Positions 1-64,000 of a stretch of DNA of 64,000 nucleotides are shown here, one piece after another. Position numbers and translations under genes: made by a program. This DNA is from an uncultured Candidatus Saccharibacteria bacterium. Its GTDB lineage: Bacteria; Patescibacteriota; Minisyncoccia; UBA6257. The notes below the pieces were generated by a model, which had not been told where the DNA came from, ran no database searches, and worked only from the letters and a program-made list of their open reading frames with translations. Numbering within the stretch: the first letter of the stretch is position 1; each line of letters opens with the position of its first letter. The stretch spans positions 96,001 to 160,000 of the forward strand of contig CAYZJA010000002.1 of the NCBI GenBank assembly GCA_964479005.1, read 5' to 3'.

Positions 1-2
1 TA

Positions 3-644
3 ATGTTTGGAATTTATTGCACAGGAAAGATTCCTTTTAAGGCTGTATATTTGCATGGATTAGTAAGGGATAAAGATCGCCAAAAAATGTCTAAATCCAA
101 AGGTAATGTAATTGACCCTTTGGCAATTGCTAAAATTTATGGAACAGACGCTGTAAGGATGGCTTTAATAATTGGCAATACTGCTGGCAGCGATATTATT
201 ATTTCCGAAGAAAAAATCAAGGGATATCGTAATTTTGCAAATAAAATTTGGAATGCATCCCGCTTTGTTTTGATGAATTTAAAAAATTTTGATGGGAAAA
301 AATCTGCTTTAACTACGCAAGACAAGAAGCTTTTAAAAAATTTGGAAATTATAAAGAAAAAAATGACTCACCATTTGGATAATTTTCATTTTTCTTTGGC
401 AGGAGAATTAATTTATCATTATTTTTGGCATACTTTTGCTGACAAGATAATTGAAGAGATGAAAAATAGAATTAAAGATAATAAAGATAAAAAACAGGCA
501 CAGTATGTACTTTACAAGATTCTTATTGATTGTTTGAAGATGCTTCATCCATTTATGCCATTTGTGACAGAAGAAATATGGCAGAAAATCCCTCGATATA
601 AGGACAAAAGAGCAGATTTATTAATAATAGAAAAATGGCTTTAA
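3..644 (+). CDS. valS: Valyl-tRNA synthetase, C-terminal fragment (5' end lies outside the window)
   Basis: KMSKSKGNVIDP (class I KMSKS motif) followed by GYRNFANKIWNASRFVLMN, which closely matches the ValRS anticodon-binding region. Confidence 0.85.
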   Translation: MFGIYCTGKIPFKAVYLHGLVRDKDRQKMSKSKGNVIDPLAIAKIYGTDAVRMALIIGNTAGSDIIISEEKIKGYRNFANKIWNASRFVLMNLKNFDGKKSALTTQDKKLLKNLEIIKKKMTHHLDNFHFSLAGELIYHYFWHTFADKIIEEMKNRIKDNKDKKQAQYVLYKILIDCLKMLHPFMPFVTEEIWQKIPRYKDKRADLLIIEKWL

Positions 645-1354
645 CGCTTATTTTAGCTAGTTTATGCGGTATTTTACCAATAGTCTTATGGTTAATATTT
701 TTTCTTTGGCAGGATATTAAAAAACCAGAACCTTTGCGATGGATAGGTATTCTTTTTTTATTAGGAATGGCTATTACGCCTTTTGTCTGGTTTTTGGAGA
801 ATTATTTTATTGATTTGTTACAAATTGATATTAATGTTGCGCTTCCTTTTTTTGTTTCCGCTTTTGTTTATTTAGTCGTAGCAGGAATAGAAGAATTGGC
901 TAAATTTTTTAGCGCCGCTTTACTTTTAAGGAAAAACAAATATTTTGATGAGGCTATAGACGCGATGATTTATTTGATTGTTTTAGGATTAGGATTTGGA
1001 GTGGTAGAAAATATTTTGATTTCTTATCAGGAAATTTCTTCTGGAGGACATTTTTTATCAACTTTTCAAATAACAACCTTGCGTTTTATTGGGGCTAATC
1101 TTCTTCATGCCTTAAGTTGCGGATTAATAGGTTTTTTCTGGGCTTTAAAATTAGTTACTGGGAAAAAGAGATATTTAGGCATTGGTTTAACATTAGGAAT
1201 TTTATTGCACTGGGTCTTTAATATTGCTATTATAAATTTAGGTGGCGACGCAGTATTTTTAATAAGTTTAATTTTGTTTCTTGTTGGAGTCGTCGTTCTT
1301 TGGGCATTTGATGTTCTTAAACAAATTAAAAAACCAATAGCAATTAAAAAATAA
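635..1354 (+). CDS. PrsW-family intramembrane metalloprotease-like membrane protein
   Basis: Polytopic membrane protein with EELAK (ExxxK), F..NLLHAL and LLHWVFN (HxxxN) motifs that resemble the PrsW signature. Confidence 0.5.
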   Translation: MALTLILASLCGILPIVLWLIFFLWQDIKKPEPLRWIGILFLLGMAITPFVWFLENYFIDLLQIDINVALPFFVSAFVYLVVAGIEELAKFFSAALLLRKNKYFDEAIDAMIYLIVLGLGFGVVENILISYQEISSGGHFLSTFQITTLRFIGANLLHALSCGLIGFFWALKLVTGKKRYLGIGLTLGILLHWVFNIAIINLGGDAVFLISLILFLVGVVVLWAFDVLKQIKKPIAIKK

Positions 1355-1386
1355 CAACTAACAAATAACAAATAATAAATAATAAG

Positions 1387-1779
1387 ATGGTAGAAAAAAC
1401 AAAGTCAGAAGATGTTAAAAATACTAATCCATGGCCATCATCAGAAGAAGAAGGGGAATTGGCAGTTGATCTTTGCGAAAATAAAGATGAACTAATTCTT
1501 CAGGCGGTAATCGGTGGAGTAGTAATAAGCGACTTAGATATTTCAATTACTAATGATATGATTACTATTCGAGCTGAAAGAAATAGAGAAAATAAAGATA
1601 AAATTGAAAAAGTTTATTATGACGAATGTTTTTGGGGTCCGTTTTCCCGTTCTTTAATTCTTCCCCAGGAAATAAATGCGGATAAAGCAAAGGCAACAAT
1701 CAAAAATGGCATGCTAACTATTCATTTGCCTAAACTAATGAAAACTAAAAGAAAAACTTTAAAGATTGAAGAAGAATAA
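1387..1779 (+). CDS. Hsp20/alpha-crystallin small heat-shock protein
   Basis: 130 aa with an alpha-crystallin domain pattern (ITIRAERN...GPFSRSLILP...ATIKNGMLTIHLPK). Confidence 0.8.
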   Translation: MVEKTKSEDVKNTNPWPSSEEEGELAVDLCENKDELILQAVIGGVVISDLDISITNDMITIRAERNRENKDKIEKVYYDECFWGPFSRSLILPQEINADKAKATIKNGMLTIHLPKLMKTKRKTLKIEEE

Positions 1780-1813
1780 TAGTGAGTAGATTATTGCCGC
1801 GGTGGCGGAATTT

Positions 1814-1898
1814 GCGGACGTGGTGAAATTGGAAAACACATAGGACCTAGAATCCTATGCCGAAAGGCTTGTGGGTTCGAGTCCCACCGTCCGCACCA
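1814..1898 (+). tRNA. tRNA-Leu (anticodon UAG), type II with long variable arm, CCA encoded
   Basis: Cloverleaf read by hand: acceptor GCGGACG/CGTCCGC, anticodon stem TAGGA/TCCTA, loop CCTAGAA, T-loop GGTTCGAGTCC, discriminator A. Position 33 appears to be C. Confidence 0.8.
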
Positions 1899-1912
1899 GT
1901 TCAATAAAATTA

Positions 1913-1937
1913 AAAACCCCGTTTTAACGGGGTTTTT
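1913..1937. terminator. Rho-independent terminator hairpin (CCCCGTTTTAACGGGG + T-run), bidirectional between convergent genes
   Basis: Perfect GC-rich stem flanked by an A-run and a T-run, lying between the tRNA-Leu gene and the convergent pilin-like gene. Confidence 0.6.
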
Positions 1938-1970
1938 AAATGATAGCCGAAAAATTACCAAACAATTTTT

Positions 1971-2312
1971 TTAAAAGGTAACTGTTTTTCCGAGAAATGT
2001 ACCTACTACATACATTAATCCTTTAGCTAATAATGCTACACCTATACCTATTAAAGCATGTACAAGACCACTTAATGCTTTTTTTGCTTTTTCGTCATCT
2101 CCTGCAGCAGTGATATAGAGCCACCCTGAATAGACAATGTAAAGTGCTGCTATAAAGAGCACAATATTAAAAAACCACTGTACAGTTTTTTCTAGAAGAG
2201 TCCAAATGTCAACTCCGGTTGCTGATGGAAGATCTTGTACAGTATAGGCGCCAAAAACAGGGATAGCTATCAACATTGTCATGGCTAAAATAGGCAAAAT
2301 AATTTTTTTCAT
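1971..2312 (-). CDS. TrbC/VirB2-like 'T4SS pilin' family small membrane protein (paralog 1)
   Basis: 113 aa: signal peptide, then two hydrophobic helices around a conserved Y..G.LYITAAGDDEKAKKA core, shared with the two neighbouring genes. Resembles the CPR T4SS-pilin family (Pfam PF18895-like) from memory only. Confidence 0.5.
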   Translation of the reverse strand: MKKIILPILAMTMLIAIPVFGAYTVQDLPSATGVDIWTLLEKTVQWFFNIVLFIAALYIVYSGWLYITAAGDDEKAKKALSGLVHALIGIGVALLAKGLMYVVGTFLGKTVTF

Positions 2313-2361
2313 TTTTTTATTTGATTAAAATTAGTTTCATATTCGACCTTTTTTCTTTAAT

Positions 2362-2470
2362 GTAAATTATAACAACCTTTCGCTAAAACTCAAGAACGTT
2401 GAATTAAAACTAGTAAGTTTTAATATTAACAACCTTTCGCTAAAACTCAAGAACGTTTCAATCAAAATGT
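2362..2470. repeat. Two tandem copies of a dispersed intergenic repeat (family A: ATAACAACCTTTCGCTAAAACTCAAGAACGTT...)
   Basis: Direct repeat of about 45 bp seen twice here. Reverse-complement relatives are at 14243-14300 and 45618-45676. Confidence 0.6.
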
Positions 2471-2588
2471 ATCATTTCAATTATTTAATATATATTGAAA
2501 TATATATTAAAATTAAAATAAAAGTATTTTAATTATAGCAAATTGCAATCGTGATATCAACATAAATTTTAATTTTCAAAAGGAGAAT

Positions 2589-3092
2589 TTATATTTGAAT
2601 AGACTCAGGAAGTTCATTATCTATTTCTTCTATTTCTTCAGATTCTCCAAAAATAAATTCTTCAATAATAGTGGGCACGCTGCTGGCTATTAGAACAACG
2701 CCAAATCCTATTAAAGCCCAGATAAGAGCCTTTTGCGCAGTTTTTACTTTGTCTTCATTTCCAGCAGAAGTGATATATAAATATCCCGCATAAACTACTA
2801 AGATTGCAGTGATTGGAATAGCCAATCTAATTAAGAAATTAATGATATTTTTTATTAAAGAGGTAATATCACCTGTTTCTCCATATGGGTTGATATATAA
2901 ACCAGTAGACGTTGGACTACTATCATTGGTAGAACCAACTTCTTCTTCGGTGTTTCCGATTTCCACATCAATAGGAATCTCTGCCTGACTTTGTATTGGG
3001 CTTAAAAATAAGCTTAACAATACTAAATTAATAATTAGAATAGTTAATAAGACGATATTTATTTTTGTAGAATTTTTTGACATTGATTTCAT
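2589..3092 (-). CDS. TrbC/VirB2-like 'T4SS pilin' family membrane protein (paralog 2)
   Basis: 167 aa: signal peptide, then a YAGYLYITSAGNEDKVKTAQKALIWALIGFGVVL core homologous to paralog 1, with an acidic C-terminal tail. Confidence 0.5.
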   Translation of the reverse strand: MKSMSKNSTKINIVLLTILIINLVLLSLFLSPIQSQAEIPIDVEIGNTEEEVGSTNDSSPTSTGLYINPYGETGDITSLIKNIINFLIRLAIPITAILVVYAGYLYITSAGNEDKVKTAQKALIWALIGFGVVLIASSVPTIIEEFIFGESEEIEEIDNELPESIQI

Positions 3093-3098
3093 AATTGG

Positions 3099-4412
3099 TT
3101 AATTATTATTAAACTCACATTTTCCTCCTGGTCCAAAAGTGTTTGTGAATTCACAGTCTCCAAGAGAAATACATTCGTCTTTATCGCAAACATTAAACAA
3201 ACCTATTCCACAGTTTTCACATTTAGATTCTAGTTCTATTTCTGGTTCTGTCTCTGGTTCTACTGGGCTGACGGGTGTTTCATCGTCTTCTGAGATACAA
3301 TAAGCAAAAGATTTACCTTCTGGGCTTGGGCTATTAATATTGCTTTTTCCAAAATCACAATGCCATCCATTCCCATAAATTTCTCCTGGCGGATTGAGTA
3401 ATTTACTTGGTTCTACGGCAAGACAGAAACCATCTTTTATCTTTTTTTCTATTCCACACTCAGCTGCTCCAGAAGCTTGATTACAGTTCTGATCCCACTC
3501 AGGGCACATAATTGGATATTCAATCCATTCTCCATCTAAATCGGGATATTTTTCTTCTATTTCATCTTTCTTCTCATTAATTTGTTCTTCAGGAGGAGTA
3601 TAATCAGGATCAATAATACAATCAATATATAAAGTGCCTGTTGGAGGGTAGCAAGGATTAATCTCTGAGCCAGTAGGGCTAGTATCTCCTACAAATTTAC
3701 AATATCGTCCTTTTCCATTGCTTATTATTTTATCTTCGGTTGTAATTGAATGTTCTCCTGGTTTGCATTTACTTCTATCTAATTTAAATCCATCTGCGCA
3801 TTCACGGGAGATTGTTATAGGTAAACACATTTGATTTGAATCACTAATAGTGTATTGTACAGCATTTTCCCATTCTTCTTCCTCATCAACTTCATCAACA
3901 TCCTCCTCATCAGGAATTACGTCTTCTTCTCCTTCGCTGGGAGTTGTACCGTCTTCAGGCAGATCAAGTATAGAGCCAGGTTCAGGGCATTCTATATGAA
4001 ACCAAGTTCCTGTATAATCATCACCACCCATTTGTTTGATTGTCCAAAATACAGTATTAACAATTATCCAAGCAGTCAAAATAATAATTAATCCTATAAT
4101 AGCATTTGTTATAATTTGTTGTCCAGCCTTAAGATTTTCTTCCTTACCAAGAGAGAATATCCAGCGAAATCCTCCATAGACAATAAATCCAATTATGATA
4201 AGAAAAGCCATTTCTAAGGCAAATTCTAAAACATTTTGCGTTAAGACCAATAAATCACAAGTAGTACAAGCCTGCTCACCAGGACCTCCACACGGAACCA
4301 ACCCAGCAGCGCTTGTTAAAGAAGGTGTAAAAAGCAGGAGAGTCAGGAGAGAAAAAACAATTAATTTATTATTTAATTTTGTATGTTTTATGTTCCGCGT
4401 TCCACGTTTCAT
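3099..4412 (-). CDS. Pilin-like N-terminal domain fused to a ~300-aa Cys-rich, acidic extracellular domain (paralog 3)
   Basis: N-terminal 130 aa (VYGGFRWIFSLGKEENLKAGQQ...) is homologous to the two upstream pilin-like genes. The C-terminal region has about 26 Cys and DEEDVDEVDEEEE acidic tracts. Confidence 0.5.
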   Translation of the reverse strand: MKRGTRNIKHTKLNNKLIVFSLLTLLLFTPSLTSAAGLVPCGGPGEQACTTCDLLVLTQNVLEFALEMAFLIIIGFIVYGGFRWIFSLGKEENLKAGQQIITNAIIGLIIILTAWIIVNTVFWTIKQMGGDDYTGTWFHIECPEPGSILDLPEDGTTPSEGEEDVIPDEEDVDEVDEEEEWENAVQYTISDSNQMCLPITISRECADGFKLDRSKCKPGEHSITTEDKIISNGKGRYCKFVGDTSPTGSEINPCYPPTGTLYIDCIIDPDYTPPEEQINEKKDEIEEKYPDLDGEWIEYPIMCPEWDQNCNQASGAAECGIEKKIKDGFCLAVEPSKLLNPPGEIYGNGWHCDFGKSNINSPSPEGKSFAYCISEDDETPVSPVEPETEPEIELESKCENCGIGLFNVCDKDECISLGDCEFTNTFGPGGKCEFNNN

Positions 4413-4428
4413 GTTTCACGTTTTATGT

Positions 4429-5742
4429 TTATTGTTTTTTATTCCAAAAAAGATTAATTCTATCAGATGCGGTGATTATTGCTTGAATCGGGGATTTGCC
4501 TTTATGAGTAACATCTTCTATCATTTCTTTAAATATTTGATTAATTTCCTGAAAATTATATTGATGCCAATTTTGGCTTGTTAGAATTTGTCTTGTGAAT
4601 ATTCCACTAGCAGGTTCATTAACATAATTTTGAATTAAGTCTAATCTGGCAGGGGGGTTTTTTGTTTGAAGATAATAGAATTTAGCGGTATTCTGTTGCG
4701 CAAGAAATTTTAAAAACGTCCAACATACTTCAGGGGATTTTGAATTTTGAGAAACCACTAAACTCATTGTATCCCCATAATTTATCTTGTTGGAAGAATT
4801 GGCAGTAAATTGTGGCAGAGAAGCAATACCATAATTAAGATTAGGATTGTACTCTCTTATAATCTTTTGGGCTTGATTATATCCAATTAACATAGCAGTT
4901 TCCCCTTTACTAAAAGCAATTACCGAATCAGTAAAGTTATCATTCCAAGTATAGTAACGGGAACGAGAGTCACTAAATTGAGTATAAAATTTTAATGCTT
5001 CTTCGCAAGGCAAAATTTTTTTGCCATTGATCAATGAATCATATCTAAAAGTTGTTTGTTTTTTATCTATATCAACAATATTACCGCCATATTGCATTAT
5101 TAAAGCCGATATAATATCAAAATTCCATCGAACATTATAAGGAGATCCCAATGCGATTGCTGCTCGTGTAATCTGTCCTTGATTATTAATTCTGCGCAAA
5201 CGGGAAATTAAATTAAGAACTTCTTCCCATGTGGCAGGGGGGAGAGCAATATTATAATAGTTTAAAATATCCTGATTATAATAAAGGGCTAAACTATCAA
5301 CATATAAAGGAACACCAAGCAAATAGTCACCTTTTACCAATTCATTTTTTGCTATTTGAGGATAGGTTTGGTCTAAATCAAATAAGTTTAAATCTTTATC
5401 CTTTTTTAAGTCCAAATGGGAAATTTTATTTTGATAGTAAGGAAGATTGCTATTCCAAAGCATAAAGATATCTGGAGCTTGATTATCACTAAAAGCTTTT
5501 AGGAGATTTTCATGATAAGTGTCTTCGTCTTTTAATGTATAATTAATACGAGTGTAAGGATATTTCTTTTGAAAATTATCAATTATCGGTAAAAATGTTT
5601 TAGAATCATCCAATATCCCCCAAATTTCTAAACTAACAGGTGTTGGTCTGGTTCTCTGAAATCTTATTCCTAAAAAAATAATAGAAATAATAATTAAACC
5701 GGCGACTAATAGAATCTTTTTTTGGCGTGAAGTTAATGTCAT
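4429..5742 (-). CDS. Extracellular solute-binding protein (ABC transporter SBP, family 1-like), membrane-anchored
   Basis: N-terminal TM anchor plus typical periplasmic sugar-binding-protein sequence character. No cognate permease or ATPase is adjacent. Confidence 0.55.
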   Translation of the reverse strand: MTLTSRQKKILLVAGLIIISIIFLGIRFQRTRPTPVSLEIWGILDDSKTFLPIIDNFQKKYPYTRINYTLKDEDTYHENLLKAFSDNQAPDIFMLWNSNLPYYQNKISHLDLKKDKDLNLFDLDQTYPQIAKNELVKGDYLLGVPLYVDSLALYYNQDILNYYNIALPPATWEEVLNLISRLRRINNQGQITRAAIALGSPYNVRWNFDIISALIMQYGGNIVDIDKKQTTFRYDSLINGKKILPCEEALKFYTQFSDSRSRYYTWNDNFTDSVIAFSKGETAMLIGYNQAQKIIREYNPNLNYGIASLPQFTANSSNKINYGDTMSLVVSQNSKSPEVCWTFLKFLAQQNTAKFYYLQTKNPPARLDLIQNYVNEPASGIFTRQILTSQNWHQYNFQEINQIFKEMIEDVTHKGKSPIQAIITASDRINLFWNKKQ

Positions 5743-6278
5743 TTATCTACTAATTTTGTTAGAAATCCATAGTGAGTTAATCCTAAAGATAACTCTCTTT
5801 CTACTCGAAAACCAGATTTTTCCAGTAAATCAACGCTTTCGTCTTTGCTAATTGGATAAAGTTTTTTTTGCGAAGGTAATTTATCAGGATACCATTCTAT
5901 AAGGACTAAATAACCTTCCAATCTCAATACTCTTTTTGCCTCTTGAATTAAACTTTCTTTTTTCTCAATTTCAAAAAGGATATTGGATATTAAAACCAAG
6001 TCGCAAGAATCATTTGGCAAGTTGCTTCCCCGTGTATCTTCTAAATTTGCCCAACGGGGCTCTATAATATTAAAAAGCCCTTCTAATTTAGAACGGAATT
6101 CCAAAGCTTCTAATGAAGGCTTCCAGATGTCGAGAGCTATTACTCTCCCAGAAGGTTTTAAGCACTTAGCTATTGCTAAGCTAAAATATCCTGCGCCGCT
6201 GCCAAAATCAGCAACAGTCATCCCTTCTTTTAAAGGAAGGGTTTTAACTATTTCATCTGGATTAAGAAAAGAAGTCAT
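5739..6278 (-). CDS. Class I SAM-dependent methyltransferase
   Basis: VADFGSGAGYF glycine-rich SAM-binding motif in a 179-aa protein. Confidence 0.65.
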   Translation of the reverse strand: MTSFLNPDEIVKTLPLKEGMTVADFGSGAGYFSLAIAKCLKPSGRVIALDIWKPSLEALEFRSKLEGLFNIIEPRWANLEDTRGSNLPNDSCDLVLISNILFEIEKKESLIQEAKRVLRLEGYLVLIEWYPDKLPSQKKLYPISKDESVDLLEKSGFRVERELSLGLTHYGFLTKLVDK

Positions 6279-6303
6279 AATATTTATATTATATCAAATT
6301 CTT

Positions 6304-8787
6304 TCACAATAGAGTAATTGCAGCAATTTTATCTCCTTGATCTAATCTCATAATTCTTACTCCTTGGGTTGAACGTCTTAAAATAGATATGCCGTTAAGA
6401 GGCGCTTTGAGGATTTGTCCTTTTTGGGAAACAGCAATTAAAGATTCTTCGCCTTCCACTAAACAGGATTTTATAAGATCCCCTGTTTTTGCTGTGATTT
6501 TCATTGTTTTTATTCCATGCCCTCCCCTTTTTTGTTTTCGATATTCTTTTAGGTTTGTTCTTTTTCCAAATCCATTCTCACTAATTACAAGAATTTGTTT
6601 TTTTGTTTTTTCTTCTTTAGTTTTGATAACAATTAAACTAATTACATTGTCGTTAATAGAAAGTTTTATTCCTATGACTCCGCTTGCTGAACGGCCGATT
6701 GCTCTGGCATCTTTTTCAGAAAAACGTATAGACTGGCCTTTATTAGTAGCTAAAATTATTTCGTCATTCTTATTACATAAAGCAGCGCCGATAAGCCTGT
6801 CATTTTTCATAAGTTTTAGGGCTATAATTCCTCCTTTGCGGATATTGTCATATTCTTTAAGCAAGCTTTTTTTAATGACACCTTTTTCCGTAGCCATTAA
6901 TAAGTAAGTGGAAGTAATTTCTGCTTGCTTTGAAGGATAATTTAACAAAACAATAATCTTTTCTTCAGGATTGAGATTTAGATAATTCTGAATAGTTTTT
7001 CCACGCGATGTACGGGAGGTTTCTGTAATTTCAAAAGCGCGCAATTTAAAAAGACGTCCTCGGTCAGTGAAGAACAAAATTGCATCCCTTGTATTACAAG
7101 AAACAAGATGGGTTAAAATATCTTCTTCATTTTTTGCTTCGTAAGCTGTAACTCCTTTTCCTCCTCTTTTTTGTCCCCGTAAAACATTTGGATTAAATCG
7201 CTTCACATATCCATTTTGGGAAAAGGCAATTAATGTTTCCTGCGATGGAATAAGTTGTTCTTCAGTAATGGCTTCAGGCAGATATGCCCGTACTTCTGTT
7301 CGTCGTTCATCCCCATATTTTTCTTTTAGTTTTTTAATCTCTTCTTTAATAATATTAGAAATTCTTTTTGGCTCTTTCAAAATCAATGTATATTCTTTTA
7401 TTAATTTTTGTTTTTCTGCTAATTCTTCTTCTAGTTTTTTTCTTTCCAATTTAGCCAGATTTTGAAGCCTCATTTCCAAAATAGCATTTGCCTGAACCTC
7501 ACTAAAATGATATTTAGCTATAAGTTTTTTTTGCGCGTCTTCTTTGTTTTCAGATGCTTTTATTAATTTGATAATATTATCAATATGATCTAAAGCTTTT
7601 GAAAGCCCTTCTAATATATGCCCTCTTTCTCTTGCCTTTTTGAGCAAATATTCAATGCGTCGCTTAACAATGTCTTTCCGGTGTGTAACATATTCTTCCA
7701 GGATGTCTTTTACTGAGAGAACTTGAGGCTGCAATCCGTTTTCTGTCAGAGCCAGCATATTTAAATGAAAATTCTTTTCTAGAGACGTAAATTTAAATAA
7801 TTGATTGAGAATTCTTTTTGGGATTACATTGCTTTTTAGTTCAATAACAACTCTGAGCCCTTCTTTATCAGATTCATCTCTAAGGTCTTTTATTCCTTCA
7901 ATTCTTTTTTCTTCCACCAAATGAGCGATATGAGTTATTAACTCAGCTTTATTTACTTGGTATGGGATTTCTGTAACAATTATCTTTTTTATTTTATCTT
8001 CTATGACTTCTGTTCTGGCTCGACAGATTATTTTGCCCTTTCCATTTGCATAAGCCTCCAAGATATTTTGTTTTCCAAAAATAATTCCTCCAGTTGGAAA
8101 ATCAGGGCCCTTAATAAAATTCATCAAATTTTCAACCGAAGCGTGTGAATGGTCTATTAAATATATGAGAGCATCTGCTACTTCTTTTAAGTTATGAGGA
8201 AGAATGTTTGTTGCCATTCCTACGGCAATACCCATAGTTCCATTTAGGATAAGCTGTGGTAATTTTGCTGGTAAATATTTAGGTTCTGTTCTTGTACCAT
8301 CATAATTAGATATAAAGTCTACGGTTTCTTTTTCTAAATCTTCTAACAATTCCTCGGCTAAAGGAGTTAATTTCACTTCAGTATATCTCATAGCAGCTGG
8401 AGGATCTCCATCAACGCTACCAAAATTTCCCTGCCCTTTGACTAAGGGATAACGCAATGAAAAATCTTGAGCCATTCTTACTAAGGCGTCATAAACAGCA
8501 ATGTCGCTATGCGGATGGTATTTTGCCAAGGTGTCTCCTACTACCGCAGCTGATTTTCTAGATTTTGAACCAGAACTTAAACCTAATTCATGCATAGCAA
8601 AAAGAATTCGTCTTTGCACTGGTTTAAGGCCATCTCTTACATCAGGTAATGCTCTGGAAATGATAATAGACATAGCATAATCCAAATAGGACTCTCTAAG
8701 TTCTTCAGCTATGTCTCTTGGTTGAATTGATTGGGCTTTTTCTTTTTTTTCTTCCTTTTTCTTTTTCATAGAATTCATATAAATCAA
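6304..8787 (-). CDS. gyrA: DNA gyrase subunit A
   Basis: [28 protein letters not shown] and [20 protein letters not shown] motifs. 827 aa with C-terminal beta-pinwheel repeats. Confidence 0.95.
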
Positions 8788-8806
8788 CGAATTCCGAACC
8801 TAAAAT

Positions 8807-9415
8807 TTACTGTTTATTTAATACTATTAATTTTGTTTCTCCTGGTAAATTATTTTTTCTAATAACTAATTTATCTAAAACTTCCGTTTTTTTGCTTATG
8901 GCTTTAAGGAATTTATCAAGCGAGTCTAATTTAATTTTTAAATTAGGCAAAGCATAATGCATAGGAATAATTATTTTCGGTTCTATTTGATTAATTAGAG
9001 AAATTGCTTCTTCGTAATTTATAGTATCATGTCCTCCTATGGGAACAAGGAGAATATCAACATTCGCAACTTTCTCTAAGAGTTCTTCTTTTAAATTCTT
9101 TTTCTCCAAATTTCCTAAATGACAAAGCGTTACGCCTTCTGATTTTATAAGATAAATTGTATTGGATTTTTGCGTTATTCCTTCAATAAAAATTCCTTTT
9201 GTTTCTATTTCCCCGGACCCTTCAAGTGTTAAGGGATCGCCCATAATAACACTTTTATTATTGTGGTTTTCTTGTTGTTGAGTAATGAGAAGAATGTCGC
9301 ATTTAAATCGCGGAGGTTTTAAGCCAGTTGTTAATTTAGAATAAGGATCAATAGCAATAATTTTATTTTTGCTGTCAATGCGAAAATAGGAATGACCGAA
9401 CCATTGAATAATCAT
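8807..9415 (-). CDS. MBL-fold metal-dependent hydrolase (UPF0173-like)
   Basis: MIIQWFGHSYFRI... start and LVPIGGHDT motif typical of the small MBL hydrolase family. Confidence 0.65.
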   Translation of the reverse strand: MIIQWFGHSYFRIDSKNKIIAIDPYSKLTTGLKPPRFKCDILLITQQQENHNNKSVIMGDPLTLEGSGEIETKGIFIEGITQKSNTIYLIKSEGVTLCHLGNLEKKNLKEELLEKVANVDILLVPIGGHDTINYEEAISLINQIEPKIIIPMHYALPNLKIKLDSLDKFLKAISKKTEVLDKLVIRKNNLPGETKLIVLNKQ

Positions 9416-9443
9416 AATATTTTTATTTTAGCATAAATATAGC

Positions 9444-10229
9444 TCAATTCAATTTTTTAAACACTCGAATACTAAGGAACGTTATAGCAATATTAAAAGC
9501 AAGAAGAAAAAGGATACATACAGGCAAAGAATGCGTAGTCATAAGTAAAATTTCTTCATTATTTAAGGACTTGGAAAGAACAACCCAGCGCAGAGCATCT
9601 ACACTATAAGCCAAGGGATTATAATTAGCCATTGTTGCCATCCAAGAGGGAACATTTTTTAGAGGGAAAAAAGCCCCAGACAAAAAAGCCATTGGTGCGA
9701 TAATTATTTGGGAGAGAATAGAAAAACTTTCCATTTTTTTTAAACGGGAAGCGAAAAAAATTCCCAAAGCGGCCATTCCATAGCCAATTAGAAAAATAAC
9801 AAGAACAATTTTTATAAATGAAGGTATGCCAATATTAATACCCAAATAGGGCATTATGAGTAGAATAAGAACACCTTGCAAAAGTGCGGTTGTAGTTGCC
9901 CCTAAGATTTTTCCTAAAGCAATATATGATCTACTAATGGGAGAAACCAGGATTTCTTTTAAAAATCCGAATTCTCTATCCCAAACAATAGACATAGTGG
10001 ACGAAATGGCCATAATGCTAACGCTTAAACCTAATATTCCAGGAAAAAAGAATTGCACAAAATCATAATGTAAAACGGGTGTAGGAAATATTGCTTTTAA
10101 TCCGGTACCAAAGAATATTAAAATTAGAAGGGGTAAAAATATAGAAGTAAAGAATTTCAAAGAATTGCGTAAATAAATGAGCACTTCTCTATACCAGATC
10201 ACATAAAGAGTTTGTAATTTTTTATTCAT
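9444..10229 (-). CDS. ABC-2 type transporter permease
   Basis: Six-TM hydrophobic protein overlapping the upstream ATPase gene by 8 bp. Confidence 0.7.
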   Translation of the reverse strand: MNKKLQTLYVIWYREVLIYLRNSLKFFTSIFLPLLILIFFGTGLKAIFPTPVLHYDFVQFFFPGILGLSVSIMAISSTMSIVWDREFGFLKEILVSPISRSYIALGKILGATTTALLQGVLILLIMPYLGINIGIPSFIKIVLVIFLIGYGMAALGIFFASRLKKMESFSILSQIIIAPMAFLSGAFFPLKNVPSWMATMANYNPLAYSVDALRWVVLSKSLNNEEILLMTTHSLPVCILFLLAFNIAITFLSIRVFKKLN

Positions 10230-11322
10230 CGTTTTTCTGTTTTTGGTTTTTTTCTTCTACTCCTGGCGAATTAAAAAGAGTAAATAAAGAAGATATATCA
10301 AATCCTTGATTTTCCTCTTCTTCTAATTTTCCATTAATTTCTTCTCTTATTTTTCTACCCGTAATTTCCAAAAAGACATCTTCTAAAGTAGGCTGTCTTA
10401 ATTGCATTGAAGTGATATGAGGGCTAATAGCCTTTACTAATATTGGCAAGAACTTATTACCATTATCTATTTCAATTCTTAATTCTTTGCCAACCCATTT
10501 AATTGGATATTTAGGAAATTTTTTTCGGAATTCTTTCTCAGCTTGCTTATTATTTTCAGTTTTAAAAATAATGATATCACCACCGATCATCCTTTTTAAA
10601 TTCTTTGGAGTATCAATAGCTACAATTTTCCCGTGGTCTATAATAGCGATTCTGTCGCATCTTTCCGCCTCATTTAGATATTGGGTGGTTAAAAAAATGG
10701 TTGTATTTTTTTTATTCCTTACAGTAAAGATATAATCCCAGATTTTTTTTCGTGTTTGCGGGTCTAATCCAATAGTTGGTTCATCCAAAAACAGAATTTG
10801 AGGCCAATGTATCAAAGCCCGGACAAGTTCTAACCTTCTTTTCATGCCGCCGGAGAATGTTTCAACTTTCATTTTTCTTTTACTCCAAAGTTCGCATAGC
10901 TTTAAGACCTCTCTTTTCCTTTGGATGAAGTCTTTTTTAGAAATTCCGTAAAGCATGGCATGGAGATAAAGATTTTCTTCGGCAGTTAAATGATTATCCA
11001 GGGTAGTATCCTGAAAAACCAAGCCTATAGATTTTCTTACAGAATCAGGTTCGTTTACTGCATGATAACCATTCACATATGCTAATCCAGAATCAGGCAA
11101 AGCAAGTGTGCAGAGAATGTTAATCGTTGTGGTTTTACCCGCTCCATTAGGGCCCAAGAAACCAAAAACTTCACCTCTTTTTACAGAAAAAGAAATCCCG
11201 TCAAGGGCTGTTATATGTTTATATCTTTTTTTGAGATTTTTTACTTGGATAACCTCAAGGATATTGTTTTGCTTTTCTTCAATTTGTTCGGATTTTTCTG
11301 ATAAATCCTTCATAAAGTTCAA
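10222..11322 (-). CDS. ABC transporter ATP-binding protein
   Basis: Walker A GPNGAGKTT, signature LSGGMKRRL, Walker B LFLDEPTIGLD. Confidence 0.85.
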   Translation of the reverse strand: MNFMKDLSEKSEQIEEKQNNILEVIQVKNLKKRYKHITALDGISFSVKRGEVFGFLGPNGAGKTTTINILCTLALPDSGLAYVNGYHAVNEPDSVRKSIGLVFQDTTLDNHLTAEENLYLHAMLYGISKKDFIQRKREVLKLCELWSKRKMKVETFSGGMKRRLELVRALIHWPQILFLDEPTIGLDPQTRKKIWDYIFTVRNKKNTTIFLTTQYLNEAERCDRIAIIDHGKIVAIDTPKNLKRMIGGDIIIFKTENNKQAEKEFRKKFPKYPIKWVGKELRIEIDNGNKFLPILVKAISPHITSMQLRQPTLEDVFLEITGRKIREEINGKLEEEENQGFDISSLFTLFNSPGVEEKNQKQKNDE

Positions 11323-11343
11323 TTAAAAATATTTTTGATATTT

Positions 11344-12354
11344 TCAGATTAACCCCATTTTTTCTTTTACCTCTTTGAGTGTTTGTTTGGCAATTTGAGA
11401 CGCATATTTTTTTCCTTGTTTTAAAATTTCATCTACTATTTCAGGTTGCTCTTCATAATATTTTCTTTTTTTCTGGATTGGTTTTAATTCTTTATATATC
11501 GCTTCAGCAAGTTGATCTTTTAATCCTTTATATTTAATTCCTGAGCTAAGATAAAGTTTTTTATAAACTTTCTTTTTTTCCTTGCTTTCAAACAGTTCTA
11601 TTAACATCAATAAAACGGCCACGCCTCCTTTTTCTGGTATTTTTTTGCCTTTTCCTGAATCTGTTGGAACTTTTGCCAGCTTTTTCTTGATAGTAAGCAG
11701 ATCGTCAATTAGATTAATATAGCTGTCTGACTTTGATTTTGACATTTTTCCTTCACCAGTTAAAGAAGGGATATAAGGAAATGGCATAAGATATGTTTGA
11801 GGTTCAGGAAATGTTTGGCCAAAATGACGGTTGAAAGCTCGCGCAATTTCACGTGTTACCTCTAAATGAGGCGCTTGATCTTTGCCAACTGGAACAAATC
11901 GAGCTTTATACAAAAGAATATCTGCCGCCATAAGAATTGGATAATAAAAAAGCCCCATATTAATATATTTTGGCTGTTCTTTTTTTTTATCTTTGTATGT
12001 TGGTAATTGCTCTAAGCGGGATACAGGATAAATCGTTCCTAATAAATAGGCTAATTCTACATGTTCTGGAATTTGGGATTGGATTATTAAGTGGCATTTT
12101 TTAGGATCTAAACCGCATGCTAAATATTCTAAAACTACTTCCCGAATATTACCTTGAAGAGTTTTTGCGTTATATGGGGAAGTAATACCATGAAGGTCTA
12201 CAACTGCGTAGATACAATCATAATTCTTTTTGTTTTGGAGCTCAATATACCCCTTTAAACCGCCTAAATAATTACCCAAATGAAGAAAACCAGTAGGTCT
12301 GCTGCCGGAAAAGATTCGAGTTTTTAAATTGTCTTTTTTCACTTTTTTATTCAT
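11344..12354 (-). CDS. trpS: Tryptophanyl-tRNA synthetase
   Basis: Class I HIGH-like TGFLHLGNY and KMSKS motifs. 336 aa, which is TrpRS-sized. Confidence 0.85.
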   Translation of the reverse strand: MNKKVKKDNLKTRIFSGSRPTGFLHLGNYLGGLKGYIELQNKKNYDCIYAVVDLHGITSPYNAKTLQGNIREVVLEYLACGLDPKKCHLIIQSQIPEHVELAYLLGTIYPVSRLEQLPTYKDKKKEQPKYINMGLFYYPILMAADILLYKARFVPVGKDQAPHLEVTREIARAFNRHFGQTFPEPQTYLMPFPYIPSLTGEGKMSKSKSDSYINLIDDLLTIKKKLAKVPTDSGKGKKIPEKGGVAVLLMLIELFESKEKKKVYKKLYLSSGIKYKGLKDQLAEAIYKELKPIQKKRKYYEEQPEIVDEILKQGKKYASQIAKQTLKEVKEKMGLI

Positions 12355-12359
12355 AGATT

Positions 12360-12433
12360 TGGAGCGGGTAACGGGGATCGAACCCGTGCCTGAATCTTGG
12401 AAGGATTCTATACTACCACTATACTATACCCGC
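12360..12433 (-). tRNA. tRNA-Gly (anticodon UCC), CCA encoded
   Basis: Reverse complement folds as acceptor GCGGGTA/TACCCGC, anticodon loop CTTCCAA, T-loop GGTTCGATCC, discriminator U. Confidence 0.85.
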
Positions 12434-12511
12434 AAGTAAACAAAAGAGATCTTTAAAGACCTCTCTTTATTTTAACTCTTATTTTTCCAAAAATCAATCC
12501 TTTTTTTATCC

Positions 12512-14242
12512 CTATATCTCTTTTAATGCTTGTATTCCTAATATTTCTAATCCTTTTTCAAGGACACTAGTGATTGTCTTTAGAAGAACAAGTTGGGCGT
12601 TTTGTCTGGCTTTATTTTTTTCTTTTAACACAGGTATAGCTTCATAATATTTGTTAGTTAAATCCGCCAATGATAAAAGGTAAGTAGCTAAATTGTTTGA
12701 TGAATATTTTTCAGCGCTGGTTTGAATTATTTCCGGAAATTCAGATAATTTTTTAATGAGATAAATTTCCAATTCATTGGTTAATAATTTGCAATCATAT
12801 TTTCCGATTTTTTTGGCTTTAGTAAGAATTTTATTTATACGGGCATAGGCATATTGAAGATAAACACTGGTATCTCCTGAAAAATCAAGCATTTTTTTCC
12901 AATCAAAAACAATATCAGAAGCGCGAAATGATTTTAAATCATTAAATTTTAAAGCCCCAACTGCAATTGTTTGGGCTAATTCTTTTTGTTTTGGCAGTGA
13001 CCATTGGGATTTTTTCTCTTTAATTATTTCCAATGATTTTTCAATTATCTGATTAATAACCTGTTCAAGAGGGATAATTTCTCCTTCTCTAGTAGAGAAC
13101 TTTTTCTTTTTTTCTGACAATATCAAGCCAAATTTAATATGAACCAATTCGGTTTTTTCTTTTGGAAAAATAATTTTTGATAGAGTAAAAAGTTGTTTAA
13201 AATGAACGTCTTGTTCATTGCCAACAACATAAAGAATTTTTGCAGGATGGTATTTTTTGAAACGGTATTTTAGCAAAGCCAGATCGCGAGTAAGATATAA
13301 GCTTGCTTTGTCTGATTTTTGAATTAAGGCAGAAGGAAGATTAAATTTTTCTAAAGGAACAATAAGCGCTCCTTTGCTTTTTTGCGCCAAATTCTTTTTT
13401 TTCAAAAGATTCACTAATGGAATCAAATCTTTTTCAAGAAAGCTCTCGCCTAAAAGAAGGTCAAACTTAATATCCAAAAGTTTATATATTTTTTGAAAAT
13501 CTTTAATTGATTCTTTTTTAAACCACAGCCATAATTCTTTGTTTTCTTTATCACCTTTTTCTAATTTTTTGAATTCTTCCTGTCCTAATTTTTCTAAATC
13601 CGGATTATTTTTTATCTCCCCATGGAATTTTATATATAAAGCAAGAAGAGTAGGAATAGGATTTTTTTCTATTTCTTTTTTCCGCCCCCAAAGCTTATAA
13701 GCGGCAATTAATTTTCCAAATTGAGTACCCCAATCGCCAAGATAATTCCAGCGAATCACTTTATAGCCCAATGTCTCATATAAATTAGCCAATGTTTCAC
13801 CAATGATTGTGGAACGTAAATGCCCAATATGCATTGGTTTGGCAATATTAGGTGAGGAATAATCAATTATTATCGTTTTGTTTTTACCTATTTTTGAAAG
13901 TCCAAATTTTGTTTTTTGTTTATATATGGTTTCTAATTCTTTTTGGATAAATTCTTTATTAACGAAAAAATTAATAAAACCATTTTTAGCTAATTCTACT
14001 TTTGTTATTTCTTTTGGCAATTTTTGCTGCATCTCGTCTATTAAAATTTGGGCTATTTCAAAAGGAGATTTTTTAACATCTTTGCTAATGGAAAAGGCTA
14101 TAGTTGTACTGTAGTCTCCATATTGCTCGTTTTTTGGTATTTCTAACGAAACATCAGGAATAGAAGAAAGAGGCCATTTATTTTTTATGGCTGTTTTTTC
14201 GCATGATTTTTGAACGAAGTTTTTGATTGTTTGTTTTAGCAT
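12512..14242 (-). CDS. argS: Arginyl-tRNA synthetase
   Basis: HIGH motif PMHIGHLRSTIIGE and a C-terminal anticodon-binding (DALR-type) region. 576 aa. Confidence 0.9.
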   Translation of the reverse strand: MLKQTIKNFVQKSCEKTAIKNKWPLSSIPDVSLEIPKNEQYGDYSTTIAFSISKDVKKSPFEIAQILIDEMQQKLPKEITKVELAKNGFINFFVNKEFIQKELETIYKQKTKFGLSKIGKNKTIIIDYSSPNIAKPMHIGHLRSTIIGETLANLYETLGYKVIRWNYLGDWGTQFGKLIAAYKLWGRKKEIEKNPIPTLLALYIKFHGEIKNNPDLEKLGQEEFKKLEKGDKENKELWLWFKKESIKDFQKIYKLLDIKFDLLLGESFLEKDLIPLVNLLKKKNLAQKSKGALIVPLEKFNLPSALIQKSDKASLYLTRDLALLKYRFKKYHPAKILYVVGNEQDVHFKQLFTLSKIIFPKEKTELVHIKFGLILSEKKKKFSTREGEIIPLEQVINQIIEKSLEIIKEKKSQWSLPKQKELAQTIAVGALKFNDLKSFRASDIVFDWKKMLDFSGDTSVYLQYAYARINKILTKAKKIGKYDCKLLTNELEIYLIKKLSEFPEIIQTSAEKYSSNNLATYLLSLADLTNKYYEAIPVLKEKNKARQNAQLVLLKTITSVLEKGLEILGIQALKEI

Positions 14243-14300
14243 ATTTATATTGAAACTTACTAGTTTTAATTCAACGTTCTTGAACGAAGCGAGAGGTTGT
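14243..14300. repeat. Dispersed intergenic repeat, family A copy (reverse orientation)
   Basis: AAACTTACTAGTTTTAATTCAACGTTCTTGA... is the near-exact reverse complement of the 2368-2430 element. Confidence 0.55.
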
Positions 14301-15058
14301 TATATTAAGATTACCATGCTTAATATTATTAAATAAAGAGAAAACCAAAAGTATTTTCCTCTTTTCAATATCTTTTCTAAAATTTTTAAACTGATAATTC
14401 CTACAAAGAATGAAATTAACATCCCTAGTCCGCCTAATAAATAATTATTTTCTCCTTGTTGCATCAATGCAGGCAGTTGTAAAATAACGGCTCCAAAAAT
14501 AACAGGGAGAGCCAAAAGAAAAGAAAATTTGTAGGCAATTTCCGGCTTTAATTTTCTTAATAACCCTGCAGAAATAGTAAATCCAGAACGAGAAATGCCA
14601 GGGAAAAGGGCAACTGCTTGGGCAATTCCTATTATTAAAGCATCAAGCCATGATATTGTATCTTTTTGTGCTTTTGAATATTTGGTTGAGAAAAGAAATA
14701 AGGCAGTAATTAAAAAAGATAAACCGATAAATTTCAAAGACATAAAGCTTTGCTCTATCTTTGTTTGGAAGAAAAAACCAAAAATTGCAGCTGGAATTGT
14801 TCCAATAATAATAAGTTTAATTAATTGCCAATTTTTATTATGTAATATTTCTTTAATTTCTTGCCAAAATACTGCCAATATTGCTCCTAATGTTCCAAAA
14901 TGGAGAAGGGCGCTAAAAGCTATTGAAGCTTTTGGCAAATTCCAGAGAATTTGCAGTACCGCTAAATGACCAGAACTGGAAATTGGCAAAAACTCAGTTA
15001 TGCCTTGAGTAATAGCTAAAATAATTGTTTGAAATATATTCATATTGTTTGTCGGCAC
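14300..15058 (-). CDS. uppP: Undecaprenyl-diphosphate phosphatase
   Basis: ITQGITEFLPISSSGHL signature of BacA/UppP. Confidence 0.9.
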   Translation of the reverse strand: MPTNNMNIFQTIILAITQGITEFLPISSSGHLAVLQILWNLPKASIAFSALLHFGTLGAILAVFWQEIKEILHNKNWQLIKLIIIGTIPAAIFGFFFQTKIEQSFMSLKFIGLSFLITALFLFSTKYSKAQKDTISWLDALIIGIAQAVALFPGISRSGFTISAGLLRKLKPEIAYKFSFLLALPVIFGAVILQLPALMQQGENNYLLGGLGMLISFFVGIISLKILEKILKRGKYFWFSLYLIILSMVILI

Positions 15059-15086
15059 GTCTGACGTGCTAAGACCACGTTAAACG

Positions 15087-15160
15087 TGGTCGGGCCGCCG
15101 AGATTTGAACTCGGGCTAAATCCTCCCGAAGGATTCGTGCTACCGCTACACTACGGCCCG
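15087..15160 (-). tRNA. tRNA-Pro (anticodon CGG), CCA encoded
   Basis: C1:G72 acceptor pair (CGGGCCG/CGGCCCG), anticodon loop TTCGGGA, T-loop GTTCAAATC. The CCA end is embedded in the CCACGTTAAACGTGG palindrome. Confidence 0.8.
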
Positions 15161-16696
15161 TTATTCTACATAATATTTCTTTTTAATTTCTTTTTCATTT
15201 TCTTCTAAAAGATTTTTGTATTTTTCTTGGGCTATTTTTTGTTTTTTCTTTAATTCATTTTCAGAAAGCTGGTTTAATTCTTTCGCCTCTTTTTTTAAAT
15301 ATTTTTTATTATTCTTTTTAGAATCATCCAATACTTGTTCCAATAAAATACTTAAAATTGCTCCGATTTTAGGACTTGATTCAATGCGCAATGTTTTAAT
15401 TATATCATTACCATTTATTTTTAATATTTTAAGAGATGGTTGTTGTCCTCCCAATTCCTGTAATACTTTTTCTACGCGAAATAGAAAGTGACGAAGACGA
15501 AAAGGAAGAGCTTTGGGACATCCAGATCCTATTCTATCAGCTTCTCTTACTTGAGCTAATTCTTGAATATTTTCTTTTCCGATTTTAACTAATAATCTGC
15601 GTATAGCAGCGTCTGTAGTAATTTCCGGGTCATAAACAAAGCCGTGATAACGCACTAATTTAATAATCTTTTCTGCTTTATCTTTGGGAAATTTTAGACG
15701 GCTAAGAATACGGGCTGTAATTTTTGCTCCCTGCCATTCATGGTTATAAAAAGTAGCGTCTATACCTTCACCTTCTTTAGTATATGGTTTTCCAATGTCG
15801 TGAAATAAACTGGCAAATCTTACTTCTAGACTATACCCTTTTTCGCAGGCATATTTTAGAGAGCGCCAAGCATGTTCCCAAACAGTATAAATATGGTGTT
15901 TGTTTTGAGTTACCCCAATGCTTTTTTCTAGTTCGGGCATAATTTGTTTTAGCAAATTATTTTCTTGTAAAAGAAAAATTCCTTTAACAGCTTGCGGGGA
16001 ATTGATAATTTTAATTAATTCATCCCGAATTCTTTCTTTAGAAATAAAGCTGAGAAGAGAAGTATTATCTTTTATGGCACCCAATGTTTGTGGCTCTATT
16101 TGGAAATTTAATTCGCAGGCAAAACGAATAGCTCGCATTAAGCGCAAGCCATCTTCAGAAAACCGTTCTTTTGGGTTTCCTACTGCTCTGATAAGTTTTT
16201 TTTGCAGGTCTTTTTGTCCATTAAAAGGATCAATAATTTTATAACTTGCAGCTTGCAGCTTATAACTTTTTTCTTTAGTTTTAAGTTTTAAGTCTTGCGT
16301 TTCAAGACGAAGAGCCATTGCATTGACAGTGAAATCACGACGATTTAAATCCTCTTCAATTGTTTCAGCAAATTCTATTTTGTCAGGATGGCGCTTATCA
16401 CTGTATTTCTCTTCTTTTCTAAAAGTAGTGGCTTCAATAATTTTTAAATCTGGGTTTTTTGAATCAGTTTTTATTAAAACAGTACCAAATTCATTTTCAC
16501 AAACACTCTCAGGAAAGAGTTTTTGAATTTGTTCAGGCGAGGCATTGGTAGTAATATCCCAATCCTTTGGATCCCTTTTTGATTCTTTGGTTTTACTTAG
16601 GATAAGGTCTCGGACACATCCCCCGACAATATAGGCCTCAAAATCAGCTTGACTCAGTTTTTTTATTATTTCTAATACTTCTAACGGCATTTGCAT
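15161..16696 (-). CDS. cca: CCA-adding tRNA nucleotidyltransferase with HD domain
   Basis: N-terminal GGCVRDLIL...DWD polymerase-beta-like head and an HD motif (LFHDIGK). 511 aa. Confidence 0.8.
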   Translation of the reverse strand: MQMPLEVLEIIKKLSQADFEAYIVGGCVRDLILSKTKESKRDPKDWDITTNASPEQIQKLFPESVCENEFGTVLIKTDSKNPDLKIIEATTFRKEEKYSDKRHPDKIEFAETIEEDLNRRDFTVNAMALRLETQDLKLKTKEKSYKLQAASYKIIDPFNGQKDLQKKLIRAVGNPKERFSEDGLRLMRAIRFACELNFQIEPQTLGAIKDNTSLLSFISKERIRDELIKIINSPQAVKGIFLLQENNLLKQIMPELEKSIGVTQNKHHIYTVWEHAWRSLKYACEKGYSLEVRFASLFHDIGKPYTKEGEGIDATFYNHEWQGAKITARILSRLKFPKDKAEKIIKLVRYHGFVYDPEITTDAAIRRLLVKIGKENIQELAQVREADRIGSGCPKALPFRLRHFLFRVEKVLQELGGQQPSLKILKINGNDIIKTLRIESSPKIGAILSILLEQVLDDSKKNNKKYLKKEAKELNQLSENELKKKQKIAQEKYKNLLEENEKEIKKKYYVE

Positions 16697-16830
16697 ATTT
16701 ATGACTTTTTTACTATAATTAAAATACTTTTATTTTAATTTTTAATATATTTTAACGTATATTAAATAATAAACAATTAGTATAGTACGTTCTTCTAATC
16801 ATAAAGCAAAACAACTTTTTTTTCAATCAT

Positions 16831-16904
16831 GCCCTCGTGGTGTAACTGGATAACATTTCTGTCTTCGGAACAGAAGATTGCAGGTTCGAATCCTGCCGAG
16901 GGCA
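16831..16904 (+). tRNA. tRNA-Arg (anticodon UCG)
   Basis: Acceptor GCCCTCG/CGAGGGC, anticodon stem TCTGT/ACAGA with loop CTTCGGA, T-loop GGTTCGAATCC, discriminator A. No CCA encoded. Confidence 0.75.
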
Positions 16905-16921
16905 CGACATAAATTGTTTAA

Positions 16922-16992
16922 GCCCCCATAACTCAACGGCAGAGTAGTGGCCTCTTAAGCCATTAATCCAGGTTCGAATCCTGGTGGGGGCA
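16922..16992 (+). tRNA. tRNA-Lys (anticodon CUU)
   Basis: Acceptor GCCCCCA/TGGGGGC, anticodon loop CTCTTAA, T-loop GGTTCGAATCC. Confidence 0.75.
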
Positions 16993-17004
16993 CAAATCTT
17001 TTTT

Positions 17005-17089
17005 GGAGGGGTGGCAGAATGGTAATGCGCCAGTCTTGAAAACTGGTGCCCGTAAGGGCTTGCAGGTTCGAGTCCTGTCCCCTCCGCCA
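17005..17089 (+). tRNA. tRNA-Ser (anticodon UGA), type II, CCA encoded
   Basis: Acceptor GGAGGGG/CCCCTCC, anticodon stem CCAGT/ACTGG with loop CTTGAAA, long variable arm, discriminator G. Confidence 0.85.
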
Positions 17090-17100
17090 TATTTATTAAT

Positions 17101-18588
17101 ATGAAAGATAAAAATAAACAATTAGGTTTAGTTTCACGTCCTCCGATTATCGTTGTTTTGGGGCATGTAGATCATGGCAAAACAAGTCTTTTGGATTATA
17201 TTAGAAAAACAAAAATTGTTGAAAAAGAATCAGGAGGGATTACTCAACATATTGGCGCTTATGAAATTGAAGTAGAAGGCAAAAAAATCACTTTTATTGA
17301 TACTCCTGGACATGAAGCATTTTCTAAAATTCGTTCTCGGGGAGCAAAGGTCGCTGACATCGCTATTTTAGTAGTTGCTGCTGATGAAGGAGTAAAAGTG
17401 CAAACGAAAGAATCATTAAAGGATATAAAGGAAGCTCAGATTCCTTATATTGTGGCAATTACAAAAACTGACAAAGAGGGAGTTAATTTAGAAAAAGTAA
17501 AAAATGAATTATCTGAAGCAGGAGTATTATTGGAAGGCCGGGGCGGCGATGTTCCTTTTATTGGTGTTTCTTCAAAAACAGGACAAGGCATTGATGAATT
17601 TTTAGAACTTATTCTTTTGTTGTCAGAGATGCAGGAATTAAAAGCTAATCCAAACAATCAAGCTTCAGGCGTTGTGATAGAATCCCATTTAGACCGCTTT
17701 AGAGGAAATACAACAAGTTTAATTATTACTAATGGCACCCTTCATCTGAAGGATAATATAAAAGCAGATCAGATTGAAGGAAAAGTAAAAATTTTGGAAA
17801 ATTTTCAAGGAAAATCTATTCCTGAAGCGACTTTTTCCTCACCAGTGAAAGTACTTGGTTTTGAAAAGCCAGTATCAGTAGGAGCAAAGTTTTTAACTGG
17901 GAATGAATCTGTCCTGAGCAGTTCGGCCCTGAGCGAAGCCGAAGGGTCAAGAGTAGTTGGAAAAGAATTAGGAAATAAGGATTCAAAAATTAAAATCCCA
18001 ATTATTATAAAAAGTGACACATCTGGTTCAGGCGAAGCATTAGAACAAATCATAGCGCAATTAGGAGAAAAAAATGATTGGTCCTTTCTGCTCTTAAAAA
18101 ACGAAACTGGTGATGTTTCTGAAAGTGATTTTAAAATAGTTCCATCAGGAAAAACCCTAATTATATGCTTTAGGGTCAGAAAAAGACCAGAGACAAATAA
18201 TATTCTTTTATCTAACAAAAATTTATTGTTGGTTGAAGGGAGTGTTGTCTATGAAATTGAAGATAAGATTAAAGAATTAGTAGAAAATGAGTTTATAAAA
18301 AAACCAACAGAAGAAATTCTTGGGAAATTGGAAGTTTTAGCTATTTTTAATCCCATAAAAGGTAGTCAATTAATAGGGGGAAAGGTTATTGAAGGCAAGA
18401 TTCAAAATAAAATTCGTTTTCGTTTGTTGCGTGAAGAAGAAATAATTAGCCAAGGCAAAATTTTAAATCTGCAAAAAAATAAGGCTGATGTTTCGAATAT
18501 TAATGCAGGTGAAGAATGTGGTTTAGTGGTTAATTGTCCAGAGCAAATAGAAAAAGGAGATTTACTTGAATTTTTTAGAAAAATTTAA
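17101..18588 (+). CDS. infB: Translation initiation factor IF-2 (short form lacking the N-terminal extension)
   Basis: G-domain [23 protein letters not shown], and C-terminal beta-barrel domains. 495 aa. Confidence 0.9.
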
Positions 18589-18603
18589 TAAGATTATATT
18601 AAT

Positions 18604-18675
18604 GGCCTGGTAGCCAAGTGGTAAGGCGTGAGTCTGCAAAACTCTTATACGTGGGTTCGATTCCCACCCAGGCCT
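18604..18675 (+). tRNA. tRNA-Cys (anticodon GCA)
   Basis: Acceptor GGCCTGG/CCAGGCC, anticodon loop CTGCAAA, discriminator U. Confidence 0.8.
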
Positions 18676-18695
18676 CGAGTTTAAATGATTTTGTT

Positions 18696-18778
18696 GCCCA
18701 GGTGGCGGAACGGTTTACGCGGAGGACTTAAAATCCTTGACTCTTAAGAGTTTGTGGGTTCGAATCCCACCCTGGGCA
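18696..18778 (+). tRNA. tRNA-Leu (anticodon UAA), type II
   Basis: Acceptor GCCCAGG/CCTGGGC, anticodon loop CTTAAAA, long variable arm, discriminator A. Confidence 0.8.
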
Positions 18779-18785
18779 CTAAAAA

Positions 18786-18814
18786 AACATCCCGTTGGAA
18801 AACGGGATGTTTTA
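18786..18814. terminator. Rho-independent terminator (CATCCCGTT-GGAAA-ACGGGATG + T-run)
   Basis: Hairpin with flanking A-run and T-run, located after the tRNA pair and convergent with the gene at 18839-19345. Confidence 0.6.
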
Positions 18815-18838
18815 ATTATTAATTACTATAAACTATTT

Positions 18839-19345
18839 TTATCTTAATATTTCCATTACTGTTTCTTTTATACCGAACTCTTTTGCCGATTCCTTATCAG
18901 CAAACCAAATATCTACTCTTGTATTGGTAAAACGCTCATGCATTTTATCGTCAACAGTGAAAATCTTATCTCTGAATAGTTCGGGGAATCTTACTTTTGT
19001 CCCAAATGGTAAAAAATTAGAAGCAACAATTCCATCATAAACCCATGCGCCAGAAGCGGTGATAAAGGGAGAATCATCTGTTTGGTCTGGAGTAGAAGAG
19101 TATGCTGTGACAGTAATTTTTCTTGTTTCAATTGAGGGCTGAAGAGAATAAGCAGCTGTAAAAAAGGTATCATTTGAATCATGATAAAATTCTTCATTGT
19201 CAGCGCTAAGAATTTCTTGTTCAGAGCTATTAATAATAGTAGACGGTGATCCTTCTACTATTAATCCTGACCAAGGGCTAAAAAAGCTAAAACTTAGGAC
19301 CAAGACAAGAATTCCGGATTTTGCAGCTTTATTAAGAATATCCAT
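18839..19345 (-). CDS. 3D-domain (MltA/YuiC-like) cell-wall-binding protein, secreted
   Basis: Signal/TM at the N-terminus. C-terminal VTAYSS...ITASGA...LPFGTKVRF...VDDKM...RVDIWF fits the 3D-domain pattern. Confidence 0.5.
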   Translation of the reverse strand: MDILNKAAKSGILVLVLSFSFFSPWSGLIVEGSPSTIINSSEQEILSADNEEFYHDSNDTFFTAAYSLQPSIETRKITVTAYSSTPDQTDDSPFITASGAWVYDGIVASNFLPFGTKVRFPELFRDKIFTVDDKMHERFTNTRVDIWFADKESAKEFGIKETVMEILR

Positions 19346-19493
19346 AATATTTTAATTTTACATTAAAAAACTCCCTTTTTGGGAGACTTTTTAGATTTTA
19401 GCATATAAATAATTTTTGTCAAGGGTCAGGTTGCATTTTTTGTTTCTTTCAGATAAACTTATTAATACCAAATATTTATAAAAATAAATTTAA

Positions 19494-19581
19494 GGAGGGT
19501 TGGCTGAGTGGTCCAAAGCAGGAGATTGCTAATCTTCGGTCGTGTAAAAGCGGCCCGTGGGTTCGAATCCCACACCCTCCG
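19494..19581 (+). tRNA. tRNA-Ser (anticodon GCU), type II
   Basis: Acceptor GGAGGGT/ACCCTCC, anticodon stem GGAGA/TCTTC with loop TTGCTAA, long variable arm, discriminator G. Confidence 0.8.
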
Positions 19582-19744
19582 CTAAGACAAATCTTTTATT
19601 AGGTAGATTCGGATGAATGGTTCGAATCCACGTCCCCCAGCAAATTAGAATCGCCAAAAAGGCCTCTGCTTACTGCCAGGCAGGATTTTATGTCTTAAAT
19701 ATTGCTTTAGTCAGAGGATTATGATAATATAAAGATATTAAAAT

Positions 19745-20005
19745 ATGCTTACTGCAAAACAAAAAGAAAAAGTTATTGAAGAATTTGCTACTCATAAAAA
19801 AGATACTGGATCTCCTGAAGTGCAGATTGCTTTATTAACCAAAGAAATAAAATTATTAAGCAAGCATTTAAAAAAACATCCCAAAGATTATCATTCAAGG
19901 AGGGGTCTTTTAGGCATGGTTTCTGATAGAAGAAGGCTTCTTTCTTATTTAAAAAAAGTATCGCTTCGTCGTTATAACAAAACGATGAAGAAACTTGGTC
20001 TCTAA
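19745..20005 (+). CDS. rpsO: 30S ribosomal protein S15
   Basis: 86 aa. [46 protein letters not shown] is the canonical S15 sequence. Confidence 0.95.
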
Positions 20006-20582
20006 TTTATTTATGCTTATAAGACACAAAAATCAACGAATAGTAGTTTTGATAGATGTTCAAAATCTTTATCATTCTGCGAAGAATCTTTACGGCGCCA
20101 GAGTAAATTTTAAGAATCTTCTTTTAGAAGCAACAGCTGGTCGCCAATTAATTAGGGCAATTGCATATGCTACTAAAGCTGATGAGCCTGGCGAGGCTTC
20201 TTTTTTTGATGCTTTGGAAAAGGCTGGAATAGAAGTTCAATTAAAGGATCTACAAGTTTATCCTGATGGAACAAAAAAGGGAGATTGGGATGTAGGCTTG
20301 GCAGTAGATGCTATCAGATTATGTGTTAATGTTGACGTGTTAGTTTTAGTGAGTGGAGATGGGGATTTTATTCCTCTGGTAGAATATCTAAAAGCATTAG
20401 GAAAGCAGGTTGAACTTATGGGATTTGGAAAAACTTCTTCCTTTCGCTTGAAGGAATTAGTTGATGAATTTACAGATTTAGATTCCCGCCCAGATTATTT
20501 TCTCTTTAAATCTCAAAAACAAGGTTTTGCGAAAAAATTACCCAATATTATTAAAAGTAGGTTTAAAAGGCATCATAAATAA
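19995..20582 (+). CDS. NYN-domain (LabA-like) predicted ribonuclease
   Basis: [12 protein letters not shown]...[13 protein letters not shown]...[13 protein letters not shown] has the PIN-like acidic residues. Overlaps the rpsO stop by 11 bp. Confidence 0.7.
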
Positions 20583-20612
20583 AATAAATAAAACAGAATT
20601 AAAATAATACAA

Positions 20613-22730
20613 ATGGAAAAAAAAGAATATCAATTAAAAATCGGAGATAAAATTATAAGTGTAGAGTTTTCTAATCTTGCCGAACAATCCAATGGCTCAG
20701 TAATAGTAAGGATGGGGGATACTGTGGTATTAGCTTCTGCAGTGATGGGTAAAGCAGATAGAATGGATTTAGACTACTTTCCTTTAATGGTTAATTATGA
20801 AGAAAAATATTATGCTGCTGGTAAAATTTACGGCAGTCGTTTTCTTAGAAGAGAATCTCGACCATCAGACAGCGCGATTTTGACTAGCCGTCTTATAGAC
20901 AGAACCATTAGACCTCTTTTCCCCGCTAATATGAGAAGGGATGTTCAGATCGTAATTACTTGTTTGTCAATTGATGAGGAGAATGATCCTGATATATTAG
21001 GAATTATTGCTGCTTCATTAGCTTTAGACACTTCTAATATTCCATGGCAAGGACCAATTGCGGCAGTTAGAATTAATTGGTCAGAAAAAACAGGATTTAT
21101 TATTAATCCAACTTACAAGCAAAGAGAAGAAGCTTCTTTGAATATGGTAGTTTCAGGTCCTGATAATGTAATAAATATGTTAGAAGCAGAATCTAAAGAA
21201 GTTCCAGAAGACATTGTGAAAGAGGCTATAAAGATAGCTCAGAAGGAAATTCAGAATCTTAATAAAGAATTAAGTAGCATTATTATTAAAGAGGGCTCTC
21301 CTAAACAGGACATCATTTTAAAAGAATATGATAAAAATATTAAAGAAGAAGTAAGAAACTTTTTAAAAAATAAATTAGAATCTGCTATTTATGTTGTAGA
21401 TAAGAATGAAAGAGAGAATAATCTATTCCTTTTAAAAGAAGAATTGATAGAGCATCTGAAAAATAAAGATTACGCAGAGGAGAGTTTGATTGATGCTAAA
21501 TCTATTTTAGAGGAGGAGATTGATGAAGTTGTGCATAAAAATATTTTAGAAAAAGAGAAAAGGCCTGATTTACGGAAATTAGATGAAATTAGGTCTTTGG
21601 AAGTGGCTATTGATATTTTGCCGCGGCCTCATGGTTCAGCTTTATTTATGAGAGGTAAAACTCACGTTTTGTCAGTTGTTACTTTAGGGGCCCCAAGCGA
21701 TGTTTTGCTTTTGCAGGGAATGGAAATTTCAGGTGAAAAAAGATTTTTGCATCATTATAATTTTCCAGCTTATTCATCAGGGGAGATAGCGCCTTTAAGA
21801 GGCCCTGGTAGGAGAGAAATTGGACACGGCGCTTTAGGCGAAAAGGCTATTTTACCAATGATTCCTTCACAAGAAGAATTTCCTTATACAATTCGAGTAG
21901 TCTCAGAAATTTTATCTTCAAATGGCTCTACTTCTATGGCAGCTACTTGCGCCTCATCATTAGCTTTAATGGCGAGTGGAGTTCCAATTAAAGAGCATAT
22001 TGCTGGGATTGCTATGGGTTTGATAATGGATAAAAATAATCAATATAAAATTTTAACTGATATTCAAGGGTTTGAAGATCATTATGGAGATATGGATTTT
22101 AAAGCAGCTGGAACCAAGGATGGAATAACGGTTTTGCAAATAGATGTGAAAATAAAAGGTGTAGGATCAAAAATTTTGGAAGAAATTTTAGATAAAGCTA
22201 AAGATGCAAGACTTTTTATTTTAGAAAAGATGAATAAAGTTATTTCTGAATCAAGAAAAGATCTTTCTCCTTTTGCTCCAAGAATATTTATTTTAAAAAT
22301 AAAACAAGAACAAATTGGTAACCTCATTGGTCCTGGCGGCAAGATTATAAATAAGATTATTGAGGATACTGGCGCTGCTATTGATATTAATGATGATGGC
22401 ACTGTTTTTGTGACAGCTTCTGATGAGGAAAAAGCCCAATCAGCAATTTCCAGAATTAAAGAAGTAACCAAAGAATTTTTAACAGGCGAATTGGTGCAAG
22501 GGACTGTGTCAGAAATTAGGGATTTTGGGGCTATTATAAATTTAGGCGGTCGCAAAGAAGGACTTCTTCATATTTCAGAATTAGCTTCCCGTCATGTAGC
22601 TAAGGTGGAAGATGTTGTTCATGTAGGCGATACTTTAAAACTAAAGATTAAGAAAGTGGAGCCAAACGGCAAGATCTCTCTTTCCTTGAAAGACGCTTCT
22701 GACAAAAATGATAAAAGTAAATTTTCTTGA
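20613..22730 (+). CDS. pnp: Polynucleotide phosphorylase
   Basis: Two RNase PH-like domains plus KH (IGNLIGPGGKIINKI) and S1 domains. 705 aa. Confidence 0.95.
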   Translation: MEKKEYQLKIGDKIISVEFSNLAEQSNGSVIVRMGDTVVLASAVMGKADRMDLDYFPLMVNYEEKYYAAGKIYGSRFLRRESRPSDSAILTSRLIDRTIRPLFPANMRRDVQIVITCLSIDEENDPDILGIIAASLALDTSNIPWQGPIAAVRINWSEKTGFIINPTYKQREEASLNMVVSGPDNVINMLEAESKEVPEDIVKEAIKIAQKEIQNLNKELSSIIIKEGSPKQDIILKEYDKNIKEEVRNFLKNKLESAIYVVDKNERENNLFLLKEELIEHLKNKDYAEESLIDAKSILEEEIDEVVHKNILEKEKRPDLRKLDEIRSLEVAIDILPRPHGSALFMRGKTHVLSVVTLGAPSDVLLLQGMEISGEKRFLHHYNFPAYSSGEIAPLRGPGRREIGHGALGEKAILPMIPSQEEFPYTIRVVSEILSSNGSTSMAATCASSLALMASGVPIKEHIAGIAMGLIMDKNNQYKILTDIQGFEDHYGDMDFKAAGTKDGITVLQIDVKIKGVGSKILEEILDKAKDARLFILEKMNKVISESRKDLSPFAPRIFILKIKQEQIGNLIGPGGKIINKIIEDTGAAIDINDDGTVFVTASDEEKAQSAISRIKEVTKEFLTGELVQGTVSEIRDFGAIINLGGRKEGLLHISELASRHVAKVEDVVHVGDTLKLKIKKVEPNGKISLSLKDASDKNDKSKFS

Positions 22731-22794
22731 CATTTATTTTTATGGTATAATATAAATAAATATGAGCAAGCTTAAACTTTAATTTTTTAAAAAC

Positions 22795-23949
22795 ATGCCA
22801 GAAAATTTTTCTTTACCTTCTAATGTTTCTAATGAAGATTCTGGAGCAACTCCAGAACAATCTTCTGGGCAAGTTCCTGAACAAGAGGAACCAGAACAAA
22901 AATTTTCTCCTCCACCTTCAAATGTTTTTATAAGAACATCGCAGTCAGACTTAGAAAAAATTAAATCTGAAGGAGGAGCAATTTCAGGAATGCCGCCTCC
23001 ACCTCCTCCTCCACCATCGTCTCTTCCTGTCACTCCTACTCCTGTTTCTTCTATGGAACAAGAACCCAGTATGCAAGATAAGCAAGCAGAGCCTAGTATG
23101 CAGCCAGAACCAGCTTTTTCTGAGTCAGAGCCTTCTTTTGCACCAGAAGCGCCAGTTGGAATGTCTGAGTTTCCAACTACTGAGGAAGAACCTCCACAGA
23201 AAAATAAATTATTGCCCTTTATCATTATAGGTGTATTAATCGTGGCAGTAGCTGCATTAGGATATTTTTATCTTTGGCCTAAGTTTTTTGAAGCTAAACC
23301 CGCTGTTACTACTACGACAACTACAACTACAAGCACAACAACTACAACTCTAGCTGCTTCACCATATCCTCAAATCAGTGGTCCGTTTCAAAAATCCCTT
23401 TTTAATATAGAAATTAGCGGTTCAGATGTTGTCAAGGCTATAAAAGATTCAGCCACTTCTGAAATGGCTGCTCCTGGAACTTTCAAAATTCTTATTCCTA
23501 AAGTACACAATGATGCTCTTACAAACGAAGAAGTAGTTCTCTCTCTTATTCCGCAATTACCAACAAGATTAAAGCCTTATATGTTGGCTCGTAAATACTT
23601 AGTTTATTCTTACTATGGAGCAGTTAATCCATCGCTTGGTTTAATTATTGATATTGGAGAAGAAAGTAAAGAGGAAGTGAAATCTATTTTCTTAGCTTGG
23701 GAAAAAAGACTAGGAATTTTGAATGATTTGAAAGATTTTTTTCTTGTAAGTATTCCTAAGAAAACTGCCAATGATTTTAAAGAAACTACTAATGCAGGCG
23801 CAGAAATTCGTTACTTTACTTATTCTGGGGAAGAAGCAGCAATTACTTATGCTTTTTCTGATACATATCTTATAATGAGTTCATCTTTAGAATCAGTGAA
23901 TAGCGCTATTTCTCATCTTCAAGGTATAACCGAACCAATCTATCCATAA
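22795..23949 (+). CDS. Hypothetical membrane-anchored protein with Pro-rich and poly-Thr low-complexity tracts
   Basis: PPPPPPPPPSS and TTTTTTTTSTTTTT runs, with a central TM helix LLPFIIIGVLIVAVAALGYFYLW. The antisense ORF 22779-23225 is judged spurious. Confidence 0.45.
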   Translation: MPENFSLPSNVSNEDSGATPEQSSGQVPEQEEPEQKFSPPPSNVFIRTSQSDLEKIKSEGGAISGMPPPPPPPPSSLPVTPTPVSSMEQEPSMQDKQAEPSMQPEPAFSESEPSFAPEAPVGMSEFPTTEEEPPQKNKLLPFIIIGVLIVAVAALGYFYLWPKFFEAKPAVTTTTTTTTSTTTTTLAASPYPQISGPFQKSLFNIEISGSDVVKAIKDSATSEMAAPGTFKILIPKVHNDALTNEEVVLSLIPQLPTRLKPYMLARKYLVYSYYGAVNPSLGLIIDIGEESKEEVKSIFLAWEKRLGILNDLKDFFLVSIPKKTANDFKETTNAGAEIRYFTYSGEEAAITYAFSDTYLIMSSSLESVNSAISHLQGITEPIYP

Positions 23950-24033
23950 GAACCTGCTTCGCAGAACCTTGTTTCTCACTTTGTTCGAAATAAAATTGAT
24001 TTTTAGTTAAGTTTAATATAAGATAGTATTGCT

Positions 24034-25842
24034 ATGAATAAATTAGCTAAGTCTTTTTTAATAGTGTTTCTCCTTTTTTTGGCTCTTTCTTTGATTTTTT
24101 CTGCTATAGGGGACACGTCTTTAGAAACAAAAAAAGTAAGTTTTTCTGAAGCGATTGAATCTTTAAGAGAACAAGAAATAACAAAAGTCGTAATTCACCC
24201 TAGCCGCATTAATATTTTTCTTGAGGATGATACTGTTTTAGTTACAGAAAGGGAAATAAATGTTTCTTTTCCAGAAACTCTTCAAAGCTTTGGCTTTTCT
24301 CCAGAAGAAATATCTTCTTTAAATATAGAGATTGAGGGTGATGGCGCGTCAGCTATCTTCTTTACTATAATATTACCGATACTTATCCCGATTCTTTTAA
24401 TAGGGTTTTTGTTGTTTTATACTCTTCGTCGTGCTAATCAGGGAGCAATGCAGATTTTTTCTTTTTCTCGTTCTAATATTAAATTATTTTCTCCTTCTAA
24501 AGACAGAATTACTTTTAAAGATGTGGCTGGTCTGAAAGAGCCTAAAGAAGAATTAAAAGAAGTTGTTGAGTTTTTAAAAACCCCAAAGAAATTTCATGAT
24601 TTAGGAGCTAAAATTCCTCGCGGAGTTCTTTTGATGGGGCCTCCTGGTTCAGGGAAAACATTATTAGCCCGAGCAGTAGCAGGAGAAGCAAAAGTGCCCT
24701 TTTTTCATATTTCTGGGTCAGAATTTGTAGAAATGTTTGTTGGAGTAGGAGCTAGTCGTGTGAGAGATACTTTTGCTACAGCTAAAAAAGCAGCTCCTTC
24801 AATTTTGTTTATTGATGAGATTGATGCTATTGGCAGGGTAAGAGGCGCTGGTATTGGTGGAGGTCATGATGAAAGAGAACAAACCCTGAATCAGATTTTA
24901 GTTGAAATGGATGGTTTTGACAGGGATACTAAGACTATAGTGATTGCCGCGACAAACAGGCCAGATGTTTTAGATCCAGCTTTATTGAGGCCAGGACGTT
25001 TTGATAGACGAGTAATTTTAGATTTGCCTAGTATTAATGATAGGGAAAAGATATTAGAAATTCATGTTCAAGGTAAAATCATAGCCCCATTAGTTAATTT
25101 AAGGGAGGTAGCAGAACGAACTCCGGGTTTTTCTGGCGCTGATTTAGCTAATTTAACAAATGAAGCCGCTATTTTGGCAGCCAGAAGAAATCAAAAAGAT
25201 ATTACCCAGAAGGAATTATTAGATTCTATAGAAAAGGTTATTTTAGGTCCAGAGAGAAAAAGTAGAGTTTTGACAAAGAAAGAAAAAGAAATTACTGCTT
25301 ATCATGAAGCTGGCCATGCTTTAATATCCGCTTTATTTCCTAATACAGCTCGCGTAAGAAAAATTTCTATTATAACGCGAGGAAGAGCAGCTGGTTATAC
25401 AATGCGAATGCCAACTGAAGAAAAATATATGAAAACCAGCTCGGAATTTCTAGATGATTTGTCTGTTCTTTTAGGAGGATATGTAGCTGAGGAGATTAAA
25501 TTTAAGGATATATCAACTGGCGCTGCCAATGATTTAAAAGAGGCGACAAATATAGCCAGAGCATTAGTAACAAAATATGGTATGAGTAAGAAAATCGGAC
25601 CAATTTCTTTTGGGAAAACAGAAGAACTAGTGTTTTTAGGCAAAGAAATTGCTACAGAAAGAGAATATTCTGAAGAAACAGCAGCTAAAATAGACAAAGA
25701 AGTAGTTGGTATTCTTAAAAAGTGCTATAATCGCACCAAGAAATTACTTAAGAAAAACAAAGACAAGCTAGAACGAATTACCAAAGAATTGATTAAAAAA
25801 GAAACTTTGGAAAAAGAAGAATTTGAAAAATTGGTAAAATAA
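24034..25842 (+). CDS. ftsH: ATP-dependent zinc metalloprotease FtsH
   Basis: N-terminal TMs, AAA Walker [19 protein letters not shown], and HEAGHAL zinc motif. Confidence 0.95.
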
Positions 25843-25856
25843 AAACTTTTAAAAAT

Positions 25857-25931
25857 GCGCACGTAGCTCAGTGGTAGAGCGCCGCCCTTATAAGACGGTG
25901 GTCGCAGGTTCGATCCCTGCCGTGCGCACCA
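25857..25931 (+). tRNA. tRNA-Ile (anticodon UAU, putative), CCA encoded
   Basis: Acceptor GCGCACG/CGTGCGC, anticodon stem CCGCC/GACGG (one C-A mismatch) with loop CTTATAA, T-loop GGTTCGATCC. Confidence 0.6.
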
Positions 25932-25933
25932 AG

Positions 25934-26007
25934 GGGTGATTAGCTCAGTGGTTTAGAGTGCTTCGTTGACATCGAAGAGGTCGCTGGTTCAATTCCAGCA
26001 TCACCCA
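25934..26007 (+). tRNA. tRNA-Val (anticodon GAC)
   Basis: Acceptor GGGTGAT/ATCACCC, anticodon stem CTTCG/CGAAG with loop TTGACAT, T-loop GGTTCAATTCC. Confidence 0.8.
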
Positions 26008-26013
26008 CAAAAT

Positions 26014-26036
26014 CGCCTAATATTTAGGCGTTTTTT
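26014..26036 (+). terminator. Rho-independent terminator (CGCCTAA-TATT-TAGGCG + T6)
   Basis: Hairpin plus T-run immediately after the tRNA pair. Confidence 0.55.
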
Positions 26037-26076
26037 ATTTGTTAGTAATATCTGCTTTTGTTATAATTAAAATACC

Positions 26077-27267
26077 ATGAAGATTTTTTATGCTTTGGAG
26101 ATTTTTTTACCTCATATTTCTGGTGTAACAATTTCTACAGAGAGATTAGCTGATTATTTTAGCCAGAATAAAAAAAACAAGGTTTATATAATTACCGCTT
26201 CACCTGATGGGGATTTTCAAATTGATTCAGATTCCCATAATTATACTATTATACGAATTAAATCCCATGCAAATCCTATAAGAAAGAAACTGAAAGTCAG
26301 TTATTTAGCTTCATTGCATATTAGAAAAATATTAGATGAATTTAAGCCCGATATTATTCATATTCAGGATCCTTTTTTTATTTCCCAGTCTTTGGCCTTT
26401 GAAGCGAAAAAAAGGAAGATTCCTGTTATTGCCACACAGCATTCTTCTTTAAAATTTCCTTTGTCTTATTTAAAATTGCCTAAATTTTTACAAAAGACAA
26501 CAGAAAAAACAATGGCAAAAGTTTTAGCGGCTTTTATTAACAATTATTGTAAGATTTTAATTACGCCGAGTGAATTTATTAAGAAGCAAGTCATTAAATG
26601 GGAAATAAATATTCCAGTGGAAGTTGTTTCCAACGGAGTCAATCTTGGTACTTTTATTAAAAGTCGGATTTCCGAGGAATTTTTAAAAAAATATAAGATT
26701 GAAGATTTTATTTCCAAACCCATTGTTCTTTATAGCGGGCGCATTGATAAAGATAAAAATTTAGAGACTCTTATCAAAGCGATTCCATTGGTTTTAAAAG
26801 AAGTTGATGTTAATTTTCTTTTTTTAGGGGGCGGTGATTTGAAAGAAGAGCTGATTTGCCAGTTGGCGCATAAAGACTATTCTTTTAAAGAAAACGTGTG
26901 TTTTTTAGGACCTATTAAGCCTCAAGATTCAGATTTGACGAAATTTTATCGCTTAGCCACTCTTTTTGTAATGCCATCTCCAATTGAAGCTCAAAGTTTG
27001 GCGACAATGGAAGCAATGGCCTCTGGTCTGCCTGTTGTTGCTGCTAAAAAAGGCGCTTTGCCAGAATTAGTGAAAAATAGAGAAAATGGATTTTTAGTAG
27101 AAACGTTTAATCCAAAAGAATACGCTGAAGCGATTATAGAAATTATTAAAAACAAAAATTTAAGGAAAAAATTAGGAAAAAAGAGCTTAGAATTAGTTGT
27201 TTCCCATGATTTTGAAAAAACTTTTCAAAAAATAAAGAAAATTTATGCCAAAAATTATAAAAGTTAA
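26077..27267 (+). CDS. Glycosyltransferase, GT4 family
   Basis: GT-B fold with the C-terminal E..G.P motif (EAMASGLPVVAAKKGALPELV). Confidence 0.75.
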   Translation: MKIFYALEIFLPHISGVTISTERLADYFSQNKKNKVYIITASPDGDFQIDSDSHNYTIIRIKSHANPIRKKLKVSYLASLHIRKILDEFKPDIIHIQDPFFISQSLAFEAKKRKIPVIATQHSSLKFPLSYLKLPKFLQKTTEKTMAKVLAAFINNYCKILITPSEFIKKQVIKWEINIPVEVVSNGVNLGTFIKSRISEEFLKKYKIEDFISKPIVLYSGRIDKDKNLETLIKAIPLVLKEVDVNFLFLGGGDLKEELICQLAHKDYSFKENVCFLGPIKPQDSDLTKFYRLATLFVMPSPIEAQSLATMEAMASGLPVVAAKKGALPELVKNRENGFLVETFNPKEYAEAIIEIIKNKNLRKKLGKKSLELVVSHDFEKTFQKIKKIYAKNYKS

Positions 27268-28225
27268 AGAGCTTTCCAAGCCTATTCGTTTAGATAAATA
27301 TTTAAAGGAGAAAATAAAGGATATTTCTCGTGAAAAGATTATTCATTGTATTAAAAAAGGGAAAATAAAGATTGAAGGTAGAACTAAAACTAAGCCGAGT
27401 TTTATTTTAAAAGGGAAAGAAAAGATTTTATTAGAAATTTCTGATTTTCTAAGCTCAACTAAAAAGTTATCTTTAATAAAACCTCAGTCTGTTTTTCCTG
27501 AACCAAAAATTTTGTATGAGGATAAAGATTTATTAATTATTGATAAGCCCGCAGGAATAATAGTTCATCCGACTGTTAATAATATCAATAATCCGTCAAT
27601 TGCGAGTTGGTTTTTACAAAAAAATCCTTCTGTTTTTAATGTAGGCGAAAATTCATTAAGACCGGGTATTGTGCATCGTTTGGATAAAGAAACATCAGGC
27701 ACGCTTATTCTTGCTAAAAATAATTTTATATTTAATTATTTTAAAAATCTTTTCAAAACAAGAAAAATAAAAAAGAAATATATTGCATTAGTAAAAGGGG
27801 AGATTAAAAGGCAACAAGGAATAATAGATCTGCCCTTAATACGTTCCAAAAAATCACCAATAAAAAGGAAAGTTGTGGTTAAGAAAGATAAAGGGAAAAT
27901 GACTTTAACAAAATATAAGGTTCTAAAGCCATATAAAGGGTATACGCTTCTGGAGATTTTCCCTCAAACTGGTCGTACGCATCAAATAAGAGTGCACTTG
28001 GCAAGTATTGGTTTTCCTGTGGTTGGCGATAAGGTGTATGGCAAGCTGAAAAAATTAAATAAATTAAATTTATCCCGCCATTTTCTTCATGCCCAAACAG
28101 TTTCTTTTATTTTGCCTTCTGGAAAATTGATTAAAACAGAAGCACCTTTACCAGAGGATTTAAAGAAAATACTGCAGCAATTAGAACCTAAAATTGACGA
28201 AAGCCATTTATCTGTGTTAAGGTAA
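27245..28225 (+). CDS. RluA-family 23S rRNA pseudouridine synthase with S4 domain
   Basis: HRLDKETSGTLILAKN catalytic motif and an N-terminal S4-like domain. Confidence 0.85.
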   Translation: MPKIIKVKELSKPIRLDKYLKEKIKDISREKIIHCIKKGKIKIEGRTKTKPSFILKGKEKILLEISDFLSSTKKLSLIKPQSVFPEPKILYEDKDLLIIDKPAGIIVHPTVNNINNPSIASWFLQKNPSVFNVGENSLRPGIVHRLDKETSGTLILAKNNFIFNYFKNLFKTRKIKKKYIALVKGEIKRQQGIIDLPLIRSKKSPIKRKVVVKKDKGKMTLTKYKVLKPYKGYTLLEIFPQTGRTHQIRVHLASIGFPVVGDKVYGKLKKLNKLNLSRHFLHAQTVSFILPSGKLIKTEAPLPEDLKKILQQLEPKIDESHLSVLR

Positions 28226-28250
28226 TAGCAATAGATTAAAATTATTAAAT

Positions 28251-28574
28251 ATGACTGAAATAAAAGCAGAAGAAATAAAACCTGGAATGTACATTAAGAT
28301 TTCTAAGAGCATTAAAGATGGGGATAAAGAAAAAACGCAGCATATAGAAGGGTTAGTAATAGCAAGAAAGCATGGCAAAGAACCAGGCGCCACTATTACT
28401 ATAAGAAGAATAATGGATGGAATAGGCGTGGAATGGATATTACCTGTTTTTTCTCCAAAAATAAAGAAGATTGAATTAGTTAGAGCTGCTCGAGTAAGGA
28501 GGGCAAAATTGTATTTTCTTAGAGATAAATCTCAGAAACAGATTCGCGCTAAATTGAAAAAAGAGGTCAAGTAA
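28251..28574 (+). CDS. rplS: 50S ribosomal protein L19
   Basis: IEGLVIARKHG...ITIRRI..GIGVEWILPVFSP.IKKIELVR..RVRRAKLYFLR matches the L19 consensus. Confidence 0.9.
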   Translation: MTEIKAEEIKPGMYIKISKSIKDGDKEKTQHIEGLVIARKHGKEPGATITIRRIMDGIGVEWILPVFSPKIKKIELVRAARVRRAKLYFLRDKSQKQIRAKLKKEVK

Positions 28575-28584
28575 TATTTTGTTT

Positions 28585-28667
28585 GCGCGGGTGGTGGAAT
28601 GGTAGACACGCATCTTCGAGGGGGATGTGTCCGCAAGGACGTGGAGGTTCGAGTCCTCTCCCGCGCA
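28585..28667 (+). tRNA. tRNA-Leu (anticodon GAG, probable), type II
   Basis: Acceptor GCGCGGG/CCCGCGC, discriminator A (Leu-like), long variable arm, anticodon stem CATCT/GGATG with loop TCGAGGG. Position 33 appears to be C. Confidence 0.6.
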
Positions 28668-28676
28668 CATAAAAAT

Positions 28677-29675
28677 ATGTTTTTTTCAGAATCTAATCAG
28701 ACTATTAAAGCGGTAAAAACAGCTACACCTTCAGTGGTAGCTGTTTTAATGTCTAAAGAATTGTCAAAAATTAAAAAAGATATAGGAGCAGATACAGCAA
28801 GATATTTAGTTGATGAAAAAGGTATGGTTAAAATTGGCGGATGTTCAGGTTTTTTTGTTTCCTCTAATGGCTATATTTTAACAAATCGTCATATAGTCGA
28901 AGATGAAGAAGCTTCTTATACTGTAGTTTGGCAAAACAAAATTTATTCATGCCAGATTTTGGTTAGAGATAAAATAACTGATATTGCTGTGTTGAAAATT
29001 GATGGCAATAATTTTCCTTATCTGAAATTTGCCAATTCTTCAGAATTAAAATTAGGGCAGACTGTTATGGCTATTGGCAATGCCTTAGGTGAATTTCAAA
29101 ATACTGTTTCCCGTGGGATTATTTCAGGGCTTTCACGAGACATAAAAACAGAAATTGGAGAAGATATTCAAGAATTTTTTGGTTTGATTCAAACAGACGC
29201 GGCCATTAATCCTGGAAATTCTGGCGGGCCTTTAATCAATCTTTCAGGAAAAGTTATAGGCATTTGCACAGCAGTGGTTTTAGGTGTGGAAAATATTGGT
29301 TTTGCTATTCCTGTTAATCAAGCTAAAAGTATTTTGGAGGATGTAAAAAAACATGGGAAGTTATGCCGTCCCAGTTTGGGGGTGAGATATTTTTTGATTG
29401 ATGAAGAGATGCAAAAACTTCATCATTTTTCTTTTGATTATGGCGCTTTTATTATTTATGAGACAATTCCCGGACGAGGTGGAATAGTTTCTGGAGGAGC
29501 AGCAGAAAAGACCGGGTTAAAAGAGGGTGATATTATATTGGAAATTAATAATGAAAAAATAACCAAACAATTTAATTTATCTCGAATTTTAGCGCAATAT
29601 AAAATTGGCGATGTAATTAGAATTATTTATTGGAGTAAACAAGAGAAAAAAGAAATTCAGGTTAAGTTACTCTAA
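28677..29675 (+). CDS. Trypsin-like serine protease (HtrA/DegP family) with C-terminal PDZ domain
   Basis: GNSGGPLINLSGKVIGI catalytic Ser motif and an LTNRHIV His region. Start moved to the MFFSES Met because the listed ORF start (28599) lies inside the tRNA-Leu gene. Confidence 0.8.
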   Translation: MFFSESNQTIKAVKTATPSVVAVLMSKELSKIKKDIGADTARYLVDEKGMVKIGGCSGFFVSSNGYILTNRHIVEDEEASYTVVWQNKIYSCQILVRDKITDIAVLKIDGNNFPYLKFANSSELKLGQTVMAIGNALGEFQNTVSRGIISGLSRDIKTEIGEDIQEFFGLIQTDAAINPGNSGGPLINLSGKVIGICTAVVLGVENIGFAIPVNQAKSILEDVKKHGKLCRPSLGVRYFLIDEEMQKLHHFSFDYGAFIIYETIPGRGGIVSGGAAEKTGLKEGDIILEINNEKITKQFNLSRILAQYKIGDVIRIIYWSKQEKKEIQVKLL

Positions 29676-31821
29676 GATTAGTGGTTTTTTGAGTAAATTC
29701 TTGAAAATTGGCCAGCAATAAAGGCCATTTTTTTAATGTTGGATCTTGCTGGAGAATTTCTTGCGCTTGTTTATGAATTTTTTCTATTAATTCTTTATCA
29801 AGAAGCGAGCTCATAACTAAGTCAGGGATTCCAGATTGTTTAGTGCCTAAAAATTCCCCAGGTCCTCTTAAAGAAAGATCCATTTCTGCTAAGCGGAATC
29901 CATCATTACATTTAACCAATATTCTTAGACGACTGGTAATAGAATGATTAGGCGATTCAGAAAAGAGAAAACAATAAGATTGATAATGAGATCTGCCTAT
30001 TCTGCCTCTAAATTGATGCAATTGCGCTAAGCCAAAATGTTCTGCTCCCTCAATTATCATTAGGGATGCGTTTGGAATGTCAACGCCTACTTCTATTACG
30101 GAAGTAGATACCAAAAGGTTGATTTTGTTTTCTTGAAAATCTTTCATCACAATTTCTTTTTCTTTTGGCTTCATTTTTCCATGTAGCATAGCAACATTTA
30201 AATCAGGGAAGATTTTTTCTGATAATTTTTTGTATTCTTTTTTAACTGCTTTTACTTCATAATTTAGTCGTTCTGATAAAGTGATTAGGTCTTTTGCCCT
30301 AATATCAGATGTTTCTGTTTCTTCAATTCTTGGGCAAATAACAAAAGCTTGCCTGTCTTTATTAATTTCTTCACGAATAAAACCATAAACTTCTTCTCTG
30401 CCTTTTGGAGTAATAACTTTGGTAATTATTTCTTTTCTTCCTTTTGGCAGTTCATCTAACACAGAAAGGTCTAAATCTCCATAAAAAGCCAGAGCCAAAG
30501 TACGAGGAATAGGCGTGGCTGTCATTGATAAAAGATGCGGCATTTCATTTTTATTAGCGTTTTTAGCAATAAGTTTTTTTCTTTGCTCTATGCCAAAGCG
30601 ATGCTGTTCATCAACAATAATTAATCCTAAGCGGCTAAAACGGACATTCTTTTGAATAAGAGCATGAGTTCCGATTACAAGGATGGGATTTGAGGAAGCA
30701 ATGATTTTATTTAATGATTGTTTAGAAATTTTATCTTCTAATCCATCGTCATAAATTTTTGTTGTTGAAGATGTTAGGAGGGCGATTTTTACTTGAAATG
30801 GTTTAAGAATCTTTTTAAATTCATTAAAATGTTGTTTAGCCAATATTTCTGTTGGGGCCATTACAGCCACTTGATATCCTGATTTTATTATTAATAAACT
30901 TGCGGCAACAGCGACTATAGTTTTTCCAGAGCCTACTTCTCCTTCTAAAAGCCGATTCATGGGTCTTTGATGAAGATTTTTAGCGATTTCCCATATTGTT
31001 TTCCTTTGACATTCAGTGAAAGGAAATGATAGAGAACCTGTAAATGATTGAAGAAGAGGAATATTAAGGTTAATTTTTGGGGTTTTTAAAAGGGCGTTTT
31101 TTCTTTTTATTTTTAAAAGATAAAGTTGGGAAAGTAATAATGATTCAAAAACAAATCTTCTCTTTGCCTTTTTTGCCAAAAGTAAAGATGACGGAAAATG
31201 AACTTGATTAAGTGATTCTTGGAGCCCAATTAGCCGATGTTTTTTAAGTATAAAATTAGGAAGCGTATCTTCTATATTTTGGGTCAATTCCAGAAGTGGT
31301 TTAATAAAATAACGCAGCGCTTTAGAGCTTAGGCCTTTTGTTTCTGAATATATAGGGATTAAGCGGCCAGTGTGTTTAAGCTCTTGATAAAATTCTTTTT
31401 CCAGTTTTTGCTTTGAGATGATTTCATAAGATGGACTGGAAAGGATTAACTTTTTTCCTTTTCCTTTTACTTTTCCTGACAGAGAAAGAGTTGCGCCTAA
31501 AGGTATATTTTTTAATAAATAAATTTGATTAAACCAAATTGCAGTAATCTGGCCTGTGTCATCTTCAATTACAGCCTCAATAATAATCATTTTTTTTCTG
31601 AATGTCCGTCTGGCATTAATTTTTTTAACAGTTCCTATTATTGAGCACTTTTCTTCTGGTTTTATTTCATTTATTTTTTTAATTTTGGAAAAATCTTCGT
31701 AACGAAAAGGAAAATACCAAAGTAAATCTTTTATTGTTTTTATTCCTAATTTTTCCAAGTATTTTAAATAACGCGGACCAATACCGCGTAGTTCTGATAC
31801 AGGGTTAGAGAGTTTAATCAT
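29662..31821 (-). CDS. recG: ATP-dependent DNA helicase RecG
   Basis: Helicase motif I GSGKTIVAVAA, DEQHRFG, and C-terminal QLHQFRGRIGRS. Start set at the MIKLSNP Met because the longer ORF would run into the tRNA at 31835-31911. Confidence 0.85.
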   Translation of the reverse strand: MIKLSNPVSELRGIGPRYLKYLEKLGIKTIKDLLWYFPFRYEDFSKIKKINEIKPEEKCSIIGTVKKINARRTFRKKMIIIEAVIEDDTGQITAIWFNQIYLLKNIPLGATLSLSGKVKGKGKKLILSSPSYEIISKQKLEKEFYQELKHTGRLIPIYSETKGLSSKALRYFIKPLLELTQNIEDTLPNFILKKHRLIGLQESLNQVHFPSSLLLAKKAKRRFVFESLLLSQLYLLKIKRKNALLKTPKINLNIPLLQSFTGSLSFPFTECQRKTIWEIAKNLHQRPMNRLLEGEVGSGKTIVAVAASLLIIKSGYQVAVMAPTEILAKQHFNEFKKILKPFQVKIALLTSSTTKIYDDGLEDKISKQSLNKIIASSNPILVIGTHALIQKNVRFSRLGLIIVDEQHRFGIEQRKKLIAKNANKNEMPHLLSMTATPIPRTLALAFYGDLDLSVLDELPKGRKEIITKVITPKGREEVYGFIREEINKDRQAFVICPRIEETETSDIRAKDLITLSERLNYEVKAVKKEYKKLSEKIFPDLNVAMLHGKMKPKEKEIVMKDFQENKINLLVSTSVIEVGVDIPNASLMIIEGAEHFGLAQLHQFRGRIGRSHYQSYCFLFSESPNHSITSRLRILVKCNDGFRLAEMDLSLRGPGEFLGTKQSGIPDLVMSSLLDKELIEKIHKQAQEILQQDPTLKKWPLLLANFQEFTQKTTNLRVT

Positions 31822-31834
31822 AGTGTTATGTAAG

Positions 31835-31911
31835 TGGTCCCCTCGGCAGGACTCGAACCTGTAATCTCCAACTCCGCAAGTTGATGCTTTGTCCAATTAA
31901 GCTACGAGGGG
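31835..31911 (-). tRNA. tRNA-Arg (anticodon GCG), CCA encoded
   Basis: Reverse complement folds as acceptor CCCCTCG/CGAGGGG, anticodon stem TCAAC/GTTGG with loop TTGCGGA, T-loop GGTTCGAGTCC, discriminator A. Confidence 0.7.
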
Positions 31912-31994
31912 AAGCATGTTTTAAAAATATCACGAAAGAGTCATATTTTCAAGGAATTTTCTAATATTTTTCTTTTGTGATATGATAAATCCAA

Positions 31995-32717
31995 ATGGAA
32001 CATTACTCAACTTTAGCTTTTGTTTTAAGGCAAGAACCAATTAAGGAGCATGATCGCCGCTATATCTTTTTTACCCAAGAATTTGGAAAATTAAGTTTAT
32101 TAGCTCCAGGGGCAAGAAAAATTAATGCTAAACTTGCAGGACATTTGGAAACACCAACATTAGCGCAGATTCAATTTGCAATGTCGCATAATCCGCGCTT
32201 GATTACCGCATTGGAAGAAATTCCTTATTTGGGGATAAAGAAAAAAAAGAAAGCCCTTACCATAGCTTTTTGGATTGCAGATTTAGTTAACGGGTTAGTT
32301 ATAGAGAAACAATCTGATGCTGATATTTGGAAACTACTTCTTGATACCTTTTATTTTTTGGAAAAGAATTTAAATAAATTTCCTGAGATAGCTGATTTTA
32401 CGTGGATATATTTTAATGCTCAATTTTTGAAAATTCTTGGTTTTTCACCATTCTTAGATGGATGTATTGAATGTGGCAGTAAAATTAATAATAAATTTTT
32501 TAGTTTTGAGAGAAAAGGAATTATTTGCCAGTTGCACCATGACAAAAATGACTGGCCTATTAGCAGCCAACAAAGAAAATTTTTAAATTTTTTATTTAAT
32601 TCCACTTTTCGGGATTTCTTACGAGTCATTCTTGTTAGAGAGATTCTCAAAGAAAAGGAATATCTTCAGAAGTTTCTTGATAAATTTACTTTAATAATAA
32701 AATCAGATATAATGTAG
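31995..32717 (+). CDS. recO: DNA repair protein RecO
   Basis: N-terminal OB-fold region (VLRQEPIKEHDRRYIFFTQEFGKLSLLAPGARK) and a C-terminal Cys/His zinc-finger-like CIECGSK...C..HH. Confidence 0.7.
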   Translation: MEHYSTLAFVLRQEPIKEHDRRYIFFTQEFGKLSLLAPGARKINAKLAGHLETPTLAQIQFAMSHNPRLITALEEIPYLGIKKKKKALTIAFWIADLVNGLVIEKQSDADIWKLLLDTFYFLEKNLNKFPEIADFTWIYFNAQFLKILGFSPFLDGCIECGSKINNKFFSFERKGIICQLHHDKNDWPISSQQRKFLNFLFNSTFRDFLRVILVREILKEKEYLQKFLDKFTLIIKSDIM

Positions 32718-32802
32718 TAACATTGCTAAGGTAATATAGTAATATTGTTGCTGTAATGTAGTAACATTGCTAACGTAATACAGTAGTATTGTCGATATAA
32801 TA
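32713..32802. repeat. Four tandem ~22-bp repeats (AATGTAGTAACATTGCTAAGGT-like), i.e. two 44-bp units
   Basis: aatgtagtaacattgctaaggt / aatatagtaatattgttgctgt / aatgtagtaacattgctaacgt / aatacagtagtattgtcgatat lie directly upstream of the gene at 32836. Confidence 0.6.
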
Positions 32803-32835
32803 TAAAGTAATTATTATAAATTAGAAACAAATATT

Positions 32836-34575
32836 ATGAAAATCAAAGATTTTTTAAAAACTTTTTGGGGTGGAGCATTGGTCACAATCCTTATCTTAGC
32901 TGCAGGTTATTTTGTTTGGAGTTTTGTAAAAAGCGGAGGAATAACTTTTGCTTTTTTAGGGCCAGACGAAGCAAAGTCAGGCGAGATAAAAGAATTTCAT
33001 TTTGTTTTAAATAATAATTCCAGAGTAAGCCTTCAGGAAGTAGAAGCGGAAATTAATCTTCCAGAAGGAGTGATAGCTGTTGATAATCCAGACCAGAAAA
33101 CTATCTTATATAGTTTAGGCGAAATGCCTCCTCGCGGCTCAGAAGATAAAATAATAAAATTATTAATTACTGGTGAGCCTAAGACAGTTAAAAATATTGA
33201 GGCTATACTTCGCTATCGCCCTAAAACGCTCAGTTCTGTTTTCGAAAAAAAAGAAATAAAAACTGTTTTAATCTCTGGCTCTTCTTTCCAACTGGAATTA
33301 GTAACCCTTAATCAAGTTTTTTCTGAACAGATTTTTCCATTAGAAATAAATTGGGAAAATCTTTCCAGTTATACATTTGATAATGTTGAAATTAGGGCAG
33401 AATGGCCATCAGGATTTGTCTTCCAAGAATCTAATCCTGAGATTTCTTCTGAAAGCTCAGAATATAATAGGTGGACATTAGGAGAATTGAGTCCAGCCAG
33501 TCATGGAAAAATAATAGTGAAAGGATTTACTACTGGTCAGCCAGGCGAGACAAAAAGAACGATTTTGCACTTAGGCATGATTAAGGATAATGTTTTTCTT
33601 CCTTTGGCTAAAACCGAAGGCTATACGACTTTAATAAGAAATCCTTTATTAATTTCATCTTTAGTTAACAGTGAAATAATTCATAATGCCGATTTGGGTG
33701 AAACATTAAATTTTGTTATTGATTATCAGAATAATTATTCTGCCACTTTAAGAAACTTGGTGGTAAAAGTAGTTTTTAGCGGAGATGTTTTTGATTTTTC
33801 TACTCTAAGAGCGCCTAATGGTGCGTTTTCCTCACGCTTGAAAACCTTAACTTGGGAAGGAACAAAAGTACCCCAGCTTTACGCGCTTAATCCTGGCGAG
33901 CGTGGAAATCTTCCATTTTCCATAAAGCTTAAAAAGGATTGGCCGATGAGAAGCCAAGCTCAAAAAAATATAGTTTTGGAAACGCATATTACTATTGAGA
34001 GCTCTAATATTCCAGAGCAGTTAGAAGTTTCTGAGTTACCGCGCGCAGCTGCTTTAAATACGATTAAACTTAATTCAGATAGTAAAGTGGTAATTGGCAG
34101 TTATTTTCGAGATGCTTCTTCAGGAATTGCTAACACAGGAACCCTTCCCTTAAAAGCAGATGAATCAACTGATTTTACTATTCATTGGAAAATTATTAAT
34201 AATTTCAACGCTCTAAAAAATATAACCATAAGAACTACATTGCCTCTTTGGGTGGAATTTACTGGCCAAATTGCAGGGGATTATGGGCAAAATCCGCCAT
34301 ATTATGATTCTGCAATAAGGGAAGTTTCGTGGGCTATTCCTTCTGTTCCTGCCGGCTCAGGAGTTTTAACCAAAGCATCAGAAGCTATCTTTCAGATTAA
34401 AGTTACTCCTTCATCGTCCCAAGTAAATCAGGAGATTGACTTACTTGCTAATACAATTTTTACAGCCACAGATGCGTTCACAGGAAAAAATATTTCATTT
34501 AGTTATCCTGTTGTTAAATCTACGCAATTAACTGATAAGACTGTTTTTGCTGGAGATGGAATAGTAAGACCCTAG
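32836..34575 (+). CDS. Hypothetical large secreted/membrane-anchored protein
   Basis: 579 aa with an N-terminal TM helix. No motif I can recognise. Confidence 0.4.
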   Translation: MKIKDFLKTFWGGALVTILILAAGYFVWSFVKSGGITFAFLGPDEAKSGEIKEFHFVLNNNSRVSLQEVEAEINLPEGVIAVDNPDQKTILYSLGEMPPRGSEDKIIKLLITGEPKTVKNIEAILRYRPKTLSSVFEKKEIKTVLISGSSFQLELVTLNQVFSEQIFPLEINWENLSSYTFDNVEIRAEWPSGFVFQESNPEISSESSEYNRWTLGELSPASHGKIIVKGFTTGQPGETKRTILHLGMIKDNVFLPLAKTEGYTTLIRNPLLISSLVNSEIIHNADLGETLNFVIDYQNNYSATLRNLVVKVVFSGDVFDFSTLRAPNGAFSSRLKTLTWEGTKVPQLYALNPGERGNLPFSIKLKKDWPMRSQAQKNIVLETHITIESSNIPEQLEVSELPRAAALNTIKLNSDSKVVIGSYFRDASSGIANTGTLPLKADESTDFTIHWKIINNFNALKNITIRTTLPLWVEFTGQIAGDYGQNPPYYDSAIREVSWAIPSVPAGSGVLTKASEAIFQIKVTPSSSQVNQEIDLLANTIFTATDAFTGKNISFSYPVVKSTQLTDKTVFAGDGIVRP

Positions 34576-34595
34576 TAAATAATTTTTAATTTGTT

Positions 34596-35963
34596 ATGGC
34601 AAATGATTTAATGGAAAAAATTATATCTTTGTGTAAAAGGCGTGGTTTTGTTTATCCCTCTTCTGAGATTTATGGAGGGTTTGCTAATATCTATGATTTT
34701 GGACCATTAGGTTCGCTTTTAGCTAAAAATATTCGGGATGTCTGGATTAAAAAGATGGTTCAAGAGCGAAACGATATGTATTTAATTGATGGCTCGATTT
34801 TAATGCATCCAAAGGCATGGGAAGCCAGTGGGCATACTGCTGCCTTTACCGATCCTTTAATACAATGCCCATCGTGTAAAAAAAGATTTCGAGCAGATAC
34901 ATTAGAAGGCTGGAAACTAGAAAAAGATAATCAAACAGGAAAATGGAATGTTTTGAATCAAGGGAGTTTAATTTGCCCAGATTGTAATGGGGATTTAATT
35001 CCAGATGTTAAAGAATTCAATCTTTTAATGACAACAAGCGTAGGTTCAATTGAAGGGGAAAAGACGGAAGTATATCTTAAGGGTGAATCGTGCCAGAATA
35101 TTTATCTTGATTTTTTGCCAATAAGGGATACGATGGGAGCAAAAATTCCATTTGGTGTTGCGCAAGTTGGTAAAGCTTTTCGTAATGAAATTACATTAGG
35201 TAAATTTCTCTTTAAGGTGAGAGAATTTGAGCAAATGGATATTGAATATTTTTGTTCGCCAGAAGAAGCTAAAAGATTATATGAGGAATGGAAAGATATT
35301 AGATTTAACTGGTATGTTGATACAATTGGCTTAAGTAAAAATAGGCTTCGTTGGAGGCAGCATTTTTCTGAAGAAAGAATTTTTTATGCCAGAGATGCAT
35401 GGGATATTGAGTACAAATTCTTTGATGAGTTTGAGGAATTAGAAGGAATTCATGATCGTTCTGATTATGATTTAAAACAACAAGGAAAGTTTTCTGGAAA
35501 AGCGCTTGATTATTTTGATCCAATAAGCAAAACAAGATTTACTCCAAACATTATTGAATGTTCTGGTGGCCTTCAAAGGACTTTTTTGGCTATTTTAGCA
35601 GAGAGCTATCAAGAAGAGAAAGTAAAAGATGAAAAAAGAGTGTTTTTGAAAATTAAACCGAGCCTTTCTCCATATAAGGTGGCTGTTTTTCCTTTAGTTG
35701 CAAATAAAGATAATTTAACTGAGAAAGCTAAAGATGTCTTTAATCTTTTAAAACCTGAATTTATGACAATGTGGGATAGCATTGGTAATATAGGAAAGAG
35801 ATATCGACGTCAGGATGAGATCGGAACACCTTGGTGTATAACAGTGGATTACCCAACATTAGAAGATAATACTGTTACAATTCGTGATAGGGACACAATG
35901 AAACAACAAAGAATTAAAATCGAAGAAATTATTGGATGGATAAAAGAACAATTAAATGTATAA
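34596..35963 (+). CDS. glyQS: Glycyl-tRNA synthetase, dimeric archaeal/eukaryote-type
   Basis: Begins with the conserved RRGFVYPSSEIYGGFANIYDFGPLG. Class II motifs and an embedded zinc-binding insertion. 455 aa. Confidence 0.9.
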   Translation: MANDLMEKIISLCKRRGFVYPSSEIYGGFANIYDFGPLGSLLAKNIRDVWIKKMVQERNDMYLIDGSILMHPKAWEASGHTAAFTDPLIQCPSCKKRFRADTLEGWKLEKDNQTGKWNVLNQGSLICPDCNGDLIPDVKEFNLLMTTSVGSIEGEKTEVYLKGESCQNIYLDFLPIRDTMGAKIPFGVAQVGKAFRNEITLGKFLFKVREFEQMDIEYFCSPEEAKRLYEEWKDIRFNWYVDTIGLSKNRLRWRQHFSEERIFYARDAWDIEYKFFDEFEELEGIHDRSDYDLKQQGKFSGKALDYFDPISKTRFTPNIIECSGGLQRTFLAILAESYQEEKVKDEKRVFLKIKPSLSPYKVAVFPLVANKDNLTEKAKDVFNLLKPEFMTMWDSIGNIGKRYRRQDEIGTPWCITVDYPTLEDNTVTIRDRDTMKQQRIKIEEIIGWIKEQLNV

Positions 35964-37227
35964 ATTTAAACTTACAAAGCTAAATAACGGCTTAAGGATT
36001 CTTACTGTTCCTTCAAAAGAATCCTTTTCTTTTAAAGTGGCAGTTTTAGTTAATACTGGCGCTGATTTTGAAACTAAAAAAAACAATGGAATTTCTCATT
36101 TTTTAGAACACTTATGCTTTAAAGGGACTAAGAAACGTCCTTCTAATTTTGCAATTACCCAGGAATTAGATAACATTGGTGGATCTTATAGCGCTTTTAC
36201 AAGTGAAGAGTGTATGGGTTATTATGCTTTGGTATCTCAACAAAAAAAGGATTTGGCTTTAGATATTGTTTCTGATATTTATTTAAATTCCCAATTTCCA
36301 CAAAGAGAAATAAAAAAAGAAAAAGGGGTGATTATTGAAGAAGTTAATACGTACAAAGATAATCCTCAAAGTTATATTTGGGATCTTTGGGAAAGATTGT
36401 TATATGGCCATCAGGCAGTTGGGCGTTCTATCTTAGGAACAAAAACAAATATTAAAAACTTTAAAAGGGATGATTTGTTGAAATATTATGAATCTCAGTA
36501 TAAAGCAAAGTCTACTTTAGTAGTAGTAAGTGGAAACTTTAATGAGAAGGAGATTATTAGTAAAGTAAAAGATTGTTTTCGTGATATTAGATTGGGTAAA
36601 GGCAAGACTAAAGAATTAGTAAAAGAAAAACAAAATAAACCGCAAGTATTTATAAAAAACAAAAAAACAGATCAGACTCATTTAATTTTAGGATTTAGAG
36701 GCATAAATCTATTTGACAAAAGACGATATGCTTTGAACGTATTAAATGCTATTTTTGATGGAGGTATGTCCAGCATTCTTTTTCAGACTATTAGAGAAAA
36801 ATTAGGCGTAGCTTATGATATCAATAGCAACCTTTCTTATTCTACTGATCATGGTTTTTGGGCAGTGGCAACAGGCATAGACAATAACCGCCTAGAAGAA
36901 GTGATTATTTCTGTTTTAGAAGAATGGAAGAAGTTTAAAAGAAAACCGGTTGAGATTAAAGATATTAAAAAAGCTAAAAGCTATATTACTGGTAAACTTG
37001 CATTAGGCCTAGAAAATGTTCATAATGTAGCTAGTAGTTTTGCTCTTCTAGAATTATTAAAGCAAAAAATAGAAACGCCAGATCAATATTTAAAAAAGAT
37101 TAGACAAGTTACTGCGCGCGATATTCAGAAAGTGGCAGAAGATTTATTACAACCTCAGTCTCTAAATTTAACTTTAATTGGTCCTCACAAAAATAAACAG
37201 AAATTACAAAAATTGCTTCATGTTTAA
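35956..37227 (+). CDS. M16-family (pitrilysin-like) zinc peptidase
   Basis: Inverted zinc motif HFLEH (HxxEH) near the N-terminus. 423 aa. Confidence 0.75.
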   Translation: MYKFKLTKLNNGLRILTVPSKESFSFKVAVLVNTGADFETKKNNGISHFLEHLCFKGTKKRPSNFAITQELDNIGGSYSAFTSEECMGYYALVSQQKKDLALDIVSDIYLNSQFPQREIKKEKGVIIEEVNTYKDNPQSYIWDLWERLLYGHQAVGRSILGTKTNIKNFKRDDLLKYYESQYKAKSTLVVVSGNFNEKEIISKVKDCFRDIRLGKGKTKELVKEKQNKPQVFIKNKKTDQTHLILGFRGINLFDKRRYALNVLNAIFDGGMSSILFQTIREKLGVAYDINSNLSYSTDHGFWAVATGIDNNRLEEVIISVLEEWKKFKRKPVEIKDIKKAKSYITGKLALGLENVHNVASSFALLELLKQKIETPDQYLKKIRQVTARDIQKVAEDLLQPQSLNLTLIGPHKNKQKLQKLLHV

Positions 37228-38269
37228 AACAGCTCAAAATATAGATATTTCCTGGCAGAGCATTTTACGGCTTTATGTTATTTTATTGGTTTTTATCGCA
37301 GCTTGGTACTTTAGGCAGGCTATTTTTATTATTTTACTTGGTTTTATTGTAGCTTCGCTTTTGGATAGGCCAATAGATTATTTTGAAGAGAAGTGGAAAA
37401 ATCGTTGGCTGGCAACTTTTATCATTTATTTTATCTTTTTAAGTGTATTAGGATTGATTGCTTATTTATTTATTCCAGTTTTTAATAATTATATAGTTGG
37501 GTTTTTAGATTTTTTCCCATCATGGATGAATAAAGGAGCCTTTCTTCAACTATGGCAAGGATGGCAATCTGTAGAATTTCCAATGCAAAATTGGCTAAGT
37601 TTGTTAGGTATTTCCCAGGGACAATTATCAGAATTTTTGCTTCAGTCTGGTAATTTGCTCACCAAGATTTTGGGAGGAGCTTTTTCTGCTTTTTTTGTTC
37701 TTCTTTTGTCTTTTTTTATTAATACAGAAAAAAAAGGAATAGAAAAAGCAATTCGTTTGATTTTTCCAAGCGCTTATGAAGATTACGCGGTTTATCTTTG
37801 GGGAAAAACACGCCGTAAAGTTGGAAGTTGGTTTTTTAGCCAATTAATTCTTAGTTGTATAGTTGGGAGCTTGGTTTTTATTAGCCTAAAAATGTTAGGA
37901 GTTCCTCAAGCTGAATTTTTAGCAATATTAGCTGCTCTATTTGATTTTATTCCATATGTAGGCCCTTTAATTATTGGTTTTGTAGCATTCTTAGTTGGAA
38001 TAAGTCAAAGTTTATTCCTGGGAATTTCAATACTAATTATTTTTATTATCATTCAGGCCATTGAAGGTTTTATCGGCCCATTATTGCGGGCTAAAACAAT
38101 GAAATTAAATCCATTGGTAATTATTTTAGCTGTTTTAATTGGTGGAAAATTAGCTGGAGTTGCCGGGATTATTATTGCTTTACCATTAGCAGCAGCCGCA
38201 ATTGGGTTGATTAGGGATATCCAAACAGGTCGCATCACTGCTTATTTACCACAGAAACAGCTTTTATAA
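37178..38269 (+). CDS. AI-2E family transporter (PerM-like permease)
   Basis: Eight-TM protein with the FDFIPYVGPLIIGFVAFLVG motif. The true start may be the internal Met (MFKTAQ, around 37217). Confidence 0.75.
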   Translation: MVLTKINRNYKNCFMFKTAQNIDISWQSILRLYVILLVFIAAWYFRQAIFIILLGFIVASLLDRPIDYFEEKWKNRWLATFIIYFIFLSVLGLIAYLFIPVFNNYIVGFLDFFPSWMNKGAFLQLWQGWQSVEFPMQNWLSLLGISQGQLSEFLLQSGNLLTKILGGAFSAFFVLLLSFFINTEKKGIEKAIRLIFPSAYEDYAVYLWGKTRRKVGSWFFSQLILSCIVGSLVFISLKMLGVPQAEFLAILAALFDFIPYVGPLIIGFVAFLVGISQSLFLGISILIIFIIIQAIEGFIGPLLRAKTMKLNPLVIILAVLIGGKLAGVAGIIIALPLAAAAIGLIRDIQTGRITAYLPQKQLL

Positions 38270-38286
38270 AATAGCCCCATCTGAAT

Positions 38287-39279
38287 ATGGTGAACATTTT
38301 AATTTCCAAAATTGATTTAAAAAATCTATATTTAGATAAAAAATTAACTACTTATGATATAGCTAAATTTTATAATTGTTCTCAGGGAACAATATGGAAA
38401 AGATTAAAAAGATTTAATATAAAAACGAGATTTTCTTGGAATGAGGTCAACCTTTCTAAGAAAAAACTGAGGGATTTATATACTAAAGATAAATTATCTA
38501 CTTGGCAGATAGAAAAGATTTTGAAAATACCTAGGAGTACAATTTATAGAAAACTTATAGATTATAATATTCCTGTAAGAAATCTGGCGCAGTCTCATAT
38601 TATTTATCCACGAAAGAATTTTAATGGAAACAAAACAGAAAAGGCTTATCTTATGGGTTTTGCAATTGGGGATTTAAGAGTAAGAAAAATATATAAAAAT
38701 AGTGAAACAATTCACATTGATTGTGGCTCTACTAAGAAAGAACAGATAAAACTTATATCAGATTTATTTAAACCTTATGGAAGGGTTTGGATTAGTAAAC
38801 CCAATAGGATAAAAGCTGTTCAAATAGAGTGTTCTGTCAATAATTCTTTCGGTTTTTTGCTAGAAAAGAAGAAATTTTTAGATAACTGGATTTTAGCTAA
38901 CAAAAGATATTTCTTTTCTTTCTTAGCAGGTTTTACTGATGCTGAAGGATGTATTTCAGTAACGTCAAAAGGACAAGCTTTCTATTCTTTAGGAAATTAT
39001 AATGATACACTCTTAAAACAAATAAGGGATAGACTCATTCGATGGGGAATAGAGGTGCCGAAACTTACTAGAAGCCGGACACATTTAGGGTATATTACTA
39101 AAGAGGGCTATACGATTAATCATATTTATTGGATACTGCACATTAATAGAAAACAATTCCTTCTGTTATTATTTGATTTAATGGGCCCGCATCTTAAGCA
39201 TTTTGCAAAAATTCAGGGGTTATTAAAGGCTCAAAAAAATATAGAAGAAAGAAATAAAAAAATTTTTAATTTAAAATGA
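38287..39279 (+). CDS. Free-standing double-motif LAGLIDADG homing-endonuclease-like protein with two N-terminal HTH repeats
   Basis: Motifs YLMGFAIGDL and FLAGFTDAEGCISV about 90 aa apart. Residues 8-100 form a tandem duplication (LTTYDIAKFYNCSQGTIWKRLKRFNI / LSTWQIEKILKIPRSTIYRKLIDYNI) that looks like HTH modules. Confidence 0.6.
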   Translation: MVNILISKIDLKNLYLDKKLTTYDIAKFYNCSQGTIWKRLKRFNIKTRFSWNEVNLSKKKLRDLYTKDKLSTWQIEKILKIPRSTIYRKLIDYNIPVRNLAQSHIIYPRKNFNGNKTEKAYLMGFAIGDLRVRKIYKNSETIHIDCGSTKKEQIKLISDLFKPYGRVWISKPNRIKAVQIECSVNNSFGFLLEKKKFLDNWILANKRYFFSFLAGFTDAEGCISVTSKGQAFYSLGNYNDTLLKQIRDRLIRWGIEVPKLTRSRTHLGYITKEGYTINHIYWILHINRKQFLLLLFDLMGPHLKHFAKIQGLLKAQKNIEERNKKIFNLK

Positions 39280-39316
39280 AACATAAATAAATATAATTTT
39301 CAAAAATAAACTTTTT

Positions 39317-40801
39317 ATGTCTAAACATTGCATTTATATTTCTACTGCTATTGATTATCCTTCTAACAAGCCTCATCTTGGGCATGCTTTAGAAAAAATT
39401 CAAGCCGATGCTTTAGCGCGTTATTTTAGGTTCCAGGAGAAAGAAGTGTATTTTAGTACTGGGACTGATGAACACGGGCTTAAAATTCAAAAATGTGCAG
39501 AGAAAGCAGAAAAAACGCCTCAACAATTTGTTGATGAAATGGTTAGTTATTTTAAGAATCTTGATAAGGTTTTAGATATTTCTTACGATGATTTTATTAG
39601 AACGTCTGAGTCACGGCATATAAAAGTAGTAGAAGAGATAATTAAGAAAATCTATCAAAAAGGCGATATCTACAAAGGCAGATACAAAGGTTTGTATTGT
39701 ATGGAATGCGAAACTTATTATTTGCCAAAAGACATTCCAGAAGGGAAATGCCCTGTTCATCATTTGATGTTAGAGCAGGTTGAAGAAGAAACATATTTTT
39801 TCAAAATGGGCAAATATAAGGAGGAAATATTTAAACATATTCAAGAGAAATCTAATTTTATTATGCCTGAAAACAGAAAGAAGGAAATTCTGAATCGCCT
39901 TTCTGAACCTATTCAGGATTTAAGTATTTCTCGTAAAAATGTTAAATGGGGTATTCCTTTACCTTGGGACAAAGAGTTCACTTTGTTCGTTTGGGTAGAC
40001 GCTTTGATTAATTATTTATCTACTCTAGATTATTCGAAAGAAAGGTTTAAAAAATTTTGGTCGGATCAAAACGAAGTCTACCATATAATCGGGAAAGATA
40101 TTATTTGGCATCATAGTGTTATTTGGAGCAGTTTATTGCTTTCAGCTGGCTTACCTCTGCCTAAAACTATTTTTGTTCATGGTTTCATTACTGTTGAAGG
40201 AGAAAAAATGTCAAAATCATTGGGAAATATTATTAATCCTGTAGAGTTAGTTGAAAAATATGGCGCTGATGTAGTGCGTTATTTCCTTCTTCGAGAGTTT
40301 TCTCCTTTTGAAGATGGTGATTTTTCTGAACAAAGATTAAAGGAGCGTTATAATTCTGATTTGGCACAAGGCTTAGGTAATTTAGTTTCACGCGTCTTGG
40401 CTTTAGGAGAGCAATATGGGAAACAGATAATGGTTCAATGTTTGGATTCCGATTTGATTACTAAGTCTTGGAGCGATTATAAAAAGCAGATGGAAGCGTT
40501 TCGTTTTAATGATGCTTTAGCAACTACTTGGAATTTAATTTCTTATTGCGATAAATATATCAGTGATACGAAACCGTGGGAAAAAATTAGTGATGAAAAA
40601 GAATTTCAGAAAATCTTAGGCGCATTAGTATATATATTAGGTAATATTTCTTTAATGCTTTCTCCGGCAATGCCTAAAACATCTGAAAAGATACTCGAAT
40701 TTCTTAAATTACAAGGTAGATCAAAACAAGATTGGTTGTCACAAAAGGTTTTACTTGAAAAACAACCACCTTTGTTCCCAAAAAAGGAATCACGAAGTTA
40801 A
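39317..40801 (+). CDS. metG: Methionyl-tRNA synthetase
   Basis: HLGHALEK HIGH-type motif, KMSKSLGN, and a zinc knuckle CMECETYY...CPVH. 494 aa. Confidence 0.9.
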   Translation: MSKHCIYISTAIDYPSNKPHLGHALEKIQADALARYFRFQEKEVYFSTGTDEHGLKIQKCAEKAEKTPQQFVDEMVSYFKNLDKVLDISYDDFIRTSESRHIKVVEEIIKKIYQKGDIYKGRYKGLYCMECETYYLPKDIPEGKCPVHHLMLEQVEEETYFFKMGKYKEEIFKHIQEKSNFIMPENRKKEILNRLSEPIQDLSISRKNVKWGIPLPWDKEFTLFVWVDALINYLSTLDYSKERFKKFWSDQNEVYHIIGKDIIWHHSVIWSSLLLSAGLPLPKTIFVHGFITVEGEKMSKSLGNIINPVELVEKYGADVVRYFLLREFSPFEDGDFSEQRLKERYNSDLAQGLGNLVSRVLALGEQYGKQIMVQCLDSDLITKSWSDYKKQMEAFRFNDALATTWNLISYCDKYISDTKPWEKISDEKEFQKILGALVYILGNISLMLSPAMPKTSEKILEFLKLQGRSKQDWLSQKVLLEKQPPLFPKKESRS

Positions 40802-40803
40802 TT

Positions 40804-41655
40804 ATGTTTTTTGACTCTCATACACATTTAAATTTAGTTGCTTTTGACAAAGATAGAGAAGAAATAATAAGAAAAACCCTGGAACAGGGTATTTTTGTAA
40901 TTAATATAGGAACTTGCTATGAAACTTCTAAAAAAGCAATAGAAATTGCTCAACAATATGAAAATTGTTGGGCTACAGTAGGGTTACATCCTAGCCATAC
41001 AATACCAATGAAAATTGATAAAAGTGAATTAAAGATAAGTAGCAAGGAGGATGTATCAGAAGCAGAAGTTTTTAATGAAAAATTTGAATCACTTTTAAAA
41101 GAAGCCTTCAACTTTGCTCAGGGCAGGCCCAAAGTAGTAGCTATTGGTGAGTGCGGATTGGATTATAGTTATTTGAAAGATTTTTCTGGAAAGGATCAAA
41201 TAAAGTATGCAAAGATGGAAGAGGAAGAGTTTAGAAAACAAATTCAAGCTGCCAAAAAATATAATTTACCTTTGTCTCTACATATACGTGATTTATATGA
41301 AAAAGCCTTAATAATTTTGGAAGAAGAAAGATATAAGGGCGAGGCAGTATTCCATTTCTTTACTGGTAAAGTGAATCAGGCGCAAAAGATTTTAAAAAAA
41401 GGATTTTATTTAGGTTTTTCAGGTATCATTACATATTCAGAAATAATGAATGATGTTATTAAAAACGCACCGCTTGAGAAGATATTAATTGAAACAGACG
41501 CTCCTTACGTAGCACCAGTTCCTTATAGAAGCAATAGAAACGAGCCAATCTATGTAAAGGAAGTAGCTAAAAAAATTGCCCAGATAAAAAAACTTCCTCT
41601 AAAAAAGATAGAGGAAGCTACATTTAAAAACACTTTGCGACTTTTTGGAATATAA
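40804..41655 (+). CDS. tatD: TatD-family metal-dependent hydrolase/DNase
   Basis: MFFDSHTHLN start, GECGLDY and ETDAPY motifs. Confidence 0.85.
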   Translation: MFFDSHTHLNLVAFDKDREEIIRKTLEQGIFVINIGTCYETSKKAIEIAQQYENCWATVGLHPSHTIPMKIDKSELKISSKEDVSEAEVFNEKFESLLKEAFNFAQGRPKVVAIGECGLDYSYLKDFSGKDQIKYAKMEEEEFRKQIQAAKKYNLPLSLHIRDLYEKALIILEEERYKGEAVFHFFTGKVNQAQKILKKGFYLGFSGIITYSEIMNDVIKNAPLEKILIETDAPYVAPVPYRSNRNEPIYVKEVAKKIAQIKKLPLKKIEEATFKNTLRLFGI

Positions 41656-41786
41656 TTTCAAAGGCCCGGAAATATTATTTCATTGTTTAACAATTAGCAA
41701 ATAGTAAGGCGAGAAGAGGTTGTTGAAAAAAACTATAGCGATTAGCGTGTTTTTGAAATAACCTCTTCTCGCCTTCTTACTATCAT

Positions 41787-43490
41787 CTAGACTTCAATGA
41801 CAACTGGCAATACCATTGGGCGGCGCTGTGTTTTTTTAAACAGGAATAAACCTATCTCATTTCTTAAATTATTGCGGATATAACCTTCATTGAATGTATC
41901 TCCTTTTGTTGAACGGCTTACAATTTCCCTCACTAATTTTTTCGTTTGATTTATCAATTCTTTTGATTCTTTCATATAAACAAATCCTTGAGAAATAATT
42001 TCGGGATTATTATAAAGTAGTCCTGTTTTTCTATCCACCAAAGCAATGATGATAAAAATTCCATCCTTGGAAAGGGTTTGTCTTGCTCGAAGAACCACTT
42101 CTTTAATATCCCCCACACCTAATCCGTCAACCATTATATAGTTTGTAGGAACAAATTTTTCTGTTGCTGTTATTTTATTTTTAGTTAATTCAATTATTTG
42201 GCCGTTTGCTCCTGTTACAATATTTTGTTTGCCGATACCCAAGGATTCTGCTATTTCACTATGGAGTTTTAACATAGAAAAATGGCCGTGAATAGGCATA
42301 AAGAAATGTGGCTTGGTGAGATTAATCATCATCTTTGAATCATCTTGATAGCCATGCCCAGAAGAATGAATATCAACCATTTTATAGTGGTAGATATTAG
42401 CGCCTTGTTTTGCCAGATTGTCTTTTAGGTTTTGAACAGCCAATTCGTTTCCCGGAACAACAGAGGAAGAGAAAATAACGGTATCTCCTTTTTGTATCCT
42501 TAAATATTTATGTTCTCTATTCACTATTCTCATTAAAGTGGCTTCACTTTCACCTTGCGCGCCAGTACATAGTATTGTTAGCTTTTGCGGGTCAAGCCGA
42601 CTTGCTTCTTTCCAGTTGATTATAGTTCCTTTTTTAACACTTATGTATTTTAGTTTTTCCGCAATAGCTAAATTAGTTTTCATAGCATAACCTTGAATAA
42701 CAATTTTGCGATTATATTTTTCTGATAGCCAAATAGCTTGCTGAAGCCTGTTGATTAATGAAGCAAATGTGGCTAGTATGATTCTTCCTTTTGTTTGCGC
42801 AAAAAGAGTGTCTAAATTATCCATTATTGTTTTTTCAGAAACAGAATGTCCTGGATTTTCTATTCCAGTTGAGTCGGACATTAGAAGTTGTACGCCTTGG
42901 GAAGCAAGTGTGGCAATCCGTGATAAATCTGCTGGTTTATCACCAATTGGTTGGAAATCAAATTTAAAATCGGTTGCATACATAATTAATCCATGCGGTG
43001 TATTAATGGCTAATCCCAAAGTATCAGGTATGTTGTGGTTTAAATGGAATGGGGAAATTTTAAAAGGGCCTAATGTTGTGGATTTATTTGGGTTTATATC
43101 TTCAATATTCAATTTTTTTAGGCTAGGAAAATCTTCCTGCCTTTTTAAAATTATTCCACGGGTTAAAGGCGGGGCATAAATAGTGGGATAATTTAATTTA
43201 TTAATTAGATAAGGTATGGCTCCAATGTGGTCATAGTGGGCATGAGTGATAAAAACCCCTAATATTTTTTTCTCTGGATGGCTTGTTAAGTATTCAATGT
43301 TAGGAATAATAAAATCAATGCCCGGCATATCTTCATCAGGAAACTGTAGCCCCATATCTACAATCAGGACCTGATTCTCGTATTCAAAAAGAGTCATATT
43401 GCGGCCAATTTCTTCCAATCCTCCCAAAGGAATAATTTTTAATGGGGTTGTGGACGTTTTTGTTTTTTTATAAAATTTTTTACGTTCCAT
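41787..43490 (-). CDS. rnj: Ribonuclease J
   Basis: MBL motif HAHYDHIGAIPYL, beta-CASP and C-terminal domains. Start placed at the MERKKF Met, whereas the ORF track extends to 43547. Confidence 0.85.
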   Translation of the reverse strand: MERKKFYKKTKTSTTPLKIIPLGGLEEIGRNMTLFEYENQVLIVDMGLQFPDEDMPGIDFIIPNIEYLTSHPEKKILGVFITHAHYDHIGAIPYLINKLNYPTIYAPPLTRGIILKRQEDFPSLKKLNIEDINPNKSTTLGPFKISPFHLNHNIPDTLGLAINTPHGLIMYATDFKFDFQPIGDKPADLSRIATLASQGVQLLMSDSTGIENPGHSVSEKTIMDNLDTLFAQTKGRIILATFASLINRLQQAIWLSEKYNRKIVIQGYAMKTNLAIAEKLKYISVKKGTIINWKEASRLDPQKLTILCTGAQGESEATLMRIVNREHKYLRIQKGDTVIFSSSVVPGNELAVQNLKDNLAKQGANIYHYKMVDIHSSGHGYQDDSKMMINLTKPHFFMPIHGHFSMLKLHSEIAESLGIGKQNIVTGANGQIIELTKNKITATEKFVPTNYIMVDGLGVGDIKEVVLRARQTLSKDGIFIIIALVDRKTGLLYNNPEIISQGFVYMKESKELINQTKKLVREIVSRSTKGDTFNEGYIRNNLRNEIGLFLFKKTQRRPMVLPVVIEV

Positions 43491-43577
43491 ATTTTTTATT
43501 TTACCCCCACACCATAACGAGCACTGAGTGCTTCGCACCAAATACAAAGTATGTGCTCATTTGGTGTGGGGGTTTAG

Positions 43578-43663
43578 TGCCGCGGGTGGGATTTGAACCC
43601 ACATCCCGAGATTTCGGGACACGGTTCTGAACCGTGCGCGTCTGCCAATTTCGCCACCGCGGC
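43578..43663 (-). tRNA. tRNA-Leu (anticodon CAG), type II
   Basis: Reverse complement folds as acceptor GCCGCGG/CCGCGGC, anticodon stem CACGG/CCGTG with loop TTCAGAA, long variable arm, discriminator A. Confidence 0.8.
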
Positions 43664-43667
43664 AAAT

Positions 43668-45350
43668 TTATTTATTTATTATTGTACGTTTAGTGTATAT
43701 ATACCAATTCTCAATATCAGCGAATTTTTCTGATGGCAGATTGGCATATTGAATATGATAACCTTTTATTTTTTGCGGAAGGATATAGAGATAAAAGGGA
43801 TTATAAAGAAAAAGGGCAGGTTTATCTTCAAAAAGTATACTTTGAATTGTTTTTAAGTCATTTGTTCGTTGTTCTTCATTAAAAGTTTGTCTCGTTTTTT
43901 CTAAAAGTTCGTCTAAGTCCTTATTTTGATAGGCAGAAAGGTTAAGACCTGGATCAGTTATTTGTGAAGAGTGCCAAAAAGAAAATAAATCAGGGTCTTG
44001 TCCTATAATTTCTCCAAAAAGCAGTGCGTCATAGGATCTAGTTTGAATAATTTCTTTTTCTAAAGTAGCCAATGGAAGAATTTGTAGTTCTACAGAAATT
44101 CCTATTTTTTCCCAGCAAGTTGCCAAATAATTAGCCACTCTGATTAATTCTAAATTATCAGGAAGTGAAAGAATAAAAGTTTTTTGGTCGGGCTCTAATT
44201 GTTCAATGATTTTTTTTGCGTTTTGTAGCGAATATTCTGGTGAGAAATTGAATTCTTCTTCTAAGAATCCGGGGGTAAAAGGACCTCCCAAAGGAAAAGC
44301 TTGTTCTTTTAATATTTCTGTCATTAATTCTTGTCGTGGTATTGCTAAATCTAGTGCCTGTCGAATTTCTTTTTGATCAAATAAAGAGTTTCTTAGATTT
44401 AAAAACACTGCATAATAACGGGGAAGGTACAAAGAAGCCATTTGGACGTTCTTTTTGCCTCCAAAGAAATCTACATCTTCGATTAAAACAGGAGAGAATC
44501 CGTCGATTTCTTTTTTTAATAATCCGCTCTTAGCTAAATCATAATTATCGTAAGAACGGAAGATTAATTTGGAAATATAAGGTTCTTTTTTAAAATAATT
44601 TTCATTAGCTACCAGAGAATAACTAATAATTTTTCCCAGTTTGTTTTTTTCTAAGCTGTCAAAAAGATATGGCCCTGTTCCAATTGGTTTAAGATTATAG
44701 TCCGCTGATAAAAAATTTCTTGATTCAATATTTTCCCAGATATGTTTTGGAATTATTTTTAAAGTAAGGTTTTGTAAGAATGGCTTATAAGGGTTTTTAA
44801 GATTAAAACGTATAACATGTGTCCCTAATTTTTCTACAATAACCCCTCCCCAATTTAATCTCAATGGGCTTCTTATGCTTGGATCTTGGATTGTCTCAAT
44901 TGTAAAAATTACATCATCTGCCGTGAAAGTCATTCCATCATGCCAAAAAACATTGTCCTTAAGGAATATGATATAGGTCTTGCCATCTTTACTAACTTCT
45001 GTTTTTTCTGCTAAATTAGTGATTAATTTTCCTTGTCCATCAATAGAATATAAGCCGTCATAAATTAATTCTATCAAGTCCTTATCATAGTCGTTGGATT
45101 GAGCTAAAACAGGGTTAATATAAGATGGGCGGCCAATGATGCCTAAATGTAAGACCCCTCCTTTTTCTGGTTCAAGTGTTGTAAATCTGCAAATAAAATT
45201 AAAAATTAGAAGAAAAATGCCGGCAAGCAGAAAGCATAAAAATAAAAAACCGAGAGTTTTCTTTTTTAATGGTAATTTTAACCACTTTTTAAATAAGGAG
45301 TACCTCGTTTCTCCCTTCGCTCGAAATAAAGAACTAAAAATGGTTTTCAT
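43668..45350 (-). CDS. ABC transporter substrate-binding protein, family 5 (oligopeptide/nickel-type), membrane-anchored
   Basis: 560 aa, N-terminal TM, overall family 5 SBP architecture. No adjacent permease. Confidence 0.65.
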   Translation of the reverse strand: MKTIFSSLFRAKGETRYSLFKKWLKLPLKKKTLGFLFLCFLLAGIFLLIFNFICRFTTLEPEKGGVLHLGIIGRPSYINPVLAQSNDYDKDLIELIYDGLYSIDGQGKLITNLAEKTEVSKDGKTYIIFLKDNVFWHDGMTFTADDVIFTIETIQDPSIRSPLRLNWGGVIVEKLGTHVIRFNLKNPYKPFLQNLTLKIIPKHIWENIESRNFLSADYNLKPIGTGPYLFDSLEKNKLGKIISYSLVANENYFKKEPYISKLIFRSYDNYDLAKSGLLKKEIDGFSPVLIEDVDFFGGKKNVQMASLYLPRYYAVFLNLRNSLFDQKEIRQALDLAIPRQELMTEILKEQAFPLGGPFTPGFLEEEFNFSPEYSLQNAKKIIEQLEPDQKTFILSLPDNLELIRVANYLATCWEKIGISVELQILPLATLEKEIIQTRSYDALLFGEIIGQDPDLFSFWHSSQITDPGLNLSAYQNKDLDELLEKTRQTFNEEQRTNDLKTIQSILFEDKPALFLYNPFYLYILPQKIKGYHIQYANLPSEKFADIENWYIYTKRTIINK

Positions 45351-45371
45351 TAGGATAAATAAGCAAAAAGA

Positions 45372-45590
45372 TTAAATCAGGAAACAGATAATTGATAGAG
45401 CGATAAATAAACCCCCTAATATAATAGTGAATACAAAAATTGTTTTTTCCAAACCCCTTCTCGTACCATAGAATTGAGAAGATATTCCTCCTAATACTCC
45501 CATTCCTCCTCCTCGCTGTTGCAAAAGCACAAGAATTATAAGAAGGATACCGATAACGATTTGAGCAATAGCTAAATCAAATTGATTCAT
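45372..45590 (-). CDS. secG: Preprotein translocase subunit SecG
   Basis: 72 aa with two TM helices and the LLQQRGGGMG...TRRGLEKT pattern. Confidence 0.8.
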   Translation of the reverse strand: MNQFDLAIAQIVIGILLIILVLLQQRGGGMGVLGGISSQFYGTRRGLEKTIFVFTIILGGLFIALSIICFLI

Positions 45591-45689
45591 AATTAAAATA
45601 TTCTATTTTAATTTCAACGTCCTTGAGCGAAGACACGTTAAACGTGGCGAAGCGAAAGGTTGTTATAATTGTTTAATTTTTAATCATCA

Positions 45690-46052
45690 CTATTTAATCC
45701 GATGTAAAAAAGAATTAAAAATACTAATAATAATGGATGCAGCTAACCAAGTTATAGGATACTGAATTACCAACACGGGCATGAAAATAGTCGCAGCTTT
45801 TAGCAGGATAATATTGATAATAAAGATAAAAATACCAAGAGTTATCCAAATGAGCGGGAGAAAAAGAATTCGTAAAATTGGTTTTATTAGTAAATTAAGA
45901 AGTGAAAGAATCAAAGCGAGAAGAATCAGTTGTTCTAATGTGCCCTGAAAATAGAAATCATTAAATAAATAATTTAATAATCTCTGGCAGAGCAAAATCG
46001 CCGCAATATTAAGGATAACACCAAAAAGAAGTCTCTTTAAAAAACGCATCAT
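45690..46052 (-). CDS. DUF360/'phage holin 4_2'-family small membrane protein
   Basis: LLNLLIKPILRILFLPLIWITLGIFIFIIN matches the YvlD/DUF360 pattern. 120 aa. Confidence 0.5.
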   Translation of the reverse strand: MMRFLKRLLFGVILNIAAILLCQRLLNYLFNDFYFQGTLEQLILLALILSLLNLLIKPILRILFLPLIWITLGIFIFIINIILLKAATIFMPVLVIQYPITWLAASIIISIFNSFLHRIK

Positions 46053-46174
46053 TTAATAGGGGTATTATACGTTAATAAGAACAAAAAGTCAAAAGTAAGA
46101 GATTATTTTGGGCAAAGCCACGTTTAACGTGGCAAAGCGAGAAAAAAGGTTCTGCGAGCAAAGTGAGCAGGCTC

Positions 46175-47791
46175 TTATTTTTTAATTCTAAGCAGTGGAA
46201 CTAAGCTTTGCCCCGTCATTTCTGAAGGGATTGGTAAACCAAATAATTCTAAAATTGTGGGTGTAACGTCGGCAAGCATTCCTCCAGCCCATTTTTCTAT
46301 TTCCAAAATTTCTTTTATTGAACGAGGAGAAGAAAATTTCCACCTTTTATCTATTAAATAAAAAGGAACAAGGCTGGTATCATGTTTGGTTTCTATTTCT
46401 CCAGTTAGAGGATTCATCATTCTCTCTAAATTGCCATGGTCAGCAGTAATAATAGTAGTATAATTCAATGCTTGGCTTTTTTGAATTATTTTTGCCACTT
46501 CCTGATCCATAATTTTCGCGCATTGAATACCCGCTTTCATATTGCCTGTATGGCCTATTAAATCAGGATTAGCGTAATTTACTAATATAAAATCATAAAT
46601 ATTTTCATCAAAAGATTGAAAAAGGCGCGTAGTAATTTCCGGAGCCCTTAATTCCGGATAATCTTCAAGATGCAAAGTTTTTATAGAAGGAATAATTACC
46701 CAATATTCACCCGGGAATGGTTTTTCTTTAAATCCGTCGAAAAAATATGTAACATGGGCGTATTTTTCCGTTTCTGCTAAATGAAGTTGTCGTTTTCCAG
46801 CCTTAGAAAGTATTTGAGATAAACAGGTAGAGATTTTTTGAGGGGGGAATGCTACTGGTAAAGCAAAATCTTTTTTATATTGAGTAAATGTAGTAATTTT
46901 CAATTCTTGGAATTTTTTAATAGGAAATTTGTCAAATTGAGGATTAATAAAAGGCTCTACCAATTGTCGCATTCTTTCTTCGCGAAAATTGAAGAATATA
47001 ATGCCATCTTGTTCTTTGATAATACTTGAAGGATCTTGTTCGTTTGGATCACCAATCAGTGCCGGAACAATAAATTCATCAGTAATGCCTTCTTTATAAG
47101 ATTTTTCTAAATAAGCGAGAGCATCATCTTCTGTTTTGCATTTACCAAAAACTAAAGCGTTATAACATTTAGCTATTCTGTTAAAATTATTATCTCTATC
47201 CATGGCATAAAAACGTCCTGACAAGCTGGCGATTTTGCTTTTCCCCCGTATTTTTATATCTTCTTGCAATTGAATTATTAATTCTTTTGCTTTTGTTGGA
47301 GAAGAATCTCGTCCATCAGTAAAAAGATGCAAATTTATTTTTTCTATCTTGAGAGAATTGGCTAAATCCAAAAGCGCCATAAGGTGCTCGTAAGAACTAT
47401 GGACAATATTATTACTAAATAAACCGGCTAAGTGTAATGTGCTATTATTCTTTTTAACATGGTTATAGGTTTTCAACAAAGCTGGGTTTTGGAAAAAAGA
47501 TCCATTTTGTATGCTTTGTGAAATACGGACAGAATATTGGTATAAAATTTGACCAGTGCCTAATGTTAAATGGCCTACCTCGCTGTTTCCGGCTTTGTTA
47601 AATGGCAATCCTACAGAAATACCTGATGCTTGTAAAGAAACCATAGGATAATATTTTTTAATTTCATCAATATTTGGAGTACCAGCTCTATGGATAGCAT
47701 TAGAAAAATCTTTTTTTCCTATTCCCCAACCATCTAAAATTATTAAACAAATTTTTGAACAAAGGCCAAACATATAACAATTAATTAACAA
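46175..47791 (-). CDS. gpmI: 2,3-bisphosphoglycerate-independent phosphoglycerate mutase
   Basis: ILDGWGIG...NAI..AGTPNID N-terminal motif and metal-binding C-terminal domain (ITADHGN). 538 aa. Confidence 0.9.
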   Translation of the reverse strand: MLINCYMFGLCSKICLIILDGWGIGKKDFSNAIHRAGTPNIDEIKKYYPMVSLQASGISVGLPFNKAGNSEVGHLTLGTGQILYQYSVRISQSIQNGSFFQNPALLKTYNHVKKNNSTLHLAGLFSNNIVHSSYEHLMALLDLANSLKIEKINLHLFTDGRDSSPTKAKELIIQLQEDIKIRGKSKIASLSGRFYAMDRDNNFNRIAKCYNALVFGKCKTEDDALAYLEKSYKEGITDEFIVPALIGDPNEQDPSSIIKEQDGIIFFNFREERMRQLVEPFINPQFDKFPIKKFQELKITTFTQYKKDFALPVAFPPQKISTCLSQILSKAGKRQLHLAETEKYAHVTYFFDGFKEKPFPGEYWVIIPSIKTLHLEDYPELRAPEITTRLFQSFDENIYDFILVNYANPDLIGHTGNMKAGIQCAKIMDQEVAKIIQKSQALNYTTIITADHGNLERMMNPLTGEIETKHDTSLVPFYLIDKRWKFSSPRSIKEILEIEKWAGGMLADVTPTILELFGLPIPSEMTGQSLVPLLRIKK

Positions 47792-47866
47792 TTAACAAAT
47801 AACGATTTAACAATAGAACAATTCAGCAATTAAAAGTTGTTCATAGTATACCTTCTTTTTTTCTCT

Positions 47867-47896
47867 TTGACAAAGAATGTGTGTTTTTGCTATAAT
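47867..47896 (+). promoter_or_regulatory. Sigma-70-like promoter TTGACA-18 bp-TATAAT
   Basis: Exact -35 and -10 hexamers, located about 260 bp upstream of rny in a 360-bp noncoding AT-rich gap. Confidence 0.4.
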
Positions 47897-48154
47897 AAAA
47901 TTAAGTTTTAATATATCAAGTCTTTGGCTCGTTATATAAAAACATATTTATCTAGTTGAAGATAAATATATCTACTTTACTTAAACTTTAACTTAGGCAC
48001 TATTTATTCTCTCACGATTAACTTTTTAGGATGTTTTACCTGAAAGATTTCTATAGAATCATATTTTATTTATTAAAGTTAAATCAAAAACTCTTAAGGG
48101 TTTCTTGGGTTTAGTTTATAAATATAGAGGATAATAGGCCTTAAATTTAAAATT

Positions 48155-49681
48155 ATGGCTATATTAGATATATCAAGCATAATTCTGTCTATTGGGATAG
48201 GATTGTTTTTGGGGTATGTTATTCGTCAGAAAATTGCCCAAAAATATTCTGATTCTATCGAGACTAAATTAAAGTCCCGTATCGAGAAAGTTCGTGAAGA
48301 AGCAAAAAAAGTTGTTTTAGAAGCCAGAGAAAAGGCTACGAAAATCTTAGAAGAATCTGAAGAAGAAAACAAGAAGAGAAAGATTCAGGTTGATAAAATG
48401 GAAGAAAGATTATTTCAACGGGAAGAGTTGGTTGATAAGAAACAAAAAGAATTAACCGAGGAAGAGAAAGAGAATAAAAGAATCTTTGAGAAAATACAAA
48501 ACTTAAAAACAGAACTGGAAAAACTTCAAAAAAGCGAATTAGAATCCTTGGAAAAAGTAGCGGGGTTATCAGTAAAAGAGGCCAAAGACGAACTTCTTAA
48601 AAGAGCAGAAAAAGAATATAGTGAGGATATATTGAAATCATTAAAAAAATTAGAAACAACAAGGAAAGAAGAAATGGAGAATAAAGCGAAAGATATAATT
48701 GTAGGCGCAATTCAAAAATATAGCCGTTCCAATGTTAGTGAAATTACTACCACTATAATGAATTTGCCTTCAGAGGATATAAAGGGAAGGATAATAGGTC
48801 GTGAAGGAAGAAATATTCGCCATTTTGAGAGACTTTCAGGAGTGGAATTGATAATGGATGATTCACCAAACACAATTATCCTTTCAAGTTTTGATCCTGC
48901 AAGGCGCGAAGTTGCGAGGATAGCTTTAGATAAATTAATTCAAGATGGCCGTATTCAACCAGCTAGAATTGAAGAAAAAATTATAGAGGCTCAGGCAGAA
49001 ATTAGGGATACAATTAAAAAAGCAGGTGAAGATGCTGTATATGAAGTTGGCATATTAGATTTACCGCCAGAAATAATCTATTTATTGGGAAGATTAAATT
49101 TTAGGACAAGTTATGGGCAGAACGCTTTAATGCACTCAATGGAAGTTTCTTTATTGAGCGCGGCTTTAGCTTCAGAGCTTGGAGCTGATGTTGGAATCGC
49201 CAAAAAAGCAGGTTTGCTTCATGATATTGGAAAAGCGGTTGATCAAGAGATTGAAGGTACACATTTAGAATTAGGGAGAAAAATATTAAAGAAATATAAT
49301 CAACCAGAGGAAATAATCAAAGCCATGCAATCCCATCATGACACATATCCTGTGGAGACTTTGGAAGCGGCTATTGTAAATGCTGCTGACGCTATTTCCG
49401 CTGCCCGTCCCGGCGCAAGAAAAGATAATGTAGAAGCATATCTTAAGCGACTAGCTAATTTAGAAGAAATAGCTTATTCTTTTAAAGGAGTTGAGAAGGT
49501 TTATGCTGTTTCTGCCGGAAGGGAAATTAGAGTTTTTGTTCATCCTAATCAAATTGATGATCTTGGAGCAATGAAGATAGCGAAAGATCTAGCTAAGCGC
49601 ATAGAAGAAACATTGAAATATCCAGGTGAAGTTAAGGTCACGGTAATTCGCGAGACGAGAGTTATTGAAGTTGCCAGATAG
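48155..49681 (+). CDS. rny: Ribonuclease Y
   Basis: N-terminal TM and coiled coil, KH domain (GRIIGREGRNIRHFE), HD domain (LLHDIGKA). Confidence 0.9.
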   Translation: MAILDISSIILSIGIGLFLGYVIRQKIAQKYSDSIETKLKSRIEKVREEAKKVVLEAREKATKILEESEEENKKRKIQVDKMEERLFQREELVDKKQKELTEEEKENKRIFEKIQNLKTELEKLQKSELESLEKVAGLSVKEAKDELLKRAEKEYSEDILKSLKKLETTRKEEMENKAKDIIVGAIQKYSRSNVSEITTTIMNLPSEDIKGRIIGREGRNIRHFERLSGVELIMDDSPNTIILSSFDPARREVARIALDKLIQDGRIQPARIEEKIIEAQAEIRDTIKKAGEDAVYEVGILDLPPEIIYLLGRLNFRTSYGQNALMHSMEVSLLSAALASELGADVGIAKKAGLLHDIGKAVDQEIEGTHLELGRKILKKYNQPEEIIKAMQSHHDTYPVETLEAAIVNAADAISAARPGARKDNVEAYLKRLANLEEIAYSFKGVEKVYAVSAGREIRVFVHPNQIDDLGAMKIAKDLAKRIEETLKYPGEVKVTVIRETRVIEVAR

Positions 49682-49693
49682 CTTTTAAGATAT

Positions 49694-49722
49694 TTGCTTT
49701 ATCTAAGCCATTTTGGTATAAT
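49694..49722 (+). promoter_or_regulatory. Sigma-70-like promoter TTGCTT-17 bp-TGgTATAAT (extended -10) upstream of hup
   Basis: Hexamers and spacing read directly from the sequence, about 85 nt upstream of the hup start codon. Confidence 0.45.
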
Positions 49723-49809
49723 TAGACATCAATAAGCTAAAAGGTCGAACCCTCTTTAGGTAGTATCTATCAGCCTAAAAAGGTAAAAAATATTATAAAA
49801 ATTATTACA

Positions 49810-50082
49810 ATGACAAAACAAGGTTTAATTGAATCCATTGTTGCTAAGGTTAGTTGTTCTCAGGCAGACGCAGGAAGAGCATTAGATGCGATTCTTGAAA
49901 CAATTACCAAGAGTTTAACAGATGGAGATTCAGTAACAATAACAGGTTTTGGCACTTTTAGCGCTAGAGCAAGAGCTGCCAGGGCTGGAGTAAATCCTAA
50001 GACTGGTGAAAAGATTCAGATTCCCGCTATGACAGTTCCAAAATTTAAAGCAGGAAAAGGTCTTAAAGAAGCTGTAAGATAA
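49810..50082 (+). CDS. hup: DNA-binding protein HU
   Basis: 90 aa. GFGTFSARARAARAGVNPKTGEKIQIPA arm region typical of HU/IHF. Confidence 0.9.
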   Translation: MTKQGLIESIVAKVSCSQADAGRALDAILETITKSLTDGDSVTITGFGTFSARARAARAGVNPKTGEKIQIPAMTVPKFKAGKGLKEAVR

Positions 50083-50101
50083 AAGAGATAGATTTCTTTT
50101 T

Positions 50102-50130
50102 AAAACCCCGACTAAATTAGTCGGGGTTTT
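50102..50130 (+). terminator. Rho-independent terminator (CCCCGACTAAATTAGTCGGGG + T-run)
   Basis: Perfect 8-bp GC-rich stem plus a U-tract directly after hup. Confidence 0.65.
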
Positions 50131-50186
50131 AAAAATTTGAGTTTTTTATCTTATTATCCTATTAAACTTCTTTTGGCTCCTTTTTT

Positions 50187-50284
50187 TATTATGAGCCGAA
50201 GGCGAATAACAAGGTTCTCGCGAGGCGGGGTTCTTATTATGAGCCGAAGGCGAATAACAAGGTTCTCGCGAGGCGGGGTTCTTA
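50187..50284. repeat. Tandem duplication (2 x ~47 bp) of dispersed repeat family B (..GAGCCGAAGGCGAATAACAAGGTTCTCGCGAGGCGGGGTTCTTA..)
   Basis: Two exact copies head-to-tail between convergent genes. Relatives are at 23950-23990, 46117-46175 and 51490-51540. Confidence 0.65.
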
Positions 50285-51082
50285 TAAATCTTTAAAAGAT
50301 AATGAAATTTTGTCATCTTCTATGCTAATAATTTTTGCTTCTTTTATTTCTCCTTCTTTTAAAATATCATTAATCTTGGCAGCTGATTCATTAGGGATTT
50401 GCGATATATGAATAAGTCCATCAATTCCGCTATCCTCTAACTTTACAAAAGCGCCGAAATCTACAATTTTCGTAATTTTTACCTGTATCTTATCTCCAAT
50501 ATTATATTTATTTATAATATTTTTTATTTTATCTTTTTCTACTAATTTTTCAGAAAAGATTAATTTATTTGCAGCAGGGTCAAAGTCTAATATTTTAACT
50601 GGTATTTTTTCCCCGATTAAAAAATTTAGTTTTTCTAATATTTTATTCTTATTACCTTCACCTACTTTTGGATAATGCTCTGTTGATAATTGGGAAGCAG
50701 GGAGGAATCCTTTGATGTTTTCTACTTTTCCCATTAAGCCTCCGGCATTAGCTTCTGATATCAAGAGAGGAAACGTTGTTTCCTGTTTTTTCATTTCTTT
50801 TATTTTTTCCCATGCTTTTTCTTTTTCCAAATTTTGCAAAGCCATTTCTATTAATCCATCTTCATTATTCCAATCAAGAATTTTTACTAAAACCTTAGTA
50901 CCTATTTCCAATTTTTTGATATAATTTTTTGTTTCTATATAATTTATCCCTTGAATAATACCTGTGCCATAAGGGGATAGGTCTATAAATAAAGATCTTT
51001 CTTTTTTTTCTAAAATAAATCCCTCAACAAAAGATCCAATTGAGGGCATAGAGATTGAATTATCTTTTTTTAGGGAATACAT
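50282..51082 (-). CDS. S1 RNA-binding domain protein (short ribosomal protein S1-like, 3-4 S1 repeats)
   Basis: Repeated G.kV.gkV.....G.fV S1 motifs (GSFVEGFIL, GTKVLVKIL, GEKIPVKIL, GDKIQVKITKIVDFGAFVKL). Confidence 0.65.
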   Translation of the reverse strand: MYSLKKDNSISMPSIGSFVEGFILEKKERSLFIDLSPYGTGIIQGINYIETKNYIKKLEIGTKVLVKILDWNNEDGLIEMALQNLEKEKAWEKIKEMKKQETTFPLLISEANAGGLMGKVENIKGFLPASQLSTEHYPKVGEGNKNKILEKLNFLIGEKIPVKILDFDPAANKLIFSEKLVEKDKIKNIINKYNIGDKIQVKITKIVDFGAFVKLEDSGIDGLIHISQIPNESAAKINDILKEGEIKEAKIISIEDDKISLSFKDL

Positions 51083-51127
51083 TAATTGTTTTAATTTTTT
51101 AAAATTTATGTGCCGCCACGTTTAACG

Positions 51128-51202
51128 TGGTGCCTGGGCGGTGAATCGAACACCGGACGCTTTGCTCTTCAAGCAAACGCTCTACCACTGAGCTACCCAG
51201 GC
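51128..51202 (-). tRNA. tRNA-Phe (anticodon GAA), CCA encoded
   Basis: Reverse complement folds as acceptor GCCTGGG/CCCAGGC, anticodon loop TTGAAGA, T-loop GTTCGATTC. The CCA is embedded in a CCACGTTTAACGTGG palindrome. Confidence 0.85.
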
Positions 51203-51274
51203 TTAAACTCAGATTACCAGTTTAGCATAATAGATTTTTAAAGTAAAGAAAAGCAATAAATCCAAATAAATTAG

Positions 51275-51348
51275 TGGGCAGTAGAGGACTCGAACCTCTG
51301 GCCTCATGGATGTAAACCAAGCGCTCTAACCAACTGAGCTAACTGCCC
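51275..51348 (-). tRNA. tRNA-Val (anticodon UAC)
   Basis: Reverse complement folds as acceptor GGGCAGT/ACTGCCC, anticodon loop TTTACAT (stem has one T-T mismatch), T-loop GGTTCGAGTCC. Confidence 0.7.
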
Positions 51349-51374
51349 TAATTTTTAGTGGACCACGTCTAATG

Positions 51375-51452
51375 TGGTGGACCCAGTGGGAGTCGAACCC
51401 ACGACCTTGCGCATGCCATGCGCACACTCTAAACCAACTGAGCTATGGGCCC
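51375..51452 (-). tRNA. tRNA-Ala (anticodon GGC), CCA encoded
   Basis: Reverse complement folds as acceptor GGGCCCA/TGGGTCC with the G3:U70 identity pair, anticodon stem TGCGC/GCGCA with loop ATGGCAT. Confidence 0.8.
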
Positions 51453-51611
51453 ATACCACATGATGAATTCTATCAGTTTTTTTATTTTGAGTAAAGCGAG
51501 AAACAAGGTTCTCCTAAGTGAAGCGTAGGAGGTTCTTATTATTTTTCAAGAAAAATTTGAATTTCTTTATTTATTTTAATAAATAAACATGGTATTATTA
51601 AAGATATAATT

Positions 51612-52463
51612 ATGAAGCTTGCACTAAAGGAAATGGAAGATTTGGCGACCACTATCCGCCAAGAAATAATAGGAATGCTTTTAAAAGCAAAATCAGGCCA
51701 TTGCGCGGGTCCTTTAGGCGCGGTGGAATTATATATCGCTCTTTATTTTAGCGGAATTTTAAATTATGATTCTAAAAATCCAAATTGGGAGGAAAGAGAT
51801 AGGGTTGTCATTTCCAATGGGCATTATGCTCCTTTAATTTATACTATTTTAGCCCATGCTGGGTTTTTTCCTTTGGAGGAATTAAAAACCTCAAGAAAAT
51901 TAGGAAGTAGACTTCAAGGCCATCCTCATCGTTTATCTTTGCCGGGAATTGAAACTTCTTCTGGTCCAGTTGGAGAAGGTCTTTCTCAGGCAATTGGTAT
52001 GGCTTTAGGGGCAAAAATAGATAAAAAGAAGATTCAGGTTTATTGTTTAATGGGAGACGGAGAGCAAGATTGCGGTAATACTTGGGAAGCAGTAATGATG
52101 GCGGGAAAGCATCAATTAGATAATCTAACGGCTATTATTGACAGAAATAACATTCAGATTGACGGGTTTACTGAAAATGTGATGCCTTTAGAGCCATTAA
52201 AAGAAAAGTATGAATCTTTTGGTTGGAAAGTTTTGGAAGTAGATGGTCATAATATTCCAGAAGTTATTAAAGCTCTAAATACTTCTAAATCTGTTTTTGT
52301 TAAACCCGTGGTAATTATTGCTCACACTATTCCTGGAAAAGGAGTAGATTTTATGCAATGGGAATATCAATGGCATGGGAAGACGCCAAATTCAAAACAA
52401 GCTGAAGAAGCTTTGCGGCAGCTGAGGAGCATGAAAGGGCAAATTGAATCAGAATTAGATTAA
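51612..52463 (+). CDS. tktA: Transketolase, N-terminal (TPP-binding) subunit of a split enzyme
   Basis: GHCAGPLGAVELYIALYF, GHPH...GPVGEGLSQAIGMA and MGDGEQDCGNTWEA motifs. 283 aa. Confidence 0.85.
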   Translation: MKLALKEMEDLATTIRQEIIGMLLKAKSGHCAGPLGAVELYIALYFSGILNYDSKNPNWEERDRVVISNGHYAPLIYTILAHAGFFPLEELKTSRKLGSRLQGHPHRLSLPGIETSSGPVGEGLSQAIGMALGAKIDKKKIQVYCLMGDGEQDCGNTWEAVMMAGKHQLDNLTAIIDRNNIQIDGFTENVMPLEPLKEKYESFGWKVLEVDGHNIPEVIKALNTSKSVFVKPVVIIAHTIPGKGVDFMQWEYQWHGKTPNSKQAEEALRQLRSMKGQIESELD

Positions 52464-52520
52464 AAATTAAAGGTTGATTAAATTAATTAATAAAATAATA
52501 ATAAATAAAAAAATAAAAAT

Positions 52521-53972
52521 ATGTATAAATCTTTTATATTTTTAGCAGCTGCAATTTTATTTTTAGCAGCAGCTTTAATTTCTACACCCAAAAGTATAGT
52601 ATGGTGGGGTAGAAGCAAATTAGTAGAAAAAATTCCAGTAGGTCAAACCCAAGAAGTTGAACTGGTATTTACTAGTAGAAAGGATTTTAAAGAAGTGAAT
52701 TTGAGCGTTTCAGATGATCTAAGCAGATTTATGAGCAGTTTTGAGCCAACAACTCTAGAAGTAGTAAAAGATCAACCTAATAAGATAAATGCTTTTATAA
52801 ATGTACCCTCAGATGTTAGTCCTGATACTTATGGTGGAACTATCCATCTTCGAGCAGGGAAAAGAACTATTGGTAAGCCTTTGGCTGTTAATATTATTGT
52901 GATTCCTGCGCAAGAGCCTATTCCCCCTACAGTACCTTCATGGTCATTACCAGCAAATATTTCTAATTCAGTAATTACTTCATATAAACCAAAGGTTTTG
53001 CAGGATACATCAGGAAATGTTTATGCTTTATGGCTGGATTCTGATTTTACTTCGCAATACAAACTTTATTTTTCTAAATTAGAAGGTGAAGTTTGGAGTT
53101 CTCCTCAGCATATTATTTCTTCTGATAGATACAGTCCATTATACGATTTTGATTTTACTATTGATAGCCAAAATCAGATTCATTTGGTTTATACCCAAAC
53201 TGTTTCAGGCTCTGGCTATATGATACATTATACATTCTATAATGGAATTGAATGGTCGACTCCACAAAAAGTTTGTCAGGGATTTAGTCCTTCAATTGAA
53301 GTTGATTCTGCTGATAGGGTTCATATAGCTTATTCTTCTTTTTCAGATATTTTCTATTCAAATTTTAATGGAACTACCTGGTCTTCTTCTGTTAATGTTT
53401 CTGATGATGGACAGCTTTACGGAGATTATACTTCAGGAGCCAAAGCTATTAGAATTGATAAATCAGGAGATATTCATATTGCTTGGGCTAAGTATAATTT
53501 TGGAATAATGTACACAAAATTTGATAGTAAAACTTGGAATGTTCCTCAATTGGTTTCCAAATTAGCATTGTGGCCAGATAATACATATTGGCTCAGTCTT
53601 GGCGCTAATGGAGTTGTGGCAGTGGCTTATACTCAAGGCCCGAATGATTGTATAAATCAAGAAATTTATTTTTCCCTTAGTGAAGACGGAGGATTAAGTT
53701 GGTATAGTCCAACCCAGATTTCTGAGTCAGCTGGCATTGGTTCTCGTTGGCCATCTTTATCTATTGTTTCTGCAAATAATATTCAAGCTGTATGGGGAGA
53801 ATGCCAAACAGGAGTTCCTTTCCGTTTGTTTAACGGGACTAGTTGGTCTGATATTATTGATATTGGTAATGGAGCTCAAAAAGCGGATTTGCCAAATATC
53901 TCAGCTTATGGAAATAAGTCTTATGCAGTATGGGGCTTTAATAACGAGGTTTACTTTAGCCAGGGTCAATAA
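52521..53972 (+). CDS. Secreted BNR/Asp-box repeat (sialidase-like beta-propeller) protein
   Basis: Signal peptide. Asp-box SLSEDGGLSWYSP and multiple W/F..P..V..G / NGT.WS repeats. Confidence 0.55.
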   Translation: MYKSFIFLAAAILFLAAALISTPKSIVWWGRSKLVEKIPVGQTQEVELVFTSRKDFKEVNLSVSDDLSRFMSSFEPTTLEVVKDQPNKINAFINVPSDVSPDTYGGTIHLRAGKRTIGKPLAVNIIVIPAQEPIPPTVPSWSLPANISNSVITSYKPKVLQDTSGNVYALWLDSDFTSQYKLYFSKLEGEVWSSPQHIISSDRYSPLYDFDFTIDSQNQIHLVYTQTVSGSGYMIHYTFYNGIEWSTPQKVCQGFSPSIEVDSADRVHIAYSSFSDIFYSNFNGTTWSSSVNVSDDGQLYGDYTSGAKAIRIDKSGDIHIAWAKYNFGIMYTKFDSKTWNVPQLVSKLALWPDNTYWLSLGANGVVAVAYTQGPNDCINQEIYFSLSEDGGLSWYSPTQISESAGIGSRWPSLSIVSANNIQAVWGECQTGVPFRLFNGTSWSDIIDIGNGAQKADLPNISAYGNKSYAVWGFNNEVYFSQGQ

Positions 53973-53986
53973 ATCCCTACACCATT

Positions 53987-54988
53987 ATGCTTAATCCCGA
54001 TATTAAATTAAATCCTAAAATTTTTACAGAAAAGATTAAACGAATTTCTCCACGCGATGGCTTTGGAGAAGGTTTGGTTTTAGCCGGAGAAATGAATGAA
54101 AGAATAGTGGCTTTGTGCGCTGATGTAACTGAGTCTTTGAGGATGCATTTATTTAGAGACCGTTTTCCAGAAAGATTTATTGAAGTAGGAATTGCTGAAC
54201 AAAATATGGCTGGTATTGCTTCGGGATTAGCAGCTTCGGGAAAAATTCCTGTAATGGGAACTTATGCTGTTTTTTCTCCTGGAAGAAATTGGGAACAAAT
54301 TAGAACAACAATTTGCTATAATCAGCAAAAAGTTATTCTTGTTGGTTCTCACGCAGGATTAAACGTAGGGCCTGATGGCGCTAGTCATCAGGCCTTGGAA
54401 GATATTGCCTTAATGAGAGTTTTACCTAATATGGCAGTGGTATGTCCTGCCGATGCTTTAGAAGCCCGTAAAGCCATTCTTTCAGCAATTGAATATCCGA
54501 ACTCTATATATATTCGTTTGCCTCGGGAGAAATCACCTGTTTTTACAACAGAAGAAACATCTTGGCAGATTGAAAAATCTCAGGTTCTTTGGCTTCCAAA
54601 ATCTGAGAAGAAACAATTCTCTGGAATTACTATTTTTGTTTGTGGGCATTTAGTATACAAAGCATTAGAAGCAGCTAAAGAATTAGAACAAGAAGGCATA
54701 TTAATAGCAGTTATAAATAATTCAGCTATTAAGCCGTTAGATAAAGAAACAATATTGAAATGGGCTAAAAAATCTAAAGCCATAATTACTTTGGAAGAAC
54801 ATCAAATAGCTGGTGGTATGGGATCAGCTATAGCAGAGTTTTTAAGCGAGAATCATCCTCTGCCCATTAAATTTATGGGAATAAAAGATGAATTTGGACA
54901 GAGTGGTCAGGCAGAGGAATTATTAGCAAAATATAATCTTGATAAGGAAGCGATAAAAGAAACCGTAAAAGAAATGATACAAGATTAA
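53987..54988 (+). CDS. tktB: Transketolase, C-terminal (pyrimidine-binding/C-terminal domain) subunit
   Basis: EVGIAEQNMAGIASGLA and GSHAGLNVGPDGASHQALEDIALMRVLPNM motifs. 333 aa. Confidence 0.85.
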   Translation: MLNPDIKLNPKIFTEKIKRISPRDGFGEGLVLAGEMNERIVALCADVTESLRMHLFRDRFPERFIEVGIAEQNMAGIASGLAASGKIPVMGTYAVFSPGRNWEQIRTTICYNQQKVILVGSHAGLNVGPDGASHQALEDIALMRVLPNMAVVCPADALEARKAILSAIEYPNSIYIRLPREKSPVFTTEETSWQIEKSQVLWLPKSEKKQFSGITIFVCGHLVYKALEAAKELEQEGILIAVINNSAIKPLDKETILKWAKKSKAIITLEEHQIAGGMGSAIAEFLSENHPLPIKFMGIKDEFGQSGQAEELLAKYNLDKEAIKETVKEMIQD

Positions 54989-54995
54989 ATATCTT

Positions 54996-55997
54996 ATGGA
55001 ATTTGACGTAATTACAATTGGTTCTGCCACACGTGATGGATTTTTTGAAGGGGTTGATTTTTTATCTGTTGAAGGAAAGTGTTTTGTAGCCAATAAGGGT
55101 ATTTGTCTTCCTTTAGGAGCTAAAATAAGGGTTCCAAAAGTTCATTTTCTTACAGGAGGGAGTGCTACGAATACTGCAGTTAGTTTTGCGAGACAAAAAT
55201 TAAAAACCGCTGTTATTTGCCGCGTTGGTAATGATATTTCAGGAAAAACCATTATTAAAGAACAGGAAGAAGAAGGTATTGACACTCAATTTATTCAAAA
55301 AGATTATATTGTCCCTACTGCTTATTCAGTTATTTTTTTAACCTCTTCTGGAGAAAGAACGATTCTTTCCTATAAAGGTTGCGCTGAAAATTTGACTATT
55401 CAGGAAATCCCATGGAAAAAAATAAAAACACAGTGGTTATGCATTGGGTCTTTGGGAAAGGAAAAGAATATTTTAAAAGAAATAATTGAATTTGCTGTTT
55501 CTAAGAAGATTAAATTAGCTATTAATCCTGGGTGGCACGAATTAAATTGGTTTAAAAAACATCCTAAATGGCTAGATAAATTTGAAATATTTATATGCAA
55601 TCAAGAAGAAGCAGTTTATTTAACAGATATTCCTTATATTAAAGAAAAGAAAATTTTTAAGAAGCTGGATGATTTTGTAAAAGGAATTGTTGTAATGACA
55701 AAAGGTAAAAATGGTGTTAGTGTTTCTAATGGAAAAACTTTATGGAAAGCAGGTGTTTTTAAGAAAAAAAAGATAATAGATACTACTGGTGCTGGTGATG
55801 CTTTTGCTTCTAGTTTTATATCAGTATTTGTTAGACAAGATAAAATAAATGAGAAAGTAATTGAAGAGGCTATTCGTATAGGAAGTGCTAATGCTTGTTC
55901 AGTAGTAGAATATATTGGTACAAAACCTGGTATTCTTTATAAAAAAGATATTAAACAGCCCAGATTTAAAAAATTAAAAATTCAAAAATATGAATAA
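54996..55997 (+). CDS. PfkB-family carbohydrate kinase (ribokinase/fructokinase-like)
   Basis: C-terminal DTTGAGDAFASSFI signature. 333 aa. Confidence 0.8.
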   Translation: MEFDVITIGSATRDGFFEGVDFLSVEGKCFVANKGICLPLGAKIRVPKVHFLTGGSATNTAVSFARQKLKTAVICRVGNDISGKTIIKEQEEEGIDTQFIQKDYIVPTAYSVIFLTSSGERTILSYKGCAENLTIQEIPWKKIKTQWLCIGSLGKEKNILKEIIEFAVSKKIKLAINPGWHELNWFKKHPKWLDKFEIFICNQEEAVYLTDIPYIKEKKIFKKLDDFVKGIVVMTKGKNGVSVSNGKTLWKAGVFKKKKIIDTTGAGDAFASSFISVFVRQDKINEKVIEEAIRIGSANACSVVEYIGTKPGILYKKDIKQPRFKKLKIQKYE

Positions 55998-56751
55998 TAA
56001 CTTCCTTCAGCCATTTTTATATAAAGAGAAAGCCTTATTTTTGGCTTATGATCATGGTTTTGAACATGGTCCTAAAGATTTAATAGGAAAAAGCATAGAC
56101 CCGGAATATATTTTAGATTTAGCAGTAAAAGGAGAATATACAGGAATTATTTTACAAAAAGGAATTGCGGAAAAGTATTATACAGGCACTAAATACCAGA
56201 AAAAAATTCCTCTCATTTTGAAAGTTAATGGCAAAACTAATATTCCCAAAATTGCTGATCCTTATTCTTCAATTAATTGTTCAGTAGATTGTGCGAAAAG
56301 ATTGGGAGCTAAAGCTGTGGGTTATACTATTTATTTAGGCAGTAAACAAGAAGAAAAAATGCTTGCTGATTTTGGAAAAATCCAGGAACAAGCTCATCAA
56401 TTAAAGATGGCGGCAATTGCTTGGATATATCCAAGAGGATCTGCAGTAGAAGATGAAACTTCTCCTGAAATAACAGCTTACGCTGCCAGAATTGGATTAG
56501 AATTAGGCGCTGATATGATAAAAATAAAATATTTTGGTTCTGAACAAACATTTAGAAAAATAATACAAGCGGCTGGAAAAACAAAAGTTATTTTATCTGG
56601 AGGGCCAAAAATAGAAGGCAAGGAGATTTTAAAAATAATTGAATCAGTTATAAAAGCCGGAGCAGCAGGAGTAGCTGTAGGACGTAATGTCTTTCAGCAT
56701 CAAGATCCTTTGGCAATGACTGAGAAAATTAAAAAAATTGTATTTAATTAG
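55990..56751 (+). CDS. Class I fructose-bisphosphate aldolase, DhnA/archaeal type (DeoC/LacD superfamily)
   Basis: LFLAYDHGFEHGP N-terminal motif and a TIM-barrel aldolase pattern with a Lys in IKIKYFG. 253 aa. Confidence 0.7.
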   Translation: MNNNFLQPFLYKEKALFLAYDHGFEHGPKDLIGKSIDPEYILDLAVKGEYTGIILQKGIAEKYYTGTKYQKKIPLILKVNGKTNIPKIADPYSSINCSVDCAKRLGAKAVGYTIYLGSKQEEKMLADFGKIQEQAHQLKMAAIAWIYPRGSAVEDETSPEITAYAARIGLELGADMIKIKYFGSEQTFRKIIQAAGKTKVILSGGPKIEGKEILKIIESVIKAGAAGVAVGRNVFQHQDPLAMTEKIKKIVFN

Positions 56752-56763
56752 AAAATTTTACCC

Positions 56764-56854
56764 GGAGGAGTGGCTGAGTGGTTTAAAGCGCGGCTCTCGA
56801 AAAGCTGTTTCCTGCTTAGCGGGATCGTGGGTTCGAATCCCACCTCCTCCGCCA
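56764..56854 (+). tRNA. tRNA-Ser (anticodon CGA), type II, CCA encoded
   Basis: Acceptor GGAGGAG/CTCCTCC, anticodon stem CGGCT/AGCTG with loop CTCGAAA, long variable arm, discriminator G. The overlapping ORF 56738-56953 is spurious. Confidence 0.8.
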
Positions 56855-56859
56855 AGTAT

Positions 56860-57624
56860 TTATCCTCTTGCTAGAACTAAACCAATTACCTTTTTCGCAC
56901 CATTCTTTTTTAAGATTTTTGCCGCTTCCTGCATTGTTGCTCCAGAAGTATAAACATCGTCAATTAAAATTATCCATTTATTTTTAATTAGATTTAGATT
57001 AGAAATAGAAATTTGAAAAACATCTTTGGTATTTTTTTCTCTTTCAATAAAATTATTGATTTTTGCCTGTGGTGGATTATTTTTAATTCTGAGAAGAATT
57101 TTAGGATGAAAATTCAGAGAAAAATGAGAAGCAACAACTTTTGCCAATAATTCTGATTGATTAAATCCTCTTTGCCTTCTTTTCCTTGTATGTAATGGGA
57201 TAGGAATTAGTAATATATTCTTTTTATTCATTTCAGAAAAAAAGTTGGTTTCTTTTAAAAATCTTATCATTAAATCAGCCAGAGGTTTTTGCAATGAAAT
57301 AATTGGCTGATATTTAAAAAGATGAATAGTTTTTCTGATGATTGAATTTTTATAAAAAGAAACTACGCCCAAAGCGAATAAATGGGTTTTACAAAAACAA
57401 GAGCGTTTAGAAAAATTAGTTATTCTTTTCTTACAGATGGGGCAAATGAAAGAATAGTTAATTGGGATATTCTTTTGGCATTTTTTACAAAGCGGGTAAG
57501 AAAAATGGACTTCTTTTTTACAAGAAACACATTGCCAAGGGAAAAAAGTATCTAAAAGTAATTTTAAAAAACGGTGTCCCCGTTTAACGGGGCTATCACC
57601 GCGTTTGACGTGGTGGGGCATCAA
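56860..57624 (-). CDS. comF: ComF-family protein (zinc ribbon + phosphoribosyltransferase domain)
   Basis: N-terminal LLLDTFFPWQCVSCKK...C..C zinc ribbon. C-terminal ILIDDVYTSGATMQEAAKILKKNGAKKV PRTase motif. Confidence 0.75.
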   Translation of the reverse strand: MMPHHVKRGDSPVKRGHRFLKLLLDTFFPWQCVSCKKEVHFSYPLCKKCQKNIPINYSFICPICKKRITNFSKRSCFCKTHLFALGVVSFYKNSIIRKTIHLFKYQPIISLQKPLADLMIRFLKETNFFSEMNKKNILLIPIPLHTRKRRQRGFNQSELLAKVVASHFSLNFHPKILLRIKNNPPQAKINNFIEREKNTKDVFQISISNLNLIKNKWIILIDDVYTSGATMQEAAKILKKNGAKKVIGLVLARG

Positions 57625-57758
57625 AGATATAAATTGTTAAATTGTTCTATTGTTTATTGCTATTTGTTGGCATATCAAATATTATAGTATATAATATTAG
57701 TGTATCATATTTTGTATTTTTAAGCTTTAATCTTTGACTTTTGATTTTTATTTAATAT

Positions 57759-58817
57759 ATGGTTTTCAATTTTTTTAAACAGAATATTTTTTTAGGCATA
57801 GACATTGGAACCACTTCAATTAAATTAGTGGAATTGCGAAAAACCAGACAAAAGATAGAATTGACCAATTATGGAATTTTGGAAAAGTATGGACATTTGG
57901 AAAGGATCAATGACGCTATTCAAACTAATAGTTTTAAATTATTAGAAGAAAGCACTGCTTTGCTTTTGAAGCAATTGATAGAGAAATCAAAAACGAAGAA
58001 TCGGAAAACCTATATGGCTTTACCAAGTTTTTCTGGGTTTGTTTCAATTATGGAACTTCCAGAAATGCCAGATAAAGAACTTACCAAAGCAGTAAACTTT
58101 CAAGCAGGACAGTATATCCCCATGCCATTACAGGAAACAACTTTAGATTGGCAAATTATAGAAAGAACAAGTGGTAAAATTTTTGTTCTTTTAATGGCTG
58201 TACCAACCGATATTGTTAAAAGATATATCCAAAGTGCAGAACTGGCTAAAATTAATTTAAAAGGTTTGGAATTAGAAACCGTGGCCATTGCTCGCTTATT
58301 AGGCAAAAAAGAAAAGGGCGTAGTGGCTTTAGTGGATATTGGAGGAAGAAGTACGTCTATTAATATAATGGACAAGGGGGCATTGAGAACAAGCCATAAT
58401 GTAGATACTGCTGGCGGAGATTTTACCCAAGTTATTAGTAGTGGGTTGGGGATTAATCCTTTCAGAGCCGAGGAATTAAAAAGGGCATATGGTTTGAATA
58501 TTCAGGCGCGCGGGGAAGTTAAAATTACAAATCTTTTAATGCCATTATTAGATGTTATAAAAAGAGAAACAGAAAAAGCTATTAATAATTACTTTTTAAG
58601 AACTAAGAAGAAAGCGGAGAAAGTAATTTTAACTGGTGGAGGCGCGAATCTTCAGGGATTGGAAGATTATTATTCTAAACAATTGGCTTTGCCTGTTATT
58701 AAAGGTGATCCTTTTTCTTGGGGATTGATTTCTTATAATCCAAATCTTTCTCCAGTTATGAAGGATATTGGCCCAAGTTTAACCAGTGCTTGCGCTGTAG
58801 TATTTAAAGATATTTAA
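57759..58817 (+). CDS. pilM: Type IV pilus assembly ATPase-like protein PilM
   Basis: Actin-like fold start FLGIDIGTTSIKLVEL and C-terminal LTGGGANLQGLEDY. Confidence 0.8.
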   Translation: MVFNFFKQNIFLGIDIGTTSIKLVELRKTRQKIELTNYGILEKYGHLERINDAIQTNSFKLLEESTALLLKQLIEKSKTKNRKTYMALPSFSGFVSIMELPEMPDKELTKAVNFQAGQYIPMPLQETTLDWQIIERTSGKIFVLLMAVPTDIVKRYIQSAELAKINLKGLELETVAIARLLGKKEKGVVALVDIGGRSTSINIMDKGALRTSHNVDTAGGDFTQVISSGLGINPFRAEELKRAYGLNIQARGEVKITNLLMPLLDVIKRETEKAINNYFLRTKKKAEKVILTGGGANLQGLEDYYSKQLALPVIKGDPFSWGLISYNPNLSPVMKDIGPSLTSACAVVFKDI

Positions 58818-58860
58818 ATCACTTGCTTGATTTTTTAAAAAAAGGTAAAATATATAAAAC

Positions 58861-59421
58861 ATGCGGAATCTTGATTTAGGATCTCTAAAACCAAAAGAAC
58901 TTCCTCCCACTTGGCCAAAGGGGCTTTTGATATTTGTTTTAGTAGTTTTTCTTATTGCTGCGGGGGTTTATTTTGGATTAGATTATTGGAATAAAAATAA
59001 AGATGCGCAATTGGCCGTTCTGGAGGAAGAATTTCAAAATTTAAGATCTAATTTTCCTTTGGAAAAAGAGCAAGAAGCTATTCTTTTTGAAAAAAAATTA
59101 AATAGCTTAAGCAAACTGCTAACTAACCATACATATTTTTCTAAAGTACTGCTAGTCTTAGAAGAATTAACTCACCCTCAAATTTATTATACTAATCTGG
59201 ATTTTTCAACAGATACAAATATGTTGACTTTAGAAGGTGTGGCTAAAAATCAAGAGGTATTTAGTGAAGCTGTAAGCGGATTAGTAAATACTCCAGACAA
59301 AATTAAAGCAGTGGCAGTAAAGGATATGAAAATTGATAAGAATAAAAATATTGCTTTTTCTTTGTATGTTTTTATTCAACCAAGTTTATTAAAATATCAA
59401 CAAGATGACGGAGACTACTAA
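58861..59421 (+). CDS. pilN: PilN-like bitopic membrane protein (pilus alignment subcomplex)
   Basis: Single N-terminal TM, coiled coil. Position between pilM and a PilO-like gene. Confidence 0.5.
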   Translation: MRNLDLGSLKPKELPPTWPKGLLIFVLVVFLIAAGVYFGLDYWNKNKDAQLAVLEEEFQNLRSNFPLEKEQEAILFEKKLNSLSKLLTNHTYFSKVLLVLEELTHPQIYYTNLDFSTDTNMLTLEGVAKNQEVFSEAVSGLVNTPDKIKAVAVKDMKIDKNKNIAFSLYVFIQPSLLKYQQDDGDY

Positions 59422-59959
59422 ACAAAATCTTTCCATTTTATCAATTACTTTATTAATAGCGGCAACTATTTTTTTACTTGCTCGCTTTATTAAACCATCC
59501 TTTGACAAGACAAAAGAATTAACGTTGGAGATAAAAGAAACAGAAGAAAACATAAAACTTTTACAGGAACATAAAACCAAGTCAGAGTCTTTAATCCAAA
59601 GTTATTTGAATTTAGGAGATCAGGTAGAAAGTATTAACTTGGCCTTACCTGACAATCCGCAAACAGCTCAGGTGTTAGCTGTTCTGGATATGATTTCTAA
59701 AAAAACTGGTATTTCTTTGAATAGTTTAAGTTTTCGTGAGGTCACTAAAGATAGCCAAAATCATTTAGAAATTAAAACAAGATTTTCTGCAACCTATGAG
59801 AGTGCTAAAGAATGGATTGAAGAAGTTGAAAAAGAACTGCGTATTATTGACATTACTGAGTCTGATATTAAATCAAGTATTTCCTCAAAAGGTAAAGTAT
59901 CAGATATTTTAGAATATAATATTACTTTAGTAACATACTTTTTATCTTATGGCGATTGA
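59405..59959 (+). CDS. pilO: PilO-like bitopic membrane protein
   Basis: N-terminal TM, coiled coil (EENIKLLQEHKTKSE), translationally coupled to neighbours. Confidence 0.5.
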   Translation: MTETTKQNLSILSITLLIAATIFLLARFIKPSFDKTKELTLEIKETEENIKLLQEHKTKSESLIQSYLNLGDQVESINLALPDNPQTAQVLAVLDMISKKTGISLNSLSFREVTKDSQNHLEIKTRFSATYESAKEWIEEVEKELRIIDITESDIKSSISSKGKVSDILEYNITLVTYFLSYGD

Positions 59960-60242
59960 AATTAAAAAACAAAAAAAGAATAATATTTTATTATATCTCT
60001 TAATAATTTTAGTTTTATTTTTAATTGGCTGGATAGGTTGGGGTTTTTTTAAGCCTGGAGAAATCTTTCAAAAACCAGATATTGAAGATTTACTTCCTCC
60101 TTCTTCGCAAGAATTAATTGAAGCCAAATTGGATATTGGAATAATTTCAAATCATCCTGTTTTTCAAACATTAAGCCCGCATATTACTTGGCCATTGGAT
60201 ATTCCCGATTTAGGCCGTGCCAATCCTTTTAAATCCTTCTAA
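59949..60242 (+). CDS. Small single-TM protein at the PilP position (hypothetical)
   Basis: 97 aa, TM helix ILLYLLIILVLFLIGWIGWGFF, overlaps the upstream gene by 11 bp. Confidence 0.3.
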   Translation: MAIEIKKQKKNNILLYLLIILVLFLIGWIGWGFFKPGEIFQKPDIEDLLPPSSQELIEAKLDIGIISNHPVFQTLSPHITWPLDIPDLGRANPFKSF

Positions 60243-60340
60243 CATATCGATGCTAATATACGAATTAATGCTAATGATACGAATAGAAATTAATTAGTAT
60301 AATTCGTATGCATTAGTATATTGGTATCGCATTTATTACT

Positions 60341-62095
60341 ATGATTCAAGAAGAACTTTTTCTTTCTGCTCTTATTCAAAAAGGGCTGATAAAACAAACA
60401 GATGCTTACACGCTTTTACAGGAAGCAAAAAGCCTGGAGAAAAGAGTTGAGGACATAATTTATGAGAAAAATTTAGTTGATGAGAAAAAACTCTCGCAGA
60501 TTAAAAGCGAGCTTTTTAAATTACCAGTAAAAATATTTTCTAAAACTGAAATTATTCCTCAAAATGTTTTAAATTTGATTTCCGAAGATACTGCCCGGCA
60601 TTATGGATTTATTGCTTTTAATAAGGAGAAAGATGTTTTAGATGTTGGAATGGTTTATCCTGATGATACAAAGGCGCAAAAGGCTGTAAAGTTTATAGTT
60701 GAGCGCTTAGGTTTAAAAATAAGGGTTTCAATCATTATTCCTTCTGATTTTAAAAATATTCTAAAGCAATACCAAACATTTGTTAAAGAATTTGATAAGC
60801 TTTTGCAGGATTTTCAAAAAAGATTTAGTGGTGTGAAAAAAAAGAAATCCCCTTTTATGTTAGTGGATTTAGAATCTACTGTTGGGGCTATTGCTGAAGA
60901 AGCGCCAATTATTAAACTTTTTGCCTCAATATTAAAATATGCTGTTCGTTCACGGGCTTCTGATATACATATTGAACCTGAACGTAGTAAATTAAGGGTG
61001 CGTTTTCGTGTTGATGGCAATCTTTCCAACACATTAAGTTTGCCCTTGGCAGTTCACCAGGCCATTATCACTCGTGTGAAAATAATGACTAATTTAAAGA
61101 TAGATGAAACACGCTTGCCGCAAGATGGGCGTTTTTTCACTGTCATAGATGATAAAGAAATAGATTTTAGAGTATCTACTTTTCCAACTGCCTTAGGAGA
61201 AAAAATAGCAATTAGAATTTTGGATCCGACTTCTGGATTAAAAAGCATTCATGAATTAGGTTTAGAAGGAAGAAATTTGGAGATTCTTCAAAATGAAATG
61301 TTTAAACCATATGGAATGATTTTAATTACAGGACCTACAGGTTCAGGAAAAACAACTACTTTATACGCGATTATGCAAATATTGAATCAAGATAAAGTAA
61401 ACATTGTTAGTTTGGAAGATCCTGTTGAATATACAATGGAAGGAATTAATCAGTCCCAGGTTCTTCCTGAAATTGGATATACTTTTGCGCGCGGGTTGCG
61501 CCATATGGTCAGGCAAGACCCAGATATTATAATGGTTGGAGAAATTCGAGATAATGAAACAGCAGAATTAGCTACTCATTCTGCTTTAACAGGCCATTTG
61601 GTTTTATCAACTTTGCATACAAATAATGCTATTGGCGTTATTCCGCGCTTGATGGATTTAGGCATAGATTCATTTTTAATTCCTCCTTCTTTAAATTTAA
61701 TGATTGCCCAGCGATTAGCAAGAAGGTTATGTCCCGATTGCAAAGAAAGAGTAGTGGCTTCGGAAAAAGAGCAGCAGATTATTGAAGAAGTTCTTGTCTC
61801 TTTGTCAAAAGAAGAAAGAGAAAAATTGTCTTTTCACAGGCCTTATTCTATTTATAAATCCAAGGGATGCGATACTTGCAATAAAAAAGGTTATTTGGGA
61901 AGAATTGGGATTTTTGAAATAATGAAGATGACTTTTGAGCTGGAGCAAATCATTTTATCCCAACCATCGCAAGAAAAATTATTAGCCGAAGCGAAAAGGC
62001 AGGGGATGATTACTTTACAGCAGGACGGCATAATGAAGGTTTTAGAAGGAGCAGTTAGCTTAGAAGAAATTCTTTCCATAACAACAAAATATTAA
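60341..62095 (+). CDS. pilB: Type IV pilus assembly / type II secretion ATPase (PilB/GspE family)
   Basis: Walker A GPTGSGKTTTLYA, Asp/His boxes, and a tetracysteine CPDC...CDTC motif. 584 aa. Confidence 0.9.
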   Translation: MIQEELFLSALIQKGLIKQTDAYTLLQEAKSLEKRVEDIIYEKNLVDEKKLSQIKSELFKLPVKIFSKTEIIPQNVLNLISEDTARHYGFIAFNKEKDVLDVGMVYPDDTKAQKAVKFIVERLGLKIRVSIIIPSDFKNILKQYQTFVKEFDKLLQDFQKRFSGVKKKKSPFMLVDLESTVGAIAEEAPIIKLFASILKYAVRSRASDIHIEPERSKLRVRFRVDGNLSNTLSLPLAVHQAIITRVKIMTNLKIDETRLPQDGRFFTVIDDKEIDFRVSTFPTALGEKIAIRILDPTSGLKSIHELGLEGRNLEILQNEMFKPYGMILITGPTGSGKTTTLYAIMQILNQDKVNIVSLEDPVEYTMEGINQSQVLPEIGYTFARGLRHMVRQDPDIIMVGEIRDNETAELATHSALTGHLVLSTLHTNNAIGVIPRLMDLGIDSFLIPPSLNLMIAQRLARRLCPDCKERVVASEKEQQIIEEVLVSLSKEEREKLSFHRPYSIYKSKGCDTCNKKGYLGRIGIFEIMKMTFELEQIILSQPSQEKLLAEAKRQGMITLQQDGIMKVLEGAVSLEEILSITTKY

Positions 62096-62122
62096 TTTTC
62101 TGCATATCACGAATATCTATAC

Positions 62123-62151
62123 TTGACAAGAATAGGAAGGGGGTGTATAAT
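62123..62151 (+). promoter_or_regulatory. Consensus sigma-70 promoter TTGACA-17 bp-TATAAT, followed by a strong RBS (AAAGGAG) 8 nt before the ATG at 62218
   Basis: Both hexamers are exact with a 17-bp spacer, and GGAGTG lies upstream of the start codon. Confidence 0.5.
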
Positions 62152-62217
62152 ATGGGTAGTTTTGGAGAAGATTGAGTTGCACCTTTAAAAATAAAAAAAA
62201 GAAAGGAGTGAATTAGG

Positions 62218-62949
62218 ATGAAAAGATTAATATTGATTTTGTTGATATTAGTTGTATGTGTGAGTATTGTTGCTACTGATGTTGTTTTAGCAAAGGCAGC
62301 ATTTGGATCTTGGAAGAAATGGGACGAATCGTTACCGCCGTGGGATAATGAAGATTGGGTTTATAGTGAAGAAAGTTTTAAAATTATAAGTACCCCGCCA
62401 GTTAGTGGAACGCGATTTTGGTTTTGGGCAGAAGAACAAGAACGATGGCGTACTATTACTATTAAAGTAAAAAACCAACCGGCAGCCACGAATGTATTGT
62501 TTCTGTTAACTCGTTTAGCTTTTAAGAAGAATGATAAAGAAAGGGCATCGATTATCCTTTTTTCTCCAGCGCCAATAAGTAATAAGGTTAAGGGGATTGA
62601 AGACGCCCTTGCTACAGCTGAAATTGCCATAGCGGTTTTTCCTCTAGAGAAAGGAAAAAAAGTAGTCATTAGATCTTACGGAAAAAAAGATGGATTACTT
62701 CAATTTTTCAAAAAATGGACAGTTGCTTTGAAAAACAAAAAAGCCATATTTACGAAGTATAAAGATTGGTTTGTAGATCAATCTAATCGACTAACGAAAG
62801 AAAATATAGAGATTTTGCCGCAATTAGTAGTAACTGAAAGTGACAAAAAGAAAAATTTTTTTATTGGTGTAGCTTTACCGCTGTTTAAGGAATTTCTAAT
62901 AAAGGAAAAACTTCCATGGATTGAAGAAGAAACGACAGTTGTTTTTTAA
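62218..62949 (+). CDS. Hypothetical secreted protein
   Basis: Signal peptide MKRLILILLILVVCVSIVATDVVLA. No motif I recognise. Confidence 0.4.
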   Translation: MKRLILILLILVVCVSIVATDVVLAKAAFGSWKKWDESLPPWDNEDWVYSEESFKIISTPPVSGTRFWFWAEEQERWRTITIKVKNQPAATNVLFLLTRLAFKKNDKERASIILFSPAPISNKVKGIEDALATAEIAIAVFPLEKGKKVVIRSYGKKDGLLQFFKKWTVALKNKKAIFTKYKDWFVDQSNRLTKENIEILPQLVVTESDKKKNFFIGVALPLFKEFLIKEKLPWIEEETTVVF

Positions 62950-63003
62950 CGAAGAAAAGACTAAAATACTTATTTTATAGAAATTAACCCGTTAATGGGC
63001 AAG

Positions 63004-63029
63004 GGGAGGATATTATTTCCTCCCTTTTT
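63004..63029 (+). terminator. Rho-independent terminator (GGGAGGA-TATTATT-TCCTCCC + T5)
   Basis: Perfect 7-bp stem and T-run 55 nt after the stop codon. Confidence 0.55.
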
Positions 63030-63101
63030 GTTTTACTTGACATTCCTTATATAAGAGTTATTATTAATATATAAAGCATATAAAGTAATTAATTCAAACA
63101 T

Positions 63102-63899
63102 ATGAATAATAGAAAATATATTATTATTTTTGGAACATTAATTCTTTCATTCGTAGTTATTATAGGAGCAATCACTTATTATAAGGAAAAGGCAGAACAA
63201 GATGCTTTTAGTCTCTCTCAAAATTATCCTGCGATCCTTAATCAATCCTTAGATTCTCTTATTCCTGATGCGAAACAAGATGCTTTTAGTCTCTCTCAAG
63301 ATTTTCCTGCGAGCTTTAATGAACTCTCAGATTTTATTAGTTTCTGTAAAAATGGAGTATTTTCAGATATAGAAGAATTAAAAAATAAGAAGATAAAAGA
63401 GGTTGTTTGTACAATAGGACGAGAATTGAGGAAGTTAGTATTAAAGGATAATACACTGTTAGTTAGTAACTATATTCCTTCAATTTTACCTCTAGACTCA
63501 ATTACCTCTTTCAAACCCGATTGCTACATAGGTATCTCAGTTGATTTCAAAGATGTGGTTAGAGAGTATAATCCTACCCTTTTAGAAGAAGAGGAATTAT
63601 ATTTTTGCAGTATTTCTGAACCTTCTTTGGTAGATCCTCTTATTTTGCAATTAGAATCAAAGTATGATTTGTTTTTTGACGAAGGAAATGTTTCCTGTTC
63701 AGGAATTGAGATGGATAAAACTCCTGCTATGATTTTTCTTGGTTTTGTTCCTTATAAAAAATCTTTAAGTATTAAAGAATATCTTGTTGATGAGCAGACA
63801 GTATCTGAAGTTTTAAATAAACAATCATTTTCTGAAATGAAAGATATATTAAATGATTACCCTATTATCTGGCAAATGGAAAAACTAATTATTCCTTAA
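63102..63899 (+). CDS. Hypothetical membrane-anchored protein with an internal tandem duplication
   Basis: N-terminal TM. EQDAFSLSQNYPA / KQDAFSLSQDFPA duplicated at protein and DNA level. Confidence 0.4.
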   Translation: MNNRKYIIIFGTLILSFVVIIGAITYYKEKAEQDAFSLSQNYPAILNQSLDSLIPDAKQDAFSLSQDFPASFNELSDFISFCKNGVFSDIEELKNKKIKEVVCTIGRELRKLVLKDNTLLVSNYIPSILPLDSITSFKPDCYIGISVDFKDVVREYNPTLLEEEELYFCSISEPSLVDPLILQLESKYDLFFDEGNVSCSGIEMDKTPAMIFLGFVPYKKSLSIKEYLVDEQTVSEVLNKQSFSEMKDILNDYPIIWQMEKLIIP

Positions 63900-64000
63900 A
63901 AATATATATTAATAATATTAATTATTAAAATCTATGAATAAAACAAATAATATTGTATTAACCATTCTATTATGTTTTTCTATAGTTTTTGTTGTTTATC

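Follow-up and report, generated by a model that had tools for sequence, protein, structure and literature searches.

A conserved solute-binding protein gene leads an array of VirB2-like pilins in Patescibacteria

Described pilin arrays and related systems

Much of bacterial diversity belongs to the Patescibacteria, which live attached to other microbes; in the only species tested so far, the T4SS and its VirB2-like pilins are essential. Tandem arrays of VirB2-like pilins, some of them away from virB4, are known in this group (PMC12102498, PMC10633639), so the array considered here is not in itself new. Arrays have been defined as 2-11 pilin genes, in tandem or with one non-pilin gene between them, that share about 25% mutual identity (PMC12102498). 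VirB4 is encoded in 2,417 of 3,035 Patescibacteria genomes and pilins occur away from virB4 in about 40% of the assemblies having both (PMC12102498). Arrays of the PF18895 family are essential for the epibiotic growth of Southlakia (PMC10633639).

The genes SEML1_0014-0019 of Southlakia epibionticum and the 441 arrays of Quinonero-Coronel et al. 2025 resemble the array of the window (the whole 64-kb stretch of DNA analysed) in belonging to PF18895 and in a mutual identity of about 25-35%. The Southlakia array is also alike in the signal peptide and helical hairpin of its pilins, in its chromosomal location, in lacking a relaxase and in the Hsp20 gene that comes after it. It comprises six short pilins beside VirB4/PrgI/VirB6 and has no solute-binding protein (SBP), whereas in the window an SBP leads the array, no T4SS gene is near and the first pilin has a 295-aa Cys-rich ectodomain.

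The TrbC/VirB2/TraA pilins (PF04956) share with the window pilins a Sec signal peptide, two hydrophobic helices, a short charged loop and termini predicted to lie outside. The window pilins differ in scoring below the cut-off of that family, in their monoderm host, in having no VirB4/VirB5/VirB6 adjoining and in giving no sequence match to solved conjugative pilins. To our knowledge, no large fused ectodomain has been described for canonical VirB2-type pilins. The bindosome (Bas) of Sulfolobus is a cell-envelope structure in which sugar-binding proteins are likewise coupled to several small pilin-like proteins (PMC3047682). The likeness is an analogy only: Bas is archaeal and consists of type IV pilin-like subunits with class III signal peptides and a PilB/PilC-type assembly pair, whereas the window encodes VirB2-like subunits without class III signal peptides and an SBP with a plain transmembrane anchor.

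Organisation of the locus and its pilin family

The window holds an example of a cell-surface operon conserved in Patescibacteria, in which an anchored MalE-type SBP is followed directly by an array of VirB2-like PF18895 pilins. The four minus-strand ORFs have been verified at the coordinates given in the earlier note (Table 1). The pilin genes follow the SBP in the order long, medium and short (p3, p2, p1), p3 starting 16 bp past the SBP stop and p2 starting 6 bp past the p3 stop.

Table 1. Features of the SBP-led pilin array, in window coordinates
Feature	Position	Strand	Description
SBP leader gene	4429..5742	-	437 aa; MalE-type SBP_bac_1/SBP_bac_8
p3 long pilin	3099..4412	-	437 aa; PF18895 at aa 57-121; VirB2-like hairpin and disulfide-rich acidic C-terminal ectodomain
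p3 predicted signal peptide	4305..4412	-	aa 1-36; basic n-region and hydrophobic core; A35 invariant in alignment
p3 pilin module	3987..4304	-	aa 37-142; invariant columns and AF2 helices
p3 acidic linker	3882..3986	-	aa 143-177; pLDDT <50 at residues 138-176
p3 ectodomain module A	3603..3881	-	aa 178-270; six-Cys β-sandwich
p3 helix and module B	3279..3602	-	helix aa 274-288; six-Cys β-sandwich aa ~294-374
p3 linker and module C	3102..3278	-	acidic/Pro linker aa 379-396; six-Cys knot aa 397-437
p2 medium pilin	2589..3092	-	167 aa; no Cys
p2-p1 spacer	2313..2588	-	putative sigma-70-like sites and direct repeat
p1 short pilin	1971..2312	-	113 aa; no Cys
Intrinsic-terminator-like hairpin	1910..1939	-	13-bp stem and T-run, directly 3' of p1

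Within the p2-p1 spacer lie a direct repeat of 45 nt (2365-2409 and 2422-2466) and two sigma-70-like sites, the region's best (2560-2532; 11/12, with a TG-extended -10) and a second (2393-2366), both being consensus matches only. We infer that the sites may be used as promoters. The hairpin following p1 is the sole minus-strand terminator-like site within 1700-9000. Close relatives share long-range synteny.

All three pilins score above the gathering score of 26.6 bits of PF18895, T4SS_pilin (p1 46.7, p2 33.0 and p3 35.6 bits), which bears out the family assignment proposed in the earlier note. Its description of the proteins as TrbC/VirB2-like is upheld by PF18895 and not by TrbC: for PF04956 (gathering cut-off 27.9 bits) p2 reaches a sub-threshold 21.4 bits (E 2.9e-4), and p1 and p3 give no match. 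The proteins are homologous to one another (pairwise BLASTP E-values 3e-18, 3e-7 and 3e-10; 25-34% identity), and judged by these alignments the proposed tandem paralogy is far beyond chance. As three consecutive genes of low mutual identity they form an array in the sense of PMC12102498, and within the 64-kb window the pilin module is confined to them. Hydropathy indicates in each an N-terminal hydrophobic signal-like segment and two more hydrophobic helices; p2 also has an acidic/Ser-Thr N-terminal extension of about 40 aa and an acidic C-terminal tail. Invariant positions across the pilin relatives are few, and the motif Y.G..YIT.AG.E.K.K, suggested earlier as common to the three, is exact in p2, approximate in p1 and partial in p3 (VY.G...I...G.E...K). 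All the homologs and 78 related loci belong to Patescibacteria, in agreement with the suspected CPR origin, and relatives from Nealsonbacteria/Paceibacterota are labelled 'pilin' at NCBI.

Neither VirB4, VirB6 or VirD4 nor an ABC-importer permease has been detected in a Pfam scan of window ORFs of at least 120 aa (all large ORFs and part of the small), or on matching contigs within about 10 kb past either window end, the contig of the window being 551,616 bp long; the absence of the T4SS genes nearby had been correctly noted before. The Pfam family name, and a weak likeness to the pilin-like protein NF045849 of Mycoplasma ICE (34-35 bits), could suggest mating-pair pilins left or carried as cargo on an integrated ICE or plasmid. 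The scores of p1 (34.4 bits) and p2 (35.3 bits) lie below the 40-bit cut-off of NF045849 (Mbov_0395 pilin-like conjugal transfer protein), and p3 has no match. Such an origin is extremely improbable given that relaxase, VirD4 and VirB4 are absent nearby, that no flanking att sites, integrase or transfer genes are seen, that GC is uniform at about 0.31-0.33 and that the array is flanked by gyrA and hsp20/prsW/leuS, a housekeeping context kept across species.

The cysteine-rich ectodomain of p3 and other long pilins

The AlphaFold (AF2) model of p3 has a helical hairpin (H51-86 and H92-129), as expected of the VirB2-type fold proposed. Its pilin module is laid out as an N-terminal segment 'LVPCGG...C..C', two transmembrane helices, a K-containing loop and then GGDDYTGTWFHIEC, and four invariant Cys (41, 49, 52, 142) are situated on both sides of the hairpin. 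The signal peptide is probably cleaved after LTSA. A p3-type pilin module is joined to another ectodomain in P0029.

The fused Cys-rich acidic C-terminal region described for this gene has been confirmed as an extension of about 295 aa with three 6-Cys modules, residues 126-437 containing 72 D/E against 22 K/R. The number of Cys, put at about 26 in the earlier note, is 22; four are beside the hairpin and 18 in the modules, and with this split of 4+6+6+6 every Cys can pair. In homologs the linker that follows the pilin module varies in length and has modules inserted. Module B is the best-conserved part of the ectodomain (C319, C372, KDGFC). Module C, with the pattern CxxCGxGxxNxCDxxECxxLGxCxF, has been doubled or moved in P0002, P0005 and P0007 and is also found in unrelated large Cys-rich proteins.

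In the model the ectodomain resembles two resistin/PCSK9-like β-sandwiches followed by a 6-Cys knot, at 8-16% identity to the resistin/PCSK9-CTD fold and with Foldseek matches that are not significant. It differs from the resistin/PCSK9 C-terminal Cys-rich domain in being bacterial, acidic and placed on a membrane hairpin, and shares no sequence similarity with it. Just 23 clusters, among 1.84 billion representatives, have this rare ectodomain, and full-length p3 homologs are 47-83% identical. A role of p3 as a tip adhesin is plausible, the pilus, the tip position and the ligand being candidates only. VirB5, the tip or minor subunit of T-pili, is not VirB2-like, unlike p3, and the tip adhesins of sortase pili depend on covalent linkage and LPXTG, neither of which p3 has.

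Large extra domains (Cys-rich, PKD, Big_7) are present on about 13% of the pilin-module proteins, other long pilins carrying the adhesion-type PKD or Big_7 domains, and very large ectodomains, of up to 1,636 aa, are anchored at their N- or C-terminal side by a pilin module. Long pilins are enriched in SBP-led arrays (26/43 vs 4/21, p=0.003). Usually (in 20 arrays) the long gene opens the array, and a short one (median 119 aa) invariably closes it where an SBP leads. Compared with their neighbours the pilins are hypervariable, p1 being the fastest-diverging gene of the locus (54% identity vs 92-98% for the flanks), and the diversification of a surface structure proposed earlier is in keeping with this.

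The SBP as leader gene and its proposed role

The SBP scores 93.7 bits with the Pfam profile SBP_bac_1 (threshold 26 bits) and 76.3 bits with SBP_bac_8, and among solved structures it is closest to sugar ABC SBPs (E 1e-13). Hydropathy places an N-terminal transmembrane anchor at aa 10-28, with no lipobox; the anchor is kept in 42 of 44 family members, and the aromatics W172, F256, F277, Y76, Y264, W266 and W341 are invariant or near-invariant. A cognate permease/ATPase operon is absent within the window, where the sole ABC pair (9444-11322) is of the ABC-2 exporter type and no BPD_transp-type permease is encoded. A second lone SBP, of the SBP_bac_5 family, lies at 43668-45350.

The membrane anchor and the lack of a permease in the window are as the earlier note had them; the 'orphan' status given there to the SBP does not hold. 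An SBP_bac_1 homolog is found directly upstream of the first pilin in 44 of the 65 Patescibacteria loci with enough upstream DNA, and at -1 on the same strand with a gap of at most 150 bp in 43 of 78 loci, the two genes frequently overlapping by 1-4 bp. Pilins occupy offsets +1 to +4 behind it while the flanking genes vary, and in 44 related loci a pilin gene comes right after that of the SBP. When sampling was reversed and started from SBP family members, with genes called independently and matched to Pfam, pilin arrays followed the SBP in 5 of 5 cases. Of 45 array-leading homologs, 35 pass SBP_bac_1 on their own, and identity to the window SBP among array leaders goes down to about 22%.

Such adjacency could be coincidental if the SBP were an ordinary ABC-transport receptor with its permease elsewhere and the array unrelated; transporter genes are often scattered in CPR genomes, the window has its second lone SBP, and close relatives are syntenic over a long range anyway. 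This reading is disfavoured and very unlikely, since adjacency holds at about 22-35% SBP identity while other neighbours (GyrA, methyltransferase, NTP-transferase, Hsp20) come and go, and the frequent overlaps and the reverse sampling also speak against it. The SBP is a conserved leader gene of this array type and not a chance neighbour.

The likely function is contact with the host through a surface structure that has a sugar-binding partner. The pilins would be exported by Sec, lose their signal peptides and form two-helix membrane hairpins with both ends outside, the four invariant outer-segment Cys of p3 stapling its hairpin ends. The candidate major subunit is p1, short, the fastest to evolve and with promoter-like sites and a terminator-like site of its own; it would make up the bulk of a pilus-like or sheath-like polymer and would be extracted from the membrane by a VirB4-type T4SS whose genes would lie elsewhere in the genome. 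Minor subunits p2 and p3 might join or anchor via the same hairpin, p3 displaying an acidic, fully disulfide-bonded ectodomain that would contact the host-cell surface. The co-expressed SBP may add carbohydrate binding at the same site, for host glycan recognition or the capture of host-derived sugars, and fast pilin divergence may reflect adaptation to differing host surfaces. For this account as a whole, with its SBP partner, p1 as bulk subunit and display of the p3 ectodomain, we consider the chances evenly balanced. We know of no filament formation by any PF18895 protein and of no structural precedent for a 295-aa domain on a VirB2-type subunit, which might not fit sterically into the helical lattice of a pilus; the lack of T4SS genes in the window and 10 kb to either side also counts against a T4SS-built polymer, and the missing sequence link to solved conjugative pilins and the sub-threshold TrbC score speak against the account as well.

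None of the 7 arrays adjacent to a VirB4-like ATPase has an SBP and none of the 44 SBP loci has VirB4 within 10 kb. As the two array types are mutually exclusive in the sample, a T4SS-independent role fits equally well. The PF18895 hairpins might then oligomerise in or just above the membrane as a 'bindosome-like' platform with no extended pilus, a scaffold holding the anchored SBP and the ectodomain paralogs for substrate capture or adhesion. The tight translational coupling of SBP and first pilin and the use of pilin modules as ectodomain anchors agree with such a platform, for which the Sulfolobus bindosome is a precedent (PMC3047682). Homologous arrays are, however, part of the Southlakia T4SS cluster, where pilins are essential along with VirB4, VirB6 and PrgI, most Patescibacteria genomes have VirB4 somewhere, and the bindosome is not built of VirB2-like hairpins; the platform is possible but doubtful.

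An import conduit, with a VirB2-type pilus working in reverse like archaeal Ced DNA import and the SBP as the receptor feeding it host molecules, is still less likely. No partner of the arrays is more conserved than the SBP, the window has no importer permease, many biosynthetic pathways are missing in Patescibacteria, and uptake of host molecules by their T4SS/pilus has been speculated upon in a FEMS review (PMC12857230). The case is purely circumstantial: Southlakia, with its essential T4SS, lacks both a PF01547 protein in its annotation table and an SBP next to its array, and a permease could be encoded elsewhere. Nor do we know of any T4SS that uses an SBP.

No link between SBP and arrays, and no large fused outer domains, were found in the literature searched, and the accessible text of PMC12102498, PMC10633639 and their supplements makes no mention of an SBP leader or a Cys-rich ectodomain on the first pilin. 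The conserved SBP leader of pilin arrays and the large fused ectodomains thus appear to be new. They tell apart two array types, VirB4-adjacent and SBP-led, that have been pooled in published surveys, and the SBP coupling together with pilin hairpins carrying interchangeable adhesin-like domains offers two testable leads, the binding target and the dependence on T4SS. That SBP-led arrays constitute a distinct, previously unrecognised Patescibacteria apparatus, combining a pilin polymer, a carbohydrate-binder and swappable adhesin-like ectodomains for host-glycan recognition and/or host-molecule capture or import, seems to us rather unlikely. If true, such an apparatus would be a bacterial equivalent of the bindosome or Ced import systems of archaea and would give a handle on the importance of T4SS-type pilins for the epibiotic lifestyle.

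Pilin genes and their transcription

Three consecutive minus-strand genes, p1, p2 and p3, and the solute-binding protein (SBP) gene upstream of p3 have been recovered in the ORF list exactly where the earlier note had placed them. All three proteins match the T4SS-pilin family PF18895 above its gathering threshold of 26.6 bits (p1, 46.7; p2, 33.0; p3, 35.6). For TrbC/VirB2 the HMM search gave a sub-threshold match of p2 (21.4 bits vs a cut-off of 27.9), and NF045849, the NCBIfam model for pilin-like proteins of Mycoplasma ICEs, is also matched below its cut-off. The proposed tandem paralogy is borne out by pairwise BLASTP (E-values 3e-18 to 3e-7, identity 25-34%), as is the shared core, each pilin starting with a signal-like segment and having two more hydrophobic helices. 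A custom pilin-module HMM has detected no pilin module in the window besides these three. Homologs in the databases are named 'pilin' and belong to Nealsonbacteria/Paceibacterota, which places the organism in the Patescibacteria (CPR); identical proteins are also present in JGI and Logan assemblies. Sequence-profile searches of the PDB, with the p3 family and the pilin module, gave chance-level matches only (designed proteins, sodium channels). The assignment to the pilin family and the 'surface structure' reading of the earlier note are supported.

Features of the window, with protein identity to the nearest species-level relative (L019)
Feature	Position	Strand	Length	Identity to L019
Hsp20	1387-1779	plus		92%
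p1 pilin	1971-2312	minus	113 aa	54%
Direct repeat, first copy	2365-2409		45 nt
Direct repeat, second copy	2422-2466		45 nt
p2 pilin	2589-3092	minus	167 aa	86%
p3 long pilin	3099-4412	minus	437 aa	70%
p3 module A (six Cys)	residues ~178-270
p3 helix and module B (six Cys)	residues ~294-374
p3 module C (six Cys)	residues 397-437
SBP	4429-5742	minus	437 aa	96%
Methyltransferase				98%
PrsW				97%
GyrA			827 aa	93%
tRNA-Ile (TAT)	25857-25931	plus
DUF11/CLIPPER-repeat surface protein	32836-34575	plus
Homing-endonuclease-like ORF	38287-39279	plus
SBP_bac_5 protein	43668-45350	minus
Type IV pilus cluster	57759-62095
PilM	57759-58817
PilO	59405-59959
PilB-like T2SSE/MshEN ATPase	60341-62095

The methyltransferase gene overlaps the SBP gene by 4 bp, and gaps of 16 bp and 6 bp separate SBP from p3 and p3 from p2. 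Because the spacing is so tight, the SBP-to-pilin operon is suggested to be a single transcription unit starting at the methyltransferase or earlier. The 276-bp spacer between p2 and p1 contains the top promoter-like site of the region (11/12, extended -10), and a terminator-like hairpin, the sole minus-strand one in the region searched, lies directly 3' of p1. The spacer also has a direct repeat (87% identity, 57-nt spacing); both copies overlap a promoter-like element, so p1 may have a promoter or operator that has been duplicated. From the promoter-like site, the repeat and the hairpin we infer that p1 also has strong transcription of its own.

The window has a low GC content (~0.32) and encodes housekeeping proteins (tRNA synthetases, GyrA, PNPase, FtsH, RecG, RNase J and RNase Y) and 18 tRNAs, and matching contigs continue to the right with ParA/ParB, RelA, TopA and DprA. 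A mobile-element origin of the array has been rejected, given the gene context and composition. As had been noted from the sequence, VirB4, VirB6, VirD4 and an ABC-importer permease are absent among the scanned ORFs of at least 120 aa in the 64-kb window, and the same scan revealed no relaxase. No T4SS gene, relaxase or importer permease was found within ~10 kb past either end of the window in matching contigs.

A type IV pilus cluster has been identified at the right end of the window and is also present on L090, a contig that reaches beyond that end. PilB-type ATPases are also encoded close to the arrays of ~18-20 of 78 related loci; 13 of these are SBP-led, that is, have an SBP_bac_1 homolog encoded directly before the pilins. 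The Hsp20 gene adjoins the pilin array and is the same neighbour in 29 of the 78 loci, many of them from distant Patescibacteria; in the epibiont Southlakia (S. epibionticum) the Hsp20 gene SEML1_0020 directly follows the essential pilin array and is itself essential.

Among the other genes, one for a further solute-binding protein (SBP_bac_5, 217 bits) stands alone between those for RNase J and iPGM, neither a permease nor an ATPase being encoded next to it. Besides the DUF11/CLIPPER-repeat protein, a cluster encoding sortase, CAP-domain and CLIPPER proteins is situated just left of the window (1688-6541 of contig L091) and is kept in L008 and L010, making up another set of cell-surface genes close to the array. 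Gene orientation and GC skew flip near 16.7 kb (~12000-17000); genes left of this point are on the minus strand and those right of it on the plus strand, and the switch looks origin-like. The window contains no dnaA, and ParA/ParB are encoded ~4-6 kb past its right end. A free-standing homing-endonuclease-like ORF that matches HTH and LAGLIDADG_3 is flanked by metG and an AI-2E transporter gene, and the GyrA of L010/L011 carries a LAGLIDADG intein (1,254 aa) that is lacking in GyrA of the window. ARAGORN has identified a tRNA-Ile with the anticodon UAU, which is uncommon in bacteria, where AUA is usually decoded by a lysidine-modified CAU tRNA.

The solute-binding protein as leader of the array

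A pilin-motif scan of one genome per GTDB species has yielded the 78 loci, all from Patescibacteria, in which the pilin-module HMM detects 314 ORFs, called naively and with N-termini possibly somewhat too long; 71 of the loci have two to seven such ORFs. When all large ORFs of these loci were clustered, the most recurrent neighbour of the arrays was not a T4SS ATPase; it was an SBP_bac_1 protein of ~437 aa. In 43 loci its gene directly precedes the first pilin gene on the same strand, at most 150 bp away and often overlapping it by 1-4 bp; of the 65 loci for which 1.4 kb or more of upstream sequence is available, 44 are SBP-led. With the SBP at offset 0, pilins occupy +1 in 42 loci, +2 in 39, +3 in 38 and +4 in 34. 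BLAST identity of the leading SBPs to that of the window spans 23-96% (lower end ~21-22% by alignment), and the genes flanking SBP-led arrays vary (GyrA, methyltransferase, NTP-transferase, Hsp20, PilB). In some SBP-led arrays the SBP gene is immediately preceded by one for a sugar-nucleotidyltransferase (NTP_transferase, ~291 aa); these are 11 of the 78 loci, and also L093 (5110-5985) and L096 (4496-5371).

Since the loci had been chosen through the pilin, the reverse test was run with five divergent SBPs (29-34% identity to the SBP of the window) taken from a profile search of the SBP family. All five are directly followed by two to five or more PF18895 genes, as seen in gene calls independent of the naive ORF calling and in precomputed Pfam assignments; these loci include a Big_7-pilin fusion and a PKD protein of 1,212 aa. 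Plain coincidental synteny is a less likely explanation of the SBP-pilin adjacency, and the SBP is the conserved leader of this type of array.

The SBP of the window is an SBP_bac_1/SBP_bac_8 protein with a membrane anchor at its N-terminus; an N-terminal anchor is found in 42 of 44 family members and SBP_bac_1 is matched individually by 35 of 45. Its nearest solved relatives are sugar-binding proteins. Three aromatic residues (W172, F256, F277) never vary in the family and four more (Y76, Y264, W266, W341) have a conservation of 90% or higher, as would be expected of a carbohydrate pocket.

Long pilins occur in 26 of the 43 SBP-led arrays vs 4 of 21 others (Fisher p = 0.003). In SBP-led arrays the long gene stands first in 20 and second in 6, and the last gene is always short (median 119 aa). 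On account of this enrichment and order, the arrangement of the window (SBP, long, medium, short) is the archetype of a distinct class of arrays.

Seven loci with a VirB4-like ATPase (DUF87 and T4SS-DNA_transf) within 10 kb lack an SBP and encode five short pilins. When one such ATPase, from L074, was compared with a set of 5.8 billion proteins, the best 120 of 5,040 matches were all Dojkabacteria-type. SBP-led and VirB4-adjacent arrays are mutually exclusive in the sample, and because of this the main rival to a T4SS-dependent array stays serious: the genes could encode an envelope platform that works without a T4SS, comparable to the bindosome of archaea, where pilin-like and sugar-binding proteins assemble together (PMC3047682).

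Pilin hypervariability and fused ectodomains

The pilins are hypervariable, being more divergent from L019 than their neighbours are (see table), and three further relatives reveal the same pattern. Such divergence is what diversifying selection or replacement by recombination would be expected to leave on exposed surface subunits.

The extension of p3 is acidic (72 acidic vs 22 basic residues in 126-437) and cysteine-rich, as described in the earlier note, with 22 cysteines counted in place of the ~26 reported there. An alignment of 22 homologs has a conserved N-terminal 'AAGLVPCGG...C..C', the hairpin and then a conserved GGDDYTGTWFHIEC segment. C41, C49, C52 and C142 are invariant and lie on the two segments flanking the hairpin, so both ends are probably on the oxidising outer side, in an N-out/C-out topology. 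An acidic disordered linker follows and then three six-cysteine modules (4+6+6+6=22), the last being a small knot after a second linker. Homologs carry the modules in different combinations; A or C is missing in some, and C is duplicated or relocated in others. Exhaustive phmmer with p3 against 1.84 billion cluster representatives gave 23 clusters only at E <= 1e-3. Modules A and B occur almost exclusively on the same 'LVPCG' pilin module, at times as tandem repeats, and module C is also found in unrelated large cysteine-rich secreted proteins. The homolog P0029 joins the same 'LVPCGG' four-cysteine module to a different ectodomain (precomputed Pfam PF09471, PF05345) and does not align with p3 past residue ~146.

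Among the 314 naively called pilin-module ORFs, 40 (13%) are longer than 200 aa and 20 are longer than 300 aa; some are extended at the C-terminus like p3, others at the N-terminus, so that the module comes last. PF18895 was matched in all ten long pilins tested, nine with at least 26.6 bits and one, from L046, just below (26.0), and two of the ten have PKD arrays. The long pilins include a 1,636-aa protein with seven PKD domains and a 1,191-aa protein with 69 cysteines. Since such diverse domains are fused to it across loci, the VirB2-like hairpin is a widespread carrier of extracellular domains. Two or three pilin modules stand in tandem per polypeptide in P0030, P0031, L065 7598-9726 and L046 8831-9571, the hairpin being internally duplicated.

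In L007, from a more distant Nealsonbacteria genome, a cysteine-rich fused pilin (P0017, 10001-11155) stands alone between the gene for CCA-adding enzyme and rpsO/pnp. Southlakia has a lone non-essential pilin next to rpsO (SEML1_0024-0025), and the rpsO neighbourhood may be a second conserved location of pilins. SEML1_0023, considered as an SBP beside this lone pilin, was rejected, being an STT3-like glycosyltransferase.

Relation to described arrays and the proposed surface structure

Tandem PF18895 arrays remote from virB4 are a known feature of Patescibacteria, since such pilins and arrays have been described (PMC12102498, PMC10633639). Quinonero-Coronel et al. (2025) used PF18895 and PF04956 to search 3,035 genomes of Patescibacteria. 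They reported VirB2-like pilins for 1,948 assemblies with VirB4, of which only 1,135 had the pilin close to virB4, and 441 arrays comprising 2-11 pilin genes that were ~25% identical to one another (PMC12102498). Wang et al. (2023) have described a six-pilin array in the Southlakia T4SS cluster that is essential for epibiotic growth (PMC10633639); unlike the array of the window it has no SBP, and the genome annotation table is without a PF01547 entry. A 2025 review refers to these proteins as the sole VirB2-like pilins in monoderm T4SSs and speculates on uptake from the host (PMC12857230). An array serving as an import conduit is a less likely reading of the genes considered here. An SBP partner or large fused pilin domains are mentioned neither in these two studies and their supplements nor in the review, and the literature searched has no SBP-pilin link or fused pilins, an absence there that is not proof of novelty. 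As far as the searchable literature shows, the SBP-led organisation and the ectodomain-bearing pilin are undescribed variants.

In the proposed mechanism the array would depend on a VirB4-type machine encoded elsewhere in the genome, the prior for which is the occurrence of VirB4 in 80% of Patescibacteria genomes (PMC12102498). The pilins would be exported by Sec and inserted with both termini outside, p1 serving as the abundant polymerising subunit and p3 (and p2) as minor subunits presenting binding surfaces, and the SBP would be co-assembled as their carbohydrate-binding partner.

Follow-up and report, generated by a model that had tools for sequence, protein, structure and literature searches.

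The window, which here denotes the whole 64,000-nucleotide stretch of DNA analysed, contains two arginine tRNA genes together with the genes of an arginyl-tRNA synthetase (ArgRS) and a CCA-adding enzyme:

12512..14242, minus strand: ArgRS of the canonical bacterial type, including the N-terminal domain (Pfam tRNA-synt_1d, DALR_1 and Arg_tRNA_synt_N; NCBIfam TIGR00456 argS)
15161..16696, minus strand: CCA-adding tRNA nucleotidyltransferase (Pfam PolyA_pol, PolyA_pol_RNAbd, HD and tRNA_NucTran2_2)
16831..16904, plus strand: tRNA-Arg(UCG) (ARAGORN, Rfam, cloverleaf read from the sequence)
31835..31911, minus strand: tRNA-Arg(GCG) (ARAGORN, Rfam, cloverleaf, synteny and covariation)

The original prediction had placed arginine tRNA genes with the anticodons UCG and GCG at these two sites, and ARAGORN (tRNA-Arg(tcg) at 16831-16905, plus strand; tRNA-Arg(gcg) at 31835-31911, minus strand) and Rfam agree on both. 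Against the Rfam model RF00005, which has a gathering score of 29, tRNA-Arg(UCG) reaches 66.1 bits (E 3.7e-12, 16831-16904) and tRNA-Arg(GCG) reaches 59.6 bits (E 2.3e-10, 31838-31911). The tRNA-Arg(UCG) gene opens a cluster of Arg, Lys and Ser tRNA genes that lies upstream of infB, and recG, on the same strand, follows immediately after tRNA-Arg(GCG).

The cloverleaves of both tRNAs were parsed by hand from the gene sequences. tRNA-Arg(UCG) has the acceptor stem GCCCUCG/CGAGGGC, the D-loop AACUGGAUA with A20 present, and the anticodon loop C32-U33-U34-C35-G36-G37-A38 (CUUCGGA); its discriminator is A73 and the CCA end is not encoded. tRNA-Arg(GCG) has the acceptor stem CCCCUCG/CGAGGGG, in which the first pair is C1:G72, the D-loop AAUUGGACA, likewise with A20, and the anticodon loop U32-U33-G34-C35-G36-G37-A38 (UUGCGGA), followed by the discriminator A73 and an encoded CCA. 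Both tRNAs thus possess an NCG anticodon, U33 and a purine at position 37, and the C35, G36 and discriminator A originally read from the two genes are all found in the sequences. The two window genes are identical at 52 of 74 positions and have the acceptor stem and T arm in common. The T stem of tRNA-Arg(GCG) contains an A49:C65 mismatch, which is G49:C65 in one close relative (L002).

Studies in E. coli have defined A20, C35, G36 or U36, and A73 or G73 as the identity elements recognized by ArgRS. A20, C35, G36 and A73 are present in both tRNAs of the window. The ArgRS gene lies 2.6 kb away from the tRNA-Arg(UCG) gene, and its product scores 485 bits against TIGR00456 (cutoff 262). This canonical enzyme presumably charges both tRNAs. 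Its presence, the behaviour of the CGN codons and the covariation of the stems (see below) speak indirectly for charging with arginine and use in translation. The gene of the CCA-adding enzyme adjoins tRNA-Arg(UCG), and the enzyme is needed because this tRNA gene and about half of the tRNA genes of the window encode no CCA.

Altogether, ARAGORN finds 18 tRNA genes in the 64 kb. They cover many four-codon boxes with G34, U34 and C34 anticodons, and about half of them encode CCA. Four synthetases of assigned specificity are present, namely the C-terminus of ValRS, ArgRS, a TrpRS/TyrRS-class enzyme and MetRS, and one more class II synthetase is encoded at 34596-35963, alongside the CCA-adding enzyme in a tRNA-dense stretch.

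The remaining gene content points to the source of the DNA. The GC content is uniform, at 31-35% across the window. Pfam assigns bacterial-type GyrA, ArgRS, CCA-adding enzyme, a short IF-2, PNPase, FtsH, RecG and MetRS. Further bacterial-type genes encode RNase J, RNase Y, a type II/IV secretion ATPase and T4SS pilin-domain proteins, and RecO, TatD, BacA, an NYN-domain protein, ValRS, TrpRS/TyrRS-class enzymes, ABC transporters and the type IV pilus assembly proteins PilM and PilO are also found. Every identifiable gene is of bacterial type, and the tRNA genes are not surrounded by archaeal information-processing genes. A RecG scan of species-representative genomes yielded six close relatives with 71-94% protein identity, four of them labelled "uncultured Candidatus Saccharibacteria bacterium", one "Patescibacteria group bacterium" (DJVL01) and one "bacterium" (DAOVIY01); the identity to the "Candidatus Saccharibacteria" MAGs is 94-83%. 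All six are syntenic with the window, at a DNA identity of 82-91% in five of them and 65-74% in the sixth (L006). Because its genes are bacterial and its syntenic relatives are Saccharibacteria/Patescibacteria, the window is, as judged from gene content and synteny, from a CPR/Patescibacteria bacterium of the Saccharibacteria type and not from an archaeon. The RecG matches, the T4SS_pilin and type IV pilus genes, and the reduced core proteins all agree with CPR membership.

Two of these core proteins are shortened. IF-2 (17101-18588, plus strand) comprises only 495 aa and has no long N-terminal region, and ValRS (3-644, plus strand) stops right after the anticodon-binding domain, without the C-terminal coiled coil; both probably represent CPR-typical reduction. 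In addition, a free-standing ORF of 330 aa (38287-39279, plus strand) with HTH and LAGLIDADG-like domains is located between an AI-2E transporter gene and metG, and possibly represents a gene akin to those of homing endonucleases, either domesticated or mobile.

Besides the six genome loci (L001-L006), 80 loci whose FtsH is 55-95% identical were obtained from metagenome contigs by a scan anchored on FtsH. The total of 95 related loci amounts to 1.1 Mb, all of it anchored on recG or ftsH and hence one genomic neighbourhood sampled repeatedly. Three of the loci (L013-L015) are short Logan contigs from an FtsH look-up, belonging to the same strain as the window. Across the 95 loci, ARAGORN identifies 33 arginine tRNA genes, with the anticodons GCG (19), UCG (8), CCG (5) and UCU (1). 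The tRNA-Arg(CCG) genes occur in more distant relatives (L066-L068, L083 and L093). tRNA-Arg(GCG) directly precedes recG in each of the six genome loci covering the site and in 13 further loci, and the Arg(UCG)-Lys(CUU)-Ser(UGA) cluster of the window recurs in eight related loci.

The 13 distinct orthologous sequences of tRNA-Arg(GCG) fold into a common cloverleaf in which the GCG anticodon is unvarying, and compensatory double changes are seen at 14 of the 24 stem pairs. The anticodon loop is UUGCGGA in 18 of the 19 orthologues and CUGCGGA in the remaining one. Because the anticodon is invariant and so many stem pairs have changed in a compensatory manner, tRNA-Arg(GCG) is, on this comparative evidence, a functional gene under selection, neither a chance match nor a decaying copy.

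Two versions of this gene are found at the recG site. A 74-nt type is present in the window, L002 and L013, and a 72-nt type in the other loci; L052 is the exception and has the longer kind. The two types (window 31835-31911 compared with, for example, L001:9933-10005) are 62-72% identical within flanks of about 90% identity, and both retain the GCG anticodon. The pattern of sequence identity suggests in-situ gene replacement or rapid divergence.

Codon usage was computed on 51 ORFs of the window, comprising 18,931 codons, 696 of which are arginine codons. AGA accounts for 43% of the latter, AGG for 13%, CGU for 18%, CGC for 11%, CGA for 10% and CGG for 5%. CGU and CGC together make up 29% of the arginine codons, exceeding CGA and CGG. 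With 201 CGY and 107 CGR codons in use, decoders are needed for both sets. The meaning of these codons was examined by aligning codons of the window to orthologous codons in L001-L006. CGU, CGC, CGA and CGG exchange mostly with other arginine codons, including AGA and AGG, and the rest of the exchanges are with Lys, Gln and His; no exchange between CGN and Trp codons was found in these alignments. All four CGN codons therefore behave as arginine codons in the orthologue comparison, and there is no sign of CGA/CGG reassignment, since CGN never exchanges with Trp codons.

No tRNA-Arg(ACG) is found by ARAGORN among the 18 tRNA genes of the window, or among the 33 arginine tRNA genes in the 1.1 Mb of related loci, which represent one neighbourhood. 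An AGR-reading arginine tRNA is likewise missing from the 64-kb window; the tRNA set of the window is thus incomplete, and more arginine tRNA genes must lie elsewhere. With E. coli and S. aureus TadA as tblastn queries, the best match in the window has an E value of 0.6, which is not meaningful, and the 95 loci contain no match at E<0.01. A six-frame search of the window and the loci for the CDA zinc centre ([HC][AVS]E...PCxxC) gave no match, and Pfam and NCBIfam scans detected no deaminase domain in window ORFs of at least 120 aa located outside other genes. As the sequences searched come from a single neighbourhood of the genome, these negative results carry little weight.

Southlakia epibionticum ML1, a cultured Saccharibacterium from a family other than that of the window organism, has complete gene and structure-annotation tables (Tables S1 and S2 of Wang et al., Cell 2023, PMC10633639). 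Their sole "deam" entry is a dCTP deaminase of the dUTPase fold, and at the level of annotation they hold no entry for TadA, PF00383, PF14437 or "cytidine deaminase" (PMC10633639). A missing tadA had been part of the original prediction, which the window, the related loci and this annotation support indirectly; TadA is most likely absent from the window organism.

These observations can be joined into a decoding scheme. By the wobble rules, tRNA-Arg(GCG) would read CGU and CGC, as G34 pairs with U or C, and tRNA-Arg(UCG) would read CGA and CGG; in some relatives, tRNA-Arg(CCG) would read CGG. In addition, m1G37 is predicted in both arginine tRNAs of the window because G36-G37 constitutes the TrmD recognition motif in each. 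We infer the codon-to-tRNA assignments and the modifications in this way, and the same explanation implies that the rest of the genome would hold no tRNA-Arg(ACG). TadA would not be needed, since there would be no A34 tRNA-Arg to edit. We regard it as highly probable that this Saccharibacteria-type bacterium decodes the CGN box without wobble inosine, through tRNA-Arg(GCG) and tRNA-Arg(UCG), with TadA unneeded and likely absent, and that this is the normal CPR repertoire.

The scheme is in line with previous work on the lineage. In CPR bacteria, tRNA-Arg(ACG) appears to be missing and GCG, UCG and CCG to be used in its place (Shulgina & Eddy, eLife 2021, PMC8629427), and the same paper cites Rafels-Ybern et al. 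2019 for deep-branching bacteria without wobble inosine. The window matches this repertoire in lineage, in the GCG and UCG genes, in the occurrence of CCG in distant relatives and in that ACG is not seen, with no essential difference. It differs from Absconditabacteria, for which PMC8629427 predicts that CGA and CGG have been reassigned to Trp, in that all CGN codons behave as arginine codons. Our literature search on tadA or lysidine in Saccharibacteria, Patescibacteria or CPR brought up only Shulgina & Eddy as relevant. The inosine-free arginine tRNA set is thus already known at the lineage level.

Across bacteria, tRNA-Arg(ACG) and TadA are near-universal and GCG is normally absent (PMC8007984; bioRxiv 10.64898/2026.05.15.725136; PMC3711424), and ACG and tadA co-occur (Ehrlich 2021, PMC8007984). 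The canonical system, in which TadA converts tRNA-Arg(ACG) to ICG and tRNA-Arg(CCG) serves alongside it, concerns the same codon box and amino acid and uses the same identity elements A20, C35 and G36. In contrast, the window has a genomically encoded G34 and a separate U34 tRNA for CGA, and no editing enzyme is needed. The proposal that GCG and UCG form a set requiring no A34-to-I editing, different from the usual ACG/TadA system, thus holds (PMC8007984; PMC3711424). CGN decoding had also been called non-canonical, which is right relative to the usual bacterial ACG/TadA system; it does not hold in the sense of an oddity, since this decoding is the norm in CPR and has been published (PMC8629427).

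Three other readings of the two genes have to be weighed. The organism might possess the canonical tRNA-Arg(ACG) and tadA elsewhere in its genome, with the GCG gene as a redundant extra isoacceptor. The window would leave room for this, as it carries only 18 tRNA genes and the AGR-reading tRNAs must lie outside it. Sister strains moreover have an A34 tRNA, tRNA-Leu(AAG) (see below), which might be a sign of some A34 deaminase activity in these bacteria and thus speaks against the inosine-free scheme. However, ACG is missing from all 33 arginine tRNA genes of the relatives, CPR bacteria are published as being without it (PMC8629427), and GCG and ACG essentially never occur together in bacteria (PMC8007984; bioRxiv 10.64898/2026.05.15.725136). 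Moreover, purifying selection on tRNA-Arg(GCG) is clear, with compensatory changes, and no CDA-fold deaminase is annotated in a complete Saccharibacteria genome (PMC10633639). Together these points make a hidden ACG/TadA system improbable. Mollicutes without TadA read the whole CGN box with a single tRNA (UCG). Such organisms resemble the window organism in having a small AT-rich bacterial genome and in decoding CGN without inosine; they differ in that the window splits the box between G34 and U34 tRNAs, with all CGN codons in normal use. Yokobori et al. (NAR 2013, PMC3711424) provide the precedent of Mollicutes without TadA and report that part of the ACG tRNA in M. capricolum stays undeaminated. 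A loss of TadA in this style, in which an unmodified U34 of tRNA-Arg(UCG) would superwobble over all CGN codons and the GCG gene would be a decaying pseudogene, could account for the A49:C65 mismatch. Against it, two conserved isoacceptors with G34 and U34 are present where a single tRNA would read all CGN codons, and CGU and CGC are used more than CGA and CGG. In addition, the GCG gene reaches 59.6 bits, has its CCA encoded, shows compensatory changes and keeps its anticodon in 13 distinct sequences, and L002 carries the same gene type without the mismatch. The score, the CCA end, the conservation and the unmismatched L002 copy lead us to reject the pseudogene reading, and we consider this explanation very improbable as a whole.

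Archaea decode CGN with G34, U34 and C34 tRNAs, and have neither A34 tRNAs nor an A34 deaminase. The set in the window resembles this arrangement in using GCG for CGY and UCG for CGR, in needing no inosine and in G37, and had been described as archaeal-like. Such a picture could in principle arise if the genome were archaeal or if an archaeal tRNA had been acquired horizontally, given that the GCG/UCG pair, G37 and the lack of A34 are like archaeal arginine sets (PMC8007984). This reading is contradicted by GyrA, IF-2, PNPase, FtsH, RecG, RecO, RNase Y, RNase J, argS and valS, which are all bacterial, by the uniform GC content of 31-35%, by the position of tRNA-Arg(GCG) inside a conserved bacterial synteny block, and by its likeness to the resident UCG gene, with which it has the acceptor stem, the T arm and 52 of 74 positions in common. 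Archaeal origin is rejected on these grounds and retains hardly any probability. The archaeal-like description thus stands as a functional analogy and falls as a statement about origin, since the core genes are bacterial, the relatives are Saccharibacteria/Patescibacteria and the acceptor stem and T arm are common to the GCG and UCG genes. The window also differs from the archaeal system in its bacterial ArgRS and bacterial CCA-adding enzyme, so that the resemblance is one of function and not of descent. The inosine-free GCG/UCG set favoured here is neither peculiar to the window genome nor a sign of archaeal ancestry.

Two further tRNA genes of the window touch on wobble decoding:

25857-25931, plus strand: tRNA-Ile(UAU), directly after ftsH
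28585-28668: tRNA-Leu(GAG)

At the site syntenic with tRNA-Leu(GAG), seven close relatives possess a tRNA-Leu(AAG) (L004:19905-19992, L005:8483-8569, L017:11398, L025:16794, L028:7143, L029:14482 and L048:17231). Its anticodon loop is CUAAGGA versus UUGAGGG in the GAG allele, which corresponds to the three linked changes U32C, G34A and G38A; apart from these, its backbone matches that of the GAG allele in L002 and L038 exactly. On the ftsH tree, AAG and GAG loci are interspersed. Avoidance of CUC would be expected if an unmodified A34 read C poorly; the ratio CUC/(CUU+CUC) is 0.08-0.19 in the Leu(AAG) loci versus 0.08-0.17 in close GAG relatives, with no difference between them. If TadA is absent, tRNA-Leu(AAG) would be a natural unmodified-A34 tRNA; if its A34 is edited, there would be an unrecognised deaminase, acting on tRNA-Leu and not on tRNA-Arg.

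tRNA-Ile(UAU), a gene seldom seen in bacteria, is found in 75 of the 95 related loci, nearly always adjoining ftsH (for example L001:20998-21073, L029:11811 and L095:11875). It is conserved down to about 55% FtsH identity, and its stems show compensatory changes. The C30:A40 mismatch in the window copy is a paired position in L002 and L006. AUA makes up 28% of the isoleucine codons in the 51 ORFs of the window and, on this sequence evidence, appears to be read by the genomically encoded tRNA-Ile(UAU). A search for a TilS-like ORF through the PP-loop (SGGxDS) gave only spurious or unrelated matches in the window and the loci. In Southlakia epibionticum, ftsH is directly preceded by an essential tilS and has no tRNA gene after it (PMC10633639). 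The place of this tilS is occupied in the window by an ORF of 384 aa (22795-23949, plus strand), which is predicted to have a single membrane segment and includes long tracts that are Pro-rich or poly-Thr; it has no Pfam or NCBIfam match. Only nine bacterial species without tilS and with tRNA-Ile(UAU) were known in 2013 (PMC3575796), and the literature we searched contained nothing linking tRNA-Ile(UAU) or the loss of tilS to CPR. Tentatively, and with the odds rather against it, one may suppose that both wobble-editing systems of bacteria have been lost from this environmental Saccharibacteria lineage, with AUA read by tRNA-Ile(UAU) and TadA absent.

The arginine tRNA set of the window is one more instance of a published CPR trait, the use of tRNA-Arg(GCG) instead of an inosine-edited tRNA-Arg(ACG), and reveals no new biology. 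In practical terms, the GCG/UCG pair provides a quick CPR marker for low-GC bacterial contigs, and CPR sequence can be wrongly labelled archaeal-like by "domain" heuristics that rely on tRNAs. tRNA-Ile(UAU) and tRNA-Leu(AAG) may be more interesting than the arginine set. Natural decoders with an unmodified U34 or A34 are rare among bacteria, so the tRNA-Ile(UAU) at ftsH and the Leu(GAG)/Leu(AAG) polymorphism with its linked loop changes may be worth studying in their own right.

Follow-up and report, generated by a model that had tools for sequence, protein, structure and literature searches.

LAGLIDADG endonucleases make a site-specific cut in a target of about 20 bp and leave 4-nt 3′ overhangs. 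The genes of I-DmoI, PI-PfuI, I-AniI and I-OnuI reside in introns (group I or archaeal) or in inteins, and the enzymes have no HTH array at the N-terminus. Yeast HO (F-SceII) is free-standing, adds a zinc finger for DNA binding to its LAGLIDADG fold and cuts a single chromosomal locus; it is an intein-derived, eukaryotic protein that has been domesticated for mating-type switching. The bacterial regulator WhiA, which is inherited vertically throughout Gram-positive bacteria, has a degenerate two-domain LAGLIDADG scaffold with an HTH at its C-terminus and reportedly lacks the catalytic acidic residues. The seg (GIY-YIG) and mob (HNH) endonucleases of T-even phages are free-standing and spread by ‘intronless homing’: they are promoterless cassettes between conserved genes, use an upstream promoter, are patchily present, cut in a neighbouring gene hundreds to thousands of bp from the insertion and lead to co-conversion of neighbouring sequence (PMC2988022). 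In CPR bacteria, homing has been proposed to drive the spread of I-ShaI and other rRNA-insertion LAGLIDADG enzymes, which are mostly single-domain homodimers in group-I-like insertions (PMC11270868). In the literature that was searchable, we found no account of a link between a LAGLIDADG gene and metG.

In this study, we analysed a 64-kb stretch of DNA (the window) and characterised a free-standing HTH-HTH-LAGLIDADG homing endonuclease gene (HEG) between an AI-2E transporter gene and metG (Table 1). Sequence comparison and structure modelling suggest that it is probably a selfish, still mobile homing endonuclease gene whose speciality is the metG 5′ end, with predicted nuclease activity.

Table 1. 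Features of the HEG-metG locus, in window positions
Feature	Position	Strand	Evidence or remark
AI-2E transporter gene	37178..38269		Pfam 5e-51
Spacer, AI-2E stop to HEG ATG	38270..38286	+	17 nt, AATAGCCCCATCTGAAT; left junction of the putative foreign tract
Free-standing HTH-HTH-LAGLIDADG homing endonuclease gene (HEG; activity predicted)	38287..39279	+	ATG start, 330 aa plus stop
HTH module 1, residues 8-42, three helices	38308..38412	+	Pfam HTH_23, model
HTH module 2, residues 58-92, repeat of module 1	38458..38562	+	Internal repeat score, model
LAGLIDADG domain 1, residues 116-205	38632..38901	+	Model fold, invariant residues
Motif LMGFAIGDL, residues 122-130	38650-38676	+	Read from sequence
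Catalytic D129 codon	38671-38673	+	
LAGLIDADG domain 2, residues 206-330	38902..39276	+	Pfam LAGLIDADG_3, invariant residues, PI-PfuI profile match
Motif LAGFTDAEG, residues 213-221	38923-38949	+	Read from sequence
Catalytic E220 codon	38944-38946	+	
Spacer, HEG stop to metG ATG	39280..39316	+	37 nt
metG, whole ORF	39317..40801	+	tRNA-synt_1g 4e-106
metG 5′ two-thirds, catalytic body to just past KMSKS	39317..40300	+	HEG-linked allele type, foreign relative to HEG-less sister genomes
metG 5′ foreign part, right end (approximate)	40256-40360		
metG 3′ third, anticodon-binding domain	40301..40801	+	Native to the window lineage

An earlier note on this DNA had described the gene as standing free between an AI-2E permease gene and metG, outside any intron or intein, and both points held. 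The HEG forms an ORF to itself, complete with start and stop codon and set off from its neighbours by two short spacers (Table 1), and metG is full-length and uninterrupted. An Rfam scan of positions 37000-44000 found no T-box, riboswitch or intron near metG, and an RNA-maturase or intron context was therefore rejected. No paralogue of the HEG is present elsewhere in the 64-kb window. Since promoter and terminator counts in positions 37000-41000 were no higher than in shuffled sequences, with a promoter-like site at 39270-39297, in the region of the HEG-metG spacer, at chance level, we make no claim on separate promoters.

The protein had been expected to carry two LAGLIDADG motifs about 90 residues apart behind two tandem HTH-like repeats of about 45 residues, and our analyses agree with this layout. 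The motifs LMGFAIGDL and LAGFTDAEG are 91 residues apart, and the repeats (residues 5-48 against 55-98) align with a local score of 76, compared with 24 ± 4.5 and a maximum of 46 in 500 shuffles. A Pfam search gave matches above the gathering score for both parts, LAGLIDADG_3 at residues 211-262 (27.5 bits; gathering score 22.5) and HTH_23 at residues 14-44 (29.4 bits; gathering score 24.6). LAGLIDADG domain 1 has no Pfam match of its own, with LAGLIDADG_1 below threshold at 15.6, and was recognised by its fold in the model. A match to UPF0175 (25.7 bits, below the threshold of 27.9) was taken as a spurious HTH-like match.

The AF2 model (pLDDT 89.5) comprises two three-helix HTH modules (helices 8-17, 22-28 and 33-42, and 58-67, 72-79 and 83-92) and then two helix/β-sheet units, each opening with a LAGLIDADG helix (116-128, with strands after it, and 206-220). 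AF2 and Foldseek together revealed the α-β-β-α-β-β-α core of monomeric LAGLIDADG enzymes twice in the chain. In the Foldseek search of the PDB, the best match was PI-PfuI (9.5e-10), followed by I-DmoI (6e-8, target TM-score 0.63-0.66) and then by I-AniI and I-OnuI; the best 50 matches listed were all LAGLIDADG proteins, and sequence identity to the matched structures was 14-22%. In support of domain 2, the profile matched PI-PfuI at 3e-6. These four enzymes, the best structural and profile matches of the HEG, share with it two LAGLIDADG helices per chain, β-sheet DNA-binding surfaces and an acidic residue ending each motif, whereas the HEG is a separate gene 5′ of a protein-coding gene and its family has two to four HTH modules. 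Over the HTH region (residues 5-118), the protein resembles PHROG families of phage HNH endonucleases in the parts that bind DNA (6.5e-12). In having an extra DNA-binding part on a free-standing LAGLIDADG enzyme the HEG resembles HO, with HTH modules where HO has a zinc finger. It shares CPR hosts and the LAGLIDADG superfamily with the I-ShaI group but is double-domain, HTH-bearing, outside introns and located at a protein-coding target locus. On this basis, the ORF encodes a monomeric double-motif LAGLIDADG enzyme with two N-terminal HTH modules, for which cleavage is predicted.

Like the HMM match and the fold, the two other points on which the earlier note had made its reading depend, the catalytic acidic residues speak for a LAGLIDADG enzyme: D129 is kept in 120 out of 120 homologues, and E220 is E in 117 and D in three. 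Also invariant in the 120 sequences are G124, F125, G128, D129, L130, R133 and Q153 in domain 1 and G215, D218, A219, G221, N237 and K289 in domain 2, and the window protein has every one of these residues. The conservation of the acidic residues bears on the second option given in that note, namely that the gene is a domesticated LAGLIDADG acting as a sequence-specific DNA-binding regulator. In the form considered here, it would be a WhiA-like regulator of the metG operon, beneficial to the host and no longer a mobile nuclease. Like WhiA, the HEG is a bacterial gene that stands free and joins HTH modules to a LAGLIDADG scaffold of two domains, and both its multiple HTH modules and the label ‘transcriptional regulator’ that JGI gives to some family members would suit a regulator. 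However, the HTH modules of the HEG are N-terminal, its catalytic residues are kept, its presence is patchy with signs of horizontal transfer, there are sister genomes without the gene, and the WhiA families (WhiA_N and HTH_WhiA) were absent from the Pfam scan at E ≤ 1.

At least 358 homologues of the HEG protein were found, and a pattern scan of 185,579 species genomes, which gives a lower bound, revealed at least 51 HEG-type loci, split between CPR and DPANN. The window protein itself was found on nine contigs. In all 67 family loci with a metG, from CPR bacteria as well as DPANN archaea, metG lies on the same strand directly downstream of the HEG, at an offset of −7 to +85 nt (median 21) between alignment ends; from HEG stop to metG start, the distance in other loci is −11 to +61 nt, at times with an ATGA-type overlap. 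The upstream neighbours, by contrast, vary (AI-2E, TP_methylase, hypothetical genes and archaeal MCM). These data suggest that the family, scattered among ultra-small bacteria and archaea, probably has its home directly 5′ of the metG ATG in both CPR bacteria (Patescibacteria) and DPANN archaea. The tie to metG is valid for the closer subfamily only, because the remote relatives (L049, L053 and L056-58; 26-35% identity) have no metG match in the locus; for L049 and L056, a Pfam scan of the neighbouring ORFs showed flanking genes unrelated to metG. Some family members adjoin MetRS types other than the DYPS type, down to 24-27% identity. An apparent HEG-MetRS fusion (L091) proved to be an ORF-extension artefact with a stop codon present, and an apparent remnant (L055) was an HEG truncated by the contig end.

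A constant orientation directly 5′ of metG, behind the metG leader, is what a regulator of metG might display, although its patchy spread over at least 51 species-level genomes is at odds with one. Patchiness, a position between conserved genes (AI-2E and metG), co-conversion of the neighbour (described below) and the HTH match to phage HNH PHROGs liken the HEG to seg and mob. Unlike them, it is a LAGLIDADG nuclease in type, is found on cellular CPR and DPANN contigs and occupies, in bacteria and archaea alike, one constant position, the start codon of a single essential gene. The viral contigs searched held no relatives of the HEG, and thus give no evidence for a phage vector.

The locus is also present without the gene. 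All comparison sequences (L numbers) are metagenome assemblies, and both allele classes recur in independent ones (L069/70, L073-75, L083/84 and L088-90). Empty sites were found in L068, L069-75 and L083-90, and close relatives of the window organism without the HEG are about 87% identical in nucleotide sequence over 3.3 kb upstream and 80-89% identical downstream, with the left-hand homology (~87%) stopping at 38265-38270. In HEG-less L068, the spacer AATAGCCGCCAGTTTAT is followed directly by the metG ATG, so that the empty site reads AATAGCCGCCAGTTTAT joined to ATGAATAAAAAAGTTTTTTTT and onwards, and in L065 the same spacer leads into the HEG ATG. A second lineage has the leader TGATAAAAT-AAAAGGAGG-N5-CCTCCTTTT-AAGATT, which stands before the metG ATG in HEG-less L080 and L066 and before the HEG ATG in L076, L081, L082 and L092, and close variants of it lie just 5′ of the HEG in L009 and L077. 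In these two lineages, the insertion point of the ORF is the precise junction of the metG leader with the metG ATG. L064 and L065 have 99.9% identical flanks, and L064 has a clean 934-bp deletion of the HEG with metG intact; in L088-90, the spacer and the first ~8 HEG codons remain as a footprint. The comparison of presence and absence at the same locus, which the earlier note had proposed, thus revealed both empty sites and a deletion in a near-identical sister. For a regulator of metG, it is awkward that L064 dropped the gene and kept metG intact and that five HEG-less genomes (L066, L067, L068, L071 and L080) share the metG allele type and the leader.

Comparison of the window metG with its relatives revealed a mosaic. 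Residues 1-280 of the window MetRS are 43% identical to those of the close HEG-less relatives and 65-71% identical to those of a distant Parcubacteria group, whereas in residues 301-494 identity is 74-87% with the HEG-less relatives and 47-52% with the donor-type group. Nucleotide breakpoints lie at about 40256-40351, beyond which 80-90% identity continues through TatD and RNase J. This jump in identity indicates that a single foreign tract, from 38270 to ~40300, covers the HEG together with some 1 kb of metG and that the metG of the window lineage is chimeric, with a foreign 5′ part and a native 3′ part. Between L076 and L009, identity is ~55% upstream, 90-97% across the HEG and 94-99% in early metG, and falls to background by about codon 340; the right-hand ends of co-converted tracts recur at codons 300-345. 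The earlier note had missed both the specific tie to metG in bacteria and archaea and the part of metG that travels with the HEG. Over all pairs, HEG identity and MetRS-part identity correlate weakly (Spearman 0.33 and 0.37), and the argument for co-transfer accordingly draws on the closer pairs, in which alone the signal is clear, and on the reversal of the N/C pattern in the window lineage; in distant pairs, the N/C contrast of MetRS could in part reflect faster evolution of the anticodon-binding domain.

The length of these tracts raises the question of where the enzyme would cut. In homing of the T4 seg/mob type, the cut would fall in metG alleles that are sensitive and belong to another sequence type (e.g., those with PIYYVND or AIPYVNA N-termini), at a point hundreds of bp into the gene, and the HEG-linked ‘DYPS/EKI’ allele would be resistant and necessarily co-converted, so that this explanation differs from the main one in the cut position only. 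The mechanism is known in phage T4 (PMC2988022), and the reach of co-conversion to ~1 kb into metG with recurrent right ends is consistent with it, as are the three very different 5′ metG alleles that sit on one native 3′ part in the window species cluster and the likeness of DYPS-type alleles with and without the HEG over their first 200 nt. Because no position in these 200 nt splits the two groups of alleles, comparison does not place the cut site. However, insertion exactly at the metG ATG in two lineages with unlike upstream sequence is expected if the insertion splits the target, and the family is also tied to the divergent non-DYPS MetRS types mentioned above. Given these data, a remote cut of the T4 type appears rather unlikely, though it is the most serious competitor of a cut at the junction.

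Substitution rates, too, point to recent transfer of the HEG. In the pair L076/L009, dS is 0.24 for the HEG, 1.55 for MetRS, 2.4 for AI2E and saturated for TatD; in L059/L008, it is 0.07 for the HEG as against 0.29; and L048 and L023 have HEGs that are 75% identical and MetRS that are 32% identical. These values indicate that the HEG is younger than its flanks and was horizontally transferred. The HEG is under purifying selection, with a dN/dS (0.12-0.18) as low as in the adjacent housekeeping genes (the AI2E value of the WIN/L008 pair was disregarded as a misalignment artefact). Selection of this strength would suit a host regulator, and together with the frequent overlap of HEG stop and metG start it is compatible with some host benefit too; an HEG dS far below that of the flanks, however, speaks against a domesticated regulator. 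Domestication as a regulator is therefore improbable in our judgement, and of the two options in the earlier note the mobile one is favoured by the empty sites, the deletion, the mosaic metG and the low HEG dS.

We propose the following course of events for a homing endonuclease at metG, in which we infer the endonuclease activity, the cut position, the DSB-repair route and the co-transcription with metG. The enzyme, its DNA contact widened by the two N-terminal HTH modules, would cut a metG locus that lacks the HEG, in or close to the 5′ end of metG. The most likely site is the leader-ATG junction that the insertion splits; the alternative is a cut at some point in the initial ~1 kb of metG in a sensitive allele. 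Repair of the break from an HEG-bearing copy would place the HEG ORF between the metG leader and the ATG and co-convert up to ~1 kb of metG, to about codon 300-345, just past KMSKS. As the exchanged tracts have a sharp left boundary and donor and recipient often have no common upstream homology, the left join needs either the short conserved leader or illegitimate joining. The metG leader would then serve for expression of an HEG-metG operon with the HEG as its leading cistron, and the HEG could later decay or be deleted; in the window lineage, the outcome would be the chimeric metG, foreign in its 5′ part and native in its 3′ part.

If homing of this kind is general, homing endonucleases would provide a concrete mechanism for the rampant and well-known horizontal transfer and mosaicism of aminoacyl-tRNA synthetases, and the long-debated transfer of these genes would become open to experiment. 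More tentatively, with somewhat less than even confidence, we suggest that the HEG-metG pair is a gene drive that crosses domains and has an essential translation gene as its object: the endonuclease would break metG again and again, and repair would install the catalytic part of the donor MetRS to a point just beyond KMSKS, giving rise to chimeric synthetases and carrying a single MetRS subtype between CPR and DPANN that share a habitat. The locus would be a clear cellular case, neither phage nor organelle, of a free-standing LAGLIDADG HEG with a defined home site; it would link a selfish nuclease to the mosaic evolution of an essential aminoacyl-tRNA synthetase common to bacteria and archaea, and would further support an exchange of DNA between CPR and DPANN organisms. 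For meganuclease engineering, a monomeric scaffold that is extended by HTH modules and has natural two- and four-module variants may also be of use.

Decayed copies of the HEG occur in the family, with frameshifts in L039 and L042, an internal deletion in L098 and near-complete deletions in L060 and L064. Such deleted and frameshifted copies in relatives, together with a C-terminal tail of the window clade that deviates from the family consensus GN(I/L)NM, could mean that the window copy, though intact, has been left stranded as a relic of a once mobile family, fixed here, deprived of targets and drifting to loss. We regard this as a poor prospect, since the window protein keeps all invariant family residues and the window HEG has a dN/dS of 0.16 against L008 and L059. 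Moreover, HEG-less alleles coexist in closely related populations, and targets for a mobile endonuclease may therefore still be available.

The free-standing gene claimed by the earlier note is present as an ORF of 330 aa with an ATG start (38287..39279, +), and its two LAGLIDADG-type motifs, which that note placed about 90 residues apart, have a spacing of 91 residues. Its neighbours are, as claimed, an AI-2E permease gene and metG, the gene for MetRS. The region holds neither an intron nor an intein, in agreement with the same note; no riboswitch or T-box was found there, and no paralogue elsewhere within the 64-kb window. A maturase role was rejected because no intron was found in the region. 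The claimed tandem N-terminal HTH repeats are borne out by an internal repeat score of 76 versus 24 ± 4.5 for 500 shuffles (shuffle maximum 46). LAGLIDADG_3 and HTH_23 both scored above threshold in the HMM search, with weaker HTH-type matches at residues 63-102 of the 330-aa protein in the Pfam scan. The slightly lower G+C content of the gene (0.27-0.29 versus 0.31-0.34 in its surroundings) was given no weight.

Motifs and domains of the endonuclease gene, with its neighbouring genes
Feature	Residues	Window position (nt)	Strand	Basis
Motif 1, LMGFAIGDL	122-130	38650-38676	+	sequence reading
Motif 2, LAGFTDAEG	213-221	38923-38949	+	sequence reading
LAGLIDADG_3	211-262			Pfam, 27.5 bits (threshold 22.5)
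HTH_23	14-44			Pfam, 29.4 bits (threshold 24.6)
AI-2E transporter gene (neighbour)		37178..38269		
metG, complete MetRS gene (neighbour)		39317..40801		

In an AlphaFold2 model built from a 90-sequence alignment (mean pLDDT 89.5, pTM 0.73), the HTH modules occupy residues 8-42 and 58-92, with three helices each, and are followed by two units, each comprising a long LAGLIDADG helix (116-128; 206-220) and then beta strands. The 50 best PDB structures listed by Foldseek are LAGLIDADG proteins without exception, led by PI-PfuI (9.5e-10) and I-DmoI (6e-8, target TM-score 0.63-0.66), with I-WcaI, I-AniI, I-OnuI and the bI3 maturase lower down; the family profile also matched PI-PfuI (3e-6) and I-AniI (1e-5) from sequence. 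Among 120 homologues, the acid ending motif 1, D129, never varies, whereas motif 2 ends in E in 117 sequences and in D in three; G124, F125, G128, L130, R133, Q153, G215, D218, A219, G221, N237 and K289 are invariant as well. Given the Pfam matches, the fold and these residues, the LAGLIDADG assignment of the earlier note stands. The HTH region (residues 5-118) matched PHROGs annotated as phage HNH endonucleases (6.5e-12, 5e-10 and 3.5e-9), and DNA-binding modules of this type are therefore found on other homing nucleases too. PDB 2lvs_A, a solved 105-residue 'putative uncharacterized protein', also matched the double-HTH region (profile positions 11-96; E 0.0013) and may be a stand-alone form of the module.

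The protein is thus a structural member of the LAGLIDADG family, and one homologue has already been named 'LAGLIDADG family homing endonuclease' by NCBI. In behaviour it resembles the seg/mob genes of T-even phages, which are likewise free-standing, but it differs from them in nuclease family and in residing in a cellular genome. It is unlike the LAGLIDADG enzymes described from rRNA insertions of CPR bacteria, most of which have a single domain and are carried by introns (PMC11270868). Compared with WhiA, its domains come in another order and its active site is retained. No LAGLIDADG gene tied to a MetRS gene in these organisms was found in the open-access literature.

A word-indexed search returned at least 358 homologues (47-88% identity over the full length), hosted by Patescibacteria/Parcubacteria and DPANN archaea; a subset of about 440 aa has four HTH modules instead of two. 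An exhaustive search gave 183 clusters at E ≤ 1e-30 among 1.84 billion cluster representatives, and a pattern scan of 185,579 species, one genome each, gave only 51 loci. About half of the latter are CPR (Parcubacteria, Paceibacterota, Daviesbacteria, Woesebacteria, Chisholmbacteria, Jorgensenbacteria and Kaiserbacteria) and the other half DPANN (Woese-, Pace-, Nano-, Aenigmat- and Micrarchaeota, Iainarchaeum and the complete genome AR20); a few labels among them, such as Gammaproteobacteria, Acidoferrum and Hadesarchaea, are probably binning or naming errors. Module number ranges from two to four, with eight matched stretches in an 821-aa relative (P0249). Forms of about 440-470 aa include the homologues P0069, P0084 and P0061, and four-module forms come mainly from archaeal loci, plus loci L079 and L091.

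In all 67 family loci with metG, the distance from the end of the endonuclease gene to the metG start is -7 to +85 nt (median 21), both genes lying on the same strand, with an ATGA-type stop/start overlap in some; upstream, by contrast, different genes are found (AI-2E, a TP_methylase gene, hypothetical genes, archaeal MCM). The link persists in four loci (L034, L043, L045 and L048) whose MetRS is 24-27% identical to that of the window. In five distant relatives (26-35% identity), no metG was found in the locus, and in L049 and L056, the two with scanned neighbouring ORFs, the genes on either side have no relation to metG. That the gene is so strictly tied to the metG start codon in bacteria and archaea alike is a new finding.

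The insertion point can be read from pairs of loci, all on metagenome contigs. In L068, which lacks the gene, the spacer AATAGCCGCCAGTTTAT is followed directly by the metG ATG; in L065 the same spacer precedes the endonuclease ATG, and metG begins 1 nt after the endonuclease stop. In a second lineage, the leader TGATAAAAT - AAAAGGAGG-N5-CCTCCTTTT - AAGATT abuts the metG ATG in L080 and L066, without the gene (a variant does so in L071), and the endonuclease ATG in L076, L081, L082 and L092; close variants lie just upstream of the gene in L009 and L077. The ORF has therefore been inserted between the metG leader and its start codon; presumably it uses that leader, and it would be co-transcribed with metG. 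The conserved leader of about 40 nt (L076 2941-2987; also upstream of the gene in L047) consists of an extended -10-like element (TGATAAAAT), a hairpin (AAAAGGAGG-N5-CCTCCTTTT) in which a Shine-Dalgarno-like GGAGG pairs with its complement, and AAGATT, after which comes the ATG. In Parcubacteria, this leader may combine a promoter and a translational control element for metG; in one lineage it may also provide a short left homology arm when the gene passes between donors and recipients without upstream homology.

Close relatives sharing the AI-2E/metG/TatD/RNase J neighbourhood were found by probing metagenome contigs with the window MetRS. As the earlier note had suggested checking, the gene proved to be present at this locus in some (L059, L062/63, L065 and L008) and missing from others, in several independent assemblies (L069/70, L073-75, L083/84, L086 and L088-90). 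The latter share about 87% nucleotide identity with the window from 35000 to 38265-38270, the AI-2E stop, show none or 66-70% across the endonuclease position and 5' metG, and return to 80-90% from inside metG through TatD and RNase J. The window MetRS is 43% identical to theirs over residues 1-280 and 74-87% over residues 301-494; for a distant Parcubacteria group (L066, L067, L071, L081 and others) the comparison comes out the other way round, at 65-71% over the first stretch and 47-52% over the second. These opposite patterns make the window metG a chimera, in which sliding windows place the switch at about nt 40256-40351 (codons ~315-345), just beyond KMSKS (residues 297-301). The endonuclease gene and about 1 kb of metG (38270 to ~40300) form one tract, foreign relative to the sister genomes. 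In the window's species cluster, a single native 3' part of metG is joined to at least three strongly divergent 5' alleles, labelled by their N-terminal signatures DYPS/EKI, PIYYVND and AIPYVNA. The evidence that the endonuclease gene takes along part of an essential synthetase gene is also new. In L061 (409-500), metG has about 25 PIYYVN-type N-terminal codons on a body 93-97% identical to the endonuclease-linked DYPS-type allele of L062, which is a second recombination junction very near the metG start; no endonuclease gene was found in the 409 nt upstream.

Further comparisons also show signs of movement. L076 and L009 are about 55% identical in their upstream genes, yet from some 40 bp ahead of the endonuclease ATG, and throughout that gene, nucleotide identity is 90-97%; it is 94-99% over metG nt 110-310 and reaches background by about codon 340. 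For this pair dS is 0.24 for the endonuclease gene versus 1.55 for MetRS, 2.4 for AI-2E and saturation for TatD; the corresponding values are 0.07 versus 0.29 for L059/L008 and 0.39 versus 0.63 and 0.51 for the window and L008. In closer pairs, endonuclease identity tracks the N-terminal but not the C-terminal part of MetRS: between L076 and L065 it is 71% for the endonuclease, 79% for the former part and 43% for the latter, and their AI-2E and TatD match the window at 28 and 38% (L076) versus 82 and 80% (L065). Partners can also change: the L048 and L023 endonucleases are 75% identical but their MetRS only 32%. Decay takes several forms. L064 has a deletion of 934 bp, running from codon 23 of the endonuclease gene to its stop, between flanks 99.9% identical to those of L065; L060 keeps about 38 codons, apparently after deletion between short direct repeats (ATATGGAAA); in L098, some 140 codons are gone from the interior; L039 and L042 carry frameshifts; and L088-90 retain only the spacer and first ~8 codons before a different metG allele. 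Together, the young gene, the tracking of 5' metG and the decayed copies are what a cycle of invasion, co-conversion, decay and loss is expected to leave.

The earlier note had left the choice between a mobile gene and a domesticated regulator. A WhiA-like regulator of metG would fit a gene that invariably precedes metG as first cistron and evolves under strong purifying selection (dN/dS 0.12-0.18, like MetRS and TatD), but we disfavour it, given the invariant catalytic residues, patchy distribution, low dS, clean recent deletion, and occurrence of the same leader and allele type in genomes without the gene. Empty sites, chimeric metG, low dS and decayed copies instead support mobility, and a homing endonuclease gene that targets the metG 5' end is, judging from sequence and modelled structure, the likely explanation. 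It is possible that the copy in this particular genome is a stranded relic, although it keeps every invariant residue.

For nuclease activity, cut position, repair pathway and co-transcription, we infer the following. The protein would act as a monomeric two-domain LAGLIDADG nuclease, with the HTH modules adding DNA contacts, and would cleave metG loci lacking the gene at or near the metG 5' end. The occupied copy would then serve as repair template, placing the ORF at the start codon and converting metG up to a crossover whose position tends to be shortly past the conserved KMSKS region. The target may span the leader|ATG junction, to be destroyed by the insertion itself; this is favoured by the fixed insertion point and by the DYPS-type coding sequence, whose first 200 nt show no position that separates loci with the gene from those without it. 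Alternatively, it may lie inside sensitive metG allele types, in the style of T4 intronless homing (PMC2988022); the long, one-sided conversion tract favours this option.

At most loci (e.g., L065 3960-3999 and L009 6960-6996), the endonuclease has a C-terminal tail, GN(I/L)NM(N), that is conserved in bacterial and archaeal members. The DNA encoding this tail (GGAAATATAAATATGAAT) is similar to the region of the metG start (ATGAATAAAAAA) and could be left over from the original target or serve as a signal for translational coupling. The tail of the window clade differs (FNLK*). Downstream of metG in the window, the convergent TatD and RNase J genes are separated by a long near-perfect inverted repeat, AGTAAGGCGAGAAGAGGTT ... 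AACCTCTTCTCGCCTTCTTACT (41700-41784), whose sole Rfam match was a spurious sub-threshold miRNA; L061 has a segment 97.8% identical to 45 nt of it (41717-41761), but at a different position, between metG and TatD. RNase J and an SBP_bac_5-like gene flank a tRNA gene (43578-43663, -; Rfam 57.9 bits). On the archaeal contig JAZDFD010000024.1 (L004 1622-5740), an MCM gene with two inteins adjoins the endonuclease-metG pair; one intein bears its own LAGLIDADG_3, so that two unrelated LAGLIDADG elements adjoin at this locus. On a Parcubacteria contig, a fragment of a reverse-transcriptase (RVT_1) gene (L003 1-276), located 5 kb upstream of the endonuclease gene, may be part of a group II intron or retron.
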